Positions 1-64,000 of a stretch of DNA of 64,000 nt are shown piece after piece. The stretch spans positions 62,001-126,000 of IMG/VR virus record IMGVR_UViG_3300020473_000010, one strand, 5' to 3'. Below the pieces are notes generated by a model. The model saw only the letters and a list, made by a program, of their open reading frames with translations. It had not been told where the DNA came from and did not search any database. Position 1 is the first letter of the stretch. Every line of letters starts with the position of its first letter. Made by a program: the position numbers and the translations under genes.

Positions 1-1096
1 TTTGATGACTGGTAATTGATGCCGCGGCATCAAATTTACTTCCAAATATTTGAGCAGCAGGTATAAATTCTGTACCTTTATCTGCCCAAATCATCCAACC
101 TTTTCCCCCAAGTCTTACAGCATAAAATTTAGCCCCTTTATACTCATCTGGGATTTTTTCATCATTTATTACAGGAATTTCTTCCCAAATACATGGGACT
201 GTGCCGGTCTTTTTTATTGTAAATCTTCTTGTACTGGCAAAATCTCCAACTATTTGACCAGAAATACAACCTACTAAAACACCTGAAGCTCTTTGTTTTT
301 TAATGCACAACCCTAATAAAGGACCTAAAAACACTGGGGATGAATCAACGCCGTGATTTTGGGTTAAAGAACCCTTAACGGAATAAAATTGATTACCGCC
401 AATAAGGCCGTCGGCAAACATTGCATCCGGTGCATTTCCACCGCCTGTTGGGACAAGATTAACATTTATAGCATCAAATACATTCTGAGCTAAATCTTCA
501 AATAAATCTCCGGTTGCGCCTTTATTTCCGACGAAACTATAAACCATATTTGAAAAAGATTGTAGATCATCTCTTAATTTTGTGTCTGTTTTCCCAGTGT
601 TTTTATTGACTGAAGTTCCATCCCAACTAGGGGATATTCCAATTAAATTTCCTTGTTTAGGAAGATAAAAAGCTTCTTTTCCAATTTTGATTACCGCATG
701 AGTTCTTTTACCAGATTTACCTGATCGAGCAGGAGTTGATCTTGAAGAAGATCCAGTACTTGCTGAAAAATCTGCAAATTGGTTTTTGAATGTTTCTAAT
801 GAATTTAAATCAGAATCTGAAAAAACATGGTTTCCTGATTTTTTTAATTTTCCGATTTTTGATCTAGATCTACTAACTCCATTTTTGGCCATAGATTTGA
901 GATCTTTAATATCAAATTTGGTTACGCCAGGTTCAATTCTAGATAACTTAGTTCTTTTTGGCAGGTCTTTAAACCCTAGTTGGTCAAGCTTGTCTCTTAA
1001 ATCATCGTTTTCTAACGAAGATAAACCTTCTGGATCAGATCGAAAATCATACTCTGATAACAAACGTTTTAAACTATATTTTTTCTGTTTAGACAT
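1..1096 (-). CDS. Partial ORF (>=365 aa, runs off window) with putative PD-(D/E)XK nuclease-like region; not in supplied track
   Basis: Hand translation from ATG 1096 is open to base 1: MSKQKKYSLKRLLSE...GDLFEDLAQ...NAPDAMF...FYSVKGS; ATG directly follows the TAG of the upstream gene. Confidence 0.75.
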   Translation of the reverse strand, partial: MSKQKKYSLKRLLSEYDFRSDPEGLSSLENDDLRDKLDQLGFKDLPKRTKLSRIEPGVTKFDIKDLKSMAKNGVSRSRSKIGKLKKSGNHVFSDSDLNSLETFKNQFADFSASTGSSSRSTPARSGKSGKRTHAVIKIGKEAFYLPKQGNLIGISPSWDGTSVNKNTGKTDTKLRDDLQSFSNMVYSFVGNKGATGDLFEDLAQNVFDAINVNLVPTGGGNAPDAMFADGLIGGNQFYSVKGSLTQNHGVDSSPVFLGPLLGLCIKKQRASGVLVGCISGQIVGDFASTRRFTIKKTGTVPCIWEEIPVINDEKIPDEYKGAKFYAVRLGGKGWMIWADKGTEFIPAAQIFGSKFDAAASITSHQ

Positions 1097-1288
1097 CTAA
1101 TTCTCCTTGAGAGGCCATATCATTTCCGAAGATATGCGTTGTAGTTTTCCATTCACAAGAATAATCCATTCTTCAGCTCCCCAGCCAAACCCATAAACAC
1201 ATTGAATAATTATACCAATCGCAACATTATTCCTGGGTAAATCTAATACTGAACCAATTCTAACTAAATCACCAGTATCTAGTATCAT
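1097..1288 (-). CDS. Small SH3/KOW-like beta protein
   Basis: MILDTGDLVRIG...GIII...WIILVNGK; start 1288 overlaps upstream TGA. Confidence 0.6.
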   Translation of the reverse strand: MILDTGDLVRIGSVLDLPRNNVAIGIIIQCVYGFGWGAEEWIILVNGKLQRISSEMIWPLKEN

Positions 1289-1494
1289 ACAGGCTTGGAT
1301 AATTTTTTTACCATTGTACGCAAACATTCTTGTAGTATTCCATTAGATAATACTATATATTTCTTTTTTGTTTTGTGTCCTATGATAACCCCAATCTTCC
1401 ATAAATTACCAGCATCTTCTGGTTTCATCAGAAGCGCAATAGGAACTTCTGTCCAGTAAATTAATTCTCCTATTTCATGGCAGGCTGGATCCAT
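1285..1494 (-). CDS. Small SH3/KOW-like beta protein
   Basis: IGELIYW...IGVII...YIVLSNG pattern. Confidence 0.6.
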   Translation of the reverse strand: MDPACHEIGELIYWTEVPIALLMKPEDAGNLWKIGVIIGHKTKKKYIVLSNGILQECLRTMVKKLSKPV

Positions 1495-1709
1495 TCTCCC
1501 TCCTTGTCACAAATTGGGTTTATAACTTGGATGTGTATCGACTGTAGGATACCATCAAACATGATATCCCACCATGCACCTTTAAATTCAGAATGAGGAC
1601 TTTCCCGGATTACTAATCCGTAGCTACAATTTGCACGAACTCCTGGACCTCTAACTTTCATTGCTGGTACTGCGACTAAGTCACCCTCCCTTGGAAACCA
1701 TCTAGACAT
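1470..1709 (-). CDS. Small SH3/KOW-like beta protein
   Basis: EGDLVAV...YGLVI...WDIMFDG. Confidence 0.6.
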   Translation of the reverse strand: MSRWFPREGDLVAVPAMKVRGPGVRANCSYGLVIRESPHSEFKGAWWDIMFDGILQSIHIQVINPICDKEGEWIQPAMK

Positions 1710-1912
1710 AAGTGTTTGTTATACCATTTAAGTTGTTTAAGATGCGATGCATCAACTTCAACTAACTTTCCTCGTAACAAAACTGACCAAGAGACCATGA
1801 CGCTGTCATCCAAATTTGTTTTTTCCATGCAAACTACTAAACCAAAACCCGGCGATACATTTTGCATAAACAAGCCCCTTTTAACCCAAACTAATTCACC
1901 AACCGAAAACAC
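1676..1912 (-). CDS. Small SH3/KOW-like beta protein
   Basis: FSVGELVWV...GFGLVV...WSVLLRG. Confidence 0.6.
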   Translation of the reverse strand: MFSVGELVWVKRGLFMQNVSPGFGLVVCMEKTNLDDSVMVSWSVLLRGKLVEVDASHLKQLKWYNKHLCLDGFQGRVT

Positions 1913-1935
1913 ACAGCAAACCTCTTAAAATGACG

Positions 1936-2136
1936 TTAAATCAAAATAAATGATTCACGTATTAACGAAACTGTGGAACCGCCAATGAGAGCCTTGTATA
2001 AACACGGATCATGATTGCTGTTTTCCCAAACCTCCTCAAACTTAAAATCAACTGAAACTATGACGCCGATGCTTCCATTATTCAACTTAATCAGCTGACC
2101 AGGCTTTAAAATTTTGTACACCTTTTCTGTCGCCAT
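1936..2136 (-). CDS. Small SH3/KOW-like beta protein
   Basis: LKPGQLIKL...IGVIV...YKALIGG; likely start ATG 2136. Confidence 0.6.
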   Translation of the reverse strand: MATEKVYKILKPGQLIKLNNGSIGVIVSVDFKFEEVWENSNHDPCLYKALIGGSTVSLIRESFILI

Positions 2137-2177
2137 AATAATACTTATATATACTAACAAGAATTTGGAGCATAATT

Positions 2178-3113
2178 ATGGGTTTAACAAGAAGAGAAAG
2201 GAAATTAATTCTTTCTGCAAACCGTCTTTTTGAAGTTGCATCTGAAGTAGAAATTGAATTACCTCGTGTAATTGAAAGACCTGAACTTCATGTTTTTGAT
2301 TTTGATGAAACTCTTGCTTTTCCACCTGAAGCAATATACAAATTGTATCTAGGATACTACATGGGAAAAGAACACGGTTTTATTGCTGCTAGTCCCTCTA
2401 TAGTAAAAGATGCTTTATCGATTTTGCTAGCAATTGGAGTAGAACCAATTGAAACTCTCCAAGAGCCAAACTCTGAATTCGGGCCAACTACAGTTTTGCA
2501 TTTGGACTATAAAGGTTATGAAACCGCAAGAGAAAAAATAAATTCAGAATTTAGAAATCAAGTTTTGGGACCTTCTTTACCAACAAAATTAAAAAGTGGG
2601 AAATGGAAGAAAATGGTTTCGGTTTATTATCAGTTTCCGGAAGCCCATGAATTAAGCCCTGAATTATATCAGCCATTACCAGCAACGGAAATCATGAAAG
2701 AAAAAATCCTAGCCGGACACCACGTTTATATTTGTACAGCCCGGGCCGGAAATGAAAACATAGAAAATATAATGGATTTTCTTAAATTTAACAAGATAAA
2801 AATCCCAAAAGAAAATATTTTTGCAGTTGGAAGTGAAAATAAAAGTAATACTATCAATCGATTAATTGAATTGCATAACACTGAAGATGTCTTCTTTTAT
2901 GATGACAGTTCAAAAAATGTCTTAAACGTTATGGATGATTGCTGTTCTGCTGCACAGAAATTAACTGTTATAAAATATTCTAGAAAAACTCCTGGGGCCA
3001 TTGATTCTACAACTGTTTGTGGGATCAAAACTGAAAATAAAAAACGGAACAACAGATATTTATCTGAGTCCCGTTCTGTGTTTAGGAAGTGGAGAAAAAT
3101 GAGCGGAATTTAA
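2178..3113 (+). CDS. HAD-family phosphatase (RNA-repair-type HAD-like)
   Basis: HVFDFDETL, ICTAR, K, FYDDS HAD motifs; C-terminal RKWRKMSGI. Confidence 0.7.
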   Translation: MGLTRRERKLILSANRLFEVASEVEIELPRVIERPELHVFDFDETLAFPPEAIYKLYLGYYMGKEHGFIAASPSIVKDALSILLAIGVEPIETLQEPNSEFGPTTVLHLDYKGYETAREKINSEFRNQVLGPSLPTKLKSGKWKKMVSVYYQFPEAHELSPELYQPLPATEIMKEKILAGHHVYICTARAGNENIENIMDFLKFNKIKIPKENIFAVGSENKSNTINRLIELHNTEDVFFYDDSSKNVLNVMDDCCSAAQKLTVIKYSRKTPGAIDSTTVCGIKTENKKRNNRYLSESRSVFRKWRKMSGI

Positions 3114-3733
3114 AAGAGGCCTTTAAAGATCCCTTTGAGAGTAGAGCCGGCTTTTTTCATTGCTCCTTTGAATTCACTTTCTTCTTCTGGATAATCAATA
3201 TCTGTAAACTGTGCAGAAGAATCAGCATTAGTAACTGTTTCATCGAAATTTCCTCTTTGTTTTAAAAATTCTTCAAAAACCGAATTGACATCTCCTTCGT
3301 TTTCTTTTATAGTTCCTGTTTTTCCTTCTAACCAACCTGGAAACCATTCGATAAATTCTTTTTCTAGTTTATCATCAACCAATTCTTTGTAACCATCATC
3401 TATATGGAATAATCCTAATAATTGGTTTCCATCGGCCGCACTGTCATCGGCATTTCTTGCTGCTTTTGTTGCGTCATATGCGTCTTTTACTTTTCCACCT
3501 AAAGAAATTCCGTCAGCAAACAGTTTTACTCCTGGCAGATATTCTAAAACGTTTTTAATAACTTTTCCAGTTGCTTCTCCACGTTGTTCGATATCTTTTA
3601 GCTCTTCAGCTTTGACGGCTAAGGCTAAAATCGTTTTCATTTCTTCCCATTTAGTTACTTTTCTTTCTTTTAATAAAGAAGAAATTTTAGTTTCTAAAAG
3701 GAATTTATTCCATTCTTTTTTTGCTGAATACAT
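3110..3733 (-). CDS. Hypothetical protein with propeptide-like leader
   Basis: 207 aa ORF, GGAG RBS, N-terminus KKEWNKFLLE. Confidence 0.75.
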   Translation of the reverse strand: MYSAKKEWNKFLLETKISSLLKERKVTKWEEMKTILALAVKAEELKDIEQRGEATGKVIKNVLEYLPGVKLFADGISLGGKVKDAYDATKAARNADDSAADGNQLLGLFHIDDGYKELVDDKLEKEFIEWFPGWLEGKTGTIKENEGDVNSVFEEFLKQRGNFDETVTNADSSAQFTDIDYPEEESEFKGAMKKAGSTLKGIFKGLF

Positions 3734-3742
3734 AATGTCTCC

Positions 3743-3937
3743 TTAATCAACTCTCATAACATCACCGATCTCTTCTTCGGTTTGAGTTCCATCATTCCAC
3801 TGAATAAGTATGCGCCAGCTGTTGCTAGCACTTCCTCCAGTGAAATATGTTTTTATCTTAATAGGAACTAGATGAATTACTTTCCCTTCTTTTCCAATAT
3901 TGTGGAACAAACTTACTTTATCGCCAACTTTGATCAT
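3743..3937 (-). CDS. Small SH3-like protein
   Basis: MIKVGDKV...GKVI...ILIQWNDG; GGAG RBS. Confidence 0.7.
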   Translation of the reverse strand: MIKVGDKVSLFHNIGKEGKVIHLVPIKIKTYFTGGSASNSWRILIQWNDGTQTEEEIGDVMRVD

Positions 3938-3950
3938 TTTATCTCCTAAA

Positions 3951-4331
3951 TTAAATTATTTCGTCAGTATTGAATGCTTTTACTACGCCAGTTTCCATAG
4001 CAATCTGAAACATATCTGCTAATGCCAAAGCAAAACTTTGAGGACAGCCTACTCCAATTTGTCTCATGAGAGGCCGTATAGATTCTAAAACTTCGTGTGG
4101 ATTATTGCAGATAATTTCTGCACTTTTGGAATAGCTATCAGGACACATCGCGGCATCGACATTGTTTAAATTTAAAACTTCTGATTTGAGATTTATTGGA
4201 AGTTCTGGCTGATACATTCCGTCGCCGTATACCGAATAATCTTCTTCTTCGCACCCACATTCTTGTAATAATTGGCGTTGATAATCTCTCCACCATTTAT
4301 GAACATCGTCTCTTCCCCATTTTGCGCTCAT
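3951..4331 (-). CDS. Hypothetical protein
   Basis: 126 aa ORF coupled to upstream gene (ATGA overlap). Confidence 0.7.
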   Translation of the reverse strand: MSAKWGRDDVHKWWRDYQRQLLQECGCEEEDYSVYGDGMYQPELPINLKSEVLNLNNVDAAMCPDSYSKSAEIICNNPHEVLESIRPLMRQIGVGCPQSFALALADMFQIAMETGVVKAFNTDEII

Positions 4332-5314
4332 TTTCTTTCTCCATCGTTTAATCCTAATACTTCTCTGCCATTATGGACTGCAATATTAATTATTTCTTCT
4401 TCGTCATAAATCCTACATGCATCAATTAAAAGTCTTAATTCATTAACAATGTCTCCATCGCAATAAGGCTTGTATAAATCACAAATGTTATCCGACCCTA
4501 TAGCAACACGCAGTCCTCTATTTAGTAATTCATCTACTGGTGTGATCGAATTGTGAATTGGGGCTAATATTTCCGACCTTTTGTGATCAATCCATGCTGA
4601 TGGACAGCAGATAAATGTAAGATCTGCATCGATACACATTTTATATACTTCTTCTCGGTATGTTTTTGGATGACATGCTAAACTTATTGAATGTATTGCC
4701 GTTACTCTGCTTTCTAATCCATGTTCCATGGTTTTTCTAGCTAATAATTCTGTCTCTCTTTCAAACGGGCGGTTATTTTGATCAACATGAACATGTAATC
4801 GTTTTCCAGTTTGTTTTGCCCAATCCATTACTACATCTAGATGTGCAGCTTCTTTTCCAGAATCGGCGCCGGGGAGAGAACCTATAATATCAATAGAATC
4901 AATTACGGTTTCTAAAAGATTTCTTGGTTCTTTTTCTAAAACGCCTTTTAAAGTTTGGCAAGCTATAATTAATTTTATTTCATCGAATTCTAAATCTTCT
5001 TTTGCTATTGTTGCTCCTGTAAGAGCAGTATAGTGAACTACAGGATCAATATCAATAAAGCTACAAACAACTTGAGAATTATAAAATTTTTGAGCCATTA
5101 AAGCATTTTTAATTCTATCTCTATATTCCATGACAGAACAGGTTCGCTTCATTTCATCTATTAGAAACCATTTATCTTGTAAATGACTATTTGTTTTTTC
5201 TAGAGTTTCTCTTGTTATGGTGTAAGCCCTGTCTAAATGTGAATGTGCATTAACATATCCTCCTTCTAGAAGAATTCTGTTAATGACATCAGACAAAGGG
5301 TTAGAATGTGTCAT
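4328..5314 (-). CDS. Metal-dependent amidohydrolase, cytosine deaminase (CodA)-like
   Basis: NAHSHLD, HVHVD, AIHS, IGSDN; likely start ATG 5314 after GAGG. Confidence 0.8.
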   Translation of the reverse strand: MTHSNPLSDVINRILLEGGYVNAHSHLDRAYTITRETLEKTNSHLQDKWFLIDEMKRTCSVMEYRDRIKNALMAQKFYNSQVVCSFIDIDPVVHYTALTGATIAKEDLEFDEIKLIIACQTLKGVLEKEPRNLLETVIDSIDIIGSLPGADSGKEAAHLDVVMDWAKQTGKRLHVHVDQNNRPFERETELLARKTMEHGLESRVTAIHSISLACHPKTYREEVYKMCIDADLTFICCPSAWIDHKRSEILAPIHNSITPVDELLNRGLRVAIGSDNICDLYKPYCDGDIVNELRLLIDACRIYDEEEIINIAVHNGREVLGLNDGERK

Positions 5315-5322
5315 ATAATACC

Positions 5323-5505
5323 TCAATAATCCGGAAAATCGCCGTCCAATCTTTTCCACGATATCCAAAGCCAGCTACTTATAATTAACACACCAAATAA
5401 GAAAAACCAAAAATAATTTCCCGGAAAAGATAAAGAAAAACCGCTGGTAATTAAATAGCCAAATCCTGTACCTAGTAAAAATTCTTTTGTCTTAAATTTA
5501 TCCAT
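5323..5505 (-). CDS. Small two-TM membrane protein
   Basis: Two hydrophobic segments, coupled ORF. Confidence 0.6.
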   Translation of the reverse strand: MDKFKTKEFLLGTGFGYLITSGFSLSFPGNYFWFFLFGVLIISSWLWISWKRLDGDFPDY

Positions 5506-6196
5506 GCTTTGACCACCAAGCTGGTACTTGAATTATTTCTTCCCAGCCCTCATCTAATGTTGGGGGCTCATATCCACTTATCATTCTGTCAATGGCTTCT
5601 GGAGGGATTGTTTTCTTTCTTCCGGTTGTTTCGAAACGTTTTTTAGCTCTAGCCGCTACTGAATCTTTCAAAAAATCAATTTGATTATTCCAGTCAAACA
5701 CAACAGCGATCAATTCATGATCCGGAGCATCTAAAGAATTAATTATTCTTTCTCTTCCTGATTTGTTCATGTTTGTCATGTCAACAATTATTGGTCTTCC
5801 GGATGATTTTGCCTCGACGATTGTTTTTTCATGTTCTGACAAAGCTGTAGCTTGAGCTGTGGCAACTTTATCCCAAACTTTTGGTTCCCAAGTTTTCCAT
5901 TCCAAAGGTTGATCGATCATTTCCCCATATTTTTCACTATATTGAGTTTCTGAATATCCTTTTTCTCCAGGTTGGATTGGTTTAGCAAACATATCGTCAT
6001 AATCAAACCCATGAGCATCTCCAGCCGCATCGGTTCTATCATCCATACTAATAATATATGGGTTTTTTATACCAAATTTGGGACCTTCTTTTTTTAACCA
6101 GGTTGATTTTCCTACCCCGGGAGGTCCTATTAAAAAAAATATTTTTAAATGAGATATTTCTTCTTTTAGTATTCTTTTCCAATTTGCTCCAAACAT
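5498..6196 (-). CDS. P-loop kinase, polynucleotide-kinase/AAA_33-like
   Basis: GPPGVGKST Walker A, IIVDMTNMNKSGR, PPTLDEGW; likely start 6196 (MFGANWKRILKEE). Confidence 0.8.
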   Translation of the reverse strand: MFGANWKRILKEEISHLKIFFLIGPPGVGKSTWLKKEGPKFGIKNPYIISMDDRTDAAGDAHGFDYDDMFAKPIQPGEKGYSETQYSEKYGEMIDQPLEWKTWEPKVWDKVATAQATALSEHEKTIVEAKSSGRPIIVDMTNMNKSGRERIINSLDAPDHELIAVVFDWNNQIDFLKDSVAARAKKRFETTGRKKTIPPEAIDRMISGYEPPTLDEGWEEIIQVPAWWSKHG

Positions 6197-6236
6197 ATTT
6201 CTTTCCTTTGGCTGTAATATTCTTATATAATTTAAC

Positions 6237-6665
6237 CTACATATTGTCAATATACACGGATTTTGAGTATTTTTCAATTATTATTAAATCTTCTAAATTA
6301 AAATCTTTTCCTTCTCCATTAGTCATTACTTTCCCGCGAGGAGGATTTCCTGGAATACTTTGAATTGAAACTAATATTCCAATTACTTTTTTAGGCGCCT
6401 GTTGGTATCCATGAGAATAGTGCATTACTAAATCACCAATCTCTGCCAACTCAAATCGTAGGTCGTTTTTTATATTACTAACATCAATGTATTGGCAAGA
6501 TTCTTTCGAAACTCTTATATGCGATTTCCAAAAACTATCTATTGGTTCAACAATTAAATCAAAAAGAGCAATTTCAATAACTCTACCTAATTTAAAATCG
6601 TAAACCTTTCCTTTGTTGTCTTTAGTAGATCCAACTAAGCAAACAACATCATTTATTTTATACAT
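6237..6665 (-). CDS. Hypothetical protein, tandem SH3-like repeats
   Basis: INDVVC...GRVI and IGDLVM...IGIL units. Confidence 0.65.
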   Translation of the reverse strand: MYKINDVVCLVGSTKDNKGKVYDFKLGRVIEIALFDLIVEPIDSFWKSHIRVSKESCQYIDVSNIKNDLRFELAEIGDLVMHYSHGYQQAPKKVIGILVSIQSIPGNPPRGKVMTNGEGKDFNLEDLIIIEKYSKSVYIDNM

Positions 6666-6692
6666 ACATTTATAAGTATATAAAAAACAAAA

Positions 6693-6765
6693 AGCTCTCG
6701 ATAGGATTCGAACCTACGACCGGCTGATTACAAATCAGCTGCTCTACCAACTGAGCTACGAGAGC
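6693..6765 (-). tRNA. tRNA-Thr (UGU)
   Basis: GCTCTCGTAGCTCAGTTGGTAGAGCA-GCTGA TTTGTAA TCAGC-CGGTCGTAGGTTCGAATCCTATCGAGAGC; CCA not encoded. Confidence 0.95.
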
Positions 6766-6777
6766 AAAAAATAATTT

Positions 6778-7221
6778 TTAAGTTATTCCAAAACCGTCAT
6801 CATCCCATGATGTTCCAAATTCTGGACCTCCATGAACTAGTCCTCCTGCTGGTTTTAATATAGATGATTTATTTCCATGCCAAGCTGCTGTTAATCCAAT
6901 TGTTCCTAATATTGATCTAGCAAATATTTCCATATGTTCTGTTTCCATATCAGAAATATATGACAATGATTTAAATTCAATTATTCCTTTTCTTACAAAA
7001 ATAATACAAATTGGATTTCCATGAAGATCTTCTATTAATATTCCGTCTATATCTCCAGTAGCAAATATTTTTCCCTTTGGGTCTTGGGATAAAGTTTCAG
7101 CCAGAGTTTTTGCAAATTCGTTTCTTTCATCATCTTCGTTAATATCGGTTTTTATTCCATTAACAGCGCAATTTATAATGAACGCTCTTACTTTTCCATT
7201 TTCTAAATCAGAATTGTCCAT
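6778..7221 (-). CDS. Hypothetical protein
   Basis: 147 aa ORF with AAGGA RBS. Confidence 0.7.
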   Translation of the reverse strand: MDNSDLENGKVRAFIINCAVNGIKTDINEDDERNEFAKTLAETLSQDPKGKIFATGDIDGILIEDLHGNPICIIFVRKGIIEFKSLSYISDMETEHMEIFARSILGTIGLTAAWHGNKSSILKPAGGLVHGGPEFGTSWDDDGFGIT

Positions 7222-7259
7222 CTTTCCTTCTCGTTTAACTTTTTATTATTGTATATCAG

Positions 7260-7961
7260 TTAATCATCATGTTCAGAATTTTTTGATTTTAATTTTATTT
7301 CATTGAGATAATTTTTTAATCTTACTTGAGGACCGTTTATCATAACATATGTTGCATGCTCAACCCAATCTCCGGTATTAACATATGTTCGTATTTTTTC
7401 GTTTTCGTCGATCCAGATCATTGCTTCCGGGGTATGAGTATGGCCCATGATAAAAACATCGGTATCACCGCTATATTTCATAATATCTCTAACATATTTA
7501 ATTCTTTTCTTTCTGGTTTTAAACCAATCATAAAATTTGTTAGAATTCCAGTTAAATACTCTTTCTAAAACGTCACCAATTAAAGCAACTATTTTCATTA
7601 TAAATCTTTTTTGCAGAATCCCACCTTCATGTTGGTCTCCGTGTTCAATTGCAAATGATCTTCCGCTTTCTTCAAATTCGTATCTTTTTGTAAAGCTTAC
7701 ATTTGCTAATGAAGAATCAATAAATGCTTCGAAGGCTCGATCATGATTTCCTACAACATAAACGATAGGTTTGTTTAATTTTCTTAAAATATCAAATATT
7801 TTCTTTGTATCTTCTGTAAATCTAGGTACTTTTAAAAATTCTATTACATCTCCCGCAAGAACCAATTCGTCATAATCTTTCTTTTCTAATAATGATATTA
7901 ACAGTTCTTCCCGGGAAAATGTAGATCCTAAATGAAGATCGGATATAACCAATCTTTTCAT
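7260..7961 (-). CDS. Calcineurin-like metallophosphoesterase (LpxH-like)
   Basis: SDLHLG, GDVIE, GNHD, HGD, GHTH. Confidence 0.85.
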   Translation of the reverse strand: MKRLVISDLHLGSTFSREELLISLLEKKDYDELVLAGDVIEFLKVPRFTEDTKKIFDILRKLNKPIVYVVGNHDRAFEAFIDSSLANVSFTKRYEFEESGRSFAIEHGDQHEGGILQKRFIMKIVALIGDVLERVFNWNSNKFYDWFKTRKKRIKYVRDIMKYSGDTDVFIMGHTHTPEAMIWIDENEKIRTYVNTGDWVEHATYVMINGPQVRLKNYLNEIKLKSKNSEHDD

Positions 7962-8656
7962 ATTAGTGACTCTAAAGTTGCTAGCGAATTATTAACCCCC
8001 GCTAGAGAAGCTGGTGGAAAATGAATAATTCCTTTGCCTCCCGATGATTCAAACATAGTTGTGTATTTTTCTCGATCATCAATTAAAATACATCTAGCTC
8101 CTGGAAAAAGGGGAGGAATTGAACTTTTGTCCTGGCGAATAAAAATTCTTTCAGGAGGAATTGGGGTATTATTAGTTAGCCAGTATTTCTTGGCTTTAAT
8201 GCTTTCATCATCAACAGGGGCTGATAAAATATAAACATTCTCTTCTCCAACTAGGTTAAAACATTGCTGGATTAATTGATCAGCCCCTGGGGCTTTTGGT
8301 AATTTTGCCCAATGATCATAATTTTTTGTTACTGGTGCAAATTGATATCTTTTTATCAATAATTCCCACTGGGTTAATTCTTCTTTTGCGTCTTTTTTTC
8401 TCATTAGTTCGCGCATGAATTCTTCTGTTATTGGAAAAACTTTGTCAATTCCTTCATAATTCCGGAGTTTTTCCAGTTTTTTTCCTCGAGATCTTGGATA
8501 TTCAATATTGCTGCTAATATCTTTATTCAAAACAGTAACCAATCCCTTTGTAAAACCTACTAATACTCCATCCATATCTAAAAAAACAATTATTCTTGAT
8601 TTAGGCTTAGACTCCATATAGTTTCTCCATGTTTCCATTAATTCTTTTGTTTTCAT
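7958..8656 (-). CDS. HAD 5'(3')-deoxyribonucleotidase-like phosphatase
   Basis: FLDMDGVL, ILSAP, LIDD; leader MKTKELMETWRNYMES. Confidence 0.8.
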   Translation of the reverse strand: MKTKELMETWRNYMESKPKSRIIVFLDMDGVLVGFTKGLVTVLNKDISSNIEYPRSRGKKLEKLRNYEGIDKVFPITEEFMRELMRKKDAKEELTQWELLIKRYQFAPVTKNYDHWAKLPKAPGADQLIQQCFNLVGEENVYILSAPVDDESIKAKKYWLTNNTPIPPERIFIRQDKSSIPPLFPGARCILIDDREKYTTMFESSGGKGIIHFPPASLAGVNNSLATLESLI

Positions 8657-9219
8657 AGGTTTATCTTTTCTCCGTTGGAAATATTGGCCAAAGAATCTCC
8701 TGGGTTTCCAGTGAGGTTTGTTAAAGATATGTGGAATATTCTATCAATTTCCTGAGGTGTTACATTAGAAATTTGTTTAATTTCTGTAGTATCAAGATTT
8801 GCTTCTAACAAAATAGTGTTTAGAAATTTACGTAGATCGGTGTGATTTTTGATTTTTATGAAAGTACTTGTTCTTCCATCTTCAGATTTAATTCCTATAT
8901 CCCCAAACTCCAAAAGAGGAGGAAGAATTGATAAAACACGGGGTGATTTAAATAATGCTTTTAACGCTTTATCTCCTCTTAGACCCTCTCGAGAAGTAAC
9001 TTTTTTTGGAACAGACTGATGTAAAAGAGTTACATGTAATTTTTCAATAGGTTTTTGGTTGGGAAACTTTTCTTGAATTGCTAGCTGTAGATCTTGAAGA
9101 AACGATATATCAGTTGGTTTAATCTGTATAATCCCAGTAAATTTTTTAGGTAAATTACTAGAAGACATTATAGACCCTTCGTTTAAAAATTTTAGCCAAG
9201 ATTCCATTATTTTTTTCAT
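8653..9219 (-). CDS. 2H phosphoesterase
   Basis: Two HxT/S motifs LHVTL and FHISL; likely start 9219 (MKKIMESWLKFLNEG). Confidence 0.75.
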   Translation of the reverse strand: MKKIMESWLKFLNEGSIMSSSNLPKKFTGIIQIKPTDISFLQDLQLAIQEKFPNQKPIEKLHVTLLHQSVPKKVTSREGLRGDKALKALFKSPRVLSILPPLLEFGDIGIKSEDGRTSTFIKIKNHTDLRKFLNTILLEANLDTTEIKQISNVTPQEIDRIFHISLTNLTGNPGDSLANISNGEKINL

Positions 9220-9297
9220 TTTTTCTCCGTTTTTTAATCTCATAATAATTTATCTTATTTTGAAACTAACTACACAGATTTATAGATTTATTTTAAA

Positions 9298-9384
9298 TGG
9301 TGCCTCAGGAGGGGCTCGAACCCTCACGCCTTTACAGGCAACGGATTTTAAGTCCGTTGTGTCTACCTATTCCACCACCAAGGC
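9298..9384 (-). tRNA. tRNA-Leu (UAA)
   Basis: GCCTTGG acceptor, ACGGA CTTAAAA TCCGT anticodon arm, long variable arm, GTTCGAG, encoded CCA. Confidence 0.95.
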
Positions 9385-9400
9385 TTACTCTTATATTTTA

Positions 9401-9595
9401 CTAGTCTTCGCAGGGTTGTTCAAAATGTTTTGCAAGATCTTTAATAATATTTGAGGCGGTACATGGAAAGAGATCAGGCCAGAAAGCATGTAAAAATACA
9501 CACAGTGCTGCTTTCTGGATTTTTGTATAATAACTTATGGCTTGTTTAAAATGGTACCAGTAAGTGAGTTTCTGTTCTTTTAAATGTTGAAACAT
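9401..9595 (-). CDS. Small conserved protein (DUF6356-like)
   Basis: HLKEQKLTYWYHF...FLHAFWPDLF...AS; likely start 9595. Confidence 0.6.
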   Translation of the reverse strand: MFQHLKEQKLTYWYHFKQAISYYTKIQKAALCVFLHAFWPDLFPCTASNIIKDLAKHFEQPCED

Positions 9596-9614
9596 ATCAT
9601 TAATTATTAACCGT

Positions 9615-9644
9615 AAACAAAAAACCCGCAGCAAAGCTGCGGGT
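9615..9644 (-). terminator. Rho-independent terminator
   Basis: ACCCGCAGC-TTT-GCTGCGGGT followed by TTTTTGTTT on minus strand. Confidence 0.9.
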
Positions 9645-9670
9645 ATAAAACACTAGGAAGGGAGGGTGTT

Positions 9671-9916
9671 TTAGTTTTCTGTATTATTAGTATTTTCTGT
9701 ATTATTAGTATTTTCTGTATTATTAGTATTTTCTGTATTGGTAACCGTATTAACTTTCGACGGTTCCGTGTTTGTTTTTGTCGTGTTGGTAGTTTCAGTA
9801 TTACTAGTTGTTGCAGTAGTTTCTACTGTATTTGTATTAGCGTTAGTATTTGCGGTGGTTTCTGCAGTGTTGTCTTCGCATGCTACCAAAGCTAAAAGCA
9901 TAATCATGATTCTCAT
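9671..9916 (-). CDS. Small lipoprotein with Thr/Asn-rich repeats
   Basis: MRIMIMLLALVAC lipobox; NTENTN repeats; GGAG RBS before 9916. Confidence 0.75.
   Translation of the reverse strand: MRIMIMLLALVACEDNTAETTANTNANTNTVETTATTSNTETTNTTKTNTEPSKVNTVTNTENTNNTENTNNTENTNNTEN
9675..9739. repeat. 18-bp coding tandem repeat x3.6
   Basis: ttttctgtattattagta repeated, encodes TNNTEN. Confidence 0.9.
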
Positions 9917-10026
9917 TGAAATCTCCTTTTGATTTTTGATTATAGTCAATATATTATGATAAATTTTATCAGTGTATAAGTTTTTTCCCAATAAATATTC
10001 TCCTAAATGGGAAAACCAAATTTATT

Positions 10027-10920
10027 TTATTCTACATGAGCAGTGCCAACAACCTCCCAAATCATATGTGATTGAAACCAGCCATTTAATTGGGGTGCTT
10101 CTCTTCTGTCGGTTTTATGCCTTGTTAAATGAACTGCAGCTAAAGACCAAGAAGGATAAGATTGAAAATATGAACCTGGAATATTCATATATCCTGAATC
10201 TTCTTCCATACAAGAGACAGACCCAAGTAATTGGGTTCCATCTGGAGAATATACTGCTATCAATATCTCGAATTGGCTGTTGGGAACAACTGGAGACCAA
10301 GTGAACGTAGTGTTTGATTTACTTATTACAGTATCGAAAGCATAAGATGGATCTACCCACAAAAGAGTATATGGTTCAATAGAATCAAAACCCTCGATTG
10401 TCGTAAAAGCATCTTCAATTACTCCATTTTCAGTAGAAACGCTATACGAAGTATTTCTTAGATATTGATATTCGTATAAATTTATATTCGCCCATATTCC
10501 TAAACCAGATGGTGTTAAAGAAATATCGTTAAAATAAGCCGGCTGTGTAGAAGGCAATGGTTGAGAACTTACATGGGTATTATACAAACTAGTAGTGCAT
10601 GTTCCGGTTGGAGTTAAATATTCTATATAATTTCCGCTAGTTGGATGATGAAGCTTAAGTTCAGCAGAAATATCAAATTCGCTTGATTCTCCAACACACG
10701 CAGGACATGCGATTTGGCGAAAATGGATTTCCCCAAATCCAATAGTTAAATCAGATATTTCTCCCGAAGGTTCTTCTGTTGATGGTTCGATACTTGGCTC
10801 TCCTGATTCTGATTGGTGGTCAAGAGCAGCTGTTTCATCCTGTTCTTCGTTTGGATGTTTCATAATAGAGACATCTGAAGAACATGAAAATAATAGCATT
10901 AGTAAAATATTTCGAAACAT
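10027..10920 (-). CDS. Lipoprotein of unknown function
   Basis: MFRNILLMLLFSC lipobox; acidic EPS linker; CPAC motif. Confidence 0.75.
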   Translation of the reverse strand: MFRNILLMLLFSCSSDVSIMKHPNEEQDETAALDHQSESGEPSIEPSTEEPSGEISDLTIGFGEIHFRQIACPACVGESSEFDISAELKLHHPTSGNYIEYLTPTGTCTTSLYNTHVSSQPLPSTQPAYFNDISLTPSGLGIWANINLYEYQYLRNTSYSVSTENGVIEDAFTTIEGFDSIEPYTLLWVDPSYAFDTVISKSNTTFTWSPVVPNSQFEILIAVYSPDGTQLLGSVSCMEEDSGYMNIPGSYFQSYPSWSLAAVHLTRHKTDRREAPQLNGWFQSHMIWEVVGTAHVE

Positions 10921-10936
10921 AGTTTCCCCTATAACA

Positions 10937-11926
10937 TTATTCTAATTTTTGTATAAGACCAGAATTTTCCCAAGAATATGGATCTTCTGTCCAAATTAGT
11001 ATACCATCATTTGATAATTCTGTAAGTGAAATAATTGCTGCAGTACCTAAAACAACAACAGCTTTTTGGATTTCTTCTTCACTAAATGTTGTTTGCGTAT
11101 TTTCGCACTGAGACTTACAAATCCAATCAGTGGGGTTTTCAAAGTCGCAATGATCAGCATCGATAATCTTTATTGCTTGATATGAATTCATCATTGAAAA
11201 TAGATTAAGTCCATTGTTTACTGCGTTACAAGTAGAAGGCTCTCCAAAAATGGAAAAAGCAGGACAGGTAATATTACTGGCATAATTTTGACCAATTAAA
11301 TCCGGGACTCCTGGAATATCTTGGGTATCAGTTGCATCTAATCCCAATACACCAATGGCGTTGTCATCTAAAGAAGCTGCAATAATAGCTGCAAGACCAC
11401 CTGCTGAATGTCCTGCATAAACAACTTCTGTTGCATTGTAGAAACTTGCTAGTTCTACCATGTTTTGTCCATTCATTTCATGATCGACCCCTGTAAAAAC
11501 ATTATAATGGCAGAGGGTTGGTAATAAAACTTTTACTCCCCAAGACGACAAATGCTCTGCCCACCCGGCCATAACGTCAGGCCCTCTAGCGAATCCATGG
11601 CCTAGGACAACCATGGGAGGATTGTCGGCATATGGGGTGTAAACATCGTATTGCATATTTGCGCAATTTGTAACGTTTATACTGTGTGTCTCTAAAGTGA
11701 TTCCATATGGATAATGAGGACCATAAACAGAAAAATCAGGAAGTAAGTTTTCTTCAGTTTCTTGTTCGGTTATTCCTGTTTCTTCTTGTATCGATCCATT
11801 ATCTTCCGAAGGCTCCTGTAAAGTATCGTAAGTATCATATGTCTCCTTTTCTGTGGCTATTCCTATATTTGCGTCACATGCTATAATGTTACACAAGCTT
11901 AAACCAAGTAAAATCTTAAAATTCAT
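10937..11926 (-). CDS. Secreted alpha/beta hydrolase (chlorophyllase/cutinase-like lipoprotein)
   Basis: Lipobox IIAC, HGF, GHSAGG nucleophile elbow, HCDF. Confidence 0.8.
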   Translation of the reverse strand: MNFKILLGLSLCNIIACDANIGIATEKETYDTYDTLQEPSEDNGSIQEETGITEQETEENLLPDFSVYGPHYPYGITLETHSINVTNCANMQYDVYTPYADNPPMVVLGHGFARGPDVMAGWAEHLSSWGVKVLLPTLCHYNVFTGVDHEMNGQNMVELASFYNATEVVYAGHSAGGLAAIIAASLDDNAIGVLGLDATDTQDIPGVPDLIGQNYASNITCPAFSIFGEPSTCNAVNNGLNLFSMMNSYQAIKIIDADHCDFENPTDWICKSQCENTQTTFSEEEIQKAVVVLGTAAIISLTELSNDGILIWTEDPYSWENSGLIQKLE

Positions 11927-11927
11927 T

Positions 11928-12461
11928 TTATATTTCTCCTTTTGCAGATAATAATACAGGGCATGGGAAACTCAGCGCCATTTCAATTACTAGGCAACCC
12001 GCGCCGGAACATGAATCTATAGTAACATCAAAATCTAAAACCATTGAAGAATTAGTAGTATATTTACCGTTCATAATAGTATTGATTAATAATTTTGCCG
12101 AGCCTCCTAAAGCAGATTCTTCTGCTGAAACAGCATTACATGTAAAATATCCGGATTGATTAATTTCACAGCTGGTATCCTCTGTTTTAAAAGATGATAT
12201 ATTGGATTCTACAATTGTAAAAGTTGGCGGGATCATTTCTGCAACATTTTGATAATTGTTTATTGAGCATGTGTCGTTAACTGAAGATACCTCAGAAACA
12301 TTCCATGTTCCTGTTTCGGCAATTATTGGAGGTTCTGAAGTATCTCTTCCGGAATCCATGGATTCATAAGGCTGAAAAAAATTATCATCCGTATTAGAGG
12401 AATTATTTAAGTTACAAGAAAATATAGTTCCAATAAAAAATGGGATTAACAAACTTTTCAT
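11928..12461 (-). CDS. Lipoprotein of unknown function
   Basis: MKSLLIPFFIGTIFSC from likely start 12461; several Cys pairs. Confidence 0.7.
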   Translation of the reverse strand: MKSLLIPFFIGTIFSCNLNNSSNTDDNFFQPYESMDSGRDTSEPPIIAETGTWNVSEVSSVNDTCSINNYQNVAEMIPPTFTIVESNISSFKTEDTSCEINQSGYFTCNAVSAEESALGGSAKLLINTIMNGKYTTNSSMVLDFDVTIDSCSGAGCLVIEMALSFPCPVLLSAKGEI

Positions 12462-13390
12462 ATTGCACCTGCGGCATCTAAGCCGGCTAATACACCATCG
12501 ATGGCCCAAAATGCAGTATAGATTTCTGAGTTAGCAATCCATGACCAACCAATCTCAAGATACCATCGATTGTTCCAACTTTTTGCACGAATAGTTTGAT
12601 ATGATAAAGTGACGGTCGTATCCTGACCAAACGCACCGTCTACCCAATCACCGAAGAAAAAGCCGTTTAGTAAAGCTTCTGCATCTGTATCATAGTAATT
12701 CCTCAGATCTTCGAGAAAGTCTGGTGTGATTTCGATCATCAGCTCGCCAAGAACAAAGTAGTCATCCTTATGGTCTTCAGTAGTCTCGATTGCCACAAGC
12801 GAATGTGGCAAGTCTAAGGTTAAATGTGCAACCATGGCTATAACAACTGCCCTAGTTCTAGAAACTTCTGGATGGTCAGCTAAATAATAATATTGGTTCC
12901 AAGCATAGGATGGTTCTTCACCAAGCAATGCTAATTGGAGATTTTCCATATAACGTGATGCAAAGTCTACAACAATCTTCCGTCCCCATTCTTGATCTTC
13001 GATCTCTTCATTTTCTATTGCTTCAATAATCCTGTTGGTAATATGTCGATATGTAGTCGGGAACATTCCCCATGGGTCGCCACATTCTTCGAAAATAGAA
13101 GCAATTTTGTCTATTCGGTCATATATTGTATAAATCGTTTCTGAATCGGAAAGAGAAGTTAAAACAATTATATCTTCAGCTGATTCAGCAGAAATGATTT
13201 CTCCATTGCAAAAGTTATTAATTAAACCAGAATTGGATTCAAAACCATTATATTGCTGTGGTTCTATTTGAGTTTCAACTAATATGTCTTCTTGTACCTT
13301 GTCTTGTACCTTATCTTGTACCTTATCATAGGCCTCGGGTTCACACCCCAATAGAAGTCCAAATATTCCTATAATATGTAGAATTTTCAT
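12458..13390 (-). CDS. Lipoprotein, DUF5995-like
   Basis: LLLGC lipobox; FPTTYRHIT, FASRY, AHLTLDLP. Confidence 0.65.
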   Translation of the reverse strand: MKILHIIGIFGLLLGCEPEAYDKVQDKVQDKVQEDILVETQIEPQQYNGFESNSGLINNFCNGEIISAESAEDIIVLTSLSDSETIYTIYDRIDKIASIFEECGDPWGMFPTTYRHITNRIIEAIENEEIEDQEWGRKIVVDFASRYMENLQLALLGEEPSYAWNQYYYLADHPEVSRTRAVVIAMVAHLTLDLPHSLVAIETTEDHKDDYFVLGELMIEITPDFLEDLRNYYDTDAEALLNGFFFGDWVDGAFGQDTTVTLSYQTIRAKSWNNRWYLEIGWSWIANSEIYTAFWAIDGVLAGLDAAGAI

Positions 13391-14115
13391 TATTGATAAC
13401 CCACCATGTCGAATGTTATTTTAAGAGGCTCAGCATTTCGTACTGCACCGAAGAATGCGCTGTATGGTTCAATCCCAAAATCACTATGGGTAAAGTCTAC
13501 AACACTAGACATATAAAAAGCATGCGATTGAGCTGTAAAATCAATATCGATATCCCAGGTTTTAACTTCATTTCGTATAGCCATATCTCCTGTCACTCTC
13601 AACGTGTTTACATTTAACAATTGACATTCTGAACTTACAAATGAGATGGTTGGATTTTGAGATGCATTTAATTGATTATCTGCTAACATATGTTCTCGAA
13701 TGGTTTCTCTGTCCGATTGAGAAATAGTGTCTCCATAACCCACTAACTCCCTCATAGCATCTTCGTCGACTTCTAAATCTCGCACCGGTAATGAAAACTG
13801 CATCGCACACTCGCTTATATCTGAAGGGTTGTATGAAACAATCCCATTCCAATTAGTTGCTCTCATCACATGGTCATGAGCTAACCCAGAAGCTGCAGCA
13901 TCAGGATCTTTATAAACCTGAATGTATAAAAGACTATCATTATCATCAAAAATATAATTTGCTGTGATGGGTTCTTCTACCGTTTCTTCAGTGGCCGTAT
14001 CATCAATTATATTGTCGCTTGGTACTGGAATATCATTTTCACTTGAGTCAGAAAGCTGATTATTTAAATTAGGGTCAGTACAAGAAAACAAAAGCGGAAA
14101 AATAAAATATTTCAT
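13390..14115 (-). CDS. YceI-like lipid-binding lipoprotein
   Basis: MKYFIFPLLFSC (start 14115); HDHV, LPVRDL, PTISFVS, VTGDMAIR, DFGI, ITFDM. Confidence 0.8.
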   Translation of the reverse strand: MKYFIFPLLFSCTDPNLNNQLSDSSENDIPVPSDNIIDDTATEETVEEPITANYIFDDNDSLLYIQVYKDPDAAASGLAHDHVMRATNWNGIVSYNPSDISECAMQFSLPVRDLEVDEDAMRELVGYGDTISQSDRETIREHMLADNQLNASQNPTISFVSSECQLLNVNTLRVTGDMAIRNEVKTWDIDIDFTAQSHAFYMSSVVDFTHSDFGIEPYSAFFGAVRNAEPLKITFDMVGYQ

Positions 14116-14438
14116 TTTAATCCTCCCGGCATGCAAGAAGCAAGAACATTCTTGTTGTCGACCCAATGGTAAACTTCATGATCGTTAATTCTAGGCTTAT
14201 TATAGCATACTGATTCATAAGGAAACCCATGAGTATCAAGCCATGTCTCAGTGATCTCTGCGTGTTCCGATGTCCGCGAAGTAAAAAAAGTTATCCTATC
14301 TCCTCTTTTATAAAGATATTTAATTCTTTCTAAAGCTCCTTCTAGAGGTTTTGCCGTTGCAAATCTCCAGGATTGCTCGTTAGGTATATCTTCACATATT
14401 GTTCCATCAATATCTAATAGCCAAATTGTTGGATGCAT
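14112..14438 (-). CDS. Short HAD phosphatase
   Basis: LDIDGTIC, FFTSR, KP, WVDNK. Confidence 0.75.
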   Translation of the reverse strand: MHPTIWLLDIDGTICEDIPNEQSWRFATAKPLEGALERIKYLYKRGDRITFFTSRTSEHAEITETWLDTHGFPYESVCYNKPRINDHEVYHWVDNKNVLASCMPGGLK

Positions 14439-14487
14439 TTATCCCCCCTGTGTTGTTAGTAATGTGATTAAAGTTTTAAAGTTTAAG

Positions 14488-15660
14488 TTATTTTCTTCGC
14501 ACAAAAACTAATAAGCCAATAAACACACCTAAAATATACGACCAAGAGTTGGGTTTTACAGTCACAGTTTGGCAACTTTTCACTGGGATTGATTCGGATG
14601 AATCTTCTTCAAGCTGAGGCATATTTTCATGTTGGTTTCCGGTATCAACCTCAGGTTGAGGCTCGTCTTCAGGTTGAGAGATCTCTTCTTCCTCCTCGCT
14701 TGGTTCTGGAATTTGTTCTTCTTCTTCAGGTGGCTCCCAGAATGGAGCAGAAATTTCAATATTTTCAAGGCTAACCCCCATTGTATAAGGCGTAACTTGA
14801 GTCATTCCATTATCAAATGATCCTAATACGTTAATTTGATCAATAATAAACGTTTGTCCTTCCTCAACTTGCACAGGAAGGAAATATTCATGATATGCCT
14901 GGTATTGTTCTCTGGCCTCTAAATTTAAATACATATCCCAAGCCATTGTATCTGCGGTACCTGTTGTCTCTACATCCCATTCGTATAGCATAACCTGGTA
15001 TTGTGTTTGAACGCGATAATCTGAATTAACATATCCTTTCACTTGTATATCGCCGGCTGCTTTAATATCTCCTTCTACATTTTCGGTATATTCTCCATGA
15101 GCCATCGCAGATCCTTCAGCGCCTGCTTCCCCATTTGCGCTGGCGCCGAGGCCATAACTATTGGTGAAAACAATCTCTCCATAGGCATCAATGCCATAAT
15201 CATCAAAGGGGACTGCCCAGTCCCACCTGAACGCCCCGCTGAAGTCTGGGCCAGTAGAATTACCACATGCAAAACAAAGCGCCTCTACTGATAAAACTGG
15301 AGATGATCCATAGTTTGTCCAGTCTTCTACCCATAGCTCTCTTCCTGGATTAGACCTTGCTTTTATGATAGCAACATAGAAATCTGATCCTCTATCAATC
15401 GATGATTCAAACCAGAAAAATTCAATAATAGCATCAACCATGTTTCCGTAATCATCTTCATTTCCAACATAAAGAGTGTTTCCGGAAAAGTAAGCATAAG
15501 CATTATTGTTTTCAGGGTTAAGAGGAGTTGCAAAATCAAATACTAAATCCGTGTTTCCTTCTAGCATTGTTGCACCAATATAAGAAGTTTGAGATTCGGA
15601 TAGATCTTCACCATAGGCGTTTCCTATAAGACATAAACCCAACAATAAACTTAACATCAT
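14488..15660 (-). CDS. Exported protein with MYXO-CTERM-like C-terminal anchor
   Basis: Signal peptide from 15660; acidic PEPSEE linker; KSCQT...TM helix...VRRK. Confidence 0.7.
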   Translation of the reverse strand: MMLSLLLGLCLIGNAYGEDLSESQTSYIGATMLEGNTDLVFDFATPLNPENNNAYAYFSGNTLYVGNEDDYGNMVDAIIEFFWFESSIDRGSDFYVAIIKARSNPGRELWVEDWTNYGSSPVLSVEALCFACGNSTGPDFSGAFRWDWAVPFDDYGIDAYGEIVFTNSYGLGASANGEAGAEGSAMAHGEYTENVEGDIKAAGDIQVKGYVNSDYRVQTQYQVMLYEWDVETTGTADTMAWDMYLNLEAREQYQAYHEYFLPVQVEEGQTFIIDQINVLGSFDNGMTQVTPYTMGVSLENIEISAPFWEPPEEEEQIPEPSEEEEEISQPEDEPQPEVDTGNQHENMPQLEEDSSESIPVKSCQTVTVKPNSWSYILGVFIGLLVFVRRK

Positions 15661-15839
15661 TTTATTCTCCTTAACCACATTGCTGTTAATGGAATTACTA
15701 ACAATAACGGACTATAAACCCCGAATGTTGTACAGCTGATTCCCCCAGTTTCTCCTGCTAATTCTGCTGCTGATATAATTTCTTGCTGGCATTCTTCAGA
15801 TGAAGTATCTTGAATTTCTGCAGTATCTCCTGTATCCAT
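15657..15839 (-). CDS. Small protein consisting mainly of a MYXO-CTERM-like tail
   Basis: MDTGDT...GGISCTT...LLLVIPLTAMWLRRIK; GGAG RBS. Confidence 0.6.
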   Translation of the reverse strand: MDTGDTAEIQDTSSEECQQEIISAAELAGETGGISCTTFGVYSPLLLVIPLTAMWLRRIK

Positions 15840-15856
15840 GTTTTTCTCCTGTTTAA

Positions 15857-15933
<77 letters not shown>

Positions 15934-15939
15934 CTAATA

Positions 15940-16749
15940 TTATTTGTTTTTTAATTCTGCAATTTGTCTTTTTAAATCATTGATTAAAGCAGTTGTTGTA
16001 TCTACATTATTATGATACCAAATATTGACATTGAAAGCAATACAAATTCGATCTCCATCCCCTTTAAACGGATCAACCCCATGAGGGGTATCTTTTGGGA
16101 ATAAGATTAGTTGACCGGGTTTTGGCCTAATTTGGATAACACTAGGGGGATGGAAAGAATTTGGCTGCTGTGTGGCTGTTGGTGGGCCGGCCCATAATTT
16201 GATTTGTCCACGAGAGTTTTGAGATGATGTTCTGTCTTCTTCGACATCTAGTATTTGGGGTGGAGATTTTATATAAACAACCCCGGATAATCCACATGGT
16301 GAAATAGTACTATGGTCGTGCACGGGATTATAGTCATCAGCTAACTGTTTTACAATCCACATATCGTTAATATCTACAGTTCCTTCAAATTTAACTGATC
16401 CACCCCAAACTGATAATAAATATTTATTGACGTATGCTGTAGATAAATGATGAATTACATCTTTTAGGTATAGAAATGGTTTTGTATATTGCCTTGGAAG
16501 AACGCCAACCTGCAATCCATAATCAATCTTTGCTGCTAAATTTTCAGTATAATCAATCGAAGCTGGATCGTTTAAGATTTCATAGACGTCTGGAAGTATT
16601 AAATTTACCCAATCTTCTCCTAAGTCAGCTCCGAACATAAATCGTGATGGGAAATTGTGGATATTTACTCCATTATTAGCTAGCTGTTGATCAAATTCTC
16701 TAACTTGGTCTTCACGTGATTTTCCATTATCTTCGATATTTTCACTCAT
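15940..16749 (-). CDS. Putative 2OG-Fe(II) oxygenase
   Basis: YNPVHDH, LSGVVYI, LILFP, HGVDP, RICIAFN. Confidence 0.8.
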   Translation of the reverse strand: MSENIEDNGKSREDQVREFDQQLANNGVNIHNFPSRFMFGADLGEDWVNLILPDVYEILNDPASIDYTENLAAKIDYGLQVGVLPRQYTKPFLYLKDVIHHLSTAYVNKYLLSVWGGSVKFEGTVDINDMWIVKQLADDYNPVHDHSTISPCGLSGVVYIKSPPQILDVEEDRTSSQNSRGQIKLWAGPPTATQQPNSFHPPSVIQIRPKPGQLILFPKDTPHGVDPFKGDGDRICIAFNVNIWYHNNVDTTTALINDLKRQIAELKNK

Positions 16750-16752
16750 CTT

Positions 16753-16899
16753 TTATTCCTTTTCTTGTATAATTTCTTTTATCTTTTTATATGTAAAAAA
16801 TCCACCTTTAACAATTAAATAAGCTGTTAAATAAACCATAGTGAACAATAACATTGTAGCAAAAATGGAAAAAACTATTGCGCCTATTGGTTCCCACAT
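16753..16899 (-). CDS. Small membrane protein
   Basis: Likely start ATG 16899 (MWEPIG...), one TM helix. Confidence 0.55.
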   Translation of the reverse strand: MWEPIGAIVFSIFATMLLFTMVYLTAYLIVKGGFFTYKKIKEIIQEKE

Positions 16900-16901
16900 T
16901 G

Positions 16902-17045
16902 TCACTGGTTTCTCCATGGATAACACCATGCAGCTAGCCCTCCACAGAGTAAGGCCCATAAATAATTGCCGGTAGAAATACTAGAAATACAAAAAAACAA
17001 ATTAAGAAAAAAGCAGCCCAGTGATATAAGTCTATTTTTGTCCAT
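16902..17045 (-). CDS. Small membrane protein (47 aa, below track cutoff)
   Basis: MDKNRLISLGCFFLNLFFCISSISTGNYLWALLCGGLAAWCYPWRNQ fills the gap after ahcY. Confidence 0.55.
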   Translation of the reverse strand: MDKNRLISLGCFFLNLFFCISSISTGNYLWALLCGGLAAWCYPWRNQ

Positions 17046-17046
17046 T

Positions 17047-18399
17047 TTAATACCTGTATTCATTTGATTTATAAGGTCCACATAAAGAAACGCCTATATA
17101 TTCAGCTTGTTCTTCAGTTAGTTTTTCCAATGTTGCTCCCACATGAGGAAGATGTAAATGTGCCACTTCTTCGTCTAATATTTTAGGCAAAGTATATACT
17201 TTTTGCTCATAATTTTGTGCATTATTAAACAATTCAATTTGAGCAAGTACCTGATTTGTGAAAGAGCAAGACATAACAAAACTTGGATGCCCTGTTGCAC
17301 ATCCTAAATTGACTAGTCGGCCTTCTGCTAGCAAAATTATTTGTTTTGTAGGTCCAGGAGAATCTGGTAATCCAGATGGCATGTAATATACATCAACCTG
17401 TGGTTTAATATTTTCTTTTACGAAATTTTCTTCAAGCCATGCAACATCAATTTCGTTATCAAAATGTCCAATATTGCAAACGATTGTATTATTTCTCATT
17501 TTTAGAAAATTATCTGCCGTAACAACACTTTTATTTCCTGTGGCAGTTACAACAATATTAGCTTCTTTTATCGCTTCTTCCATGGGTTTTACTTGGTATC
17601 CATCCATTACAGCTTGTAGAGCACAAATTGGATCAATTTCTGTAATTATTACTCTACAACCAGCAGCGGACAAAGAAGCTGCTGATCCTTTTCCTACATC
17701 GCCATATCCTGCTACTACTGCTACTTTTCCAGCCATCATAATATCTGTTGCTCTTCGAATTGCATCAACACAAGATTCCTTGCATCCGTACTTATTGTCA
17801 AATTTACTTTTAGTAACAGAGTCATTGATGTTAATAGCTGGAACAGGGAGTATGTTGTCGTTTTCATATTCTTTTAATCTTAGAACTCCTGTTGTAGTTT
17901 CTTCTGAAATTCCTTTAATATCTTTATAAAGATCCGGGTATTGTTCTAAAACATATTTTGTAAGATCTCCGCCATCGTCCAGAATCATGTTAGGACCTAA
18001 CCCTTCAGCAAACCATAGCACATAGTCTAAACAATCGTTATATTCAAGTTCTGACATTCCTTTCCATGCAAATACAGGGATTCCTTGATCAGCTATATAT
18101 GCTGCAGCGTGATCTTGGGTTGAAAAAATATTACATGTCATCCATCGTACTTCGGCGCCGAGTTCTACTAGCGTATCAATAAGAACCGCGGTTTGGATTG
18201 TCATGTGTAAACACCCAGCAATACGAGCCCCCTTTAGAGGTTTTTCATTGGTGTATTTTTTTCTAAGAGCCATTAATCCCGGCATTTCAGCTTCTGCTAA
18301 TTCAACTTCTTTCTTCCCCCATTTCCATAAATTTATATCCTTAATAATATAAGAAGGTGTTTGGCCGGTTTCGACCAATATTGTTTTTGATGAATTCAT
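17047..18399 (-). CDS. ahcY: S-adenosyl-L-homocysteine hydrolase
   Basis: [50 protein letters not shown]. Confidence 0.97.
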
Positions 18400-18411
18400 A
18401 TTAACCTCGTT

Positions 18412-18678
18412 TTAGTTATCATATCCGTCGTCGCCGATAGCGTATACTGGACATTGATCAATTGCTTCGATACAATCTAAAAGTTCTTCTTCGTTTTCTG
18501 GCTGCTTATATACGTAATCATGACAACCGTCTTCGCTTTGTTCAAAATTATCCGGGGCTACTTGCGAACAAACATGACAAAAAATACATTCTTTATCGAC
18601 ATAAAACGAGTATTTCTGCCCATTATATTCTACTGTTCCTTCAATGTTGTCATGAAATTTTTCTTTGGGATCTGCCAT
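18412..18678 (-). CDS. Ferredoxin (single-cluster type)
   Basis: YVDKECIFCHVCSQVAP...CPVYAI; start 18678 overlaps upstream TAA. Confidence 0.9.
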   Translation of the reverse strand: MADPKEKFHDNIEGTVEYNGQKYSFYVDKECIFCHVCSQVAPDNFEQSEDGCHDYVYKQPENEEELLDCIEAIDQCPVYAIGDDGYDN

Positions 18679-19115
18679 TACCATTCTTCCTTTTGGCCGA
18701 CCCAATCTTGGAATTGGTCTTTTCCTCCTCTGATTCCCCAATCTGAATCTACTGTTAATTTTGAAGAAATTCCTCCTCGAGGATTACAAACCAAAACCAA
18801 TCGTAGCCTTGCAGGTTCATATGTAGCCATCATATCATCATAAATCACATTAATGATTCTTTCGTACGAAAATATTTGATTTCTGAAAGCAAAAAAATAT
18901 TCTTTTAAGGATTTTAATTCAACTACTTTTGCAGATGGATAAATTGTAATATATAAAATACCAAAATCAGGTTGGCCTCTTACTCCTTCAAAAGTAAGTT
19001 CTGGTATTTTCATTTTTATTTCATATGCTTCTTTCGACGGGTTTGGGATAGACTTTAATATGTGTCTATTTTTTGCCCAATTTCTTTTTCTTTTTTTGGC
19101 TGATGTTTCATTCAT
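18678..19115 (-). CDS. queF: QueF-like T-fold protein lacking the catalytic Cys
   Basis: GQPDF, VELKSLKEY, FRN, YE, NPRGGI; the FTSLCP segment reads LTFEGV; likely start 19115. Confidence 0.8.
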   Translation of the reverse strand: MNETSAKKRKRNWAKNRHILKSIPNPSKEAYEIKMKIPELTFEGVRGQPDFGILYITIYPSAKVVELKSLKEYFFAFRNQIFSYERIINVIYDDMMATYEPARLRLVLVCNPRGGISSKLTVDSDWGIRGGKDQFQDWVGQKEEW

Positions 19116-19377
19116 CGTGCCCCCAATTACAATCGCAAGGCGTGCATTCACACGCACTACAATAATCATTGTCTAGCATTAATTTCCCCTTTTGTGTTAG
19201 TGTAATATTAAACATTGGTGCTAATCGGCCGGTACCAATAACATAGTTAACCATTTGCTCAGATTTTAATTCTTCCAAAATAGTTATTATGTTTTCTCCA
19301 AAATCTATTATAAGAGATTTTTTTGATCGATCATGATTTAATAATGATTTTAAAATTCTTGATTTAAGACCATTCAT
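19108..19377 (-). CDS. Winged-helix-like protein with Cys-rich tail
   Basis: LTQKGK wing; CSACECTPCDC; likely start 19377. Confidence 0.55.
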   Translation of the reverse strand: MNGLKSRILKSLLNHDRSKKSLIIDFGENIITILEELKSEQMVNYVIGTGRLAPMFNITLTQKGKLMLDNDYCSACECTPCDCNWGHDE

Positions 19378-19757
19378 ACACCCAAATCCTCCATCATTGA
19401 ACACAAGCAATTAATACAATAAATGTGGTCAGAAGGAATAGATAAAATCTTTGAATTTTCTAAATGAAAATTTGTTTCACAAGAGACGCAAGATGCTAAC
19501 CCATTAAACAAATCTAAAGTAGATATAAGTTTAATAGCATCTAGATCTCGAGATTTCTGCAATTTATATTCATCGTTTAAATTGCATTTAATTTTTGATA
19601 AATGTCCTGAAAGATTTCTCCGCCATCTGATTTCGTCTTTATTGTTATCCATACTATCAGGTCCCCATATGGATACTATTAATTTCCTAATTGAAACCCA
19701 GTTTCCTGATTCACTTTTAAGAATATTAAATATTTCTTTTGTTTTTCCAGATAGCAT
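19374..19757 (-). CDS. Winged-helix DNA-binding protein with C-terminal Zn finger
   Basis: IFNILKSESGNWVSIRKLIVSIWG (OmpR-like), CVSC...CINC. Confidence 0.6.
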   Translation of the reverse strand: MLSGKTKEIFNILKSESGNWVSIRKLIVSIWGPDSMDNNKDEIRWRRNLSGHLSKIKCNLNDEYKLQKSRDLDAIKLISTLDLFNGLASCVSCETNFHLENSKILSIPSDHIYCINCLCSMMEDLGV

Positions 19758-19783
19758 TTTAACCTCCAGCTTATTATATTCAT

Positions 19784-19812
19784 ATTATATAGGCTTGTAA
19801 GGTTTTTTACAA
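19784..19812 (-). promoter_or_regulatory. Promoter TTGTAA-N17-TATAAT
   Basis: Exact 17-bp spacer upstream of GGAGG RBS and ATG 19757. Confidence 0.7.
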
Positions 19813-19878
19813 AGACTTTCCCGCTAAAAATCCCTCGGTCTCCGACCCGCTCCACCGCCCGCTGTTTCGAAAGTCTTT
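19811..19878. repeat. GC-rich element: 10-bp inverted repeat enclosing three CCCGCT copies
   Basis: aaagactttc (19811-20) / gaaagtcttt (19869-78); cccgct at 19820, 19846, 19858. Confidence 0.7.
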
Positions 19879-20521
19879 ATCTTTTCGTTGTTATGATATT
19901 GACGTCATATTCTTCAATCGATTTTATTTTTCCTTGTCCTTCACACGGGAAACAAATTCCGGATAAAATTTTCCCTCTTCCGTAGCAGAGAGAACATGGT
20001 GTTGATGTTTTTACCATGGTTGGACCTTGTTTTTCTAATCTGTTAATATATCCTGTGCCAAAACAATCTTTACAAGAATGAGAAATATCTCCTCCTTTTC
20101 CATTACAAGCAGAACAGGTTTTGGTTATTCTCACTTTCACAGAAGTTGTTTTTCCTCCGGAAAATAATTCATCTATTGTTAAATCTAAATTAATCTTTTT
20201 TGATGGTTGGTCTTTTTGATTCATTTGATGATTAACCCTAAATAACGGATCAAATGGATTAAATCCAAAATCTTTAAACAGATCCTCGAAGGAATTAAAA
20301 GATTGATGGTTGTTGGAGATTGCAAAATCATGTTCTTGCCTTTTCTGTGGGTCGCTCAAAACGCTGTAAGCTTCACTCACCTCCTTAAAACGTTCGGCGG
20401 CATCCTCATCTCCCTGGTTTCTATCCGGATGGTATTTTTTTGCTAAATCTCTATAAGCTTTTTTAATATCTTTTTCATTAGCAAATGTTTCAACACCCAA
20501 GATTGTATAAAAATCTTTCAA
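19877..20521 (-). CDS. dnaJ: DnaJ-type co-chaperone (J domain + Zn finger, C-terminal domain truncated)
   Basis: HPD motif, four CxxCxGxG repeats; TTG start with GGAGG. Confidence 0.9.
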
Positions 20522-20573
20522 TTGTTCCTCCGAGGATCATAATATTAATTATGGAGAAAATCTTATTCAATCC

Positions 20574-21083
20574 TCAGATGGGGGATTTCGGAAAATATCT
20601 GCATTCAAAATATGGATAATAATCATCAATATTTCCGGTACCAATTAAAGCCCATATATGATTATCTCTAAGATCTAAAATTACATAACCATTAAAATCA
20701 TTATTTATTTCTTTCCTCCAAGAGATTTTATCAGATGTTATTAACCGTATTTTTGCTATTGGGTTTGGGAAAAAAATATAGTTATGATCTTGTAGCGGAA
20801 TTCTAGCGGCGCCTAAATAAGATCGATATCCATCATCCGGATCTTCAAGAATTTCGAAAATCATATCATTTAATTTTATGGCATTGTGATCCATTCCATA
20901 AAAATCATATTCTCCTCCTACCATAGAAATAAAACAGTCTGTTGAAAATTTTATATCTGGAATTAATTCAGTACTAACGCTTTCTGGGAGAGTGGAATCG
21001 TGTATTCGATTATAATCTCCATCACAATTGTTACTTGAAATATATCCTTTAAATTTGTTGTTTAGGTTCACTTTTATAGCCAT
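20574..21083 (-). CDS. Hypothetical phage protein
   Basis: 169 aa ORF; FEILEDPDDGYRSYL, IGTGNIDDYYP. Confidence 0.7.
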   Translation of the reverse strand: MAIKVNLNNKFKGYISSNNCDGDYNRIHDSTLPESVSTELIPDIKFSTDCFISMVGGEYDFYGMDHNAIKLNDMIFEILEDPDDGYRSYLGAARIPLQDHNYIFFPNPIAKIRLITSDKISWRKEINNDFNGYVILDLRDNHIWALIGTGNIDDYYPYFECRYFPKSPI

Positions 21084-21084
21084 T

Positions 21085-21297
21085 TTAAGCCTTGGTTAAA
21101 ATTTCTCTAGGAATTGCCTCAAAAATTTTACCGTCAATTAAAACATCATAAACTAAAATAATTTCTTTGTATTTTGCTGTTTTTCTATATTCTGATTCGT
21201 AAGGTCCTTTAATTATTATTCCTGTTTTATTTAATAAATTTTGATTGAAATGATAATAGTCATTTCTAGCAATGGTGACTAATAACCCAACCCGCAT
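21085..21297 (-). CDS. Small SH3-like protein
   Basis: MRVGLLV...GIIIKGP...YDVLIDG. Confidence 0.65.
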   Translation of the reverse strand: MRVGLLVTIARNDYYHFNQNLLNKTGIIIKGPYESEYRKTAKYKEIILVYDVLIDGKIFEAIPREILTKA

Positions 21298-21527
21298 ATG
21301 TCGTGATCCTTTTCTAAATCGATATCATCACTAAATATAGCTCTTAAAATTCCATCATCACACAAAACCGAGAAATATGTTGGGGGAGTTTTTTTAGGAA
21401 TTTCTATTAGAAGCCCATAACCACCATTAACAACAATCATATCGTGGCTATATTCATACCAATGAACTCTATTCCCTGTCTCAAAAGTTATTTTTCTTCG
21501 AGGGCATGTCCATTTAATTTTGTTCAC
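21279..21527 (-). CDS. Small SH3-like protein
   Basis: FETGNRV...YGLLI...FSVLCDDG. Confidence 0.55.
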   Translation of the reverse strand: MNKIKWTCPRRKITFETGNRVHWYEYSHDMIVVNGGYGLLIEIPKKTPPTYFSVLCDDGILRAIFSDDIDLEKDHDICGLGY

Positions 21528-22149
21528 TTGAAAAAGCCATCATGTTTAATGTTAAAAATTCAATTTGATTTAGAGAATTTTCAATATTTTGTTCATAGTT
21601 TTCTATTTGCTGTTTTGAGCGATTAATACTTTTTCGGTGTTCCTGTATTTTATCATTCATTGCTCGAATAAATGGAGATTGATCACCTTTCCAAATAGGT
21701 GTTCTTCCCCCTCTAACTTCCGGAGTTTCGCCTTTACATTGAGCCATATACATCATTTTGGCAATTTGCTGGGCGCCAGATTCGTCTGTTGCTACTACAT
21801 AACCAATAGAATTCCAGGATCCGTCTTTTACTTCCCATAGGTAATTACACCTAAGTGAATTCCGGAATGTTCTTAAGATGCGATTTAGATTTTCTTCTAG
21901 CCTATTTGAGCGATATGTTAGAGATTGTTTGTTTCCCTGTTGCCACATATCTTTGTCTTGAAACTGTTGTTCTTCTACAAGTCCTCTGGCACTCCAGGTG
22001 ACTCTAGGATATCTTTCATCCCGTATAATACCAATAAAGGCTGCAGCTTTATAATATTGTTCATAAAGATTAATATCGGTAAAATTAGGGGCTTTGTATC
22101 GTTTTTTGATTAGTGGTTTTACTAAATTCCATATTGTTTCTGAATTCAT
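21514..22149 (-). CDS. Hypothetical protein with C-terminal coiled coil
   Basis: Likely start ATG 22149 (MNSETIW). Confidence 0.7.
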   Translation of the reverse strand: MNSETIWNLVKPLIKKRYKAPNFTDINLYEQYYKAAAFIGIIRDERYPRVTWSARGLVEEQQFQDKDMWQQGNKQSLTYRSNRLEENLNRILRTFRNSLRCNYLWEVKDGSWNSIGYVVATDESGAQQIAKMMYMAQCKGETPEVRGGRTPIWKGDQSPFIRAMNDKIQEHRKSINRSKQQIENYEQNIENSLNQIEFLTLNMMAFSSEQN

Positions 22150-22153
22150 TTTT

Positions 22154-22948
22154 TTACCTTTTGTTAATTCGGTCGGCGGGCCAGGGTTGGCATTGACCAT
22201 TTAGAAGAACATCATATCCAATATTTTTTCTATGAATTAAAGGTGGAGAACAAATTATTCCAAACAATTTTTCAGTAACCCAATCTCCATTTTCGTTGCG
22301 AATATCGGTTTTTATAAAACATTTATCTCCTGGTGCAAACTTTGGTTCTTCAATCATCTTTAACTTTCCTCGGACAGCGTGTTTTGCACTTTCCCAAGTT
22401 TTTTCGAGAATATAATCATCCAATCCTTGAATATATCTTTTTAGTTGCCTAATTGCTCGCGATCCGGCGGCATGAGTTTGCCAATATATTTCGGAATAAC
22501 AAGGGCTTAACCGACAAACTAAATTCATTTTTTTTCTAGTTTCTTCATTAGGTTCCCAATGTCCATTATTTTCAATTTCACGAGCTTGCTGAAGTAATTG
22601 TTCAGCAAAATTTGCTTGTTTTTCAGTAAGGGTTCTTCCCTGTCTTAGCCTTGTAGCAAACGACAGAAGCGCTTCTGATAAGCGTCTATCGATTAAGAAA
22701 GTCGACAGCCTCTGCATTTCATCTGCTTCTGCATTATCTGGTACTGGTTTTATACCACCATCAATTAGTTCATCAATTTTTGAACGCATTTTTTTAGTCA
22801 AAGCTTTGCCTCTAGTCATTCTAAGAATCATTGCTTCAATGAAACTATAATCCCATTGGTGTAGCGACTTGGATGCTTGGTTATTGTTATATCCTTCCTT
22901 CAAGGTTTCGAGCTGTTGTTTTCTAAGTACGGCAGATTTTCTAGCCAT
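22154..22948 (-). CDS. Hypothetical protein with C-terminal SH3-like domain
   Basis: Likely start 22948 (GGAG RBS); repeated LTxKQ helices; FAPGDKC...YDVLLNG. Confidence 0.75.
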   Translation of the reverse strand: MARKSAVLRKQQLETLKEGYNNNQASKSLHQWDYSFIEAMILRMTRGKALTKKMRSKIDELIDGGIKPVPDNAEADEMQRLSTFLIDRRLSEALLSFATRLRQGRTLTEKQANFAEQLLQQAREIENNGHWEPNEETRKKMNLVCRLSPCYSEIYWQTHAAGSRAIRQLKRYIQGLDDYILEKTWESAKHAVRGKLKMIEEPKFAPGDKCFIKTDIRNENGDWVTEKLFGIICSPPLIHRKNIGYDVLLNGQCQPWPADRINKR

Positions 22949-22977
22949 TTTTACTCCGTGGTTGTTTTTATATATAT

Positions 22978-23006
22978 AATTTAACGCATCGAAACGATTT
23001 CTGCAC
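22978..23006 (-). promoter_or_regulatory. Promoter GTGCAG-N17-TAAATT
   Basis: 17-bp spacer upstream of ATG 22948. Confidence 0.5.
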
Positions 23007-23298
23007 ACTTATTATGATAATTTTCTATATTTTCTATTAATTCAGGGGCAATTTTTTCAAATCCTTTTTCTGTTAATAACCATTTTCCTCTTTTGGGACT
23101 ATGCCAATATTTGGTAGGATATCCTCTATGATTTTTTCTACCATAAAAATAACTAGTAGCCCAGCCTCTTTCTGAAAAACTGTTTAAATTTCCGTGCTTA
23201 CTAAAATATAGCGCTCGACGAATATCAGCTCCCGAACAAAGTGGATATCGAAAAATATATGTGGCAATAAAATTTATATTATTCAACTTCTTGAGCAT
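22981..23298 (-). CDS. Hypothetical protein (winged-helix-like)
   Basis: 105 aa; WLLTEKG wing-like motif. Confidence 0.6.
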   Translation of the reverse strand: MLKKLNNINFIATYIFRYPLCSGADIRRALYFSKHGNLNSFSERGWATSYFYGRKNHRGYPTKYWHSPKRGKWLLTEKGFEKIAPELIENIENYHNKCAEIVSMR

Positions 23299-23593
23299 TT
23301 AATTCCTCCAGGTCTGCAAGGTATAGTTCATGTTGCCGGGCACAAGCCATGGCGTGGTCCATAAATACCTGTTTAGGTACATCTGGTGTGGCCTTTATGA
23401 CACAGTAGGCACCAGGCACATATGTAGCTTTAGAATCTTTCGATATGTCCATAGAACGCGTTGTGGCAATCACGTCTATAGCTTCATCAATTTTCATTGC
23501 TTGAGACCAGCTATATAGCGAAAACCAGACAGCAATGAAGATAATAAACCAATTGTCTTTAAACCAATCCCATAATTCTAAAATTTTTTTCAT
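23279..23593 (-). CDS. Membrane-anchored hypothetical protein
   Basis: N-terminal TM; ATGA coupling to uvsE. Confidence 0.65.
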   Translation of the reverse strand: MKKILELWDWFKDNWFIIFIAVWFSLYSWSQAMKIDEAIDVIATTRSMDISKDSKATYVPGAYCVIKATPDVPKQVFMDHAMACARQHELYLADLEELNAQEVE

Positions 23594-24513
23594 TTTTGTT
23601 CTCCATGAATTTTTCGATAATTTTTCACTGCTAATTCTTTTCCTTTTGCTTCAATCACAACGTCGATATCTAAACCATGGGGATTTATAAACCCTGTAAC
23701 ATATTTAGAATGAGCTCGAAACATTGCTTTTGGATTATCAACCTGGGCTGTTTCTGAATAATGGGTGCATTGTTTAGAGTCTGACCAAGTAGAAGCTGCT
23801 AAGTGTAATGCTGTTTGTTCATCGTCTTGACCAGGATGGCACAAATGATGATGATAATCAAAAACAATAGGGATCCCGGTCCTAGAATAGAATAATTCAT
23901 ATAAGTCTCGAGTTGAATAAAGATTTGGACGATCGTCGTTTTCCAATGTAAGACGAGAAAGTACGGAATTAGAAAGGCGCTTAGAATTATTGATCCAGCG
24001 AAGAGCAGCCGCAGATTTGTCACCATAAGAACCCCCAACATGAATATTTATTTTTGCCATATGTGATCTAGGCTGATGCATATAGTCCATAATTTTACCA
24101 TGGGTTTCCAATTCGTTAATCGATTTTTCAACTGTTTCTTGATTGTGTCCAGCTAGAACCGTAAATGCACCAGGATGGAAAGATAAACGAATATTATTAT
24201 TTAATGCAAATTTTCCGCATTTGCTCAATAATTCTTTACATTCTTGCCAATTAGGTAAGTCTTCTAAATTATATTCAGAACACCATGGAGCCATTGATGA
24301 TGACATTCTATAAAGAAATATTTTATTATCTACATTCCATTCTAGAATTCTTTTTACGGCTTTTAAATTAATAGCAAATAATTCTCCTGCATGTTTTGTC
24401 CCCTTTTTAAGGAAAGTACTTTTTCTACATGTCCGACCGACTGTTATATTTTCTTTTTCAGCTAGCGTCATATTAATGCACGCATAGCCGAGATTGGTTG
24501 AGCCTCGTTTCAT
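23590..24513 (-). CDS. uvsE: UV-damage endonuclease (UvsE/UvdE)
   Basis: LGYACIN, LYRMSS, RLSFHPG, INIHVGG, LTLENDD, FDYHHH, HYSE, EAKGKE. Confidence 0.92.
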   Translation of the reverse strand: MKRGSTNLGYACINMTLAEKENITVGRTCRKSTFLKKGTKHAGELFAINLKAVKRILEWNVDNKIFLYRMSSSMAPWCSEYNLEDLPNWQECKELLSKCGKFALNNNIRLSFHPGAFTVLAGHNQETVEKSINELETHGKIMDYMHQPRSHMAKINIHVGGSYGDKSAAALRWINNSKRLSNSVLSRLTLENDDRPNLYSTRDLYELFYSRTGIPIVFDYHHHLCHPGQDDEQTALHLAASTWSDSKQCTHYSETAQVDNPKAMFRAHSKYVTGFINPHGLDIDVVIEAKGKELAVKNYRKIHGEQK

Positions 24514-24536
24514 TTATTCTCCTTGGTTGCATATTT

Positions 24537-24565
24537 ATTATATAAGAATTGTTCAATATTTACAA
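24537..24565 (-). promoter_or_regulatory. Promoter TTGTAA-N17-TATAAT
   Basis: Exact 17-bp spacer upstream of uvsE RBS AAGGAG. Confidence 0.7.
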
Positions 24566-24604
24566 TTTAATTTGTATAAGTTATTTTTGCACAGGTTTTT
24601 AGAA

Positions 24605-24856
24605 ATGCCATATGATTTTAAAGGGAAAAAAGATTGTACCCAAAAAAATGGAAATAAAGGAAAATACTTGACCATTAAAAAAAATGGATCTAGGAAATGT
24701 TATAAGTCCAAAGAACAGTATGATGCTGCCATGGCATGGGCTCATGAATCTGATGATAAAGCTGATGAAAAAACAGATAAATTTATTTCTTTACTTGAGG
24801 AAAATTTATTAAGAAGATGGATTTCTTTTATTATATCTTCGGGAGAAAAACCATGA
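24605..24856 (+). CDS. Small basic protein with C-terminal LLEE...W motif
   Basis: Likely start ATG 24605 (MPYDFKGKK). Confidence 0.6.
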   Translation: MPYDFKGKKDCTQKNGNKGKYLTIKKNGSRKCYKSKEQYDAAMAWAHESDDKADEKTDKFISLLEENLLRRWISFIISSGEKP

Positions 24857-25203
24857 TTGGAATTTTGATGCTATTGATATCATGCGCAAAAGAACCTTTA
24901 ACACCAGCTGCGGCAAGATCATATTTCCAAGGACCTGAATGTTTAAAAATACTTAAAGAAAAAATGATGGAAGCTGGATGTCCAAAATTACAGTATCAAA
25001 TTTTAGGTACTAACGATACGATGCTTCGGTGTCATAAACCAGAAAAAGAAAGAGGAAAATTTTGGGATAATTATATATTTAGAATATCACCTTCAAATTT
25101 GCAATATGATACCAAATCGCAAATCATGATTGAAAAACATACTATATGTTCTAATTCACATATAAGAATCGAAGCTTATCCTCCGCCACCTCAGGAAAAA
25201 TAA
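24853..25203 (+). CDS. Small lipoprotein
   Basis: MIGILMLLISC lipobox from 24853; GGGAG RBS. Confidence 0.7.
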   Translation: MIGILMLLISCAKEPLTPAAARSYFQGPECLKILKEKMMEAGCPKLQYQILGTNDTMLRCHKPEKERGKFWDNYIFRISPSNLQYDTKSQIMIEKHTICSNSHIRIEAYPPPPQEK

Positions 25204-25207
25204 GATA

Positions 25208-26221
25208 ATGCCAGTTGCCAATAAGAAAAACCTAATGCTAGATAGACCAACATCACATGGTGGTTGGCCAGGAGGACCTAACGACTGGTGGGGTGGAAAT
25301 AAATCAGTATCTGATACAATTTATGATTATTTAAAAGACATGGGACTAGTTGCTGAAAGTGACCTAAGAAAATTAATATCTGAAATAATTTTAGATATTG
25401 AGAATTCTCCAAGATTATCAGAATGTGTCGTAGCAGCTGGGCAAACCCAGGGCCAAAACGTTCTAGCGAAAACTAGAGACAGAAATTATAAACCAGAAGT
25501 AAAAATTATCAGAGAATTGCTTGATGATGGAACTGAAATTGTTTATATGATCGATTTAAAAACAGGATTTTTAGAAGGCATGAATAATCATGGTGTTGGA
25601 ATTTTAAATTCAACACTCATGGTTTACGAAGATGAAAACCCTTTAGAGCATGGAACTCAAAAAGATTATGGGAAAATTATTAAAAAAGCTTTGAAAAGCA
25701 AGAATTCAGAGAAAGCAGTGGAGATTTTGTGTAATAGTGGCGAGGGAGTTGAAGGTCATACATTTGTTGGGTGTCCAGACTTTTTACACTCTGTAGAAAG
25801 AACAAAGCATCATGATTCAATTGTTAGTCGACTAAATCCATTATCCAACTTTGAAGTAAGGACAAACCATGGAAATTATTATCCTTCAGCTGGATATACT
25901 GAAAAAGAAAAACCAGATGATTATTTATCAAGCAAAATTAGGAAAGCAACAGTTGAATTAAGCCTTAGTGGCATTAATGATTATTCTCAAATAGCTAGAT
26001 CTCTTTTATCTAGAAAATTTAATAAAGACTCAAATAAAAATACCCTGAGAAGGACAAATAATCTTCGAACAACTTCCCAGATTACAATGAATCTTCCAAA
26101 AAGAGAATTTTTATTTTACGTCTTTCCATCAGAATGCAAATTTTTAGGATTAGAAGATTTAACACCGGTAGATCACCAACCCTCTATCAAGATTAGAATG
26201 TTTAATTGGAAAGGAGACTAA
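25208..26221 (+). CDS. Ntn-hydrolase (peptidase C45/AAT-like) with 72-residue propeptide
   Basis: RLSE-CVVAAG...VLAKTRDRNY, EGMNNHGVGILNSTL, RTNHG. Confidence 0.75.
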   Translation: MPVANKKNLMLDRPTSHGGWPGGPNDWWGGNKSVSDTIYDYLKDMGLVAESDLRKLISEIILDIENSPRLSECVVAAGQTQGQNVLAKTRDRNYKPEVKIIRELLDDGTEIVYMIDLKTGFLEGMNNHGVGILNSTLMVYEDENPLEHGTQKDYGKIIKKALKSKNSEKAVEILCNSGEGVEGHTFVGCPDFLHSVERTKHHDSIVSRLNPLSNFEVRTNHGNYYPSAGYTEKEKPDDYLSSKIRKATVELSLSGINDYSQIARSLLSRKFNKDSNKNTLRRTNNLRTTSQITMNLPKREFLFYVFPSECKFLGLEDLTPVDHQPSIKIRMFNWKGD

Positions 26222-26556
26222 TCCTTTTCGTCATGTTCGTGCTGGTGCTCTTTAATCGATTCAATTAACCTAGCAGGAATATGATTGAACGTTCCGCATT
26301 TAAATTGAATATTATAATAATTTATAGTCCCGTTTTTCTCTAAATCATGGTGGACTATTTTTCCGATCGGGTTACCGGTAATTCCTAAAGCTTCTCTTAA
26401 AGATTCATCCTGAATCTTACCATGAGTAAGTCATGTATGGCCAATCAGTGGGTGGTCTTCTGTTTCTTTGGCTTGGCGCATTCCGGTGCCAAATGGTTCA
26501 AATTCTTCAAGGCTTTCTCTAATAATTCTTTTGAGTTGTCGCTTTGTGATTTTCAT
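26218..26556 (-). CDS. Candidate selenoprotein (112 aa, in-frame TGA at codon 42) with MKITKRQL leader; not in supplied track
   Basis: MKITKRQLKRIIRESLEEFEPFGTGMRQAKETEDHPLIGHT[TGA]LTHGKIQDESLREALGITGNPIGKIVHHDLEKNGTINYYNIQFKCGTFNHIPARLIESIKEHQHEHDEKD-TAG; GGAG RBS; ends flush with the convergent gene. Confidence 0.8.
26391..26430 (-). promoter_or_regulatory. Bacterial SECIS-like hairpin directly 3' of the in-frame UGA
   Basis: CUU(A)CUC/GAGAAG lower stem, AUGGU/UAA internal loop, AAGAUUCA/UGAAUCUU 8-bp upper stem, GGA apical loop 20 nt from UGA. Confidence 0.7.
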
Positions 26557-26780
26557 CTGGTTCTCCTGATGTTTGCTCCTCTCTTTTGATTTGACAAAGC
26601 TAATTCAATTTCATAAATCGCCATCTTTCTATTGAGTCCAGATTTCATCATGTGATCTTGAATAAGCTGCTCAACCATATCTTTGAGATCTTCGAAATGC
26701 TGAGATCCGCCTGATGTTTCTTGGAGCTTTTGTTTTTCTTCTCTAATAATTCTTCTGAGCTGTCTTTTTGTGATTTTCAT
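26553..26780 (-). CDS. MKITKRQL-leader small protein
   Basis: MKITKRQLRRIIREE. Confidence 0.85.
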   Translation of the reverse strand: MKITKRQLRRIIREEKQKLQETSGGSQHFEDLKDMVEQLIQDHMMKSGLNRKMAIYEIELALSNQKRGANIRRTR

Positions 26781-26781
26781 A

Positions 26782-27057
26782 TTATATTTCTTCCAATATT
26801 AATTTCATTGCATGAATGATATCTTCTCTATCATATCCGCTAGAGTCTCTTGGTGACCATGTCATTTTATCAATTATGCTTTCTAGAAGTTTCGTAACCT
26901 TTTCGTAGTCATCTAAATCGAGTAAAGCCGGCTGGTTGTCCGGATGGTCTGGATGAGCTAGAGCTTGATCATCTCTATTTTGCTGAAAGCGTCTATCCCA
27001 TTCTTCTTGTGTGGCTTCTTTAATAATTCTTCTGAGTTGTCTTTTAGTAATTTTCAT
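26782..27057 (-). CDS. MKITKRQL-leader small protein
   Basis: MKITKRQLRRIIKEA. Confidence 0.85.
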   Translation of the reverse strand: MKITKRQLRRIIKEATQEEWDRRFQQNRDDQALAHPDHPDNQPALLDLDDYEKVTKLLESIIDKMTWSPRDSSGYDREDIIHAMKLILEEI

Positions 27058-27081
27058 TTCATTTACCTGATTAATTTGTTG

Positions 27082-27441
27082 TTAAAGCCCTTCATGATAG
27101 TCAACTAAAAGGTCGATCATTTTATCCAGCAGATAATCCATATGTTTTTGAACGCCTAAAGCCATCTCTTGCGGATCCTGCAATTGGTCAATTGACTTAT
27201 ATTCATAATCAGAGCCAACATCTGTGACGCTGAAAGAATACGCTTGGTTCATTGGGTCTTTTTCATCCAAGACTCTTTTCTGCAATTCTTTCCATTCTAG
27301 TCGATACGTCAACAATTGCTTCCTGTCTCCAGGGTGCATATCCCTGGGTGGCATATCATAAAGTGCTGCATCTAGATATTTTTGACGATAATCTGCTACT
27401 TCTCGAATAATTCTTCGAAGTTTTCTCTTTGTAATTTTCAT
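27082..27441 (-). CDS. MKITKRQL-leader small protein
   Basis: MKITKRKLRRIIREV. Confidence 0.85.
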   Translation of the reverse strand: MKITKRKLRRIIREVADYRQKYLDAALYDMPPRDMHPGDRKQLLTYRLEWKELQKRVLDEKDPMNQAYSFSVTDVGSDYEYKSIDQLQDPQEMALGVQKHMDYLLDKMIDLLVDYHEGL

Positions 27442-27453
27442 TTTAATATCTCT

Positions 27454-28887
27454 CTAATCTAAAGTGTATGGGTTTCTAGCTAAATCTATTTTGCCTGATC
27501 TAAAATCTCTTTCTAATTCGCTTGAATCTACAAATCCTCTTTTGATGGGCTCGGGTTCATATGAATCTACACCGTTTTGAAAAAGTGCATCCTCGGCAGC
27601 CTCAAACCATATACTTAATTGGCCTTCATCGTATCCGTATTGGCGGCCGAATTTGACGTATCCTTCCCAGTCTTCATCTTCAGCATACATCTCAGCATGA
27701 TCTTCAACGTACCCAGCTGGTTCTGAAACTGAAGGTACCCGGACATGTTCTATAAGCGCTTTTTTAATAATTCTTTTCAAATGTCTTTTTGTAATTTTCA
27801 TTTCATTTACCTTTAGTGTTTTTAATTTATGTAATTCTTTCTCTATTACTATATTTACTCTTTCTTTAAATTTCTGCATGTACTTGTCACTGGAGATAAG
27901 CAGAGGCCCGAGAGGTTGAATGGAAAACAGTTCATAAAAAGAAGTTACTGGCATTCTTTTTAAAAATCTTTTTGCACCGCGGTACAAAGATGGCTGTCGT
28001 CCGAATGGATTGGTAGATGACGGATTGAATTTTTTTTCTTTAAAAAAGTTTATTTGTTCTTGTATAACTTTTTTTATTTTTATATCCAATGTAGAATAAT
28101 CAAAAGTATCTGTTTTAAATTGATGAGTAATAGTATGTGTATCTAAAATCGGAATATTTATTGTTGGCTTTTCTTGGCCTATTGTTTCAGACGGTAATCC
28201 ACCAACCTCTAAACCCATTTCAAATTCATTTTGGACCATTCTGTCTGCGGCTTCTTTCTCTTCTGGCGAAAGCATAGATCTTATTTCTTTTCTCCATTCA
28301 CGAGCTGGAGCTGATATATCAACTTCCGAAGGCATGTATATAGTTTCTAATATGAGTTTTTTTATCAAAGTTCTTATTCTATTTTCCTCTAAATTTACAA
28401 CACAGACAGAAGAATAGTATATATTTTTACTCATTTCAGAATTATAGGTTTTTACTACATCTTTAAGCATCTCAATATTTTTTCTGCAATCTTCATAGAC
28501 AACAACACGATTATAATCTTCTGACATTAATTTATTAATTAGCCATCTTGCTTTATTTTCAGATCCGCTTGTTGCAATGATTTCCGGAGGTTCAACGCCC
28601 ATCTTTAAAAGAAATCTTTTTACCGGAGGTGCTTCCGACCTTGCGGTAACAATATAAACATTTTCAAACCCAAACTGTTTTATAGCTTGGTCCATGGCAG
28701 AGACGGTTGTTTGTATCAGCTTTCCGTCGGAAACATCCATAAATTCTGAAAAATCTAAATTATCTTTGGGTGATGCCCGATATTTTGCAAACTCTCTTGA
28801 ATTTAATCTTAAAGAATTATTAACGATTACGTGAGAATCAGTAAGCGCTAAAGTATCGTCAAAATCAAATATAAAAAGAGTTTTCAT
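27454..28887 (-). CDS. HAD phosphatase fused to leader-bearing modules (internal MKITK at 27801)
   Basis: FIFDFDDTL, IVTAR, K, VYEDC; internal RIRTLIKKLILE and MKITKRHLKRIIKKALIE. Confidence 0.8.
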   Translation of the reverse strand: MKTLFIFDFDDTLALTDSHVIVNNSLRLNSREFAKYRASPKDNLDFSEFMDVSDGKLIQTTVSAMDQAIKQFGFENVYIVTARSEAPPVKRFLLKMGVEPPEIIATSGSENKARWLINKLMSEDYNRVVVYEDCRKNIEMLKDVVKTYNSEMSKNIYYSSVCVVNLEENRIRTLIKKLILETIYMPSEVDISAPAREWRKEIRSMLSPEEKEAADRMVQNEFEMGLEVGGLPSETIGQEKPTINIPILDTHTITHQFKTDTFDYSTLDIKIKKVIQEQINFFKEKKFNPSSTNPFGRQPSLYRGAKRFLKRMPVTSFYELFSIQPLGPLLISSDKYMQKFKERVNIVIEKELHKLKTLKVNEMKITKRHLKRIIKKALIEHVRVPSVSEPAGYVEDHAEMYAEDEDWEGYVKFGRQYGYDEGQLSIWFEAAEDALFQNGVDSYEPEPIKRGFVDSSELERDFRSGKIDLARNPYTLD

Positions 28888-28893
28888 TTTTTC

Positions 28894-29241
28894 TCAAGGG
28901 TGGTGAATATAGTTCCAGGGCGTAGTATGTTCATCTACTTGATCCTTTGGATAATATATGTATTCAACAATATTTCCGTCTGGATCTTTTACATATAAAT
29001 ATGCACTACCATCTCTATGATACTTAATTTCTCCTTTTGGGAACATATTCATCGAATTTACTTCTATAGCTATATGCGGAGGATGTAAACCTGGAAGAGT
29101 AAGTGCTAATTTAGTGTTTCCAGATCTTAGCATCGCCCATTCGTTATCAAAATATTCTACTGAGAATCCTAGATTATTAGTATACCACTTTAAAGACTCA
29201 TCAATATTTGATACAACAATTGCTACATGATCAATCGGCAT
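28894..29241 (-). CDS. VOC/glyoxalase-family protein
   Basis: IDHVAIVV...WY...LGF, HIAIEV, YVKDPDGNIVE. Confidence 0.88.
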   Translation of the reverse strand: MPIDHVAIVVSNIDESLKWYTNNLGFSVEYFDNEWAMLRSGNTKLALTLPGLHPPHIAIEVNSMNMFPKGEIKYHRDGSAYLYVKDPDGNIVEYIYYPKDQVDEHTTPWNYIHHP

Positions 29242-29764
29242 TTTTTCTCCTGGCTATTGATTCTAACCGGTTTCTAATTAAAATATATTTTATCGCTTCT
29301 TTTTTATTTCCTTTATAGACTTTTCTAGTTCCTAAAAGACGGTCAAAAACAGAACTCCTTACTCCCCAATTAGCATGCTGATTAGGAGCTAAATGGTGGT
29401 CATAATGATGAGATAAATTATCTCTAGCCCATGAAATATCTTGGTGAGCTTTTCTATGTACCCACCAATATTCAACTGCACAAAGTAAAAGCGTAAGATA
29501 AGCCCATGGAAACCAATATGATATGGGTAAATGAATAATTCCTAAAACAATTAATCCTTTTATTTCCGGGTCTCCTTTTATACTTGCTTTTTGCAAATAT
29601 TTTGGATCAATCATTAAATATTTTCTCGAGGTTTTGTGGTGATCTCCAAAATGACTTTTGAAAAACTTTTTTCGTTTTGGGTTATGCAATATATATCGAT
29701 GCAAAACCCACTCGAGTAAATGTGAATATAAATAAGCAAACAAAAATTGAAAAATAATAAACAT
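29231..29764 (-). CDS. Fatty acid hydroxylase/sterol desaturase-family membrane di-iron enzyme
   Basis: EWVLHRYILH, HH, WVHRKAH, HHYDHH, NWGV. Confidence 0.8.
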   Translation of the reverse strand: MFIIFQFLFAYLYSHLLEWVLHRYILHNPKRKKFFKSHFGDHHKTSRKYLMIDPKYLQKASIKGDPEIKGLIVLGIIHLPISYWFPWAYLTLLLCAVEYWWVHRKAHQDISWARDNLSHHYDHHLAPNQHANWGVRSSVFDRLLGTRKVYKGNKKEAIKYILIRNRLESIARRKNAD

Positions 29765-29810
29765 AAAATTTCCTCCCTTCTAATATAAATAAGGATTGAA
29801 TTATAATGTT

Positions 29811-30059
29811 TTATTTTTCATTTAATAAAATACAAAGTTTTTCTAAATTATTTATTCTGTCTGATAATTCTGTAAGCAATATCTCTGTAGAAATAGGAAA
29901 GATAGCTCCTTCACCCTCTGCTCTACTAACAAGATCTGCAGCAATATCATCAGTTGGGATTATCATTACAGAAATTAATTGGTCAGGATCATAAAAATAT
30001 TTTTCTTCTTTGGTTTCTGGTTTTTTTAAAAAATTTTTTAAATGAATTAATTCGCCCAT
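29811..30059 (-). CDS. Hypothetical protein
   Basis: 82 aa ORF, MGELIHL start. Confidence 0.6.
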   Translation of the reverse strand: MGELIHLKNFLKKPETKEEKYFYDPDQLISVMIIPTDDIAADLVSRAEGEGAIFPISTEILLTELSDRINNLEKLCILLNEK

Positions 30060-30062
30060 AAT

Positions 30063-30305
30063 CTAGATTCTCTCTTCTAAATCAACAATGTCTAAATGTG
30101 CCAATACTCTCGCCAGTGACCAACCGTCATCCATTAATGCATCCGCAATATCCCAAAATGCGTCTTTATTAAGGCTTTCTGGGCGATTTGCTAATCTCTC
30201 AATAATATCATGCAAACAAGAAAGCTGTTTTTTATGAGATAATTCGTCATACCTTCTTTCAAGGTAACGAACTACTCGAGATGTTTCCGGATCTTTCAGC
30301 TGCAT
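30063..30305 (-). CDS. Hypothetical protein
   Basis: 80 aa helical ORF. Confidence 0.6.
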   Translation of the reverse strand: MQLKDPETSRVVRYLERRYDELSHKKQLSCLHDIIERLANRPESLNKDAFWDIADALMDDGWSLARVLAHLDIVDLEERI

Positions 30306-30537
30306 TTTGTGTCCCGTTTGGTGATATCATAATCGCTAATTGTTCTTCAAGTTGCTGGTAAACAATTTTAGCTATAGCGGTTTCTTTTTCATCGTTGTTT
30401 TCTTTTATAAAATTTTCTAATTCTTCCATTTCCTCTAGAAGTTGCTGAAAAACATGTGCACGCGCTAATCCTTGTGTGAATTTTTCTGCTGATTTATGAG
30501 CTTTGGCAAAAGGGCCGACGGTGAAAAAACCTGACAT
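30259..30537 (-). CDS. Hypothetical protein
   Basis: 92 aa ORF, AAGGA RBS. Confidence 0.6.
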   Translation of the reverse strand: MSGFFTVGPFAKAHKSAEKFTQGLARAHVFQQLLEEMEELENFIKENNDEKETAIAKIVYQQLEEQLAIMISPNGTQNAAERSGNISSSSLP

Positions 30538-30560
30538 ATAAGTTTCCTTGGCTATATTAC

Positions 30561-31124
30561 TTAAATATGTTTCTTCGCTTTCTTCTGCTGTCTTTCTTTC
30601 TTTTTTTGTATTTTCCGAAGTTTAGACAACATCAACGAACCTGAGGGTCTTGACATGCGTTTGTTAAACGTAACCCCGTCTAGATGATCACATTCATGCT
30701 GAATAGCACCTGATAAAGGCCAAGAAGCTTCTAGTGTTTTTTGTTCTCCAAACTCATTTTGATATTTGACTAATACATTGCTTCCTCTTTTGACTTTTCC
30801 TTGAACACCTTTAAGAGATAAGCACTGCTCTATCCATGCTATTTCATCTCCGGAAATTTCTATTTTTGGGTTAATCATTGCAATAAAATCTTTATTGTAA
30901 TTACACGGTTCAAATTCTTCATAACCCATTGATTTTGGTTTAAGAACTACAACCCTTTGTAAAACACCAATTTGATTAGCTGCTAAACCAGCACCATAAT
31001 CAATGTTACACGTATCAACCATGTCCTTGATTAATGATTGTAATTTTTCTCCAAAATCGTCTACTGTTTTTGCTTTTTTAAACAGTTTAGAATTAGGCCA
31101 CTGCAAGACATTTCTATAAGTCAT
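30561..31124 (-). CDS. def: Peptide deformylase
   Basis: GAGLAANQIG, EQCLS (EGCLS variant), QHECDHLDG. Confidence 0.93.
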   Translation of the reverse strand: MTYRNVLQWPNSKLFKKAKTVDDFGEKLQSLIKDMVDTCNIDYGAGLAANQIGVLQRVVVLKPKSMGYEEFEPCNYNKDFIAMINPKIEISGDEIAWIEQCLSLKGVQGKVKRGSNVLVKYQNEFGEQKTLEASWPLSGAIQHECDHLDGVTFNKRMSRPSGSLMLSKLRKIQKKKERQQKKAKKHI

Positions 31125-31139
31125 AAATCCTCCATAAAT

Positions 31140-31295
31140 TTATTCTACATGACTTGGGCTATTTTTATAACCAATATAACAAAGTATTCCACATGCAGCT
31201 GTAAACAAAGATCCGGAAAGGTCCTGGGCAAAAACGTGGGCCATTAATAAAAACACGTTAATAAAAACCGCAGATAGATAAATAGTTTTCATCAT
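31140..31295 (-). CDS. Small membrane protein (51 aa, below track cutoff)
   Basis: MMKTIYLSAVFINVFLLMAHVFAQDLSGSLFTAACGILCYIGYKNSPSHVE; ATGA overlap. Confidence 0.55.
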   Translation of the reverse strand: MMKTIYLSAVFINVFLLMAHVFAQDLSGSLFTAACGILCYIGYKNSPSHVE

Positions 31296-31561
31296 TTTTT
31301 TGTGGGTGCTTTTCTTTTATAAGTTCTCTTTTTTGTTGCTGGTTTTTTCTTTGCCTCTTTTTTAGGGGAACTTTTTTCTATTTTTGGCTTAGGAGGAAAG
31401 GCTTTTAATTTTGCTTGCTCATAATATTTTTTTGAAGGAGGGGAAATTTTTTGGTTTTCACACCACTCTTCTAGAAGTTTGTAATTTTGCATTTTGTTGT
31501 TTTTTATAAAAGAAGGGAAATCAATATTTCTTCTTTTTTCGTAAAAATTCCATGGAATCAT
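31292..31561 (-). CDS. Small basic protein
   Basis: Lys/Pro-rich C-terminal tail. Confidence 0.7.
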   Translation of the reverse strand: MIPWNFYEKRRNIDFPSFIKNNKMQNYKLLEEWCENQKISPPSKKYYEQAKLKAFPPKPKIEKSSPKKEAKKKPATKKRTYKRKAPTKK

Positions 31562-31852
31562 TTAACTCTCCGGTGCGTTCATAAGATCTATCATTTCTTT
31601 TCTATGGCATTCGATCATTTTCATCATTATTTTAGATTGTCTAAAACCTAATTTTTTTTCAAGTTTTGTTTCAATACTAATAAATATATCTTTATAAGAT
31701 TGTCCACAAATAGATTCATTTTGTAAAACTTCAGAAAATACTGAAAGGGACGAAGATAAAAGATCTTCGTCCCAATCGCACGCTTCTAGAAGTTCAGTTT
31801 GCAATGACAAATTTGTTAGGCTATGTTTAACTAAATCAAATATCGACACCAT
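31562..31852 (-). CDS. Hypothetical protein
   Basis: 96 aa coupled ORF. Confidence 0.6.
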   Translation of the reverse strand: MVSIFDLVKHSLTNLSLQTELLEACDWDEDLLSSSLSVFSEVLQNESICGQSYKDIFISIETKLEKKLGFRQSKIMMKMIECHRKEMIDLMNAPES

Positions 31853-32111
31853 AACTTTTGTCCTTGATAAGTGCAGCTATAGCTGTTTGGAATCTTGTAT
31901 CAGCCGCGATTTCTTTTGCTGGCCGGCCTGTAATTTCTTCCATTGGTTTAGCTAGTTTGACCATTGCACGCATAAAATAATTTCTTGCGGAAGCGTGGTT
32001 CATTTTATGTCCGGAAGCAGTCATTATTTCAGAAATTTCTCTGTATCCTTTTCCTATTCCGGCTACAGTGGCATAACCATGTTCATGTTTCATTCCTTTA
32101 GGCATACTCAT
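31836..32111 (-). CDS. Stand-alone sigma region-4.2-like HTH protein
   Basis: GYREISEIM...HASARNYFMRAMVKLA resembles TLEEVG...RERIRQIEAKALRKL; TAATG-coupled to sigma. Confidence 0.6.
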   Translation of the reverse strand: MSMPKGMKHEHGYATVAGIGKGYREISEIMTASGHKMNHASARNYFMRAMVKLAKPMEEITGRPAKEIAADTRFQTAIAALIKDKSYGVDI

Positions 32112-32848
32112 TATTTTTCTCCTTGTGATTGTGTAGTTTGATATTCTTCTGCATCATCATCCTCGGAAATTCCAAACCTTAGACGAAGTACTCGCTCTTC
32201 TTGTGGCTTGAGAGATTTAAAAGCTGACCTAATAAGAAACATCATTTTTTTATGATCTATTTCTCTATCTAAATCTGGGGCTTCTTCATCTTCGATTAAA
32301 TCAGCGTAAGTTCTACCTCCTTCAATTCCGCCAACTGGGCTATTGATGTCAATTGGCCATTGCATTCCTAGTCTTAGATTTTGTACTTGTTCTTCTTTTA
32401 CGCCGAGCAAATTTGCAACTTCAGAATTTGAAGGCATAATCCCAAATTCTTCTTCGTATTCTTTCCTGATATTGTTAATTTTCCATATTAGGTGTCTAGA
32501 GCCAGCTGGGAATTTAATATGTCCTTGAGCGGCTAAATATCTTCGAATTGATTGCTTAATCCACCAACAAGCATATGTTGAAAAGCGAAAACCTTTTTTC
32601 CAATCGAATCTATCAACAGCTTTTATCAAACCAATATTTGCTTCTTGAATAAGATCTTCTAGAGGGAATCCTGTTGCTTTATAATTATTGGCTAAAGATA
32701 AAGCTAATCTGAGGTTTGAAGATATCATCAAATCTCTTGCATTCGAATCCCCTTTCTCGATTTTTTGAGCCAAGGTTTTTTCTTGTTGTTTTGTAAGTAG
32801 TTTAAAACTTCCTACATCATCGTAATATGCTGACAAAGTATCTGGCAT
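32111..32848 (-). CDS. Sigma70-family factor (regions 1.2-4.1; region 4.2 missing)
   Basis: NLRL, DLIQEANIGLIKAVDRFD, GFRFSTYACWWIKQSI, EERVLRLRFGI then ends. Confidence 0.92.
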   Translation of the reverse strand: MPDTLSAYYDDVGSFKLLTKQQEKTLAQKIEKGDSNARDLMISSNLRLALSLANNYKATGFPLEDLIQEANIGLIKAVDRFDWKKGFRFSTYACWWIKQSIRRYLAAQGHIKFPAGSRHLIWKINNIRKEYEEEFGIMPSNSEVANLLGVKEEQVQNLRLGMQWPIDINSPVGGIEGGRTYADLIEDEEAPDLDREIDHKKMMFLIRSAFKSLKPQEERVLRLRFGISEDDDAEEYQTTQSQGEK

Positions 32849-32893
32849 ATGTTCTCCTTTTGGTTGAATGAAAATGTGTTAATCACACTATAT

Positions 32894-32922
32894 AATTTAA
32901 TCACATTTTGGTTGAGTTACAC
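32894..32922 (-). promoter_or_regulatory. Promoter GTGTAA-N17-TAAATT upstream of sigma gene
   Basis: 17-bp spacer; nearby direct repeats TGTGATTAA x2 and TCAACCAAAA x2. Confidence 0.55.
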
Positions 32923-32940
32923 CCTTTTTTAGTAAATAAA

Positions 32941-33123
32941 TTAATTTTTTTGGTCCTCTATATTTTGGATATTTTGTTGTACATAACAAATATCAATTTG
33001 TAATTTTTGAGATAATTTATAATTTTTCTTTTTTCTTGTTTCTTTTAGTTTTTTAAATAATTCGTTTTCTAATGCTTTTAATTGTGCCAAATCCATTTTT
33101 TCAATTTCCATTTTTAACCTCAA
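32941..33123 (-). CDS. Small coiled-coil protein
   Basis: 60 aa heptad-like ORF. Confidence 0.55.
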   Translation of the reverse strand: MRLKMEIEKMDLAQLKALENELFKKLKETRKKKNYKLSQKLQIDICYVQQNIQNIEDQKN

Positions 33124-33132
33124 ATCTCCTGG

Positions 33133-34755
33133 TTATTCATATAGTTTTGTATCTGACTCTTCTTCTTCTTCTCGTACAGAATGCATTGCGCATGCAACTG
33201 AAAGTAAATTATCTGCAGCAGAAGTAGCATGTTTTACTGCTGAGACAACAACCAATGTTGGATCAATTACTCCTTTTTCGTATAGATTAACCCATTCTCC
33301 AGATCTTGCATCATAGCCCAATGGGGATTTTCGCTCTAAGGTTTTTTCAACAATGATATCTGGAACTTGTCCTGCATTTGTAGCAATTTGCCTTATGGGT
33401 TCCTCACAGGCTTTTACCATAATATTAAAACCGGTCAAATAATCATCGCTTAATTTTGTAGTAATTGATTTAGATACCCTCAATAAAGCTGCGCCACCTC
33501 CATCTAATATTCCGGAAGTTACGGCAGCTTTTGTGGCATAAAGGGCATCTTCTACTCTATCCTTTCGTTCTCTTAATTCCGCTTCTGTTGATCCTCCTAC
33601 TCGTAAAATAGCAACTCCTCCGGCTAGTCTAGCTAGTCTTCGACGCTGCATTGCTTCTTCGTCTGTTGTCATTGTCAATGAATCTAGATTGTTTCGTATT
33701 TCTTTACAATGCTTTTCTAGATCTTTTGATTCACAATTAGATCCAACGATTATAGTTTCGTTTCTACCAATTATAATTCTTTCGCAAGTCCCTAAATCTG
33801 ATGGAAGAATTTTTGCTAATTCGTTTTCTTCGCTTGAAGTTATTACCCTTGTTCCCAATAGGGTTGCAAGATCTTGCATGGCAAATACTCGAGATTGACC
33901 GAATTCTGGAGCACGAATTACACAACAATTTAGTATTCCTTTTACAGAATTTAAAACAAATCCTTTTAAAGCTTCTCCCTCCATATCTTCAGCAATTACT
34001 AAAATTGATTTACCTAATTGGTGGATTTTTTCTAACAAAGGAACTAATTCTTTCACTGAAGAGAATGATCGATTTGCCAATAAAACCAACGGTTTTTCAA
34101 GCACACAAGTATTCCTGTTTTTATCATTTATAAAATACGGGGAAAGATAACCTCTATTTAATCTTGTTCCTTCGACTTTTGTAAGAGTTGTTTTAAAGCC
34201 TTTTGCTTCTTCAACCGTAATAATTCCATCTCTACCCACTGCTTCCATAGCTTCGCATAGATATTTTCCAATCTCTTCTTCACCGTTTGCGCTAATCGTT
34301 CCAACCTGGATAATCTCTTCGTTTGTTTTAACTTTTTTACTTCTTTTATAAATTTGTTCTATTATCTGAGTGGAAGCTTGTTTAATCCCATTTCTGACTT
34401 TTACGGGATTATGGCCGGCATTAATTGCTTTTAGCCCTTTTTCAAAAAGCGAGTATGCCAGAACCGTTGCTGTAGTAGTACCATCGCCGGCGATATCTGC
34501 AGCTCCTTGTGCAGCTTCTTTAACTAGTTGTACCCCCAAGTTTTGCATCCTATCTGGAAGATTAACAGACTTGGCAACTGTTACGCCATCTTTGGTTAAG
34601 ATAGGTATTTTCCCAGGTCTTTCAATAACGACATTTAAACCGCCCGGGCCCATTGTAACCCTAACAGCATCTGTTAGTTGCTTTACTCCAATCAGTAAAA
34701 TATTCCTGGCTTCTTCGTCAAAAACTAATTTTTTTGGAACGTTGTCGATATTCAT
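33133..34755 (-). CDS. groL: Chaperonin GroEL
   Basis: TMGPGG, TKDGVTVAK, AGDGTTTATV, RLAGGVA, GGGAAL, GVIDP. Confidence 0.97.
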   Translation of the reverse strand: MNIDNVPKKLVFDEEARNILLIGVKQLTDAVRVTMGPGGLNVVIERPGKIPILTKDGVTVAKSVNLPDRMQNLGVQLVKEAAQGAADIAGDGTTTATVLAYSLFEKGLKAINAGHNPVKVRNGIKQASTQIIEQIYKRSKKVKTNEEIIQVGTISANGEEEIGKYLCEAMEAVGRDGIITVEEAKGFKTTLTKVEGTRLNRGYLSPYFINDKNRNTCVLEKPLVLLANRSFSSVKELVPLLEKIHQLGKSILVIAEDMEGEALKGFVLNSVKGILNCCVIRAPEFGQSRVFAMQDLATLLGTRVITSSEENELAKILPSDLGTCERIIIGRNETIIVGSNCESKDLEKHCKEIRNNLDSLTMTTDEEAMQRRRLARLAGGVAILRVGGSTEAELRERKDRVEDALYATKAAVTSGILDGGGAALLRVSKSITTKLSDDYLTGFNIMVKACEEPIRQIATNAGQVPDIIVEKTLERKSPLGYDARSGEWVNLYEKGVIDPTLVVVSAVKHATSAADNLLSVACAMHSVREEEEESDTKLYE

Positions 34756-34758
34756 GGA

Positions 34759-34953
34759 TTACCCTTTTAGGATTTGACGCTTATTACCTTCTTGCAAAAT
34801 TTCTCCAGCTTTACCAATTATTCTTCTTTCTTGAGTAATCACGTTTTTAGCTAGCAGTAAATCACCTTCTAAGATTGCAATTTCGTTTTCTGATATTGTT
34901 CCTTCTAATCGCAATATTTGCAATTGTGAACCTGAGATTGTTTGTTCATTCAT
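34759..34953 (-). CDS. Small hypothetical protein
   Basis: 64 aa, GGAG RBS, directly upstream of groL; no GroES motifs. Confidence 0.65.
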   Translation of the reverse strand: MNEQTISGSQLQILRLEGTISENEIAILEGDLLLAKNVITQERRIIGKAGEILQEGNKRQILKG

Positions 34954-34962
34954 TGTTTTCTC

Positions 34963-35397
34963 CTAAAAATCTGGTGGCAATTGAATTCTTGCTCTAGTTC
35001 CGTTTTCCAATTCTACATATTCGTAGTTTTCTTCTTTTGAATTTTCACTGGGTGGGCTAGTAGTTTTAACAATTTCTGTATTTGGATTTATGTTTGGTGA
35101 TTTTTTCCAATGGGTCTGGATTAAATCTTGAGACAGGGAAATCATTTTATTGATAGCTTTTTCAGCAGAGGATTTCATATATTCTTTTGCTTCTTCTGCG
35201 CTTGAGAATATTTCTCCCTCGATATTATCAATAGAAATTATTTTAGATTTTCCGGAAGAGGACAATTGCTCGACTTGGTATGTAACAAGGGTACCGTTTA
35301 AATTTTTTTTGGTGACCTCTTCAACAACGCGTAATACTTTAAGCCCAGGACGAGAATGCCCTACAACCCACAAGATGTTTCCAACCTCATAATTCAT
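34963..35397 (-). CDS. Hypothetical protein (N-terminal SH3-like)
   Basis: YEVGNILWV...; C-terminal VELENGTRARI. Confidence 0.7.
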   Translation of the reverse strand: MNYEVGNILWVVGHSRPGLKVLRVVEEVTKKNLNGTLVTYQVEQLSSSGKSKIISIDNIEGEIFSSAEEAKEYMKSSAEKAINKMISLSQDLIQTHWKKSPNINPNTEIVKTTSPPSENSKEENYEYVELENGTRARIQLPPDF

Positions 35398-35405
35398 GGT
35401 TTTCC

Positions 35406-35597
35406 CTATTTGTTTGTATTTCTTTTAACCTTGTTTAATTCGTCTTCGTTTACTAATATTTGGATTCCATCTTGACGGGTATATACAGCAATATTTAATT
35501 CGCTCAGTGCTTTTTTTAGTTTAACTTGATCTCTCCAACCAGAATAAACCTCGTAAGTTTCAACTAATTTCTCAATTAATGTAGGGTGAAATTTCAT
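35406..35597 (-). CDS. Small hypothetical protein
   Basis: TAATG-coupled 63 aa ORF. Confidence 0.6.
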   Translation of the reverse strand: MKFHPTLIEKLVETYEVYSGWRDQVKLKKALSELNIAVYTRQDGIQILVNEDELNKVKRNTNK

Positions 35598-36373
35598 TAT
35601 TTTATTTCCTCATATTCAAATGTGTATCGCGATTTCCTTTCAGAAATTATTTTAATCTCTTCTTCGGTCTTGTTAATAAGGTTTTCTAATTTTTGAGTAG
35701 ATCTATTAATTTGATCAGTATATTTGTTGTAATCATATACTTGGGTATTTTTTAAACTAGCTCTTTGTTCTTTCCAGATATTGATTTGGGATTGAATAAG
35801 AGATTTTTGGTTTTCCATTTTTTCCATAATAGATTCTGCTCGTCGTTCATTAAGGTTTACTACGTTTCCAAGCAAAACATTGCCTTTTAGCATCCCTTTG
35901 TGTTTAAACATTTGAACTTTGCCTCGGGCGCCGGGGCTTAAATTTCTAAAATCAGATATATCTAAGTCTTTAAAATGGATAGCACAAAATCCAGAAAAAT
36001 CCTCATTAGCGATGATGTAAATATAATCCAAACTTCCTTTTTTTTCCAATGTTTCATAATCTGTTTGAAATGAAATTGAGCCTGATGAGTGTGGGCTTGT
36101 TAATTTACACTCAAGCTCTTTTTCAAAGCCTTTCCGGAAAGATATAATGATATCAGCTTTCCCAGTTCGGCCGTCGTCATCGACTTTCGGAAATGTTTTG
36201 CGGAGTTCTTGTGCAAGAAAATATTCCATTGGAGCAGACATCATAATATTTCGACGCCCCCTATTTTCTTCAATTGACATTCCGCTAGACTCATACAAAC
36301 TTGCAAGGTTGAAATAAAAATTTTTCATTTTCAAACAAGTGTTTAAGGCATGTTGCCGCGTTATATATGACAT
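35597..36373 (-). CDS. PD-(D/E)XK restriction-endonuclease-like protein
   Basis: MEYFLAQEL, GKADIII, ELECKLT; C-terminal coiled coil. Confidence 0.6.
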   Translation of the reverse strand: MSYITRQHALNTCLKMKNFYFNLASLYESSGMSIEENRGRRNIMMSAPMEYFLAQELRKTFPKVDDDGRTGKADIIISFRKGFEKELECKLTSPHSSGSISFQTDYETLEKKGSLDYIYIIANEDFSGFCAIHFKDLDISDFRNLSPGARGKVQMFKHKGMLKGNVLLGNVVNLNERRAESIMEKMENQKSLIQSQINIWKEQRASLKNTQVYDYNKYTDQINRSTQKLENLINKTEEEIKIISERKSRYTFEYEEIK

Positions 36374-36429
36374 AGAATTATCCTTGATTGGTTTAGATTT
36401 ATAGCGATAATATGAAACGCTATATTAAT

Positions 36430-36458
36430 ATTTTATTAGATAAATCAAAGATTTACAA
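36430..36458 (-). promoter_or_regulatory. Promoter TTGTAA-N17-TAAAAT
   Basis: 17-bp spacer upstream of 36373. Confidence 0.6.
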
Positions 36459-36459
36459 A

Positions 36460-36828
36460 TTAATTTGTATTTTTTTGTTGTACGTTTGTTGCGATTTTAA
36501 TCGATTGTTCTTTCCCTCTTTTTCTTGCTTCTTCAAGCGCTAATAGGCCAAGACATTGTCGGACTTGATCATAAACCTCTGGTTTTAATCCTTCTTGTAA
36601 ATATTTCATGCACGCGAATTGGTATAATTCCATTTCTACAATGGGTTGTTCATTTCCTTCTGCGTCTGGCTCAAATTCTCCGGTATCCGTTGACCCAAAG
36701 AAAAACAAGATATTTGGCATTTCTTTCTCTTTTGGGATTGCAATAAACGGCAAACCGCCAGTTAGGTTTTCTTCGTTATAATCTTCATAACAAATTTCTG
36801 GCACCCATTTTCTTTTATCGTTTGACAT
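36460..36828 (-). CDS. Hypothetical protein
   Basis: 122 aa, GGAG RBS. Confidence 0.75.
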   Translation of the reverse strand: MSNDKRKWVPEICYEDYNEENLTGGLPFIAIPKEKEMPNILFFFGSTDTGEFEPDAEGNEQPIVEMELYQFACMKYLQEGLKPEVYDQVRQCLGLLALEEARKRGKEQSIKIATNVQQKNTN

Positions 36829-36850
36829 TATATTCTCCTATTTGAGGATA

Positions 36851-38134
36851 TTATAACAACCTTCTTACATCTGTTAATGCTGAATCTAATTTTTCCATTG
36901 TTTCCTGGATAAACTTTGCATACTCTGTCCCGACGTCTGTAGTAAGAAGAATTTCAATTTCTTTAGGGCCAATATCACCTGTTATAAATTCAGTAACTGT
37001 TGCATATGATTCTTCTACTCCATCAGCTGCAACTTTTACCATATCTTTTTTCGCAATTTTCCAAAGGTATTCGTTCAGTTTAGCTTCAGCATCTGGATCA
37101 GTATCCATATCTATCCCTTCAGATTTTGCTGCTTTTTTTAATTCTTCCATTTTAGATGGGCTAGCTTTTATCTCATCAACGGAATTTTTAAAATCTGCTT
37201 CAAGTGTTGAAACATTTAAACTTTTTATTCCCGGGTCTTTTATGTCACCAATTGATTCAATAAACGATTGAGGGCTGGTACTGGCTAAAATTGCAGCGGA
37301 AAATTTATACGCTGTTTCTAAAGGATCTATTAATTGTCTCATGAGGTTCTTTTTAAGAGTTAACTCTCTTTTTCCTATCTTTTCAATTTCTTTATAAGCT
37401 CCAATTCTTTCTAATTCTGTTAAAACTCTCTGGATATCTCTTTTCTCTTTCGATGGTTGTTCTATGTCTTCTCCTTCGAAGATTATATTTCGTGATTCTC
37501 CTATAACAAGCCCAACTGGATTAATAAAAGCCTTCTGGATTGTATTAAAAGTTTTTGATAAGATTCCTCCCTTGTCTTCAATTTCGCCTTCTGAAGAGAC
37601 TTCGAAATCGTCAAACCAAAACCCTCCAGCTGTTGTTAATCCTTCTATTGCTGGTCCAACAATTGGTAATTGAGATAATCCAGAACTATCTAGAAACCCT
37701 TTAAATTCATCAGAACCAATATTTCTTGCACCTTCAAAAGCATAAGCGCTCAATATTGCACCAGGTGCAAAAGCAAACATCGATGCTTTTACAGGTCCCA
37801 AGTTTTCTTCTAGAGGTTTTAAAGCCTGGTCTATTTCTCTTTGGTTTGCTTTTTGGTCTCTTTCATATTCAGCAAATAATTTAGAATATTCTCTTTTTGT
37901 TTTAAAGGGTGTAAAAGGAAAATTGACTGTTATCCATAAAACAGCTGCACGAGATACTTTTTTTACGGACCCAACTAAAACCTTTCCAAAATTAGAAAAA
38001 CCTTTTTCGACTTCTCCCCAAAAGACCTGGAACAAGCCGTTATACATGTTATCTTCTAATAATAATCTTTTATTTTCTTTTAAGAGAGAATTACGAATCT
38101 GTTGTTTTGTTTTTTCTTTTTCAGAAAATGACAT
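36851..38134 (-). CDS. Hypothetical (putative virion) protein with LLxE leader
   Basis: 427 aa; SLLKENKRLLLED; internal VIGES.NIIFEG. Confidence 0.75.
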   Translation of the reverse strand: MSFSEKEKTKQQIRNSLLKENKRLLLEDNMYNGLFQVFWGEVEKGFSNFGKVLVGSVKKVSRAAVLWITVNFPFTPFKTKREYSKLFAEYERDQKANQREIDQALKPLEENLGPVKASMFAFAPGAILSAYAFEGARNIGSDEFKGFLDSSGLSQLPIVGPAIEGLTTAGGFWFDDFEVSSEGEIEDKGGILSKTFNTIQKAFINPVGLVIGESRNIIFEGEDIEQPSKEKRDIQRVLTELERIGAYKEIEKIGKRELTLKKNLMRQLIDPLETAYKFSAAILASTSPQSFIESIGDIKDPGIKSLNVSTLEADFKNSVDEIKASPSKMEELKKAAKSEGIDMDTDPDAEAKLNEYLWKIAKKDMVKVAADGVEESYATVTEFITGDIGPKEIEILLTTDVGTEYAKFIQETMEKLDSALTDVRRLL

Positions 38135-38151
38135 ATGTTTTCTCCAAAACT

Positions 38152-38180
38152 GTGTAAAACAGTATAAAACTAATTATATT
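38152..38180 (+). promoter_or_regulatory. Promoter GTGTAA-N17-TATATT
   Basis: 17-bp spacer upstream of AAGGAG RBS and ATG 38213. Confidence 0.55.
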
Positions 38181-38212
38181 ATTAATATACATTTATCAAA
38201 AAGGAGTTGTGA

Positions 38213-38752
38213 ATGATTATTGGTTTAGTTCCTGGTGCCATGAAACCTTATCATGCTGGGCATCATTTTTTAGTTCAAAAAGCATCTAATGAATGTGATT
38301 CAGTTATAATTTTTACTACCACAAAAGATAGAGAAGCTATCAAAGGTTCTAACATGAAAAAAGTTTGGGACGATATTATTATCCCTCAATTACCTTCAAA
38401 TGTTAAAGTTGAATTTGTTGTTAGTCCTGTCGGCTCTGTTTACGATACCATAGAATGGGAAGAAACAAAGAAAACAGGTTGGAAATATCGAATATATGGT
38501 GGGACAGAAGATATTTCAAGATATAATACCAAAGCTATCAAGCAACGATGGCCAAATGCTGGTTATCGATTTGTTAATGTAGCCGAAGAAGAAGCAAATA
38601 GATATTTACGTGGGCGGGGAGAAAGCCCTAATGCTAAAGGAGAATGGGTAAGAAATTCAATTTTAACTCAAGACTTTAAAAAGTTTGAAGAATTTCTTCC
38701 GGAAATCCTATCTCCTTATTCTAAAGAGTATCTTAATATCCTTCTTTCTTAA
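38213..38752 (+). CDS. HxGH-family nucleotidyltransferase (cytidylyltransferase-like)
   Basis: GAMKPYHAGH. Confidence 0.8.
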   Translation: MIIGLVPGAMKPYHAGHHFLVQKASNECDSVIIFTTTKDREAIKGSNMKKVWDDIIIPQLPSNVKVEFVVSPVGSVYDTIEWEETKKTGWKYRIYGGTEDISRYNTKAIKQRWPNAGYRFVNVAEEEANRYLRGRGESPNAKGEWVRNSILTQDFKKFEEFLPEILSPYSKEYLNILLS

Positions 38753-39041
38753 GAAACCCAAGGAAAGACTCTATTGGGTTTTCTAAGCTGATCTCCCATC
38801 CTTTTAGTTTACAGTGGTTAAGCCACTCTTTTTCAGGAAGGCCGGATAACAGATACAAAGTTCCGCTTTGAGTAACTACAGTTTTTCCGTTAATTGAAAT
38901 TATTTGACTAGTAATGACTGGAGACCCATCTGAAAATCGAGGGTCTCCATATATTTTTCCAAAGATTGTCAAATTTTTTTGATCAATTATATCAAGAGAT
39001 CCTTGGGAACTATAGCAAGACCATTCCCGTAATTCGGTCAT
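38733..39041 (-). CDS. Small conserved phage protein
   Basis: LREWS...GKIYGDPRFSDG...ITSQI...TQSGTLYLL. Confidence 0.65.
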   Translation of the reverse strand: MTELREWSCYSSQGSLDIIDQKNLTIFGKIYGDPRFSDGSPVITSQIISINGKTVVTQSGTLYLLSGLPEKEWLNHCKLKGWEISLENPIESFLGFLKKEGY

Positions 39042-39103
39042 TTTTTTTCTCTATAAAAGTCCTTTGTGGAAGCCACAATTTAATTATGCTATAGATAAAC
39101 CTT

Positions 39104-40327
39104 CTAGTATGCATTTGCAAAAGTTTTTTCTTTCTCTTTTTCGAAATCAATCCCAAGTGGATATCTTACTGCTCCACAAATACGGTTCATGCTTGGGAAA
39201 GCGCCAGTAAGTTTATAAATTTTTCCATACATTGGGATTACTATTCCTTCCATTACTGGGCATTCAACATTAAGGCTTTCAAAGCGGTCTAGGTTTCCCT
39301 GTAATTCTTCCCATATATGTGGGTGGGTATTTATGTGGATTTCTCCTGCTTGGATTATATTAAATCTTACAAGCTCATCTAAGCGCTGTCGAGCATTAGC
39401 TGAGTTTTTAATCAAGCAACTATCTAACGGTTCTATAACTTTGGCGCCAAAGATATCCCATATTCTTCTCATCTGGGTTTTACATTTACCTTGGTATCCT
39501 TGTCTATATTTTGACAAGCCAATGCGGTCCAAATGAGAATGGGTTTGTTTTGGCAATTGCTTTTTAATTAATTGAATTTTGTGTTTTCCGGAATTCCATA
39601 CATTTTCCGAAATTTGTATTGCATGAATAGAAGATAGCCCAACTTCTTCACATTGAGCTTGGGTTATTCTCATATAATAATCTCTTAAAGTTGATTCATA
39701 TTCAAGGTTATAAGATTCCATTAAATTTCTTATTGAAACCATTGCTGAAATAACATGTTGATCTAAGGGGCTGGGATTAATCTTAATTTCTAATTTATGG
39801 AAAGCTTTCCATGAATGAGGATTATTAAATTCAGACCGAAGAAAAGAATTCCAATATGAAGAATATGGTCTGGAGCAAGATACCATTGCATTGCGCGCTA
39901 GATTCATCATTACAAGATCATGATAAACTAAAGCATCAAAATCATATCGTATTGTTTGTGGGTGGTTACTAGAAACAATTTCTGTATTAACCCAATGTTG
40001 ACCTTGTTTTGGTCCTGGCCATGCAATATTTTTTGCTCTTTCGGCGATGGCATTAATGCCAGCCAAAAATTGAGCTCCGCCCGGATGGGTTTCCATCTTG
40101 GTTCTGATTTCATTCAAGGATATACCTCGAGATTTTATCTCTGTCATGTTTCTTGCAAACATGGGACTGTGGTTTTCGTTAAGATACCAGTGGATATTTA
40201 GTCCATCAACTTTTTCAATTGAATTGACATCCCCAAGAGATATCTTCATAATCAAATTACTCATTTGTGAGAATGTCATATCCAAATCATCATAAGGATG
40301 CATCATTTGTTTTGCAGCTCCGCCCAT
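39104..40327 (-). CDS. DUF6267-like protein with RNA-ligase-type nucleotidyltransferase motifs
   Basis: MGGAA...HPYDD; EKVDGLN (motif I), EGIVI (IV), YKLTG (V). Confidence 0.65.
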   Translation of the reverse strand: MGGAAKQMMHPYDDLDMTFSQMSNLIMKISLGDVNSIEKVDGLNIHWYLNENHSPMFARNMTEIKSRGISLNEIRTKMETHPGGAQFLAGINAIAERAKNIAWPGPKQGQHWVNTEIVSSNHPQTIRYDFDALVYHDLVMMNLARNAMVSCSRPYSSYWNSFLRSEFNNPHSWKAFHKLEIKINPSPLDQHVISAMVSIRNLMESYNLEYESTLRDYYMRITQAQCEEVGLSSIHAIQISENVWNSGKHKIQLIKKQLPKQTHSHLDRIGLSKYRQGYQGKCKTQMRRIWDIFGAKVIEPLDSCLIKNSANARQRLDELVRFNIIQAGEIHINTHPHIWEELQGNLDRFESLNVECPVMEGIVIPMYGKIYKLTGAFPSMNRICGAVRYPLGIDFEKEKEKTFANAY

Positions 40328-40596
40328 TATTTCTCCACGGTTTCGGTTGGTTGGTCTTGGGGAAATAAATCTTTTACAATGTTTTCCCCTGTGTTAGTTA
40401 AAGTCCAAAGTTTTGGTCTGTCTGGAGTATTACCAGAAATTGTTTTAAGTTTACCTTGATGTTGGAGGAAGCCCATTCTTCTTTTAAGGGTGGGCCAATC
40501 CATTTTACCATCAAAAGAATGGAAAATTTCCATGCGAGTTGCAAATCCTAGACATCCAATGACACGTAGGATTTGATTGTTTATTTCTTGAGACAA
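40327..40596 (-). CDS. Winged-helix protein
   Basis: TTG start with GGAG; LKRRMGFLQHQG...WTLTNTG. Confidence 0.6.
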   Translation of the reverse strand: MSQEINNQILRVIGCLGFATRMEIFHSFDGKMDWPTLKRRMGFLQHQGKLKTISGNTPDRPKLWTLTNTGENIVKDLFPQDQPTETVEK

Positions 40597-40605
40597 ATTT
40601 ACTCC

Positions 40606-40640
40606 AAAATAAAAAGGGTTACATAGTAATGTAACCCTTT
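40606..40640 (-). terminator. Rho-independent terminator overlapping a promoter
   Basis: AAAGGGTTACAT-TACT-ATGTAACCCTTT then TTATTTT. Confidence 0.75.
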
Positions 40641-40656
40641 AAAAGTAAATCTACAC
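40628..40656 (-). promoter_or_regulatory. Promoter GTGTAG-N17-TACATT
   Basis: 17-bp spacer; -10 lies in the terminator stem. Confidence 0.45.
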
Positions 40657-40666
40657 AGTTTTTCAC

Positions 40667-41692
40667 TTAATCAGTTAAAATACCTGCAAGTTTATTCCAT
40701 CTTCTGAAACCTTCGTTGACATTGATTTCGCCATCCTTGAGAGCTTTGATTGTGTTATCAATTGAGGGTGTATTTTTTGTTGATTTGTCATCATCGATTA
40801 CAGGCATATCAATTCTTTCAGGGGCTCCTGGCATGACTGCGCCGGCGCCTTTGGCTCCTGGAACACTTTGAAGATTGTCATACATTTGTTTCGCCATCGC
40901 TTTTGCGGCTTCTTCGCCTTCTAAGCCTGTTGCTTTTTCAATAACTTCTTTAGCTTTTCCTGCGCTGTCATCTCCTGCGACACCTTTGAATGTACCACCT
41001 TTTGGGCTGGGGGCTTCATCTGTCAGCATTTTGGTTAATACACCTTCGATTTCTTCGAGTTTCTGAAACTGTTCAAAACCTCCTGTTCCTGGTTTTCCCT
41101 GGGTAACACCTAATAGCCCAACGGTAACCGTATTTAGGACTGCAACTAATTGTTTTGCTGGCCAGTCGACTTTGAAACCCTCAATTGACGCTGAAGGGTC
41201 TGCCATGGCAGTAGCAATCCATCGATGATGGCCATCCATCAAGTAGTTATCTTGGGAAACAAAAGCGTTTGTTTTTCCGCCTGGTCCACCAGATCCAAAC
41301 ATCGAACCGTTGAGCATACCAAGTGCAAACCAGCATGCTTTTGGAAGATTCATACTAGTTTGAGAAGGAGATAATTCAGCAGCAGACCAACTATCTGGTT
41401 TAACACCGATTGCATCTGAAGCACCATCACCTGAAGTAACTAATTTTTCAGCTAATTCTACATCGCCAGCAACATCGCTTAATTTTAATGGAAACTTTTC
41501 AGTATCTAATTGGGAAGGGTCCGCGGCAGTGCCTCCTTCTTCTTTTTTTTCTTCATCGCCTTCAAGAATCAATTTTGCTCTACGGAGAGATTCTCTTAAT
41601 TTTTTCTGATGAGGCGTAAATCTATCTTCTGTTTTTAACCGTTCTTCTTTAATGGTTTGTTCAACTAGTGTTTTTAATTCTTTGATATTCAT
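40667..41692 (-). CDS. ParB/Srx-like domain protein with leader (paralog 1)
   Basis: LSPSQ, LMDGHHRW, APERIDMP, RRWNKLAGI. Confidence 0.75.
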   Translation of the reverse strand: MNIKELKTLVEQTIKEERLKTEDRFTPHQKKLRESLRRAKLILEGDEEKKEEGGTAADPSQLDTEKFPLKLSDVAGDVELAEKLVTSGDGASDAIGVKPDSWSAAELSPSQTSMNLPKACWFALGMLNGSMFGSGGPGGKTNAFVSQDNYLMDGHHRWIATAMADPSASIEGFKVDWPAKQLVAVLNTVTVGLLGVTQGKPGTGGFEQFQKLEEIEGVLTKMLTDEAPSPKGGTFKGVAGDDSAGKAKEVIEKATGLEGEEAAKAMAKQMYDNLQSVPGAKGAGAVMPGAPERIDMPVIDDDKSTKNTPSIDNTIKALKDGEINVNEGFRRWNKLAGILTD

Positions 41693-41747
41693 TCGAAACT
41701 CCTAAACATCTTTCTTTATTAAGTATTTACATAGTAGGATAAAACGT

Positions 41748-42011
41748 CTAATACTGTTCATAAATTTTTCCTAGACGACGTTTCTTTTTCCTAAGATCAG
41801 CCAGAACGCCATTATAATAAGCTCGATTCGCAGTACCTCCAGATTGATTATCACGTTGGAACAGCGTGTCTTCAATCCTGGAACAAACATCACTATAGCA
41901 TGCCTCTGAATCGTCCGGAACAATACTTCCATCCATGCACCTGTGTTGGCCAATAGACTCTAAAATTATTGATTCTATAATAATTCTTAAATTTGTTTCG
42001 GTAGTTTTCAT
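41748..42011 (-). CDS. Small leader-bearing protein
   Basis: MKTTETNLRIIIESIILES; three Cys. Confidence 0.75.
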   Translation of the reverse strand: MKTTETNLRIIIESIILESIGQHRCMDGSIVPDDSEACYSDVCSRIEDTLFQRDNQSGGTANRAYYNGVLADLRKKKRRLGKIYEQY

Positions 42012-43072
42012 TTAATTAACCCCGCTAATTTTTGCCAACGTTCTGAAATAATTTGATCAGCTTTAGATTGGACAGATTCAGGCTGGATTGGTTCATCAAC
42101 ATTAAATTTACCAGATTGTAATCCAGCGTATATGTCGCTTTTTACTTTTTTCTTATTGCCCATTGATTCATGGTCAAATTGAGGCATATCAGCTCTATCC
42201 GGCGCGCTTTTATTCGCCGGAAGAGTACTTAAATTAGCACCGACTTTCTTTGCTATAGCATCGATGATTACCTCTTCAGAATCACCAACAGAAAACCCGG
42301 CCCATTCAGCAGCTGTTTCGCTTTCTGCAACATCTTTTAAAAACTGATCGTTTAATACTGCACCTGGGGCATCTTCATCAGTTTGTTTCCCTTTGTTGTC
42401 TTTTATCATTTTGGCGATTTCTTCAGCAGATTTTCCCATAATATTAGTAGTAAACGGGTCACTTTTAGATGGCTGGGGTAAATTTGGGTCCTTATATGCG
42501 GCGATGGCTAATTGGGCGCCAGCTAATTTTTCGCTAGTATTAGAGCCTGGCAAATCAATTTCTTGAGCGCTTACATTGCCTTCTTTTTCGCTAATTGCCC
42601 AAATTCCTGACCATCGATGGTGTCCATCAATTACTTCTCCTCCGGATACGGAGATTGAACCAGGAGCAGTAGAAGTTTTTGATGATATCATTTTTTCTAA
42701 AGTTCCAATATCAGAAAGGGGCCAGCCCACAGATTGCATCATATCTATTTCTTTTTGGGTAGGAATAAGTGAACCAACAGATACTGAGGATGCTCCATCA
42801 ATTTCAACAACATCATCATCTTTTTTTTCGTCGTAATCTCCTTGTAGAACTTTTTTGAGCAATTCAGGATCGTCAGTATTATCAACTAGATCTCTCACCT
42901 CGGCGGGGCCGCTTTGGGCAGCTTTTGAGACTGCTGCTGCAGTTTGCTCCTCATCTCCGAGAGAATATTTTTCATCGTCTCCTTCAAATAAAATACTGGA
43001 TAAAGATGGATTTTTAATTTCGTGAATCTCTTTTAGGATTATTGATCTGAGTTGTTTTGTTGAGATTTTCAT
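42008..43072 (-). CDS. ParB/Srx-like domain protein with leader (paralog 2)
   Basis: MKISTKQLRSIILKE (start 43072), LIPTQ, VIDGHHRW, APDRADMP, ERWQKLAGL. Confidence 0.75.
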   Translation of the reverse strand: MKISTKQLRSIILKEIHEIKNPSLSSILFEGDDEKYSLGDEEQTAAAVSKAAQSGPAEVRDLVDNTDDPELLKKVLQGDYDEKKDDDVVEIDGASSVSVGSLIPTQKEIDMMQSVGWPLSDIGTLEKMISSKTSTAPGSISVSGGEVIDGHHRWSGIWAISEKEGNVSAQEIDLPGSNTSEKLAGAQLAIAAYKDPNLPQPSKSDPFTTNIMGKSAEEIAKMIKDNKGKQTDEDAPGAVLNDQFLKDVAESETAAEWAGFSVGDSEEVIIDAIAKKVGANLSTLPANKSAPDRADMPQFDHESMGNKKKVKSDIYAGLQSGKFNVDEPIQPESVQSKADQIISERWQKLAGLIK

Positions 43073-43683
43073 TTGTTTCTCCAAAGTATACTTTTTTCTT
43101 TAGACTTGTTGGCTGATTCTCCTACTACTATTGGAGAACCTTCTCCAGCTGGTGGTTTTTTATCAGCTTTAACTGTGTCTTTTTTCATTTTAATTTTATA
43201 AGGATCCTGTTTCGGTACCGGTGCTTTATCACCTTCTCCTCCTTCTTCAGACCCCATAATTTTATCTAGGCCTGTGAGAAATGCATAAAGGGCTACACGT
43301 TCAGATCCATTAAGTCTTGTAAAATAGGCTTTAAGGTCGACTTTTGCTTTTTCATCTTTTAAAGATTTTCCGGCTCGAAGAGAATTTAAAAGGGCAATTA
43401 TTTTTGTAAGTGTAATTTCTGGTAATTTCGAAGCCTTTGCTTTGGCTGGGGCTTTTAGACCGTCTTTTGATTCTTCATCACCAGCTTCGTCAATTTCATC
43501 ATCTAGCTTATCTTTATCTATAGATGCAGATGATTTTTTTCTAGCCTTAAATGGTTTTTGAGCATCAGCTTGTTGTTGTTGGCGAATTTTTTCTTTATCT
43601 AAAATTCCATCCATGGCTTTTTTTGTCTCTTGTTCTATTAAAAGACCTAAATCGATGCCTAAAAATTTTTCTTTATTTTTCAC
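43069..43683 (-). CDS. Hypothetical (putative virion) protein
   Basis: LLIEQE leader; LNSLRAGKSLKD; C-terminal VVGES. Confidence 0.7.
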   Translation of the reverse strand: MKNKEKFLGIDLGLLIEQETKKAMDGILDKEKIRQQQQADAQKPFKARKKSSASIDKDKLDDEIDEAGDEESKDGLKAPAKAKASKLPEITLTKIIALLNSLRAGKSLKDEKAKVDLKAYFTRLNGSERVALYAFLTGLDKIMGSEEGGEGDKAPVPKQDPYKIKMKKDTVKADKKPPAGEGSPIVVGESANKSKEKSILWRNK

Positions 43684-44032
43684 CTGAAGACTCCTGTAAT
43701 ATTACTTTAATTTTTCGACCAAGGCATTCAAGTCTACATTCCGGGTCTTCGATAGTAAATTCCCTAGTTGAATCACCATAAGTAATTATGGGGTTGTCAA
43801 GGGATTTTCCTTCTAATAATTCAAAAGCACCTACGATATCTGAGGTTACAAAAATTAAAAATCTTAAACCGTTTTTAGATCCTAGCGATTGAAGATCGCC
43901 CGAAAGTGGCTGTACAACTTTAATACTCGTGTGAGCTTCTGAGAAATTAAAAGCTTCTGCAAGTGTGTCACTTATCATCAAGTCGTTTGATTTACTTTTT
44001 ATTGCCACTTTTATATCCTTCGTAAATATCAT
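43673..44032 (-). CDS. Hypothetical protein
   Basis: 119 aa coupled ORF. Confidence 0.6.
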   Translation of the reverse strand: MIFTKDIKVAIKSKSNDLMISDTLAEAFNFSEAHTSIKVVQPLSGDLQSLGSKNGLRFLIFVTSDIVGAFELLEGKSLDNPIITYGDSTREFTIEDPECRLECLGRKIKVILQESSGEK

Positions 44033-44375
44033 CTACTTTTTTAATCCATTCCAAATCCATTTCCGTAATATCCATAAGGGTATGAGTCCATATTTCCATT
44101 TTTACTTTAGGATACTGTATTGAAATTCTTCCATGGTGACCATTTTCAGATTGCATCTCGAGAACATCTATGATAAAATTATTAAAATTTTGCTCATTAG
44201 AAATTTTAAATATTTTTACCATTCTTTTAGGATTTGATTTTTTTTCCCAATTGGACTTTTTGTTTGGTTGTATCGGTAATTCAGAAGGGATTGTAGAAAT
44301 TGATTTTGACCGGGTCTCGTTTAAGAGAGTCCGGTCATCTTGAAAATAATCACTCATAAGATCTTTAAGTTGCAT
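43992..44375 (-). CDS. Pterin-4-alpha-carbinolamine dehydratase-like protein with N-terminal extension
   Basis: W...RMVKIFK, NGHHGRI, IWTHT, ITEMDL; N-terminal LLNE. Confidence 0.75.
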   Translation of the reverse strand: MQLKDLMSDYFQDDRTLLNETRSKSISTIPSELPIQPNKKSNWEKKSNPKRMVKIFKISNEQNFNNFIIDVLEMQSENGHHGRISIQYPKVKMEIWTHTLMDITEMDLEWIKKVDDIYEGYKSGNKK

Positions 44376-44379
44376 ATGT

Positions 44380-45627
44380 TTATCCCATTACAGATGTATC
44401 TCTTTGCAAGAACTCTAGATTAGACTGCATAGCTTTTCTGGCGTCATTTGCTTTTCTGGCTTTTGTCATTCCGTTCCAGCGTTTTTTAATTTTCTCGATT
44501 ACTGCATCCGCTTCTTCAGGAGATAGTTGAGATTTTTTTGATAGTGGATCGTAAACACCAGCTCTTTTTAATTTTGCTAATTCTTTCATAGCTGGAATAA
44601 TGATTGCTTGATGAGACATGTATTTAAACATTTCACTATCCATTAAGGCATTTTCGTCTTTTTTCAAATCATCAATATGTTCCTGATCGAGGAGCTTGGA
44701 AAAAAGCATGGCTTCATAAAAAGCATCTCTAGCAAATTCAGAACGAACTAAGCTATTGAGACGGTCTGTTAATTGGGGCGCGTTTTTGGTTGCCCTTAGG
44801 ATGGGATAGATTTCTCGCTCTAATTTATTTGTAATGCCGCTTGGACCTTTAACGGATGGGTAAACATTGCTGGCCACAATGTCCTCAAGGCCAAAAGCGG
44901 TTGCCATTTCTGGCCTATATCCAGCAACCTTTGTTGGATCATGTTCACCGGTTTCCTCCATAAAATCGCGTATATCATCAACATCAGGAACCCATTCGTC
45001 ATCTAATTCCGAGTAATCATCATCTGGACGATAGAGGTTGAGATCATCTCCTTGTTTCCATTTTCTTGCAGCGTCTCTTTGACGTGCTCCATATCTTGCT
45101 TCAGGCATAACACTCCTATTTTTATTGGTTACATTAGTAATGTAACCCGTTCTTTTAAGTGCTACACGGTTTTTTAGTTTTCTTTTTCTATTTTCTTTTA
45201 CTGATTTAATTGGAACATCAATATCTTTATCACCCAAAAATAAATCTTGAAGGTCTGGTTTGTTTCCTTGTTCAATAGCCTTTTCGCGAAGATTCATTAA
45301 CTCATTGTAGAAAAACTCTCTTTCCGAATCTGGAATTCCGGAAGCTAATGCTTCTGCCGCGGCACTAAGTTCTTTTCCACATGTAGGAACCCAGTCTGGA
45401 TCTTCTACTGGTGGAAGATCTTTTTGAAGCTGTGTTGAAGTTTGATCTAATGCAATTATGGGTTGGGGAGATGGTACTGTTGTTTCTATATCTTCTTTTC
45501 TGGTATCCCCTAATGTACCGGCAACTTTGTCATCGGTGGATGCCCTATGAGAAACACCAGAATCTGTGTTGTATTCAAATAGCCAGTCTTTAATTGCTGA
45601 ACGAAGTTTTGATTCTTTAATTTTCAT
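44380..45627 (-). CDS. Hypothetical (putative virion) protein with leader
   Basis: MKIKESKLRSAIKDWLFE. Confidence 0.75.
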   Translation of the reverse strand: MKIKESKLRSAIKDWLFEYNTDSGVSHRASTDDKVAGTLGDTRKEDIETTVPSPQPIIALDQTSTQLQKDLPPVEDPDWVPTCGKELSAAAEALASGIPDSEREFFYNELMNLREKAIEQGNKPDLQDLFLGDKDIDVPIKSVKENRKRKLKNRVALKRTGYITNVTNKNRSVMPEARYGARQRDAARKWKQGDDLNLYRPDDDYSELDDEWVPDVDDIRDFMEETGEHDPTKVAGYRPEMATAFGLEDIVASNVYPSVKGPSGITNKLEREIYPILRATKNAPQLTDRLNSLVRSEFARDAFYEAMLFSKLLDQEHIDDLKKDENALMDSEMFKYMSHQAIIIPAMKELAKLKRAGVYDPLSKKSQLSPEEADAVIEKIKKRWNGMTKARKANDARKAMQSNLEFLQRDTSVMG

Positions 45628-45629
45628 TT

Positions 45630-46046
45630 TTAATTTCCTATTTTATCGAGCGTCCAAGCAGAAAGAGCTACAACCCCTATTCCAACTGCGACACCACCAA
45701 CGAAAAAGAGGGGTTTTTCCCATGTGGGTGAAACAGCGCGCTTTTCTAAATATTGTATTTGGTTTAAATATATTTTTTCATATTCTGTAAATCTTAACGT
45801 ACATGCAGCTAATTCTGCTTCTTTATTAGAAACTGCTAAATTAAATTCTGCTGTTAAAATTGCTTTTTCTTTTTCCGCTTCTGCTTGACATATTGCTAAA
45901 TCTGTTTCACCAGTAGCAAGTAATTTAGCTGCAGCAGATGGTGATAGTAAAGTTCCGGAAAAAGGAGCTGGTTCACCTTTGTTTACGGTTACAACATCCT
46001 CATTAGCAAAAGCTAAACCTATGCAAAGAAATAAACAGGTTATCAT
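45630..46046 (-). CDS. Exported coiled-coil protein with C-terminal TM (spanin-like candidate)
   Basis: Signal peptide, KGEPAPFSGTLLS, two Cys, TM. Confidence 0.55.
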   Translation of the reverse strand: MITCLFLCIGLAFANEDVVTVNKGEPAPFSGTLLSPSAAAKLLATGETDLAICQAEAEKEKAILTAEFNLAVSNKEAELAACTLRFTEYEKIYLNQIQYLEKRAVSPTWEKPLFFVGGVAVGIGVVALSAWTLDKIGN

Positions 46047-46414
46047 TTTTTTAATCTCTCTTTTATTGCTTCTGTGGCTTCTTCTGCAGTATTAATTTTG
46101 TTTATTTTTTCTTGTTCTGCTTTTGCAAGTTTTTTAAGTACTTCTTCATGTTCTAAATTAATTTTATTTACAGAATTAATAAATTCTGATTGGGCTTCTT
46201 GTTTCTTTTTTGTTTCTAAATCATGTGACTGCTGAAGTGCGTTTAATTGAGACTTTTTTGCCTCTGCTGCTTTTTTATAAATTTTAACAGTGTTGCCTTT
46301 TCGTAAAAGTATTGACACGACAATAGGAATAGAAATTCCTAAAAGAAATTTCCAATGGATTTTGCACCATTCCCATGTTTTTTTTAACCACACAATCGAA
46401 ACTGACCAAATCAT
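46043..46414 (-). CDS. Membrane-anchored coiled-coil protein (inner spanin-like candidate)
   Basis: N-terminal TM then coiled coil; overlaps the next gene. Confidence 0.55.
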   Translation of the reverse strand: MIWSVSIVWLKKTWEWCKIHWKFLLGISIPIVVSILLRKGNTVKIYKKAAEAKKSQLNALQQSHDLETKKKQEAQSEFINSVNKINLEHEEVLKKLAKAEQEKINKINTAEEATEAIKERLKK

Positions 46415-46734
46415 TATTCTCTATTCTCCTTTACAGCCATCATTCTTTCGTAAAGTTGTTGTAAAAGATCTTCTATATCTAAGGCCCTTGGATCATCAAA
46501 GGATTCATATGAATCTAACCAATATTGAAGATAATTTAAATGACTATCTACAGTTTGCTCAAGAGTATTTGGGCCAGAAGGTAACGGTTCTAAACCACGG
46601 TCTCCAGGGCCGCCGGGACCCCATTCTTTTATTAAATTCTTTCTTTGTTCATTTGATCCAAAATCAAAGTTATTATATAGCTTTGATTTCTCTTCTTTAA
46701 TAATTCTCTTAAGTTGTCTTTTTGTAATTTTCAT
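46414..46734 (-). CDS. MKITKRQL-leader small protein
   Basis: MKITKRQLKRIIKEE; second LIKEW site. Confidence 0.85.
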   Translation of the reverse strand: MKITKRQLKRIIKEEKSKLYNNFDFGSNEQRKNLIKEWGPGGPGDRGLEPLPSGPNTLEQTVDSHLNYLQYWLDSYESFDDPRALDIEDLLQQLYERMMAVKENRE

Positions 46735-46977
46735 TTATATGCCCATCTCTAGAGATACTTCTGCAACCTCTTCTTCTGACATTCCATCAACCCACTCGAT
46801 TGCATAATCATAATTGATCCAATCGGGTTCTTCACCAAGATATTCAGCAGCAATTTGAATTAGTTCATCGTCCGGTAATCCAAACAGGTAGTCAGTAACA
46901 ATCTGTCGGTTTTCTCGAAGTAACTTTAGTTTTTCTTCTTTAATAATTCTCTTAAGCTGTCGTTTTGTAATTTTCAT
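46735..46977 (-). CDS. MKITKRQL-leader small protein
   Basis: MKITKRQLKRIIKEEKLKLLRE. Confidence 0.85.
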   Translation of the reverse strand: MKITKRQLKRIIKEEKLKLLRENRQIVTDYLFGLPDDELIQIAAEYLGEEPDWINYDYAIEWVDGMSEEEVAEVSLEMGI

Positions 46978-47423
46978 TATCTACTTCCTAATTCAGATCT
47001 GAATTTATCTTCACTAAAAACGGACGCTCTTTCAAATGCCTGTAGAATTGTTTTAATATCATCGATTATTCCTTCATCTCCACCATGGCGGAAAACCATG
47101 GAGACACCAGGGCCAGCTAATTGTATGTACCAATACTCCATATCACCACCGTAGGGTCGATAAGTGTAACTGTACTCACACTGAAATACGTATTCATCCT
47201 TTGATAACACCAACGTGAATTCACCATCGCCTACTTCGCTCTCCATGTATCCCTCTAGAGAATCCAATGACCAACCATGGCCTTGGGCTACCTCCTGAAA
47301 TTGTTGGGGAAGTCTTTTCCAAGCATCCTCAGCGTATTCATTCTCAAATTCAAGACCTTCTGCTAAGATGTTTTGCTTCTCTTCTCTGATAATTCTTTTA
47401 AGTTGTCTTTTTGTAATTTTCAT
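46977..47423 (-). CDS. MKITKRQL-leader protein
   Basis: Start 47423 (GGAGG RBS): MKITKRQLKRIIREEKQNILAE. Confidence 0.85.
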   Translation of the reverse strand: MKITKRQLKRIIREEKQNILAEGLEFENEYAEDAWKRLPQQFQEVAQGHGWSLDSLEGYMESEVGDGEFTLVLSKDEYVFQCEYSYTYRPYGGDMEYWYIQLAGPGVSMVFRHGGDEGIIDDIKTILQAFERASVFSEDKFRSELGSR

Positions 47424-47424
47424 T

Positions 47425-47703
47425 TTATCCTCCGTGGCGCCAGGTTTTTGCAAAATCAACGGCAGATTGGCCGCCAATATAACACATGGCAATCATTCCC
47501 CAGGTTTCGGGATCTAATCCATGCCACATTAGCACTGTTGATGTAATAAAAACAATAAGTTTTCTAGATGCAAGTTTTTCTTGAATGATATCTAAAATAC
47601 CTTTTTGTTCTGCTCGGTTTTGTACTTTTCCCAATTCAGCTGAAGCGTCAGCAAGGGCTTGGGAGATTTCTTCTTTAATTGTTTCTCGGATTTCTTGTTG
47701 CAT
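47425..47703 (-). CDS. Small two-TM protein (holin-like candidate)
   Basis: SRKLIVFITSTVLMW...WGMIAMCYIGGQ; AGGAGG RBS. Confidence 0.6.
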   Translation of the reverse strand: MQQEIRETIKEEISQALADASAELGKVQNRAEQKGILDIIQEKLASRKLIVFITSTVLMWHGLDPETWGMIAMCYIGGQSAVDFAKTWRHGG

Positions 47704-47733
47704 AATGCACCTCCTTATCGTAAGTAAATATGC

Positions 47734-48141
47734 CTAATTCCAGTCTTCGTCACCATTAAAAAACGTATATTGCTCTTTTTCGATTCCCATAGATTTAACC
47801 AATTCATTAAATGCTTCAGTTAGGGTAAACACTTGGGTTGCAATATCTTGTTGATTTTGACCAACATCTTTCATGAAAGTCATTAACGTTTTTATATTCT
47901 GGTTAATTATTACCATGCTTTTAACATGAAGCTCATTAGACTTTTCTAATTCTAGAATTTTTATTTTTAAATCTTCAATTTCTTTATTGAGTTTTTTAAT
48001 CTTTGTCTTCTGAATCGATGAGTCTGTAAATTGAGTCTGCTTCAGCTCGGGCAATTTGAGTTTCTCCAGCAATTTTTCTTTCAACCACTTTATCAAGTAA
48101 CTTCTCCATATATGGACTACCTTCAGCAATCTGGATAGCAC
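47734..48141 (-). CDS. Coiled-coil protein (start uncertain)
   Basis: Heptad-like LNKEIEDLKIKILELEK; 5' part overlaps the next ORF. Confidence 0.55.
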   Translation of the reverse strand: MLSRLLKVVHIWRSYLIKWLKEKLLEKLKLPELKQTQFTDSSIQKTKIKKLNKEIEDLKIKILELEKSNELHVKSMVIINQNIKTLMTFMKDVGQNQQDIATQVFTLTEAFNELVKSMGIEKEQYTFFNGDEDWN

Positions 48142-48274
48142 ATGCTTCCAGGGCTTCTTGCATTGTTAATCCTTTCTTTAGTAGGAATGATCGGAACTCT
48201 GCATGAGTTCCTTTCATAAGATGGATGTGAACTGATTTCCTTGCTTCGAAATTATACCTTCTTTTAGAAGACAT
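47996..48274 (-). CDS. Ribbon-helix-helix-like DNA-binding protein
   Basis: RKSVHIHL...HAEFRSFLLKKGLTMQEALE; likely start 48274. Confidence 0.6.
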   Translation of the reverse strand: MSSKRRYNFEARKSVHIHLMKGTHAEFRSFLLKKGLTMQEALEACAIQIAEGSPYMEKLLDKVVERKIAGETQIARAEADSIYRLIDSEDKD

Positions 48275-48275
48275 G

Positions 48276-49037
48276 TTAAGCGCCTCCGCCACCACCAGCG
48301 GTGGTTGCACCTGATGCTACAGGAGTTGGTGCTATATCTTCATAGTCGCCGGAAAAATCTAAACCGTGAATTAGGGCGAGTTTTTCTTCAAAATCATCTG
48401 CTTGCTCATTACCAAATTGACTATGAATAAACTGTTTTGCTTTGCTGAAAATCATTCCTTCTACATCTAGAAGAGTTTGATAATTTTTAATATATCGAGC
48501 TACCTCTTGGGCATAAAAATCCATGTTAAAAGTCTGAGGAACTGCAGTGTCGGGAACTACGTCTTCTTCTCCTTCTTCTCCTTCAAATAAAAGTTGTAAA
48601 GAATATTTTTTTGAGGATTCTACAATTTCTTCTTCTGGCATTTCTCCTGGATATCCAGCCGATAATTGGGAATTAACTTTAGCCGTGGCAACACTGTCCA
48701 TAAAGATCTGTTGTAAAATATTATCAATTTCAACATCGATTTGTCCTGGTCCGTATTCCGCAATTTCATCATTAGTTAATTGCTCTGCCGGTTCCTCTTC
48801 CTCTTCCTCTTCTTCTCCTTCTTCGGCTCCTTCTTCTCCTTCATCTCCGCCTTCATCATCTCCAAAAAGATCTCCACCGCCTTCATCATCGCCTCCGGCG
48901 TCGTCTCCTCCAGCATCATCACCGCCTTCGTCGCCACCTTCGTCGCCACCAAATAGGTCATCACCTTCTAAGAGAACATCTGATCTATGAATAATTCCTG
49001 CCATTTCTAATAAACGATTTCTCTTAAAGTTTGACAT
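48276..49037 (-). CDS. Acidic Gly/Asp/Glu-rich protein (putative scaffold/virion)
   Basis: RLLEMAGII, GGDE/GGDD repeats, SKKYSLQLLFEG. Confidence 0.8.
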   Translation of the reverse strand: MSNFKRNRLLEMAGIIHRSDVLLEGDDLFGGDEGGDEGGDDAGGDDAGGDDEGGGDLFGDDEGGDEGEEGAEEGEEEEEEEEPAEQLTNDEIAEYGPGQIDVEIDNILQQIFMDSVATAKVNSQLSAGYPGEMPEEEIVESSKKYSLQLLFEGEEGEEDVVPDTAVPQTFNMDFYAQEVARYIKNYQTLLDVEGMIFSKAKQFIHSQFGNEQADDFEEKLALIHGLDFSGDYEDIAPTPVASGATTAGGGGGA

Positions 49038-49732
49038 TATTCGTGCCCTCCTGCAGTTACTTTACCGATTTTTTCAGCAATTTTAATTCTTTTTTCAATT
49101 CGGTCCCAATCTAATTCTTTCATCATGGCATATACATATGATTTTCTATCGCTCATATAATCTCTAAAATAAGAATGTTCCCAGCAATCGATTACTATAA
49201 CTGGATAAGAAGCAAATGGAACATTGTTTGAATGCAAATCGACAACAACATTAATATATCGTTGCAAGAAAATATTATAAACAGTACATGCCCATCCATT
49301 TCTGGCCGATAAAGCTGTTGCTACAAAATCTTTTTGCCATTCATCAAATGAACCAAAATCTCTCTCTAGCCTCATAAAAGCTAAAGAATCCATAGTAATA
49401 ATGGAATTTGGGTCTGCAATATTTTCGAAATACCATGCATGTAAAAAAGCCGCGTTTAAATTATAGACTTCATCAATTTTAAGACTTCTAAATTCTGAAC
49501 TATTAAGATCTGCATCATCTCGAGAAACCGTGTCCAATTTTGCTGAAACAGTATTTAAACTATCGATGTATTTAGCCATTAACTCTTGATGAGTTTTTTT
49601 GGTTTTTTCAGAAAGTAATTCTGTAGGCAATCTATATTTTTGAGCCTTTGTAACATAGGACTCGTTCAGCGTTTTTTCTTTTTGGACACCAAGAGAATCT
49701 CTAATTGTTTTTTTGATTGTTTCATCGTTCAT
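49037..49732 (-). CDS. Fe/Mn superoxide dismutase-like protein with N-terminal extension
   Basis: THQE, AFLHAWYF, DFGSFDEW, IDCWEHSYF; four metal ligands present. Confidence 0.8.
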   Translation of the reverse strand: MNDETIKKTIRDSLGVQKEKTLNESYVTKAQKYRLPTELLSEKTKKTHQELMAKYIDSLNTVSAKLDTVSRDDADLNSSEFRSLKIDEVYNLNAAFLHAWYFENIADPNSIITMDSLAFMRLERDFGSFDEWQKDFVATALSARNGWACTVYNIFLQRYINVVVDLHSNNVPFASYPVIVIDCWEHSYFRDYMSDRKSYVYAMMKELDWDRIEKRIKIAEKIGKVTAGGHE

Positions 49733-50202
49733 TATTCTACCTCGTAGTCTTCTTCAAATTCTGATTTTTTAACAGCCAAAAGACTGGTTTTAGGAAGTTT
49801 AAGATCTGCATCTTTTTCTAAATCTACCCTGTGTGAGGTTACTTGTTCAACTTCATCACCGGAAGGATCTCCTCCTTTGATTCTCCCAATATCTACACCA
49901 CTTAAATTAATAGTTGCTGTAGTTTCGGAAAGCGGCTGTCCCTTGGGTTCAAACCGAGGTTGATCTGGGTGCCGAAGATAAACAATAGCATCATCACCCT
50001 CTCCTTCGACATGGTCTACCGTGTATTCGTACCCTGAAGCTTTATGACGAGCTTTGAGCCCTTGAGACAACAGCTGATTACCACGCTTATCATACATGTC
50101 GGTTTCTTTTAAATCAGCTTCTAAAGCAACCTCAACCAATCTTTTTTTGTATTCTTCACGAATAATCTTTATAATATGTCGTTCCGTTAATTTTTTGCGC
50201 AT
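49732..50202 (-). CDS. Leader-bearing protein with SH3-like core
   Basis: KLTERHIIKIIREE...LVE; GLKARHKASGYEYTV. Confidence 0.75.
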   Translation of the reverse strand: MRKKLTERHIIKIIREEYKKRLVEVALEADLKETDMYDKRGNQLLSQGLKARHKASGYEYTVDHVEGEGDDAIVYLRHPDQPRFEPKGQPLSETTATINLSGVDIGRIKGGDPSGDEVEQVTSHRVDLEKDADLKLPKTSLLAVKKSEFEEDYEVE

Positions 50203-50212
50203 TTATAAACTC

Positions 50213-52831
50213 CTAATCTTTAATTATGCCGGCCAATCTTTGCCATCTATAAACGTTTTCTTGAAATAGCGGTTTCGGCAATACGTCTTCCAAAGCTTGA
50301 TTCAGTGCTTTTCTAAATCCTGCTGCCCCAGCTTTTTTATAATCATCTAAAAATCCTTTGAAAATGGCCGGTTGTAATTCTGGGTCTGGATTGCCAGCGG
50401 CTCCGAAAGCTTGATGGAACTTAGGAAATCCTGCTTTTTTAATATATGCGGGTTTTTTAGAGTCTCCAGCTTCGGCGGCGGATTTGATATCAAACCCGAA
50501 TTCATCTTCGAAATATTTTAAGAAATTTTCATTATCAAGCAAATCAAGCGCTTTAGTAGTTAATTCGTCTTGGCCTTTAATTTTATCAGTTAAATCCGAA
50601 AGAAACTCTTTTAAAAGAACTTTTGATTCTATAATAAATGGAAGATCTGCATTTAATTCTTTTAGCCCTGTTAAGAAAAGAGCCACTGCATCTCCATCGA
50701 TTTTTTTATCTATTTTTTTAATCGCATCAACTGTAGCGCCGATTTGTATTTTGGGAAGTCCACCTAATTCCCATTCAATATCAAATTTATCTTTAAAGAA
50801 TTTCTTTACTTCTTTATTTTTAAAATATTTTTGCATCTGAGCTTCGGCTTCTTTGTCGTTAGAAGCTGCATTATATATTAAACCCGGAAGGAAGTCGTCC
50901 CATTTAGTTTTTTCTTCAACTAATAATGAATTTAAAGAATTTAAATGAATTGATTCAAGTTTTAATTTTTCCCATTGGTTTTCATCGTGTTGGCCGACGC
51001 CTTTCGGACCTTGGCGAAATATATCATAAATCTTGGCTAATATTTCAGGCTTTAATTCGGTTGGGTTTGGAATTTCTTTTATAAAATCTTCTTTAGAAAA
51101 GGTTCGTATATCATCTCCGGTTTCATCTTGAGGTTCTGCATTCAAAGTGTCAGGTGTATCAACTTCAACATCATTGACGTCATCATCTTCGAGTTTTCCT
51201 AAATTCAATACTGCCTTAATAAAATCTTCTAAATCTTTTGGGGTTTTGATGTCCAATTTAGCTAAATCAGCAGATAAGTCTTTTGCCTCAGGTTCGGTAT
51301 TGGGATCAATAATAATTTCTTCATTGTTGTCGTCGTTCGTTAATGTAACTGGAGAATTGTCGTTAGTTAATCCAGCAATGGCCTTGTTTAAATCACTAGC
51401 GGCCCCATCTTCTAGTGTCGAAGTAAGATCTGATGCTTCTTCTGCTTTTTCTACTCCTAAAACACCCCAAATCTTTGCAGCAGTTTCTTTGTCAGAGTCG
51501 AATTTAAATTTATAGTCAATGCCTTTTATTAATTCTGAGATTTCAGTTATAGCTTCCGTTAATAAGTTTTTAAATCCAGCATGATGGAAAAATTTAGATT
51601 CTTTAAAGATTTCTTGAACTGGTTTTTCTGATGCAGCCATTACCAAAGATAAAACAGCTTTATCCATTTCATCAATGTCTTTAAAAGCCTCATGTTTATT
51701 CATTGCCTGCATAAAAGGTTCACCATCATCAAATAGCTTTTCTACTTCTGGAGAAACTTCTACAGTAAGCATATCTTTTAAAGTGCTTTCTGCTTTATCA
51801 ATAACCTCTGATTTGATTCCCATTCCAAATTCTTTAAAATCGAACCATCCCATGGAAAAAATTCCGCTTTTGCCATCTTCTCCCAACAAAATCTTTGGAG
51901 ACAAAGTAGTATCTTGTTCAATTTCGAATTCTAGCAAATCTTTCATATCTGCAATTGCTTTTAATTCTTTCTCTGCTTGCTTTGCAGCGTTTTCGATATT
52001 TTTTCCTAATTTCCCAAAAACTCTTTTTGCTTCATTTTCAGCTTGAATAAATTTTTTATTTAATTTTTCAACTTCTTTCTTTTTTGCATCATCCCAGCCT
52101 TCATGCCACCCAGAAACCCACTGCAATATTGTTGATGGCTTATATCCGTCAGGATTTAAATCTGGTGGAGGAGGACCATCTGTTGCAAACGATATTAATC
52201 TTATTTTTTCCATCTTTTCTGCAACATCCGGTGTAATCCCAGAAGCTTCTAGAAGAAGCGAAGCTAAGCTTGATTTATGAATAAAGTTAAAAGATTCTTT
52301 TTGTTGATTTCCTCCAGACTCTTCTTGAGATTGATCATCTTTCTTTTCGCTGGAAGCATCAGAACCTGACAATTCTTTTGGGAGACCTTGTAGAAAATTA
52401 ATTTCTTCATCTGAAATTGCAACTGCATTCATCCAGCCGGCGATATCTGTAATGACAGATTCAAACATGTCTAGATTCATTTTTGCATGGGTTGCAAGGT
52501 ATTTTATTTTAGTAGCTGCTTCGTCTTCCTGTTTATCTTTTGCGTTTGTTCCAGTAATTGCACCAGCAAAACGAGAAAACATTCCAGGTTCTTCCATCGA
52601 TTTTTCGCTGATTGTTCCGGCCGCTTTTTCTAAGTTTTTAAATACTGTTGATACTTTTTGTTTCAACGATTTTAAATCATCGGTATCGTCAGGCATTCTT
52701 TCAAATCTTAGAATGACTTCATCTAAAAGAGAGTCTAGGTCTTGTTGTGCTTGAAGGATTTCTCCTTCAGTCAAAAGCCTTGCTTCCGTAATTAATTTAC
52801 ATTTTTTTCTTGATTCAATAAATATATTCAA
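50213..52831 (-). CDS. Large acidic multi-module protein (putative processed virion polyprotein)
   Basis: 872 aa; repeated ES...L(L)xE segments; C-terminal RWQRLAGII. Confidence 0.75.
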   Translation of the reverse strand: MNIFIESRKKCKLITEARLLTEGEILQAQQDLDSLLDEVILRFERMPDDTDDLKSLKQKVSTVFKNLEKAAGTISEKSMEEPGMFSRFAGAITGTNAKDKQEDEAATKIKYLATHAKMNLDMFESVITDIAGWMNAVAISDEEINFLQGLPKELSGSDASSEKKDDQSQEESGGNQQKESFNFIHKSSLASLLLEASGITPDVAEKMEKIRLISFATDGPPPPDLNPDGYKPSTILQWVSGWHEGWDDAKKKEVEKLNKKFIQAENEAKRVFGKLGKNIENAAKQAEKELKAIADMKDLLEFEIEQDTTLSPKILLGEDGKSGIFSMGWFDFKEFGMGIKSEVIDKAESTLKDMLTVEVSPEVEKLFDDGEPFMQAMNKHEAFKDIDEMDKAVLSLVMAASEKPVQEIFKESKFFHHAGFKNLLTEAITEISELIKGIDYKFKFDSDKETAAKIWGVLGVEKAEEASDLTSTLEDGAASDLNKAIAGLTNDNSPVTLTNDDNNEEIIIDPNTEPEAKDLSADLAKLDIKTPKDLEDFIKAVLNLGKLEDDDVNDVEVDTPDTLNAEPQDETGDDIRTFSKEDFIKEIPNPTELKPEILAKIYDIFRQGPKGVGQHDENQWEKLKLESIHLNSLNSLLVEEKTKWDDFLPGLIYNAASNDKEAEAQMQKYFKNKEVKKFFKDKFDIEWELGGLPKIQIGATVDAIKKIDKKIDGDAVALFLTGLKELNADLPFIIESKVLLKEFLSDLTDKIKGQDELTTKALDLLDNENFLKYFEDEFGFDIKSAAEAGDSKKPAYIKKAGFPKFHQAFGAAGNPDPELQPAIFKGFLDDYKKAGAAGFRKALNQALEDVLPKPLFQENVYRWQRLAGIIKD

Positions 52832-52861
52832 TTTAAATCCCCTAAACCATACATAATCTAA

Positions 52862-53272
52862 TTATTCAAGATCTAGGAAACAAACCTCTATTCCTGAATT
52901 TTTAAGTAATTCTACTCCAGATAAATCTCGATATTTTCTAGAATAAACAACTCTATTGATACCACCATTAATTATGGCCTTAGCACACCCTTTGCACGGC
53001 GATAATGTAAGATACATCGTTTTTTTCTTGGGTGTATTATAATCCATTTTAATTAATGCGTTAATTTCAGCGTGGATAAAGCCTGAATGGCCTGGTTCTG
53101 GACTTTCAACTTGGTTTGATCCACCTTTTTGATCTCCGTTGTATCCAATAGCAAGTACCTGGCAATTATCTTGAGAAACAATGCAGCATCCAACTTGAAA
53201 TCTAGGATCATGGCTTCTTCTTGCAATGTTTGTTGCGAAATCCATCCAAATTGTGTCCCAATCAGGTCTCAT
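52862..53272 (-). CDS. dCMP deaminase
   Basis: HAEINA, PCKGC, GYNG. Confidence 0.92.
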   Translation of the reverse strand: MRPDWDTIWMDFATNIARRSHDPRFQVGCCIVSQDNCQVLAIGYNGDQKGGSNQVESPEPGHSGFIHAEINALIKMDYNTPKKKTMYLTLSPCKGCAKAIINGGINRVVYSRKYRDLSGVELLKNSGIEVCFLDLE

Positions 53273-54212
53273 GAGAAACTTCCTTTACTTCTTCAGGTGG
53301 TTTACCATCATTTAATTGTTCTTTCTCCTCTTCGGATTCAGGTTCTTTGTCAGTTTCGGGAAGTTCGTCGTCAAAAATACTATCCGGATGAACTTCCGAA
53401 GAAAGCCTAAAACCTGCAGCTTTTTTATGTCCTCCTCCTTTAAACTTTTTGGCAATTTCTGAAACATCTGTTGTTTCGTGAAACGCTCTAAGGGAACAAT
53501 TATACCCAAGTGTTTCATGATCATAATACCATATCATTGCAAAATCACAATCCGGGGCAAGCCTGGCGCCAATCTCGGACATCCAATGAGATGAATTGAC
53601 AACTAGTACATCTTTTCCATCAAACTTACGTTTTTGGGCTTTCTCGCAAACTTTTTTAATTACAGTTTTTGAATATGCTAAGATGAAAGATCCTCTTTTA
53701 ACAGCATCGTCAAAAACTGAATCATCTTCAAATTTTTCGTATTCTTCAAATTCCCATGGTACCATATCGAATGCTGCAGAAAATTCTTTTGAATACGGGA
53801 GTTCCCAAGTCCAAAGATCGCGATCTTGAATATATTGGATAAATTTAGGCGCTTCTTTACCCGGGTGGAAAAATTCCCAAGCTAACATTGCTCCGGATTT
53901 ATTCATATCAAAACGAGTGTTTGATATATCATGAAGTTCTACCATCGCAGATTTATGGTGATCAATTATAAGAAATGCTTCTGCTTCTTTAATTAATTTT
54001 TTAGTTGTGGCATTGTTATAAGAAAAATCTAGACAAACAACTTTTTTCCCGTTTATATCTGGCGGGGTTGTGCCATGGGAACAGGCGATATATTCTGCTC
54101 GGTTTCCCAAAAGTTTCCAAGCAGAGTAAGCTGCTCCAAATCCATCGTTACAATTCGCGTGGTATAATACCACTTCGACTGATGAAGGTTCTAACATGTT
54201 GATTTCCTCCAA
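53262..54212 (-). CDS. DHH/DHHA1 phosphoesterase
   Basis: YHANCNDG, LDFSY, IDHH, QDRDLW, GGGHKKAAG. Confidence 0.88.
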   Translation of the reverse strand: MEEINMLEPSSVEVVLYHANCNDGFGAAYSAWKLLGNRAEYIACSHGTTPPDINGKKVVCLDFSYNNATTKKLIKEAEAFLIIDHHKSAMVELHDISNTRFDMNKSGAMLAWEFFHPGKEAPKFIQYIQDRDLWTWELPYSKEFSAAFDMVPWEFEEYEKFEDDSVFDDAVKRGSFILAYSKTVIKKVCEKAQKRKFDGKDVLVVNSSHWMSEIGARLAPDCDFAMIWYYDHETLGYNCSLRAFHETTDVSEIAKKFKGGGHKKAAGFRLSSEVHPDSIFDDELPETDKEPESEEEKEQLNDGKPPEEVKEVSHET

Positions 54213-54230
54213 GAGAGAGTAGAATTCTAA

Positions 54231-54665
54231 TTATCTACAATTAATTTCGGTTCTATTAAGTTTACGACCATAATCATCTTCTAACATAACAAACCCATCT
54301 CTTGCTCCTGGGCTTCCGTTTAAAACTTCTAACATCTTACTATCTTCGATAGCTGTTATTCTATACGGACTTTGAGCCTGGATTAAAATAATGTCCCCAG
54401 AATGCAAATTAAAATAATTCCCATCTTCGCCATCGATATCGCCAAACTCTTTTTCTCCTTTTGCAAAAACACGAACATGACCTTCGAGACAATATATTAA
54501 TTGATTTTTCATATCGTAATATTTAAGAGAGGTGCGTTTGTTAGCTTTTAAAGTAATAATTTTACCAGACATCCCAAATGGGGAAGAAAAATGTTCTTCA
54601 TCTCCCCAGGGTTTGGATAAAAAACTTGATTTGGATTTCCATATAGACACTACAATAACTCCCAA
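54231..54665 (-). CDS. Cupin-fold protein (sugar isomerase-like)
   Basis: KPWGDE, GKII...RTSL, SPYRI...LEV, LEDDYGR. Confidence 0.7.
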   Translation of the reverse strand: MGVIVVSIWKSKSSFLSKPWGDEEHFSSPFGMSGKIITLKANKRTSLKYYDMKNQLIYCLEGHVRVFAKGEKEFGDIDGEDGNYFNLHSGDIILIQAQSPYRITAIEDSKMLEVLNGSPGARDGFVMLEDDYGRKLNRTEINCR

Positions 54666-55645
54666 TAGTTGAAAACTTTTTCAAGACCTTCTTCAAACTG
54701 AACTTTAGGATTCCAGCCTAATTTTTTTAATGCAGATATATTGGCTTGAGTATGTTTTACATCTCCTTTTCTTGCAGGTGCTTGTTCGATGTTTGTATAA
54801 CCTTTTTCAAAAAATTTTGATAATATATAATTATTAGAGTAAGATTTTCCAACTCCAACATTGAATATTTTTTCTTCTTTCAGATCAGCTTTACTAACAC
54901 AGATGTTAGCAGACACAATATCTGAAACATAGATTAAGTCTCGAGATTGCGTGCCATCTCCATCTTTTCTTAAGGGTTCTTCATTTGATGCCTTAGTACA
55001 CCAAGCACTAATTGCTGTGGAATATGGGGAAGATCCGTCTTGGCCCGGGCCATAAACATTAAAATATCTTAATGCTACCCAGTCGAGATTATATAAATTT
55101 TCAAATAGCTCTAAATATTGCTCTACGCAAAGTTTTGATAAGCCATAAGGATTAGTAGGTTTTTTATTATCTGATTCTTTAGTTGGTAAATTTTTGTTAT
55201 TTCCATATACAGCTGACGTTGAACTGAAAATAAGTCTAGATTCTCCTTTTGCACAAGCCAAAGCAAGATCTAAAGATTTATTAAAATTTTCATCTGTTGC
55301 ATCCAAGGGGTTTGTGACGGACCATTCTACTCGAGGCTTTGCTGCTAGATGAAAAACTTTAGAGAAAAACCCATCTTCAATCCTTTCCAATATTGCTGAA
55401 TGTGTAAAATCAGCCTCTAAAAATACTATTTTGGGCTTTCTTGGATCATCTTTTACGTCGTAAAATCTACTTAAAGCAGATACCAAATTACGAACTGGTA
55501 CTTTGAAAAAAGATTCAGGTTCAATTTTCGAATTCGAAAAATCATCAACAACCCAGACGGTATAATCTAAAGTTATTAATTCTTTAACTAAATGGGATCC
55601 AATAAAACCTAATCCTCCTGTTACTAAAATATTTTTAGATTTCAT
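54650..55645 (-). CDS. NAD-dependent nucleotide-sugar epimerase/dehydratase
   Basis: TGGLGFIGS, SSTSAVYG, YGLSK, RYFNVYGP, RDLIYV. Confidence 0.92.
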   Translation of the reverse strand: MKSKNILVTGGLGFIGSHLVKELITLDYTVWVVDDFSNSKIEPESFFKVPVRNLVSALSRFYDVKDDPRKPKIVFLEADFTHSAILERIEDGFFSKVFHLAAKPRVEWSVTNPLDATDENFNKSLDLALACAKGESRLIFSSTSAVYGNNKNLPTKESDNKKPTNPYGLSKLCVEQYLELFENLYNLDWVALRYFNVYGPGQDGSSPYSTAISAWCTKASNEEPLRKDGDGTQSRDLIYVSDIVSANICVSKADLKEEKIFNVGVGKSYSNNYILSKFFEKGYTNIEQAPARKGDVKHTQANISALKKLGWNPKVQFEEGLEKVFNYWELL

Positions 55646-56088
55646 TATACTATCCCCGTGGATCCAAATCCACCCGCGCCTCTGTCGGTAGTTTCTTCAA
55701 AAAGATCATCATTATTAATTTCCTCAATTCCAGAATGATCAACTGGAACTAAAAGAAACTGAATTAATTTTTGCCCTGGTTCAATTTTTTGAGGTTTATT
55801 TGAAGTGTTAATTAAGTGTAAGTGGATTTCACCTTGGTAATCACTGTCTACAACACATGCGCCGACCATTAATCCAGACTTAAGGGCTACGCCAGATTTG
55901 TTGAATGCGATAAGCGCATAGCCACAAGGCACATTAGCTCTAATACCCGATGGAATAAAGAAACGGTCACCGGGTTCAATTGTACAAAGACTGTCTGGGT
56001 AATTATTGGGTACGTAAAAGTCAATTCCTGCTGATCCATCTGTTCCTCTTGTTGGTAGTTTAACATCTCTAATTCTAGATACTTTCAT
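55645..56088 (-). CDS. dut: Trimeric dUTPase
   Basis: AGIDF, NKSG, VDSDYQGE, RGAGGFGSTG; likely start 56088. Confidence 0.92.
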   Translation of the reverse strand: MKVSRIRDVKLPTRGTDGSAGIDFYVPNNYPDSLCTIEPGDRFFIPSGIRANVPCGYALIAFNKSGVALKSGLMVGACVVDSDYQGEIHLHLINTSNKPQKIEPGQKLIQFLLVPVDHSGIEEINNDDLFEETTDRGAGGFGSTGIV

Positions 56089-56282
56089 TTTCTCTCCTTT
56101 ATAATTTTTATGCATTCATCAGCCTCTGCTATAGACCGAATTAAGTTAATAATTTCAGTAGCAAGATCTGGATGTTCTCCAATCGCAACTGGGTTTTTTA
56201 AATAAATTTCTAAATTTGCTTCTGTTTTTAATTTATTAGCTTCAAAATGAAGCAAAGCAGCTTTTAATAATTTGTTTTCCAT
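56085..56282 (-). CDS. Small conserved phage protein
   Basis: YLKNPVAIGEHPDL motif. Confidence 0.7.
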   Translation of the reverse strand: MENKLLKAALLHFEANKLKTEANLEIYLKNPVAIGEHPDLATEIINLIRSIAEADECIKIIKERK

Positions 56283-56665
56283 TATTTTCCCTTTGAATCA
56301 ATTGATGTATTGTAGTTAGCTGAAGGTGGAACTAATCTTGTTGGAGTGTCTGGGCCCATGATTTCGGGATCATTAAATTCTGAATGATTTTTGTTGATAT
56401 AGTTTTGCCAAGCACCTATATAAGCCGCAGCATCTAGTAAATTATCTTCTTTGTGATTATATGATTGCCTACTAAATTTTAGTGCAATTAAAGCAGCAAA
56501 CATATCATGGGCCGTTAATTCTTTGCCGGTCATTCCTGAACAGATAGCAGCGGCTCTTTCCATTCCTTCGCCGAATGGACCATATTGACGTGCCTTTTCT
56601 TCAGATCTGTGGTTGACGATCTCGTCTGCAAGAGCGAGAATATTACGGTTGAGTTGGTCGCTCAT
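56282..56665 (-). CDS. DUF6378-like (dNTP diphosphohydrolase-associated) protein
   Basis: RQYGPF, LKFSR, KEDNLLDAAAYI; likely start 56665. Confidence 0.65.
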   Translation of the reverse strand: MSDQLNRNILALADEIVNHRSEEKARQYGPFGEGMERAAAICSGMTGKELTAHDMFAALIALKFSRQSYNHKEDNLLDAAAYIGAWQNYINKNHSEFNDPEIMGPDTPTRLVPPSANYNTSIDSKGK

Positions 56666-57524
56666 ATATAATCTCCTTAATTTCGTTTGTATGTTGATTG
56701 ATTTCTTCTTTAGATAATTCACGACAAGGCATAGCAATCCTGGGAATACTAGCCGTTGTTATTGTACTTGCAAGTTTCCATTTGTTCAATTCTGGCCATC
56801 CATCTACAAAAACTTTTGCATGATAATTGTTTAAAATTTTATCCATCATTGACCAATGTGTTTCATATATGTGAAATGAACCAGCTGTATGATAATACTC
56901 TCCTAAATCTAATTTTTGGTTCTCTGGAAAAGCTTGGTTTAAGTCATTAAGCATCAACTGCTGGAACATGCAAAACGTAAATACATCATTGCAAAAACCA
57001 AATATTGCATCGTTACTTCGCATATTAACTCCCATGTACAAACAATTATTCCTAATAAAGAAATGAATATATTGAGTACATGGATAGTCGGCTTTATTTT
57101 TGCCTTTATGATATGGCTGATTGATGACCAGAGTAGCTCTTCTAGAATCTCTATCTTTAATCAATTCATTTCTGCACCAATTCCATTGTTCGCCTAAAAG
57201 GTACATTCCATAATTACTTTCGACATGACCAGTAGCATCCGATATCTTATTCCATATGCTAGCTAATTTTCCTATATTGGTTGAACTAGGATCGCGACTA
57301 AGGTACCATAGCCATTCAGCTACGGCATAATCCGGATTGAATCTTCTAGCTCTAGGTTCAATTGAAAGCGCAGTTGGGTCTTTTATAGTCATTGAATAAA
57401 ACAATAATTCACGTTGTTTGCTCCCTCGAGAATTAACTTGTTTTCCGCGAATTTTAAGATTATATAAAGACTCAACAAATGCTTCGTTTAAATCTTTATA
57501 ATAATTTTTAGCTACAATATTCAT
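56643..57524 (-). CDS. Thymidylate-synthase-family enzyme, T4 gp42-like (dCMP hydroxymethylase/methylase candidate)
   Basis: DSRRA, YPCT, MRSNDAIFGFCNDV, GSFHIYETH. Confidence 0.8.
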   Translation of the reverse strand: MNIVAKNYYKDLNEAFVESLYNLKIRGKQVNSRGSKQRELLFYSMTIKDPTALSIEPRARRFNPDYAVAEWLWYLSRDPSSTNIGKLASIWNKISDATGHVESNYGMYLLGEQWNWCRNELIKDRDSRRATLVINQPYHKGKNKADYPCTQYIHFFIRNNCLYMGVNMRSNDAIFGFCNDVFTFCMFQQLMLNDLNQAFPENQKLDLGEYYHTAGSFHIYETHWSMMDKILNNYHAKVFVDGWPELNKWKLASTITTASIPRIAMPCRELSKEEINQHTNEIKEIIYERPTQP

Positions 57525-57577
57525 AAAAACTCCCTACCTTTGTATATAATACAGGTTTTTTTACATATGAACAAAAA

Positions 57578-60500
57578 TTAATCTGTGAATATTTCAAACC
57601 TACTCCATCTTGTACTTTTTCCGAATGGATTTTCCGATACTTCAGCAACACACACACTATATGGTTCAATTTGTGTTCTTCCATCCCAGGACCAAATATT
57701 CATCCACTCTTGTTTTCCATTTGCACCCATGATTTTGCAACGAAGATATTTTTTATTTGTCTTTGTTGTTCGAACTTGGGTTGATATCATAATAAACCAG
57801 TAAAAATATTTACCAGAATATTCATCAATTGGTAACCATCCTTCTTGGCGGAACCTTGTAAGATATCTTGGAGGAACAACTTTTTCAACTGCGACAGACC
57901 CCAACAAATCCATATCGTTTTTGATGATTTCTTTTCTAGTCCATGGATCGCAATCGGCGTTTTCTTCAATTGCGGCTTTTAAAATATCTTGGCCTTCTCT
58001 AGGATTGCGTTTTAGAGATTTCCTCAACTTCATCCAATTTGGAATTATAGAATCATACACATGTTTATAATTGTCGAATAATTTTCCATGGCCTACCATA
58101 TCCATTGATTCTAAAGCCTGAATCCTGATTAAGCTTTCTACAGATCGCTTATTAAATTTACTTAACTTCCATGTACCATCTTCGTTCCAAAACATGTTCC
58201 ATACATCTGTATACGGTCTATTTTCCATAATTTCATCAATAGCAGTGTCGCCAATACCTTTACAAGACCTAAATGATGGCATGAATTTTTTGCCTTCTAA
58301 AATTGTCCAGCTTTTTTCTGCATAGTTTATATCGATAGGTACAATTTCATAACCAAGCGTTTGAACTTCAGCAAAAGCCTTACCTCTTTTGTCTGGATTT
58401 CCTTCCATGGATTCCAGATACGCACATAGCCATTCTTCCTCGTAATACGTCATTAACCAGGCACAATAATAAGAATCTATAGCATATGCTACTGCATGAG
58501 ATTTATTAAACCCGTAAGCAGCAAACAACATAATATCATCAAAAAGCTTATTTGCAATATGAGGACGAACACCATTTTCAATACATCCACCGACAAAGCG
58601 TTCTTCAAGGGCTTTTGCTTTAGCTAAAGCATCTTTTGAAGATCCTTGAGGTTTCATCATTTTTCTTACGGCATTACATTCATTTTTTGGAATTCCAGCA
58701 ACTCTATTTGCTAACTCCATAACTTGTTCTTGAAAAATAATACAGCCATAAGTTTCTTGCAAAATTTCTTCAATAAGATGATGTCCATATTGGGCTTCAT
58801 AATCTTTTTTATTTCTAAGATACAATCTATCAACATTAGCACCTAAAGGACCTGGACGATAAATTGATGTCAGAGTAGCAATATCAACAATAGATGTTGG
58901 CTGGGCTTTTTTAAATAATTGCTGGGCTCCGGCTTGGGTACACTGAAATATTCCTGCCCATTTACCTTGATGGTAAACGTTTTTATACACATTTTGGTCA
59001 TTAAAATCAATTACATCTGTACCCATGTTTTTATCAAACCAGTGTTTTATTTGGCTAAAAGAAACCTCTTTATATCCCTTTTGGCGTCTTAATATAAGCT
59101 CGATTGTTCTCTCTATAATCCTTAAAGTTTCTAAACCCAGAAGATCAAATTTAACCCAACCAAAGTTTTCTAAATGTTTATACGAAGCTCCTTCTACCCA
59201 AGGTGTTTGAAGTTCACCTCTTGCAAGAATTAATGGCATTCTTTCTGCAATATTTTCTGAAACAATAACGCCGCCAGCGTGGCGTCCAAGCGCTTTGTTT
59301 TGTTTGAACAATACATCAATTGGCTCAGCAATCTCTGGGTGATCAGAAATAAGCTTCATGAACTTGTGACTATATTTTAATGCCCATTCTAAAGTTGGCT
59401 CTATTGGGCCGTTAATTTCTACCCCATCAGATCGCAGCCCATTTTTTACATCAACATCTAGTGTGCTCAATGCTTTGTTAACTTCTTTGAATTCAATTCC
59501 ATAAAATCTAGAAATATCTTTCACTAGGGATTTGAGTTTGAATGTATTGTAATTTGAAATTGGAATGATATTTTCATTACCAAATTTATTTCTCATTAAT
59601 TCTAAAAGTTTATCGCGATCACCGATATCAGTATCAATATCTGGCATGTCTTTTCTGTCTGGTGAAAGAAACCTTTCGAATAAAAGACCATATTTTAGTG
59701 GGTCAACATCGGTTATGCCTAGCACATAGTTAACTAAAGAGCCTGCACCAGAACCGCGACCTGGGCCTACGAACATATGCTTTCTAGCTAAGTCTATAAT
59801 TGCTTTTGTTGTTAAAAAATATTCAGAAAACTTCTTGTTTTTAATAATTCTTAATTCGTATTTTAGTTGGTCAATATATTCCCGTGTTGTTAAGCCTTTT
59901 TTGACCAAGCCTTTTTTGCATTCTTCAATTAGTGCTTGATCTGCAGTTTTGTTTTTGGGAATTACATAAGATGGGAGTTTTTGAGAGCAATCAGGCTGAA
60001 TATCTCCAATCATTTCATGTGCTATATCATGTGTTCTTTCAACTGCTTCACAAATTATTTCGTCATTATAAAAATCCATGCCACCGGTAGTGCTTTTATA
60101 GCTTTCCCAAACCTGTTCTGCGTTTTTAGGATATAATTCACACTTTAAATCTTCACGAGTCTTGGGAAGGCTATCCGGATTAAAGGTTTTATGATTCATC
60201 CATCCTAATTTTTTATAAAGCTCTCTTTCTTTCCAGTGTTCAGGCCGAGAATAGTGTGAATCGCAAGTAACAATTAATTTGTCTTGAAGACTGTTTTGGT
60301 TTGCAAATTCAATCAATGCTCGATTAACCAAATGCTGGGCTGGAAGTTTATTAAATTGTAATTCTAGCATTACAGCATCATTTCCGACTGAATTAGTCAA
60401 ATGATCATAAGAATTTCCAATATTTGTTAAAATTCTTTTCAATAAAGCATCATTGTCTAAAAGACTGGGTTTGAGTTCATCAAATTCAATACCTTGAACT

Positions 60501-61165
60501 TGTCGAAAAACTTCATAAGCCATAGGTCCACCGATACACGCGGTGCTGACCATTAAATGGCCGCCTTTCGATGCTTCTTTGATCATTTTATAATCTACTC
60601 TAGGAAACCTATAAAATCCTTCAGAATACCCTCGGGAGATAAGATGAAAAAGACGTTGGAGGCCAATAGAAGTTCTTGGCAGTACTACTAAGTGATGTCG
60701 GCGTTTAATTGGATCAAAAAATTTACCGCTTTTGGATTCTTCTTCGTTTTCAACAGTAAGTCCAACCTCATCTTTTGCTACTTCTACTATTTCATCATCC
60801 CCGTCTGTTATTGCCCATAGGGGAGATACGATTTCCGACTTAAGCCTTTCAAGCCTTTCAATTTCTGTTTGGTTACCTTTTTTCTTCGCACGAGAAAGGT
60901 CATATTCTATTTGCCAAACATTTAAATCTGGATGAACATACATTTCGCAGCCAGGAATAAATTTAAAATCGACTCCTGCCTTCTTTATTTTTTCTGCATG
61001 TAAATAAGCATGGGCAAAACTGTTCATATGTCCATGGTTTGTTAAAGCAAAAGCATTCATGCCATTTTCGACTACAAAATTAATGTGGTCTTGAGGATAA
61101 TCTAGTCCATCAAAGGTGGAAAATCCATCATGAGCATGAAGGCCTACAAATTTGGTTGGTTTCAT
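57578..61165 (-). CDS. dnaE: DNA polymerase III alpha subunit
   Basis: PHP HAH/TNHG/CE/DSHY, GRGSGAGS, PDIDTD, RHAGG, KFDLLGL, YGFNKSHA. Confidence 0.95.
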   Translation of the reverse strand: MKPTKFVGLHAHDGFSTFDGLDYPQDHINFVVENGMNAFALTNHGHMNSFAHAYLHAEKIKKAGVDFKFIPGCEMYVHPDLNVWQIEYDLSRAKKKGNQTEIERLERLKSEIVSPLWAITDGDDEIVEVAKDEVGLTVENEEESKSGKFFDPIKRRHHLVVLPRTSIGLQRLFHLISRGYSEGFYRFPRVDYKMIKEASKGGHLMVSTACIGGPMAYEVFRQVQGIEFDELKPSLLDNDALLKRILTNIGNSYDHLTNSVGNDAVMLELQFNKLPAQHLVNRALIEFANQNSLQDKLIVTCDSHYSRPEHWKERELYKKLGWMNHKTFNPDSLPKTREDLKCELYPKNAEQVWESYKSTTGGMDFYNDEIICEAVERTHDIAHEMIGDIQPDCSQKLPSYVIPKNKTADQALIEECKKGLVKKGLTTREYIDQLKYELRIIKNKKFSEYFLTTKAIIDLARKHMFVGPGRGSGAGSLVNYVLGITDVDPLKYGLLFERFLSPDRKDMPDIDTDIGDRDKLLELMRNKFGNENIIPISNYNTFKLKSLVKDISRFYGIEFKEVNKALSTLDVDVKNGLRSDGVEINGPIEPTLEWALKYSHKFMKLISDHPEIAEPIDVLFKQNKALGRHAGGVIVSENIAERMPLILARGELQTPWVEGASYKHLENFGWVKFDLLGLETLRIIERTIELILRRQKGYKEVSFSQIKHWFDKNMGTDVIDFNDQNVYKNVYHQGKWAGIFQCTQAGAQQLFKKAQPTSIVDIATLTSIYRPGPLGANVDRLYLRNKKDYEAQYGHHLIEEILQETYGCIIFQEQVMELANRVAGIPKNECNAVRKMMKPQGSSKDALAKAKALEERFVGGCIENGVRPHIANKLFDDIMLFAAYGFNKSHAVAYAIDSYYCAWLMTYYEEEWLCAYLESMEGNPDKRGKAFAEVQTLGYEIVPIDINYAEKSWTILEGKKFMPSFRSCKGIGDTAIDEIMENRPYTDVWNMFWNEDGTWKLSKFNKRSVESLIRIQALESMDMVGHGKLFDNYKHVYDSIIPNWMKLRKSLKRNPREGQDILKAAIEENADCDPWTRKEIIKNDMDLLGSVAVEKVVPPRYLTRFRQEGWLPIDEYSGKYFYWFIMISTQVRTTKTNKKYLRCKIMGANGKQEWMNIWSWDGRTQIEPYSVCVAEVSENPFGKSTRWSRFEIFTD

Positions 61166-61195
61166 AGGTTCTCCTTAGTGTTTTTATACAAAGAT

Positions 61196-61224
61196 ATTTT
61201 ACTCTGTTTCTCTGCGTTTTACAA
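61196..61224 (-). promoter_or_regulatory. Promoter TTGTAA-N17-TAAAAT upstream of dnaE
   Basis: 17-bp spacer; AAGGAG RBS follows. Confidence 0.6.
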
Positions 61225-61366
61225 GCGTTGTATACAGAAAGCAAGCATAAGTTAATCCAACCATGGTGAATACCATAGGAGCTGCTTTGATTGCTTTTTT
61301 TATTTTAACCCTTATTCCAGGGCTGGATGATGTAAATCCATTATCGGATTCCCAAGGCTGTGACAT
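61199..61366 (-). CDS. Small membrane protein (55 aa, below track cutoff)
   Basis: GGAGG RBS; MSQPWES...VFTMVGLTYACFLYTTLVKRRETE. Confidence 0.65.
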   Translation of the reverse strand: MSQPWESDNGFTSSSPGIRVKIKKAIKAAPMVFTMVGLTYACFLYTTLVKRRETE

Positions 61367-61399
61367 GTTTACCTCCGTAAAAATTTATTCTATATATAG

Positions 61400-61428
61400 A
61401 ATTTAACACATTTCGTATATGTCTACAC
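61400..61428 (-). promoter_or_regulatory. Promoter GTGTAG-N17-TAAATT
   Basis: 17-bp spacer upstream of 61366; shares AAATGTG with the sigma-gene promoter. Confidence 0.5.
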
Positions 61429-61433
61429 AGGTT

Positions 61434-62159
61434 TTACAATTCTAAATTAACAATTTCTTTAATTAAAACCGCTCTTGGGGGAACTGGAATTTTTTGTTGG
61501 TGCAAACATAGGATTAATATATTAACCCGGTCTTCGAGGTTTTCCCAACTATTTCCCCAGTTCCATGAAACTGAATTTTGAATTTCGTTAATTTGTTTTG
61601 CGTCTTTTTCATATAGTCTGTTTAATTTATCTAATTGTTTTCTAGATGATAATTTATCCGTAAATTTATTTAACATGATTCCTAAAAACAATATTTCATC
61701 CCAATCGGTGTTTTTGTAGGATATCATTGCTCCATCTAAAATCTGTTTTCTTAAAAATTGTTCCTCTATAGATAATTTGAGAGAATCTATTTTATCCGGA
61801 TGACAATGTTTCATAATTTCTCTCCAGATTTCTTTGGCCCAGGCTGGGATTTCTTCTTTTTCTATATTTGGAATATCTAAATTATTTATAGGCCCTGAAT
61901 GTTCTTTGGTGTTTTTAGATTCAGTATAAATTTCTTCACGTTGATTTGAAACAACAATTTCTTGTTGGTTATTATTAATAGCTTCTCTTTTTTCTTGGTT
62001 TAAAGGTTTGTTAGAATTTAAAAATGAATTTATTAATTCCTGTAGCTCTAAAGCATATTCGGAATTTAATAAATTCATTTCTTTTGCCATGGATCGAGTA
62101 TTTTTCACCATTCTAGCGGAAGAAACTAGTCGTTTTTTTGATACTCGAGATAATCCCAC
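61434..62159 (-). CDS. Protein with J-domain-like HPD segment
   Basis: EIWREIMKHCHPDK; GTG start. Confidence 0.6.
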   Translation of the reverse strand: MGLSRVSKKRLVSSARMVKNTRSMAKEMNLLNSEYALELQELINSFLNSNKPLNQEKREAINNNQQEIVVSNQREEIYTESKNTKEHSGPINNLDIPNIEKEEIPAWAKEIWREIMKHCHPDKIDSLKLSIEEQFLRKQILDGAMISYKNTDWDEILFLGIMLNKFTDKLSSRKQLDKLNRLYEKDAKQINEIQNSVSWNWGNSWENLEDRVNILILCLHQQKIPVPPRAVLIKEIVNLEL

Positions 62160-62169
62160 ATTTTATCTC

Positions 62170-62403
62170 CTAATCAAACAACGTTTGTTTTTTAGAAGAT
62201 TGTTGTTCTTGAAGCTCTACAAGCATCTTTTGTAAATTAGTCTCAAATTGACTGGAATATTCCGGAGAGATTTCAATATTTCCATCTTGTACAACAAACT
62301 GAATTTGCCTAAGATGGTCGACGATATCTGTTCCAGTTAAAATAGCTACCTGAAGACATTTTGCGATTTGGGCGATTGTTTGATCTGTAAATTTTGAATT
62401 CAT
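62170..62403 (-). CDS. Small conserved hypothetical protein
   Basis: 77 aa ORF. Confidence 0.7.
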   Translation of the reverse strand: MNSKFTDQTIAQIAKCLQVAILTGTDIVDHLRQIQFVVQDGNIEISPEYSSQFETNLQKMLVELQEQQSSKKQTLFD

Positions 62404-62409
62404 AATATT

Positions 62410-62754
62410 TTACTCCACTTTTTCTGATTTAGCTAACAAGGGATATCCTTGCGATCTAAAGAACTTTACCACGTTAGATGATTTTGTATCCGCAATTTCT
62501 TTAGAATATGGTCCTCCAGCGATTCCTTTTCCTTTTTTGTGTACTGACATCATGATTGTTGTTGCTGATTCTATTGAATGATGAAAAAAATGACACAATG
62601 AAATTGTAACTAAATCCATAGGTGTATAATCATCATTATAATAAATAACCTGATATTTAGAAGGTGGCTGTATTTTATTTTTAGACTTTTCTCGATCTAA
62701 TAAATCAACACCGGCTCCTGAATTGTTTTTTGTATCTTTCTTTTTTTGAGGCAT
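62410..62754 (-). CDS. clpS: Clp protease adaptor ClpS
   Basis: PPSKYQVIYYNDDYTPMDLV, MMSVHKKGKG, EIADTK, YPL; likely start 62754. Confidence 0.9.
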   Translation of the reverse strand: MPQKKKDTKNNSGAGVDLLDREKSKNKIQPPSKYQVIYYNDDYTPMDLVTISLCHFFHHSIESATTIMMSVHKKGKGIAGGPYSKEIADTKSSNVVKFFRSQGYPLLAKSEKVE

Positions 62755-62759
62755 ATATT

Positions 62760-62969
62760 TTAAACGTCTTGATTGAAACAATGCACAACGGCATCTCTAT
62801 AGAACAAGACTTTTTCTCCTTCTTTGGGGCTACAAAGGGAAGTTTCTTGTAAAATAATCATTGTTTCGACTGTATTCCCTAAGGTAAATTCAACGATTAT
62901 TTTATCACCAACAACATCATCGACTGTTCCTAGCATAAGCAAACCAGCTATCATCATTTCATTAATCAT
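62760..62969 (-). CDS. Small OB-like hypothetical protein
   Basis: GTVDDVVGD...VEF...C.PKEGEKV. Confidence 0.6.
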   Translation of the reverse strand: MINEMMIAGLLMLGTVDDVVGDKIIVEFTLGNTVETMIILQETSLCSPKEGEKVLFYRDAVVHCFNQDV

Positions 62970-63742
62970 TATTTCTGAACCTTTGGTACCCAGTATGTTG
63001 ATCTTTTATCATTTGTTTCTTCTTTTATTACTTCGTTTCCATCCGGATCTTCTTGTTTTCCATATATAAGAAACTTTGAAGGGCTGTCAGCATAAGTTTC
63101 GTTAACTTGATATGATTCTTTCATTACTTGCTTAATTGATCTATTAAGTACTGCTAATTCTCCATCTGATAAATCCCCAACATGGCGGTGAGGTGAAATT
63201 TGGGCTAGCCATAAAGAATCAGCTTTTATATAATTCCCTATTCCAGAAACTATGGATTGATCCATTAAAGCCTTGGTAATACCCCATGAGTCTTTATTTC
63301 GTAATCTTGCTATAAAATCTTTGTCCGATAAATCTTCTGAAAGCATATCAGGACCTAAAGATTTTAGCTTATTTATCATGTTGTGTTTACCGCGGACAAA
63401 TTTCAAAGTACCAAAATTACGTTGGTCATTAAAAAATACTTTGGTTTTATCTGATAAAACAAATTTTATTCTAGAATGGTTCGTTTGAGAGTTTGACCAA
63501 AAACCTGTCATGCCAAACGTAGAATATATAAATGTTTCTTTTTCACAAATCCAGTAACAAAATTTTCCATGGACTCCAGGTCCAATGATTTTTAACGGCA
63601 ATTGTTTAAGAAAATCCTCATATCCTGAAGGGGATTTCTTACTGTATCTTCCAGAAAGTATTTCTATAGAAATTATTGTTTTTCCGGAAATTTGAGAAGC
63701 TAATTGTTCTCCGTTTCTTTTAACCTCTGGTCCTTCTGGCAT
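62969..63742 (-). CDS. Fpg/Nei DNA glycosylase (no Zn finger)
   Basis: MPEGPEV, HGKF, FGMTG, FNDQRNFG, LGPD, GIGNYI; C-terminal Cys4 absent. Confidence 0.9.
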   Translation of the reverse strand: MPEGPEVKRNGEQLASQISGKTIISIEILSGRYSKKSPSGYEDFLKQLPLKIIGPGVHGKFCYWICEKETFIYSTFGMTGFWSNSQTNHSRIKFVLSDKTKVFFNDQRNFGTLKFVRGKHNMINKLKSLGPDMLSEDLSDKDFIARLRNKDSWGITKALMDQSIVSGIGNYIKADSLWLAQISPHRHVGDLSDGELAVLNRSIKQVMKESYQVNETYADSPSKFLIYGKQEDPDGNEVIKEETNDKRSTYWVPKVQK

Positions 63743-63768
63743 GATTTCTCCGAGTTGCTATTATTTAA

Positions 63769-63797
63769 ATTATAATGAAAAATATCTAAATTTACAA
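63769..63797 (-). promoter_or_regulatory. Promoter TTGTAA-N17-TATAAT
   Basis: Exact 17-bp spacer upstream of GGAG RBS and ATG 63742. Confidence 0.7.
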
Positions 63798-64000
63798 CTA
63801 GTTTTTTCAAATCAAAAGAGGGTTTCTAACCCCTTTTCATTTCCACGATATTTGCACCCTTAAAGTGCCCTTCTATAATTATGGAAGTCCAGAGAACCCT
63901 ACAAATTTGAAATTTATATCATTTTTAAAAGACCAAGCGCAATTCCCATTGCGAACTGTACAACCATAAATATGGTAACCGCTTTGGTTTTAAACATTTT

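What the first reader, a model, noticed from the sequence alone, without database searches (positions are those of the whole stretch)
52862..61165. Putative modified-cytosine locus: dCMP-specific TS homologue next to sugar enzymes and DnaE
Seen: the TS-family protein has RSNDAIFGFCND, with Asp where ThyA has Asn177. It lies in one run with a DUF6378-like protein, dUTPase, NDP-sugar epimerase, cupin, DHH phosphoesterase, dCMP deaminase and dnaE. Established: T4 gp42 (RSNDVVFGFRND, Asp179) is dCMP-specific, and sugar-modified hmC protects T-even DNA. Inference: this phage may replace C with 5hmC, 5mC or a glycosylated derivative replicated by a family-C polymerase. No glycosyltransferase is visible in this window.
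Basis: partly seen in the sequence, partly recalled or inferred. Interest (0 to 1): 0.65.

Follow-up and report, generated by a model that had tools for sequence, protein, structure and literature searches.

The report
Phage dCMP hydroxymethylase gene cluster
A 289-kb marine phage carries, beside its DNA polymerase, an enzyme whose active site matches the phage T4 enzyme that makes 5-hydroxymethyl-cytosine, so the phage probably builds modified cytosine into its DNA; the neighbouring sugar genes cannot be tied to that modification.

Summary
Nine same-strand genes at 52862-61165 encode DnaE, a thymidylate-synthase (TS) homologue with RSNDAIFGFCND, DUF6378, a small phrog_1811 protein, dUTPase, a UDP-hexose 4-epimerase-like SDR, a cupin, a DHH/DHHA1 phosphoesterase and dCMP deaminase.

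In E. coli ThyA numbering it has Asp at 177 (dCMP rather than dUMP) and Asp at 143 (hydroxymethyl rather than methyl). It keeps Asp at 169, so it is not a 5-hydroxy-dCMP synthase. Eleven of 12 residues around C5 equal T4 gp42. Its best solved relatives are T4 dCMP hydroxymethylase (9e-21) and MilA; ThyA scores 3e-6 at best. An intact ThyX lies about 300 nt beyond the window, so thymidylate synthesis is already covered.

I conclude it is a 5-hydroxymethyl-dCMP synthase. 5mC and 5-hydroxyC are unlikely.

The link to sugar is not supported for this genome. No DNA glycosyltransferase, T4-type dCTPase or dNMP kinase was found. The only glycosyltransferases sit in a polysaccharide-type island more than 110 kb away.

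Relatives fill the same slot with a T4 alpha-glucosyltransferase homologue, or with a cassette holding a 5-hmdU-DNA-kinase-family protein and a C5-methyltransferase-like protein.

DUF6378 follows the TS gene in every relative examined.

This is a new member of a known kind, of moderate interest.

The parts
57578..61165 (-). DnaE-type (family C) DNA polymerase III alpha, 1195 aa; first gene of the conserved run
   Evidence: PF02811, PF07733, PF17657 and PF14579 hits; phrog_405 E 1e-222. It is 59-75% identical in related loci and always lies directly upstream of the TS homologue.
56643..57524 (-). TS-family enzyme, 293 aa, predicted dCMP hydroxymethylase (5-hydroxymethyl-dCMP synthase). Key residues: E70, Y105, R128/R129, D146, C149, T150, R169, S170, N171, D172, G176, D180, H218, Y220.
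   Evidence: PF00303. Best PDB sequence matches are T4 dCMP hydroxymethylase 1b49 (E 9e-21) and MilA 5b6d (6e-15), against ThyA at 3e-6 or worse. Alignment to T4 gp42, E. coli ThyA and RB69 gp48 gives Asp at ThyA positions 143, 169 and 177; 11 of 12 residues around C5 equal T4 gp42. The signature is invariant in 8 relatives.
56282..56665 (-). DUF6378 protein, 127 aa, a five-helix bundle of unknown function. Its ATG lies 23 nt inside the TS-homologue gene, with AAGGAG 8 nt upstream.
   Evidence: PF19905. It sits immediately downstream of the TS homologue in every relative examined, at 64-79% identity. Start context. The model (pLDDT 75) has no informative PDB match.
56085..56282 (-). Small conserved phage protein, 65 aa, function unknown
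   Evidence: phrog_1811 E 1e-16. A 68-aa gene sits at the same place in L037.
55645..56115 (-). Trimeric dUTPase (probable true start at Met10, coordinate 56088)
   Evidence: PF00692; TIGR00576 at 104 bits, above cut-off; phrog_135. It is 55-73% identical in all relatives.
54650..55645 (-). SDR-family UDP-hexose (Glc/GlcNAc) 4-epimerase-like enzyme, 331 aa; its start overlaps the dUTPase stop by 1 nt
   Evidence: PF01370 E 2.5e-51. GalE TIGR01179 scores 165 bits, below the 262 cut-off. Best PDB matches are UDP-GlcNAc/Glc 4-epimerases: 6dnt (5.6e-57), 4zrm, PelX 6wjb and WbpP. The STS...YxxxK motif is epimerase-type and the TDE dehydratase motif is absent (read). Present in most relatives but not all.
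54231..54650 (-). Small cupin, 139 aa, related to phosphomannose-isomerase-type cupins but with the His metal ligands replaced by Tyr; function unknown
   Evidence: Weak PF07883 and phrog_7851 hits. The atlas's structural neighbours are PMI-type cupins (TM 0.76-0.79). AlphaFold model pLDDT 88.7; nearest small PDB chains are archaeal PMI 7zvy (TMt 0.79). The SLKYY and PYR motifs are conserved. All loci examined that carry a homologue of this cupin place it in this same gene run; two weaker matches (L033, L034) lie in other contexts and were not confirmed as homologues.
53262..54212 (-). DHH/DHHA1 phosphoesterase (NrnA/RecJ-like), about 311-316 aa; the most conserved protein of the run
   Evidence: phrog_4771 E 2e-77. 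PF01368 and PF02272 score just below cut-off. It is 69-81% identical in relatives. No PDB sequence match.
52862..53272 (-). dCMP deaminase, 136 aa, with intact HAE and PCxxC zinc motifs
   Evidence: PF00383 E 1e-22; phrog_174 E 2e-46. Conserved at the end of the run in relatives.

Best explanation
The region is the nucleotide-supply arm of the replication module of an uncultured marine jumbo phage (288.7 kb).

Its TS-family gene encodes a folate-dependent dCMP hydroxymethylase of the T4 gp42 type. The catalytic Cys149 attacks C6 of dCMP. Asp180 reads the cytosine N3/N4 face. A one-carbon unit is taken from methylene-tetrahydrofolate. Because Asp146 replaces the hydrophobic gate residue of ThyA, water rather than hydride quenches the exocyclic methylene, which gives 5-hydroxymethyl-dCMP.

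Thymidylate is made separately: dCMP deaminase and dUTPase supply dUMP, and ThyX converts it to dTMP.

The 5-hm-dCMP is then phosphorylated by a kinase not yet identified and built into phage DNA by the adjacent DnaE polymerase. The DNA would therefore carry 5hmC in place of some or all C.

Shown here: gene content, active-site signature, the paralogous ThyX and the conserved synteny. Inferred: the product, its incorporation into DNA and the extent of replacement.

The epimerase and cupin are optional passengers in a variable slot of this locus. Their tie to DNA modification in this genome is unproven.
For: 1. PF00303 membership. phmmer against the PDB ranks T4 dCMP hydroxymethylase first (E 9e-21) and CMP hydroxymethylase MilA next (6e-15), with ThyA at 3e-6 or worse.
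2. Alignments put Asp at ThyA positions 177, 143 and 169, and Thr at 147. Eleven of 12 residues within the C5 shell equal T4 gp42, against 7 of 12 for ThyA and 6 of 12 for RB69 gp48. The rules are published: N177D means dCMP, L143D/E means hydroxymethyl, D169N means 5-hydroxy-dCMP synthase (PMC13326640). Positions 177 and 147 are the two residues most associated with cytosine-modified viral contigs (PMC8670742).
3. The phosphate-binding arginines, the deoxyribose ligands His/Tyr and the folate-contact residues (W80, D169, G173 equivalents) are kept.
4. This is the only PF00303 gene in the genome. A separate intact ThyX (E 5.5e-49, RHRTWS motif) lies about 300 nt beyond the window end.
5. The signature and the order DnaE, TS homologue, DUF6378, dUTPase ... 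DHH, dCMP deaminase are conserved in more than a dozen related loci.
6. In relative L011 (TS homologue 56% identical, same signature) the slot after dUTPase holds sugar-activation genes and a T4 alpha-glucosyltransferase-family enzyme (PF11440 at 42 bits, above cut-off; phrog_2888 E 6e-98). That is the classic user of 5hmC in DNA.
7. TS homologues, dCMP deaminase and cytosine modification are known to co-occur on viral contigs (PMC8670742).
8. G/C-containing palindromes are not avoided (4-mer observed/expected 0.83-1.40). This is consistent with a protected genome but is weak evidence.
Against: - No biochemical or DNA-composition data exist for this uncultured phage.
- The helper enzymes that T4 needs for full replacement were not found. 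There is no gp56-type, MazG or PRA-PH dCTPase and no gp1-type dNMP kinase or thymidylate kinase.
- The only candidates are two uncharacterised AAA_33 / zeta-toxin-like P-loop proteins, one NUDIX protein, the trimeric dUTPase and the DHH enzyme. Full replacement of C therefore remains uncertain.
- The residue-143 rule for methyl versus hydroxymethyl is a published correlation, not a proven determinant. I could not align a verified dCMP methyltransferase.
- The enzyme has a C-terminal extension of about 50 residues that T4 gp42 lacks.
- hm-dCMP could also be deaminated to hm-dUMP by the neighbouring deaminase.
Confidence: 0.66

Rival explanations
1. The enzyme is a dCMP methyltransferase, so the phage carries 5-methylcytosine as Xanthomonas phage XP-12 does.
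For: Asp at ThyA position 177 is shared by all dCMP-using TS homologues. The ThyA N177D mutant itself makes 5-methyl-dCMP (cited in PMC8670742).
Against: Position 143 is Asp, invariant in the clade, as in T4 gp42 and MilA. Methyl-forming enzymes keep a bulky hydrophobic residue there (PMC13326640; alignment). Eleven of 12 shell residues equal the T4 hydroxymethylase. A relative pairs the same enzyme type with a T4 AGT-family glucosyltransferase, which needs a hydroxyl acceptor.
Confidence: 0.08
2. The enzyme makes 5-hm-dCMP, but the neighbouring dCMP deaminase converts it to 5-hm-dUMP. The modified base in DNA would then be 5-hydroxymethyluracil or a derivative replacing some thymine.
For: dCMP deaminase is a fixed member of the locus. 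Several relatives carry a protein of the 5-hmdU DNA kinase family (PF18723, 44.8 bits in L030; also L029 and L036) in the variable slot.
Against: This genome has no such kinase. It keeps ThyX, dUTPase and thymidine kinase, all of which feed normal dTMP. Known hmU phages use Asn177-type dUMP hydroxymethylases (my own knowledge, not tested here). The route would be roundabout.
Confidence: 0.08
3. The 5hmC is further glycosylated in this phage. The epimerase, and perhaps the cupin, supply an unusual UDP-sugar, and an unrecognised glycosyltransferase encoded elsewhere attaches it.
For: The epimerase is closest to UDP-Glc/GlcNAc 4-epimerases. It sits in the slot that holds a DNA glucosyltransferase in L011. 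The genome has two GT-B (GT1) genes next to a PD-(D/E)XK nuclease at 237-241 kb.
Against: No homologue of T4 alpha- or beta-glucosyltransferase, the L011 AGT or the RB69 arabinosylation genes exists in the genome. All glycosyltransferases lie in a 20-kb island with GDP-mannose dehydratase, an aminotransferase, sulfotransferases, methyltransferases and GT10/GT47 enzymes beside baseplate genes; that pattern is typical of polysaccharide or virion glycan synthesis. Epimerase and cupin occur independently of each other in relatives. A thymidine kinase sits between them in several relatives. The cupin lacks the usual metal ligands.
Confidence: 0.13
4. The gene is an ordinary thymidylate synthase, redundant with ThyX, and the DNA is unmodified.
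For: It belongs to PF00303 and keeps the catalytic Cys, the phosphate-binding Arg residues and the folate contacts. dUTPase and dCMP deaminase, both dUMP suppliers, are neighbours.
Against: Five of the 12 active-site shell residues differ from ThyA, including Asn177 to Asp and His147 to Thr. All NCBIfam thymidylate-synthase models score far below their cut-offs (best 47 bits against a cut-off of 175). ThyA structures score 15 orders of magnitude worse than T4 hydroxymethylase. ThyX is intact.
Confidence: 0.03

Closest known systems
Phage T4 gp42, deoxycytidylate 5-hydroxymethyltransferase (PDB 1B49/1B5D/1B5E)
   Same: Same fold and family. Best solved match (E 9e-21). Catalytic Cys, Glu60 equivalent, Tyr96 equivalent, RSND motif, Asp179 equivalent and Asp145 equivalent are all present; 11 of 12 residues around C5 are identical. 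In both phages it coexists with dCMP deaminase and a separate thymidylate synthase.
   Different: Only about 28% identical overall. It has a C-terminal extension of about 50 residues, and Cys instead of Arg before the ND pair (GFCND against GFRND). It lies next to a family-C rather than a family-B polymerase. The genome lacks homologues of gp56 dCTPase, gp1 dNMP kinase and the alpha/beta glucosyltransferases. The thymidylate synthase is ThyX, not a ThyA-type enzyme.
5-hydroxy-dCMP synthases of RB69 (gp48), DLP3 (gp80) and RL38JI (Lee et al. 2026, PMC13326640)
   Same: TS-family, dCMP-specific (Asp at 177, acidic residue at 143), and encoded beside sugar-nucleotide genes near the DNA polymerase.
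   Different: Those enzymes have Asn at ThyA position 169 and have lost W80, E58 and G173. This one keeps all four. Only 6 of 12 shell residues match RB69 gp48. No arabinose-5-phosphate isomerase, HAD phosphatase, kinase/nucleotidyltransferase or arabinosyltransferase homologues are present.
MilA, CMP 5-hydroxymethylase of mildiomycin biosynthesis (PDB 5B6D)
   Same: Second-best solved match (E 6e-15). Asp at both positions 177 and 143 (PMC13326640). It is also longer than T4 gp42.
   Different: MilA is bacterial and prefers the ribonucleotide CMP for an antibiotic pathway. Here the context is a phage replication module, and the deoxyribose-binding His/Tyr pair is kept. Ribo- versus deoxyribo-nucleotide preference was not tested.
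TS homologues on cytosine-modified viral contigs found by MetaGPA (Yang et al. 2021, PMC8670742)
   Same: Asp at 177 and a non-His residue at 147. Co-occurrence with dCMP deaminase / MafB19-type deaminase domains on phage contigs.
   Different: Those contigs often add a PRA-PH-type pyrophosphohydrolase and a carbamoyltransferase. PRA-PH is absent here; no carbamoyltransferase was seen among the proteins scanned, but its families were not searched for. DUF6378 takes the place directly after the TS gene.
E. coli ThyA, canonical thymidylate synthase
   Same: Same fold. Catalytic Cys146, Arg166, Ser167, Asp169, Arg126/127, Tyr94, Trp80 and His207/Tyr209 equivalents are kept.
   Different: The substitutions are Asn177 to Asp, Leu143 to Asp, His147 to Thr, Gln165 to Met and Cys168 to Asn. 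The closing C-terminal segment of ThyA has no counterpart. All curated ThyA models score below cut-off.

Membership tests
T4-type dCMP hydroxymethylase (5-hm-dCMP synthase), TS superfamily | Thymidylate-synthase fold / PF00303 membership | tested here: met
   PF00303 at 53.7 bits, above the 24.3 cut-off; phrog_160 E 1e-32.
T4-type dCMP hydroxymethylase (5-hm-dCMP synthase), TS superfamily | Catalytic cysteine (ThyA C146 / T4 C148) and nucleotide-phosphate arginines | tested here: met
   C149, R128/R129, R169 and S170 align with them. They are invariant in 8 relatives.
T4-type dCMP hydroxymethylase (5-hm-dCMP synthase), TS superfamily | Asp at ThyA position 177 (T4 Asp179), which selects dCMP | tested here: met
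   D180 aligns with T4 D179 and ThyA N177.
T4-type dCMP hydroxymethylase (5-hm-dCMP synthase), TS superfamily | Acidic residue at ThyA position 143 (T4 Asp145), which admits water so that the product is hydroxymethyl | tested here: met
   D146, invariant in the clade. The rule is taken from PMC13326640.
T4-type dCMP hydroxymethylase (5-hm-dCMP synthase), TS superfamily | Closer in sequence to verified hydroxymethylases than to thymidylate synthases | tested here: met
   T4 dCH E 9e-21 and MilA 6e-15, against a best ThyA-type score of 3e-6.
T4-type dCMP hydroxymethylase (5-hm-dCMP synthase), TS superfamily | Enzyme converts dCMP plus methylene-THF to 5-hm-dCMP | not testable with these tools
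   This needs an enzyme assay or the in vivo plasmid-DNA assay of PMC13326640.
Canonical thymidylate synthase ThyA | Asn177 and His147 (uracil recognition), hydrophobic Leu143 | tested here: not met
   Asp, Thr and Asp at these positions. All NCBIfam ThyA models score far below their cut-offs.
5-hydroxy-dCMP synthase (RB69 gp48 type) | Asn at ThyA position 169 (D169N) | tested here: not met
   D172 is kept. RB69 gp48 shows N in the same column of the same alignment. Signature from PMC13326640.
dCMP methyltransferase (XP-12 type, 5mC) | dCMP-specific Asp177 together with a hydrophobic residue at 143, so that hydride transfer gives methyl | tested here: not met
   Asp177 is present, but position 143 is Asp. 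The rule is a correlation from the literature. No verified XP-12 sequence was available for alignment.
Complete T-even style hmC replacement pathway | dCTPase that removes dCTP (T4 gp56 / MazG / PRA-PH type) | tested here: not met
   No phmmer hit to gp56. PF03819, PF01503 and PF08761 are absent from the 288.7-kb genome. Only a trimeric dUTPase and one NUDIX protein are present.
Complete T-even style hmC replacement pathway | dNMP kinase that accepts hm-dCMP (T4 gp1, PF21448) | tested here: not met
   PF21448 and PF02223 are absent and there is no phmmer hit to gp1. Two uncharacterised AAA_33 / zeta-toxin-like P-loop proteins remain as candidates.
Complete T-even style hmC replacement pathway | DNA glycosyltransferase acting on 5hmC | tested here: not met
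   No homologue of T4 beta-GT or of the AGT-family protein of L011 exists in this genome. The GT1 proteins match only generic glycosyltransferase PHROGs. The feature is met in relative L011.
Thymidine-hypermodification systems (5-hmdU DNA kinase pathway) | 5-HMUDK-family kinase plus an Asn177-type dUMP hydroxymethylase | tested here: not met
   No HMUDK homologue in this genome, and the TS homologue has Asp177. HMUDK_hel-family proteins do occur in relatives L029, L030 and L036.

The most novel reading that the evidence does not exclude
This marine jumbo-phage lineage may run a cytosine-modification system built differently from T4's.

- An invariant, translationally coupled pair, dCMP hydroxymethylase plus DUF6378, would form the core. 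DUF6378 would be a new accessory factor of pyrimidine-C5-modifying enzymes; it also neighbours ThyX in an unrelated phage.
- The slot after dUTPase would be a swappable 5hmC-decoration cassette. In relatives it holds either a T4-AGT-like glucosyltransferase, or a 5-hmdU-DNA-kinase-family protein together with a C5-methyltransferase-like protein that keeps the catalytic Pro-Cys but shows no SAM motif.
- The second cassette would imply a so far undescribed decoration of 5hmC in DNA by phospho-activation.
- In the present genome the epimerase and the metal-less cupin would be the remnant, or a minimal form, of such a decoration pathway.
Probability: 0.15. Interest if true: 0.75.

Novelty: new member of a known kind. 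Interest (0 to 1): 0.5.

Why it matters
If the prediction holds, a widespread oceanic jumbo-phage lineage replaces cytosine with 5hmC. Five marine metagenome runs hold this locus, and a 306-kb relative is filed in GenBank as a bacterial MAG contig.

This would extend T-even-style pre-replicative cytosine modification to uncultured marine phages that replicate with a DnaE polymerase and lack the T4 helper enzymes. That raises two questions: how dCTP is excluded, and which kinase handles hm-dCMP.

It also matters in practice. Modified DNA biases virome library preparation, restriction-based methods and nanopore basecalling.

The conserved DUF6378 partner and the variable cassette in relatives give concrete, testable leads to new DNA-modification chemistry.

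Tried and rejected
1. DUF6378 as a MazG-like dCTPase. The AlphaFold model (pLDDT 75, five helices) gave no Foldseek PDB match better than E 0.86. VIA-align gave only generic helical-bundle matches with Z up to 6.8. The idea is unsupported.

2. Physical complex of the TS homologue with DUF6378. Complex prediction scored 0.00 and returned no verdict. This is evidence neither for nor against binding.

3. T4 and RB69 helper genes. phmmer of T4 gp56, gp1, beta-GT and Dam, and of RB69 gp45-55, against all 380 ORFs found nothing at E <= 1.

4. Family searches of the whole genome. MazG, PRA-PH, dUTPase_2, DNMK, thymidylate kinase and C5 DNA methylase were all absent.

5. The distant glycosyltransferases as DNA glycosyltransferases. 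PHROG and Pfam scans place them in generic or polysaccharide families. This reading is rejected as the likeliest but not excluded.

6. The cupin as a defined sugar enzyme. The fold search confirms a cupin but gives no specific family; archaeal PMI and many unrelated cupins score alike.

7. Provirus integrated in a host tmRNA gene. The whole tmRNA gene lies inside the record, and its 3' end meets the terminal copy on circularisation. An assembly overlap or terminal redundancy is therefore more likely.

8. Read-level evidence for modification. Only Logan contigs of 2014 marine metagenomes hold the locus, with no raw or nanopore reads.

9. Restriction-site avoidance. No depletion of G/C palindromes was found. 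This is compatible with protection but not diagnostic.

10. The single-sequence pattern scan for cupin relatives found nothing. The scan with an alignment worked.

11. The large HMMER search of protein representatives was not run, because no claim here rests on an absence of relatives.

Full report
**What the window is.** The 64-kb window is bases 62001-126000 of a 288,697-bp IMG/VR virus record that CheckV rates 96% complete. Of 380 ORFs, 342 lie on the minus strand. The GC content is about 35% throughout. The locus occurs in at least five marine metagenome runs from 2014. A 305,838-bp relative is filed in GenBank as a contig of a 'Methylococcaceae bacterium TMED69' MAG.

**Check of the observation.**
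- DnaE, 57578-61165
- TS-family protein, 56643-57524, with RSNDAIFGFCND at residues 169-180
- DUF6378, 56282-56665
- a 65-aa phrog_1811 protein, 56085-56282
- trimeric dUTPase, 55645-56115
- SDR epimerase, 54650-55645
- cupin, 54231-54650
- DHH/DHHA1 phosphoesterase, 53262-54212
- dCMP deaminase, 52862-53272

Successive genes abut or overlap by 1-23 nt, so this is a single operon-like run.

**Typing the TS homologue.** phmmer against all PDB sequences ranks T4 dCMP hydroxymethylase first (E 9e-21). CMP hydroxymethylase MilA is next (6e-15). Thymidylate synthases come only at 3e-6 to 1e-3. All NCBIfam thymidylate-synthase models score far below their cut-offs.

I aligned the protein with T4 gp42, E. 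coli ThyA and RB69 gp48, taken from annotated records, and with eight relatives. Three published rules can then be read off:
- ThyA Asn177 to Asp gives dCMP specificity.
- Leu143 to Asp/Glu goes with hydroxymethyl rather than methyl products.
- Asp169 to Asn marks the flavin-dependent 5-hydroxy-dCMP synthases (Lee et al. 2026, PMC13326640).

The query has Asp180 at position 177, Asp146 at position 143 and Asp172 at position 169. Of the 12 residues that the paper lists within 6 Å of C5, 11 equal T4 gp42, 7 equal ThyA and 6 equal RB69 gp48. Position 147 is Thr rather than His. Positions 147 and 177 are the two most associated with cytosine-modified contigs in the MetaGPA study (PMC8670742). The catalytic Cys, the phosphate-binding arginines, the deoxyribose-binding His/Tyr pair and the folate-contact residues are kept. 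The signature is invariant in all relatives.

The enzyme is therefore best read as a folate-dependent 5-hydroxymethyl-dCMP synthase. It is unlikely to be a dCMP methylase and is not a 5-hydroxy-dCMP synthase.

**Is it redundant with a thymidylate synthase?** It is the only PF00303 gene in the genome. An intact ThyX (E 5.5e-49, RHRTWS motif) lies at genome 126316-127038, about 300 nt beyond the window end. dCMP deaminase and dUTPase supply dUMP, and a thymidine kinase lies at genome 2097-2681 (assigned through its 54% identity to the Pfam-typed TK of L009). Normal dTMP synthesis is thus fully provided for, which leaves the TS homologue free for a second job.

**Context and conservation.** Related loci came from IMG/VR and other assemblies: L003-L011, L029, L030 and L035-L039. 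They share the order ThyX ... Fpg/Nei ... ClpS ... DnaE, TS homologue, DUF6378, dUTPase, [variable slot], DHH, dCMP deaminase. To the right of the window the module continues with ClpP, a class II ribonucleotide reductase, DnaB, a 5'-3' exonuclease and RecA.

DUF6378 follows the TS gene in every relative where that region is present, at 64-79% identity. That is more conserved than the TS homologue itself, which is 49-62% identical. In this genome its ATG lies 23 nt inside the TS gene, behind an AAGGAG. DUF6378 also neighbours ThyX in an unrelated Faecalibacterium phage (PMC13432834). In some phages it is fused to DUF4406 (PF14359), which I recall as a nucleoside 2-deoxyribosyltransferase-like family; that assignment was not checked here. 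Its five-helix model matches no solved fold, and a complex prediction with the TS homologue gave no verdict. Its function stays open. A role in pyrimidine-nucleotide handling is my inference.

**The sugar genes.** The SDR is closest to UDP-Glc/GlcNAc 4-epimerases (6dnt at 5.6e-57, 4zrm, PelX, WbpP). It has the epimerase-type STS...YxxxK motif and lacks the TDE dehydratase motif.

The cupin fold is confirmed (pLDDT 88.7). Its nearest neighbours are phosphomannose-isomerase-type cupins, but the His and Glu metal ligands are replaced (SLKYY..NQ and PYR).

Every confirmed homologue of this cupin that I examined sits in this same locus. It occurs once without the epimerase (L039). The epimerase occurs without the cupin in L004 and L035. 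A thymidine kinase often lies between the two genes. They are therefore optional members of the locus, not an obligate sugar pair.

In this genome the slot holds nothing else. There is no homologue of T4 beta-GT, of the AGT-family protein of L011, or of the RB69 arabinosylation genes.

The only glycosyltransferases lie at 237-258 kb. They sit in an island with GDP-mannose 4,6-dehydratase, a DegT aminotransferase, another SDR, FkbM methyltransferases, three sulfotransferases, and GT10, GT47 and GT2 enzymes, next to baseplate gp25. That is the make-up of a polysaccharide or virion-glycan pathway. Glycosylated 5hmC is therefore possible but unsupported for this genome.

**What relatives put in the slot.**
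- L011 (TS homologue 56% identical, same signature) has a HAD/kinase-like protein, a cytidylyltransferase-like protein, a T4 alpha-glucosyltransferase-family enzyme (PF11440 at 42 bits, above cut-off; phrog_2888 E 6e-98) and a C5-methyltransferase-like protein.
- L007-L010, L029, L030 and L036 carry a cassette made of a phrog_13881 protein, a myo-inositol-1-phosphate-synthase-like protein, FkbM methyltransferases, sulfotransferase-like proteins, a 5-hmdU-DNA-kinase-family protein and a C5-methyltransferase-like protein. The kinase-family protein scores 44.8 bits on PF18723 in L030 and is also found in L029 and L036. The methyltransferase-like protein keeps CPCAGLS but shows no FxGxG or ENV motif by simple pattern search.

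The AGT homologue is independent support that this enzyme clade yields a hydroxyl-bearing cytosine in DNA. The kinase cassette beside an Asp177-type enzyme hints at a cytosine hypermodification not yet described. None of these genes is in the present genome.

**Gaps in the pathway.** T4 needs gp56 dCTPase and gp1 dNMP kinase for full replacement. Neither family, nor MazG, PRA-PH, dimeric dUTPase or thymidylate kinase, was found. The candidates are two AAA_33 / zeta-toxin-like P-loop proteins (genome 43679-44416 and window 5498-6277), one NUDIX protein, the trimeric dUTPase and the very conserved DHH enzyme. I therefore rate 'the enzyme makes 5-hm-dCMP' higher than 'all C in virion DNA is replaced'.

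G/C palindromes are not depleted. That is compatible with a protected genome but is weak evidence.

**Verdict.** 5hmC is the predicted base. 5mC and 5-hydroxyC are unlikely, and glycosylation is unproven here. It is a new member of a known kind.

The added interest lies in three points: the invariant DUF6378 partner, the missing T4-type helper enzymes, and the swappable cassette in relatives.

Noticed in passing
Outside the window: genome G000 bases 3-355 (-) and 288645-288697 (loci L016, L027): A complete tmRNA gene (tag peptide ANNNYFYDSERLAA) sits at the very start of the record. The last 53 nt of the record repeat its 3' end at 52 of 53 positions. Circularising on this repeat keeps the gene intact, so this looks like a circular or terminally redundant assembly of a phage that carries its own tmRNA rather than a provirus att pair.
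   Followed up: partly
Outside the window: genome G000 about 237,400-258,700 (loci L024, L025): A 20-kb glycan-synthesis island beside baseplate gp25 and a 1709-aa protein. It holds two GT1 enzymes, several GT2 enzymes, two GT47-like enzymes, a GT10 fucosyltransferase-like enzyme, GDP-mannose 4,6-dehydratase, a DegT aminotransferase, an SDR, FkbM methyltransferases, three sulfotransferases and a PD-(D/E)XK nuclease. It suggests a sulfated or methylated glycan made by the phage.
   Followed up: partly
Related loci L007-L010, L029 (1-8402), L030 (1511-8388), L036 (10693-16121): A cassette lies between dUTPase and the epimerase. It holds a phrog_13881 protein, a myo-inositol-1-phosphate-synthase-like protein, FkbM methyltransferase(s), a PF18723 5-hmdU-DNA-kinase-family protein, sulfotransferase-like proteins and a C5-methyltransferase-like protein. 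The last keeps CPCAGLS but shows no FxGxG or ENV motif by regex. All of this sits next to an Asp177-type TS homologue, which makes it a possible new cytosine hypermodification route.
   Followed up: partly
Related locus L011: 1585-5446: The same slot holds a HAD/kinase-like protein, a cytidylyltransferase-like protein, a T4 alpha-glucosyltransferase-family protein (PF11440 above cut-off; phrog_2888 E 6e-98) and a C5-methyltransferase-like protein.
   Followed up: partly
window 56643-56665 (TS / DUF6378 gene overlap): The DUF6378 start codon lies 23 nt inside the TS-homologue gene, with AAGGAG 8 nt upstream, which suggests translational coupling. DUF6378 is also next to ThyX in Faecalibacterium phage FP01 (PMC13432834) and is fused to DUF4406 in other phages.
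   Followed up: partly
window 61434-63742 and 49037-49732: Neighbouring genes include a protein with an HPD (J-domain-like) motif (61434-62159), ClpS (62410-62781; a ClpP gene lies just outside the window), an Fpg/Nei DNA glycosylase (62969-63742) and a protein whose homologues carry the Fe/Mn superoxide dismutase C-terminal domain (49037-49732). Whether the glycosylase handles deaminated or oxidised modified bases was not examined.
   Followed up: no
window 50213-52831: An 872-aa, very acidic, low-complexity protein with no family hit follows the deaminase. Proteins of 681-1031 aa occupy the same position in relatives.
   Followed up: no
Related locus L003: 4884-9182 and 14488-15885: The DnaE ORF is 1432 aa here against 1195 aa elsewhere. 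A NifU-like protein carries a weak Hint-domain hit (E 7.7e-4, below cut-off). Both suggest inteins in this relative.
   Followed up: no
Related locus L037 (GenBank NHDW01000006.1, 305,838 bp): A close relative of this phage with the same locus is deposited as a contig of a bacterial MAG named 'Methylococcaceae bacterium TMED69'. This is probably a binning error.
   Followed up: no
whole genome G000: Palindromic 4-mers show no avoidance (observed/expected 0.83-1.40), and G/C-containing 6-mer palindromes are on average over-represented (median 1.27).
   Followed up: yes
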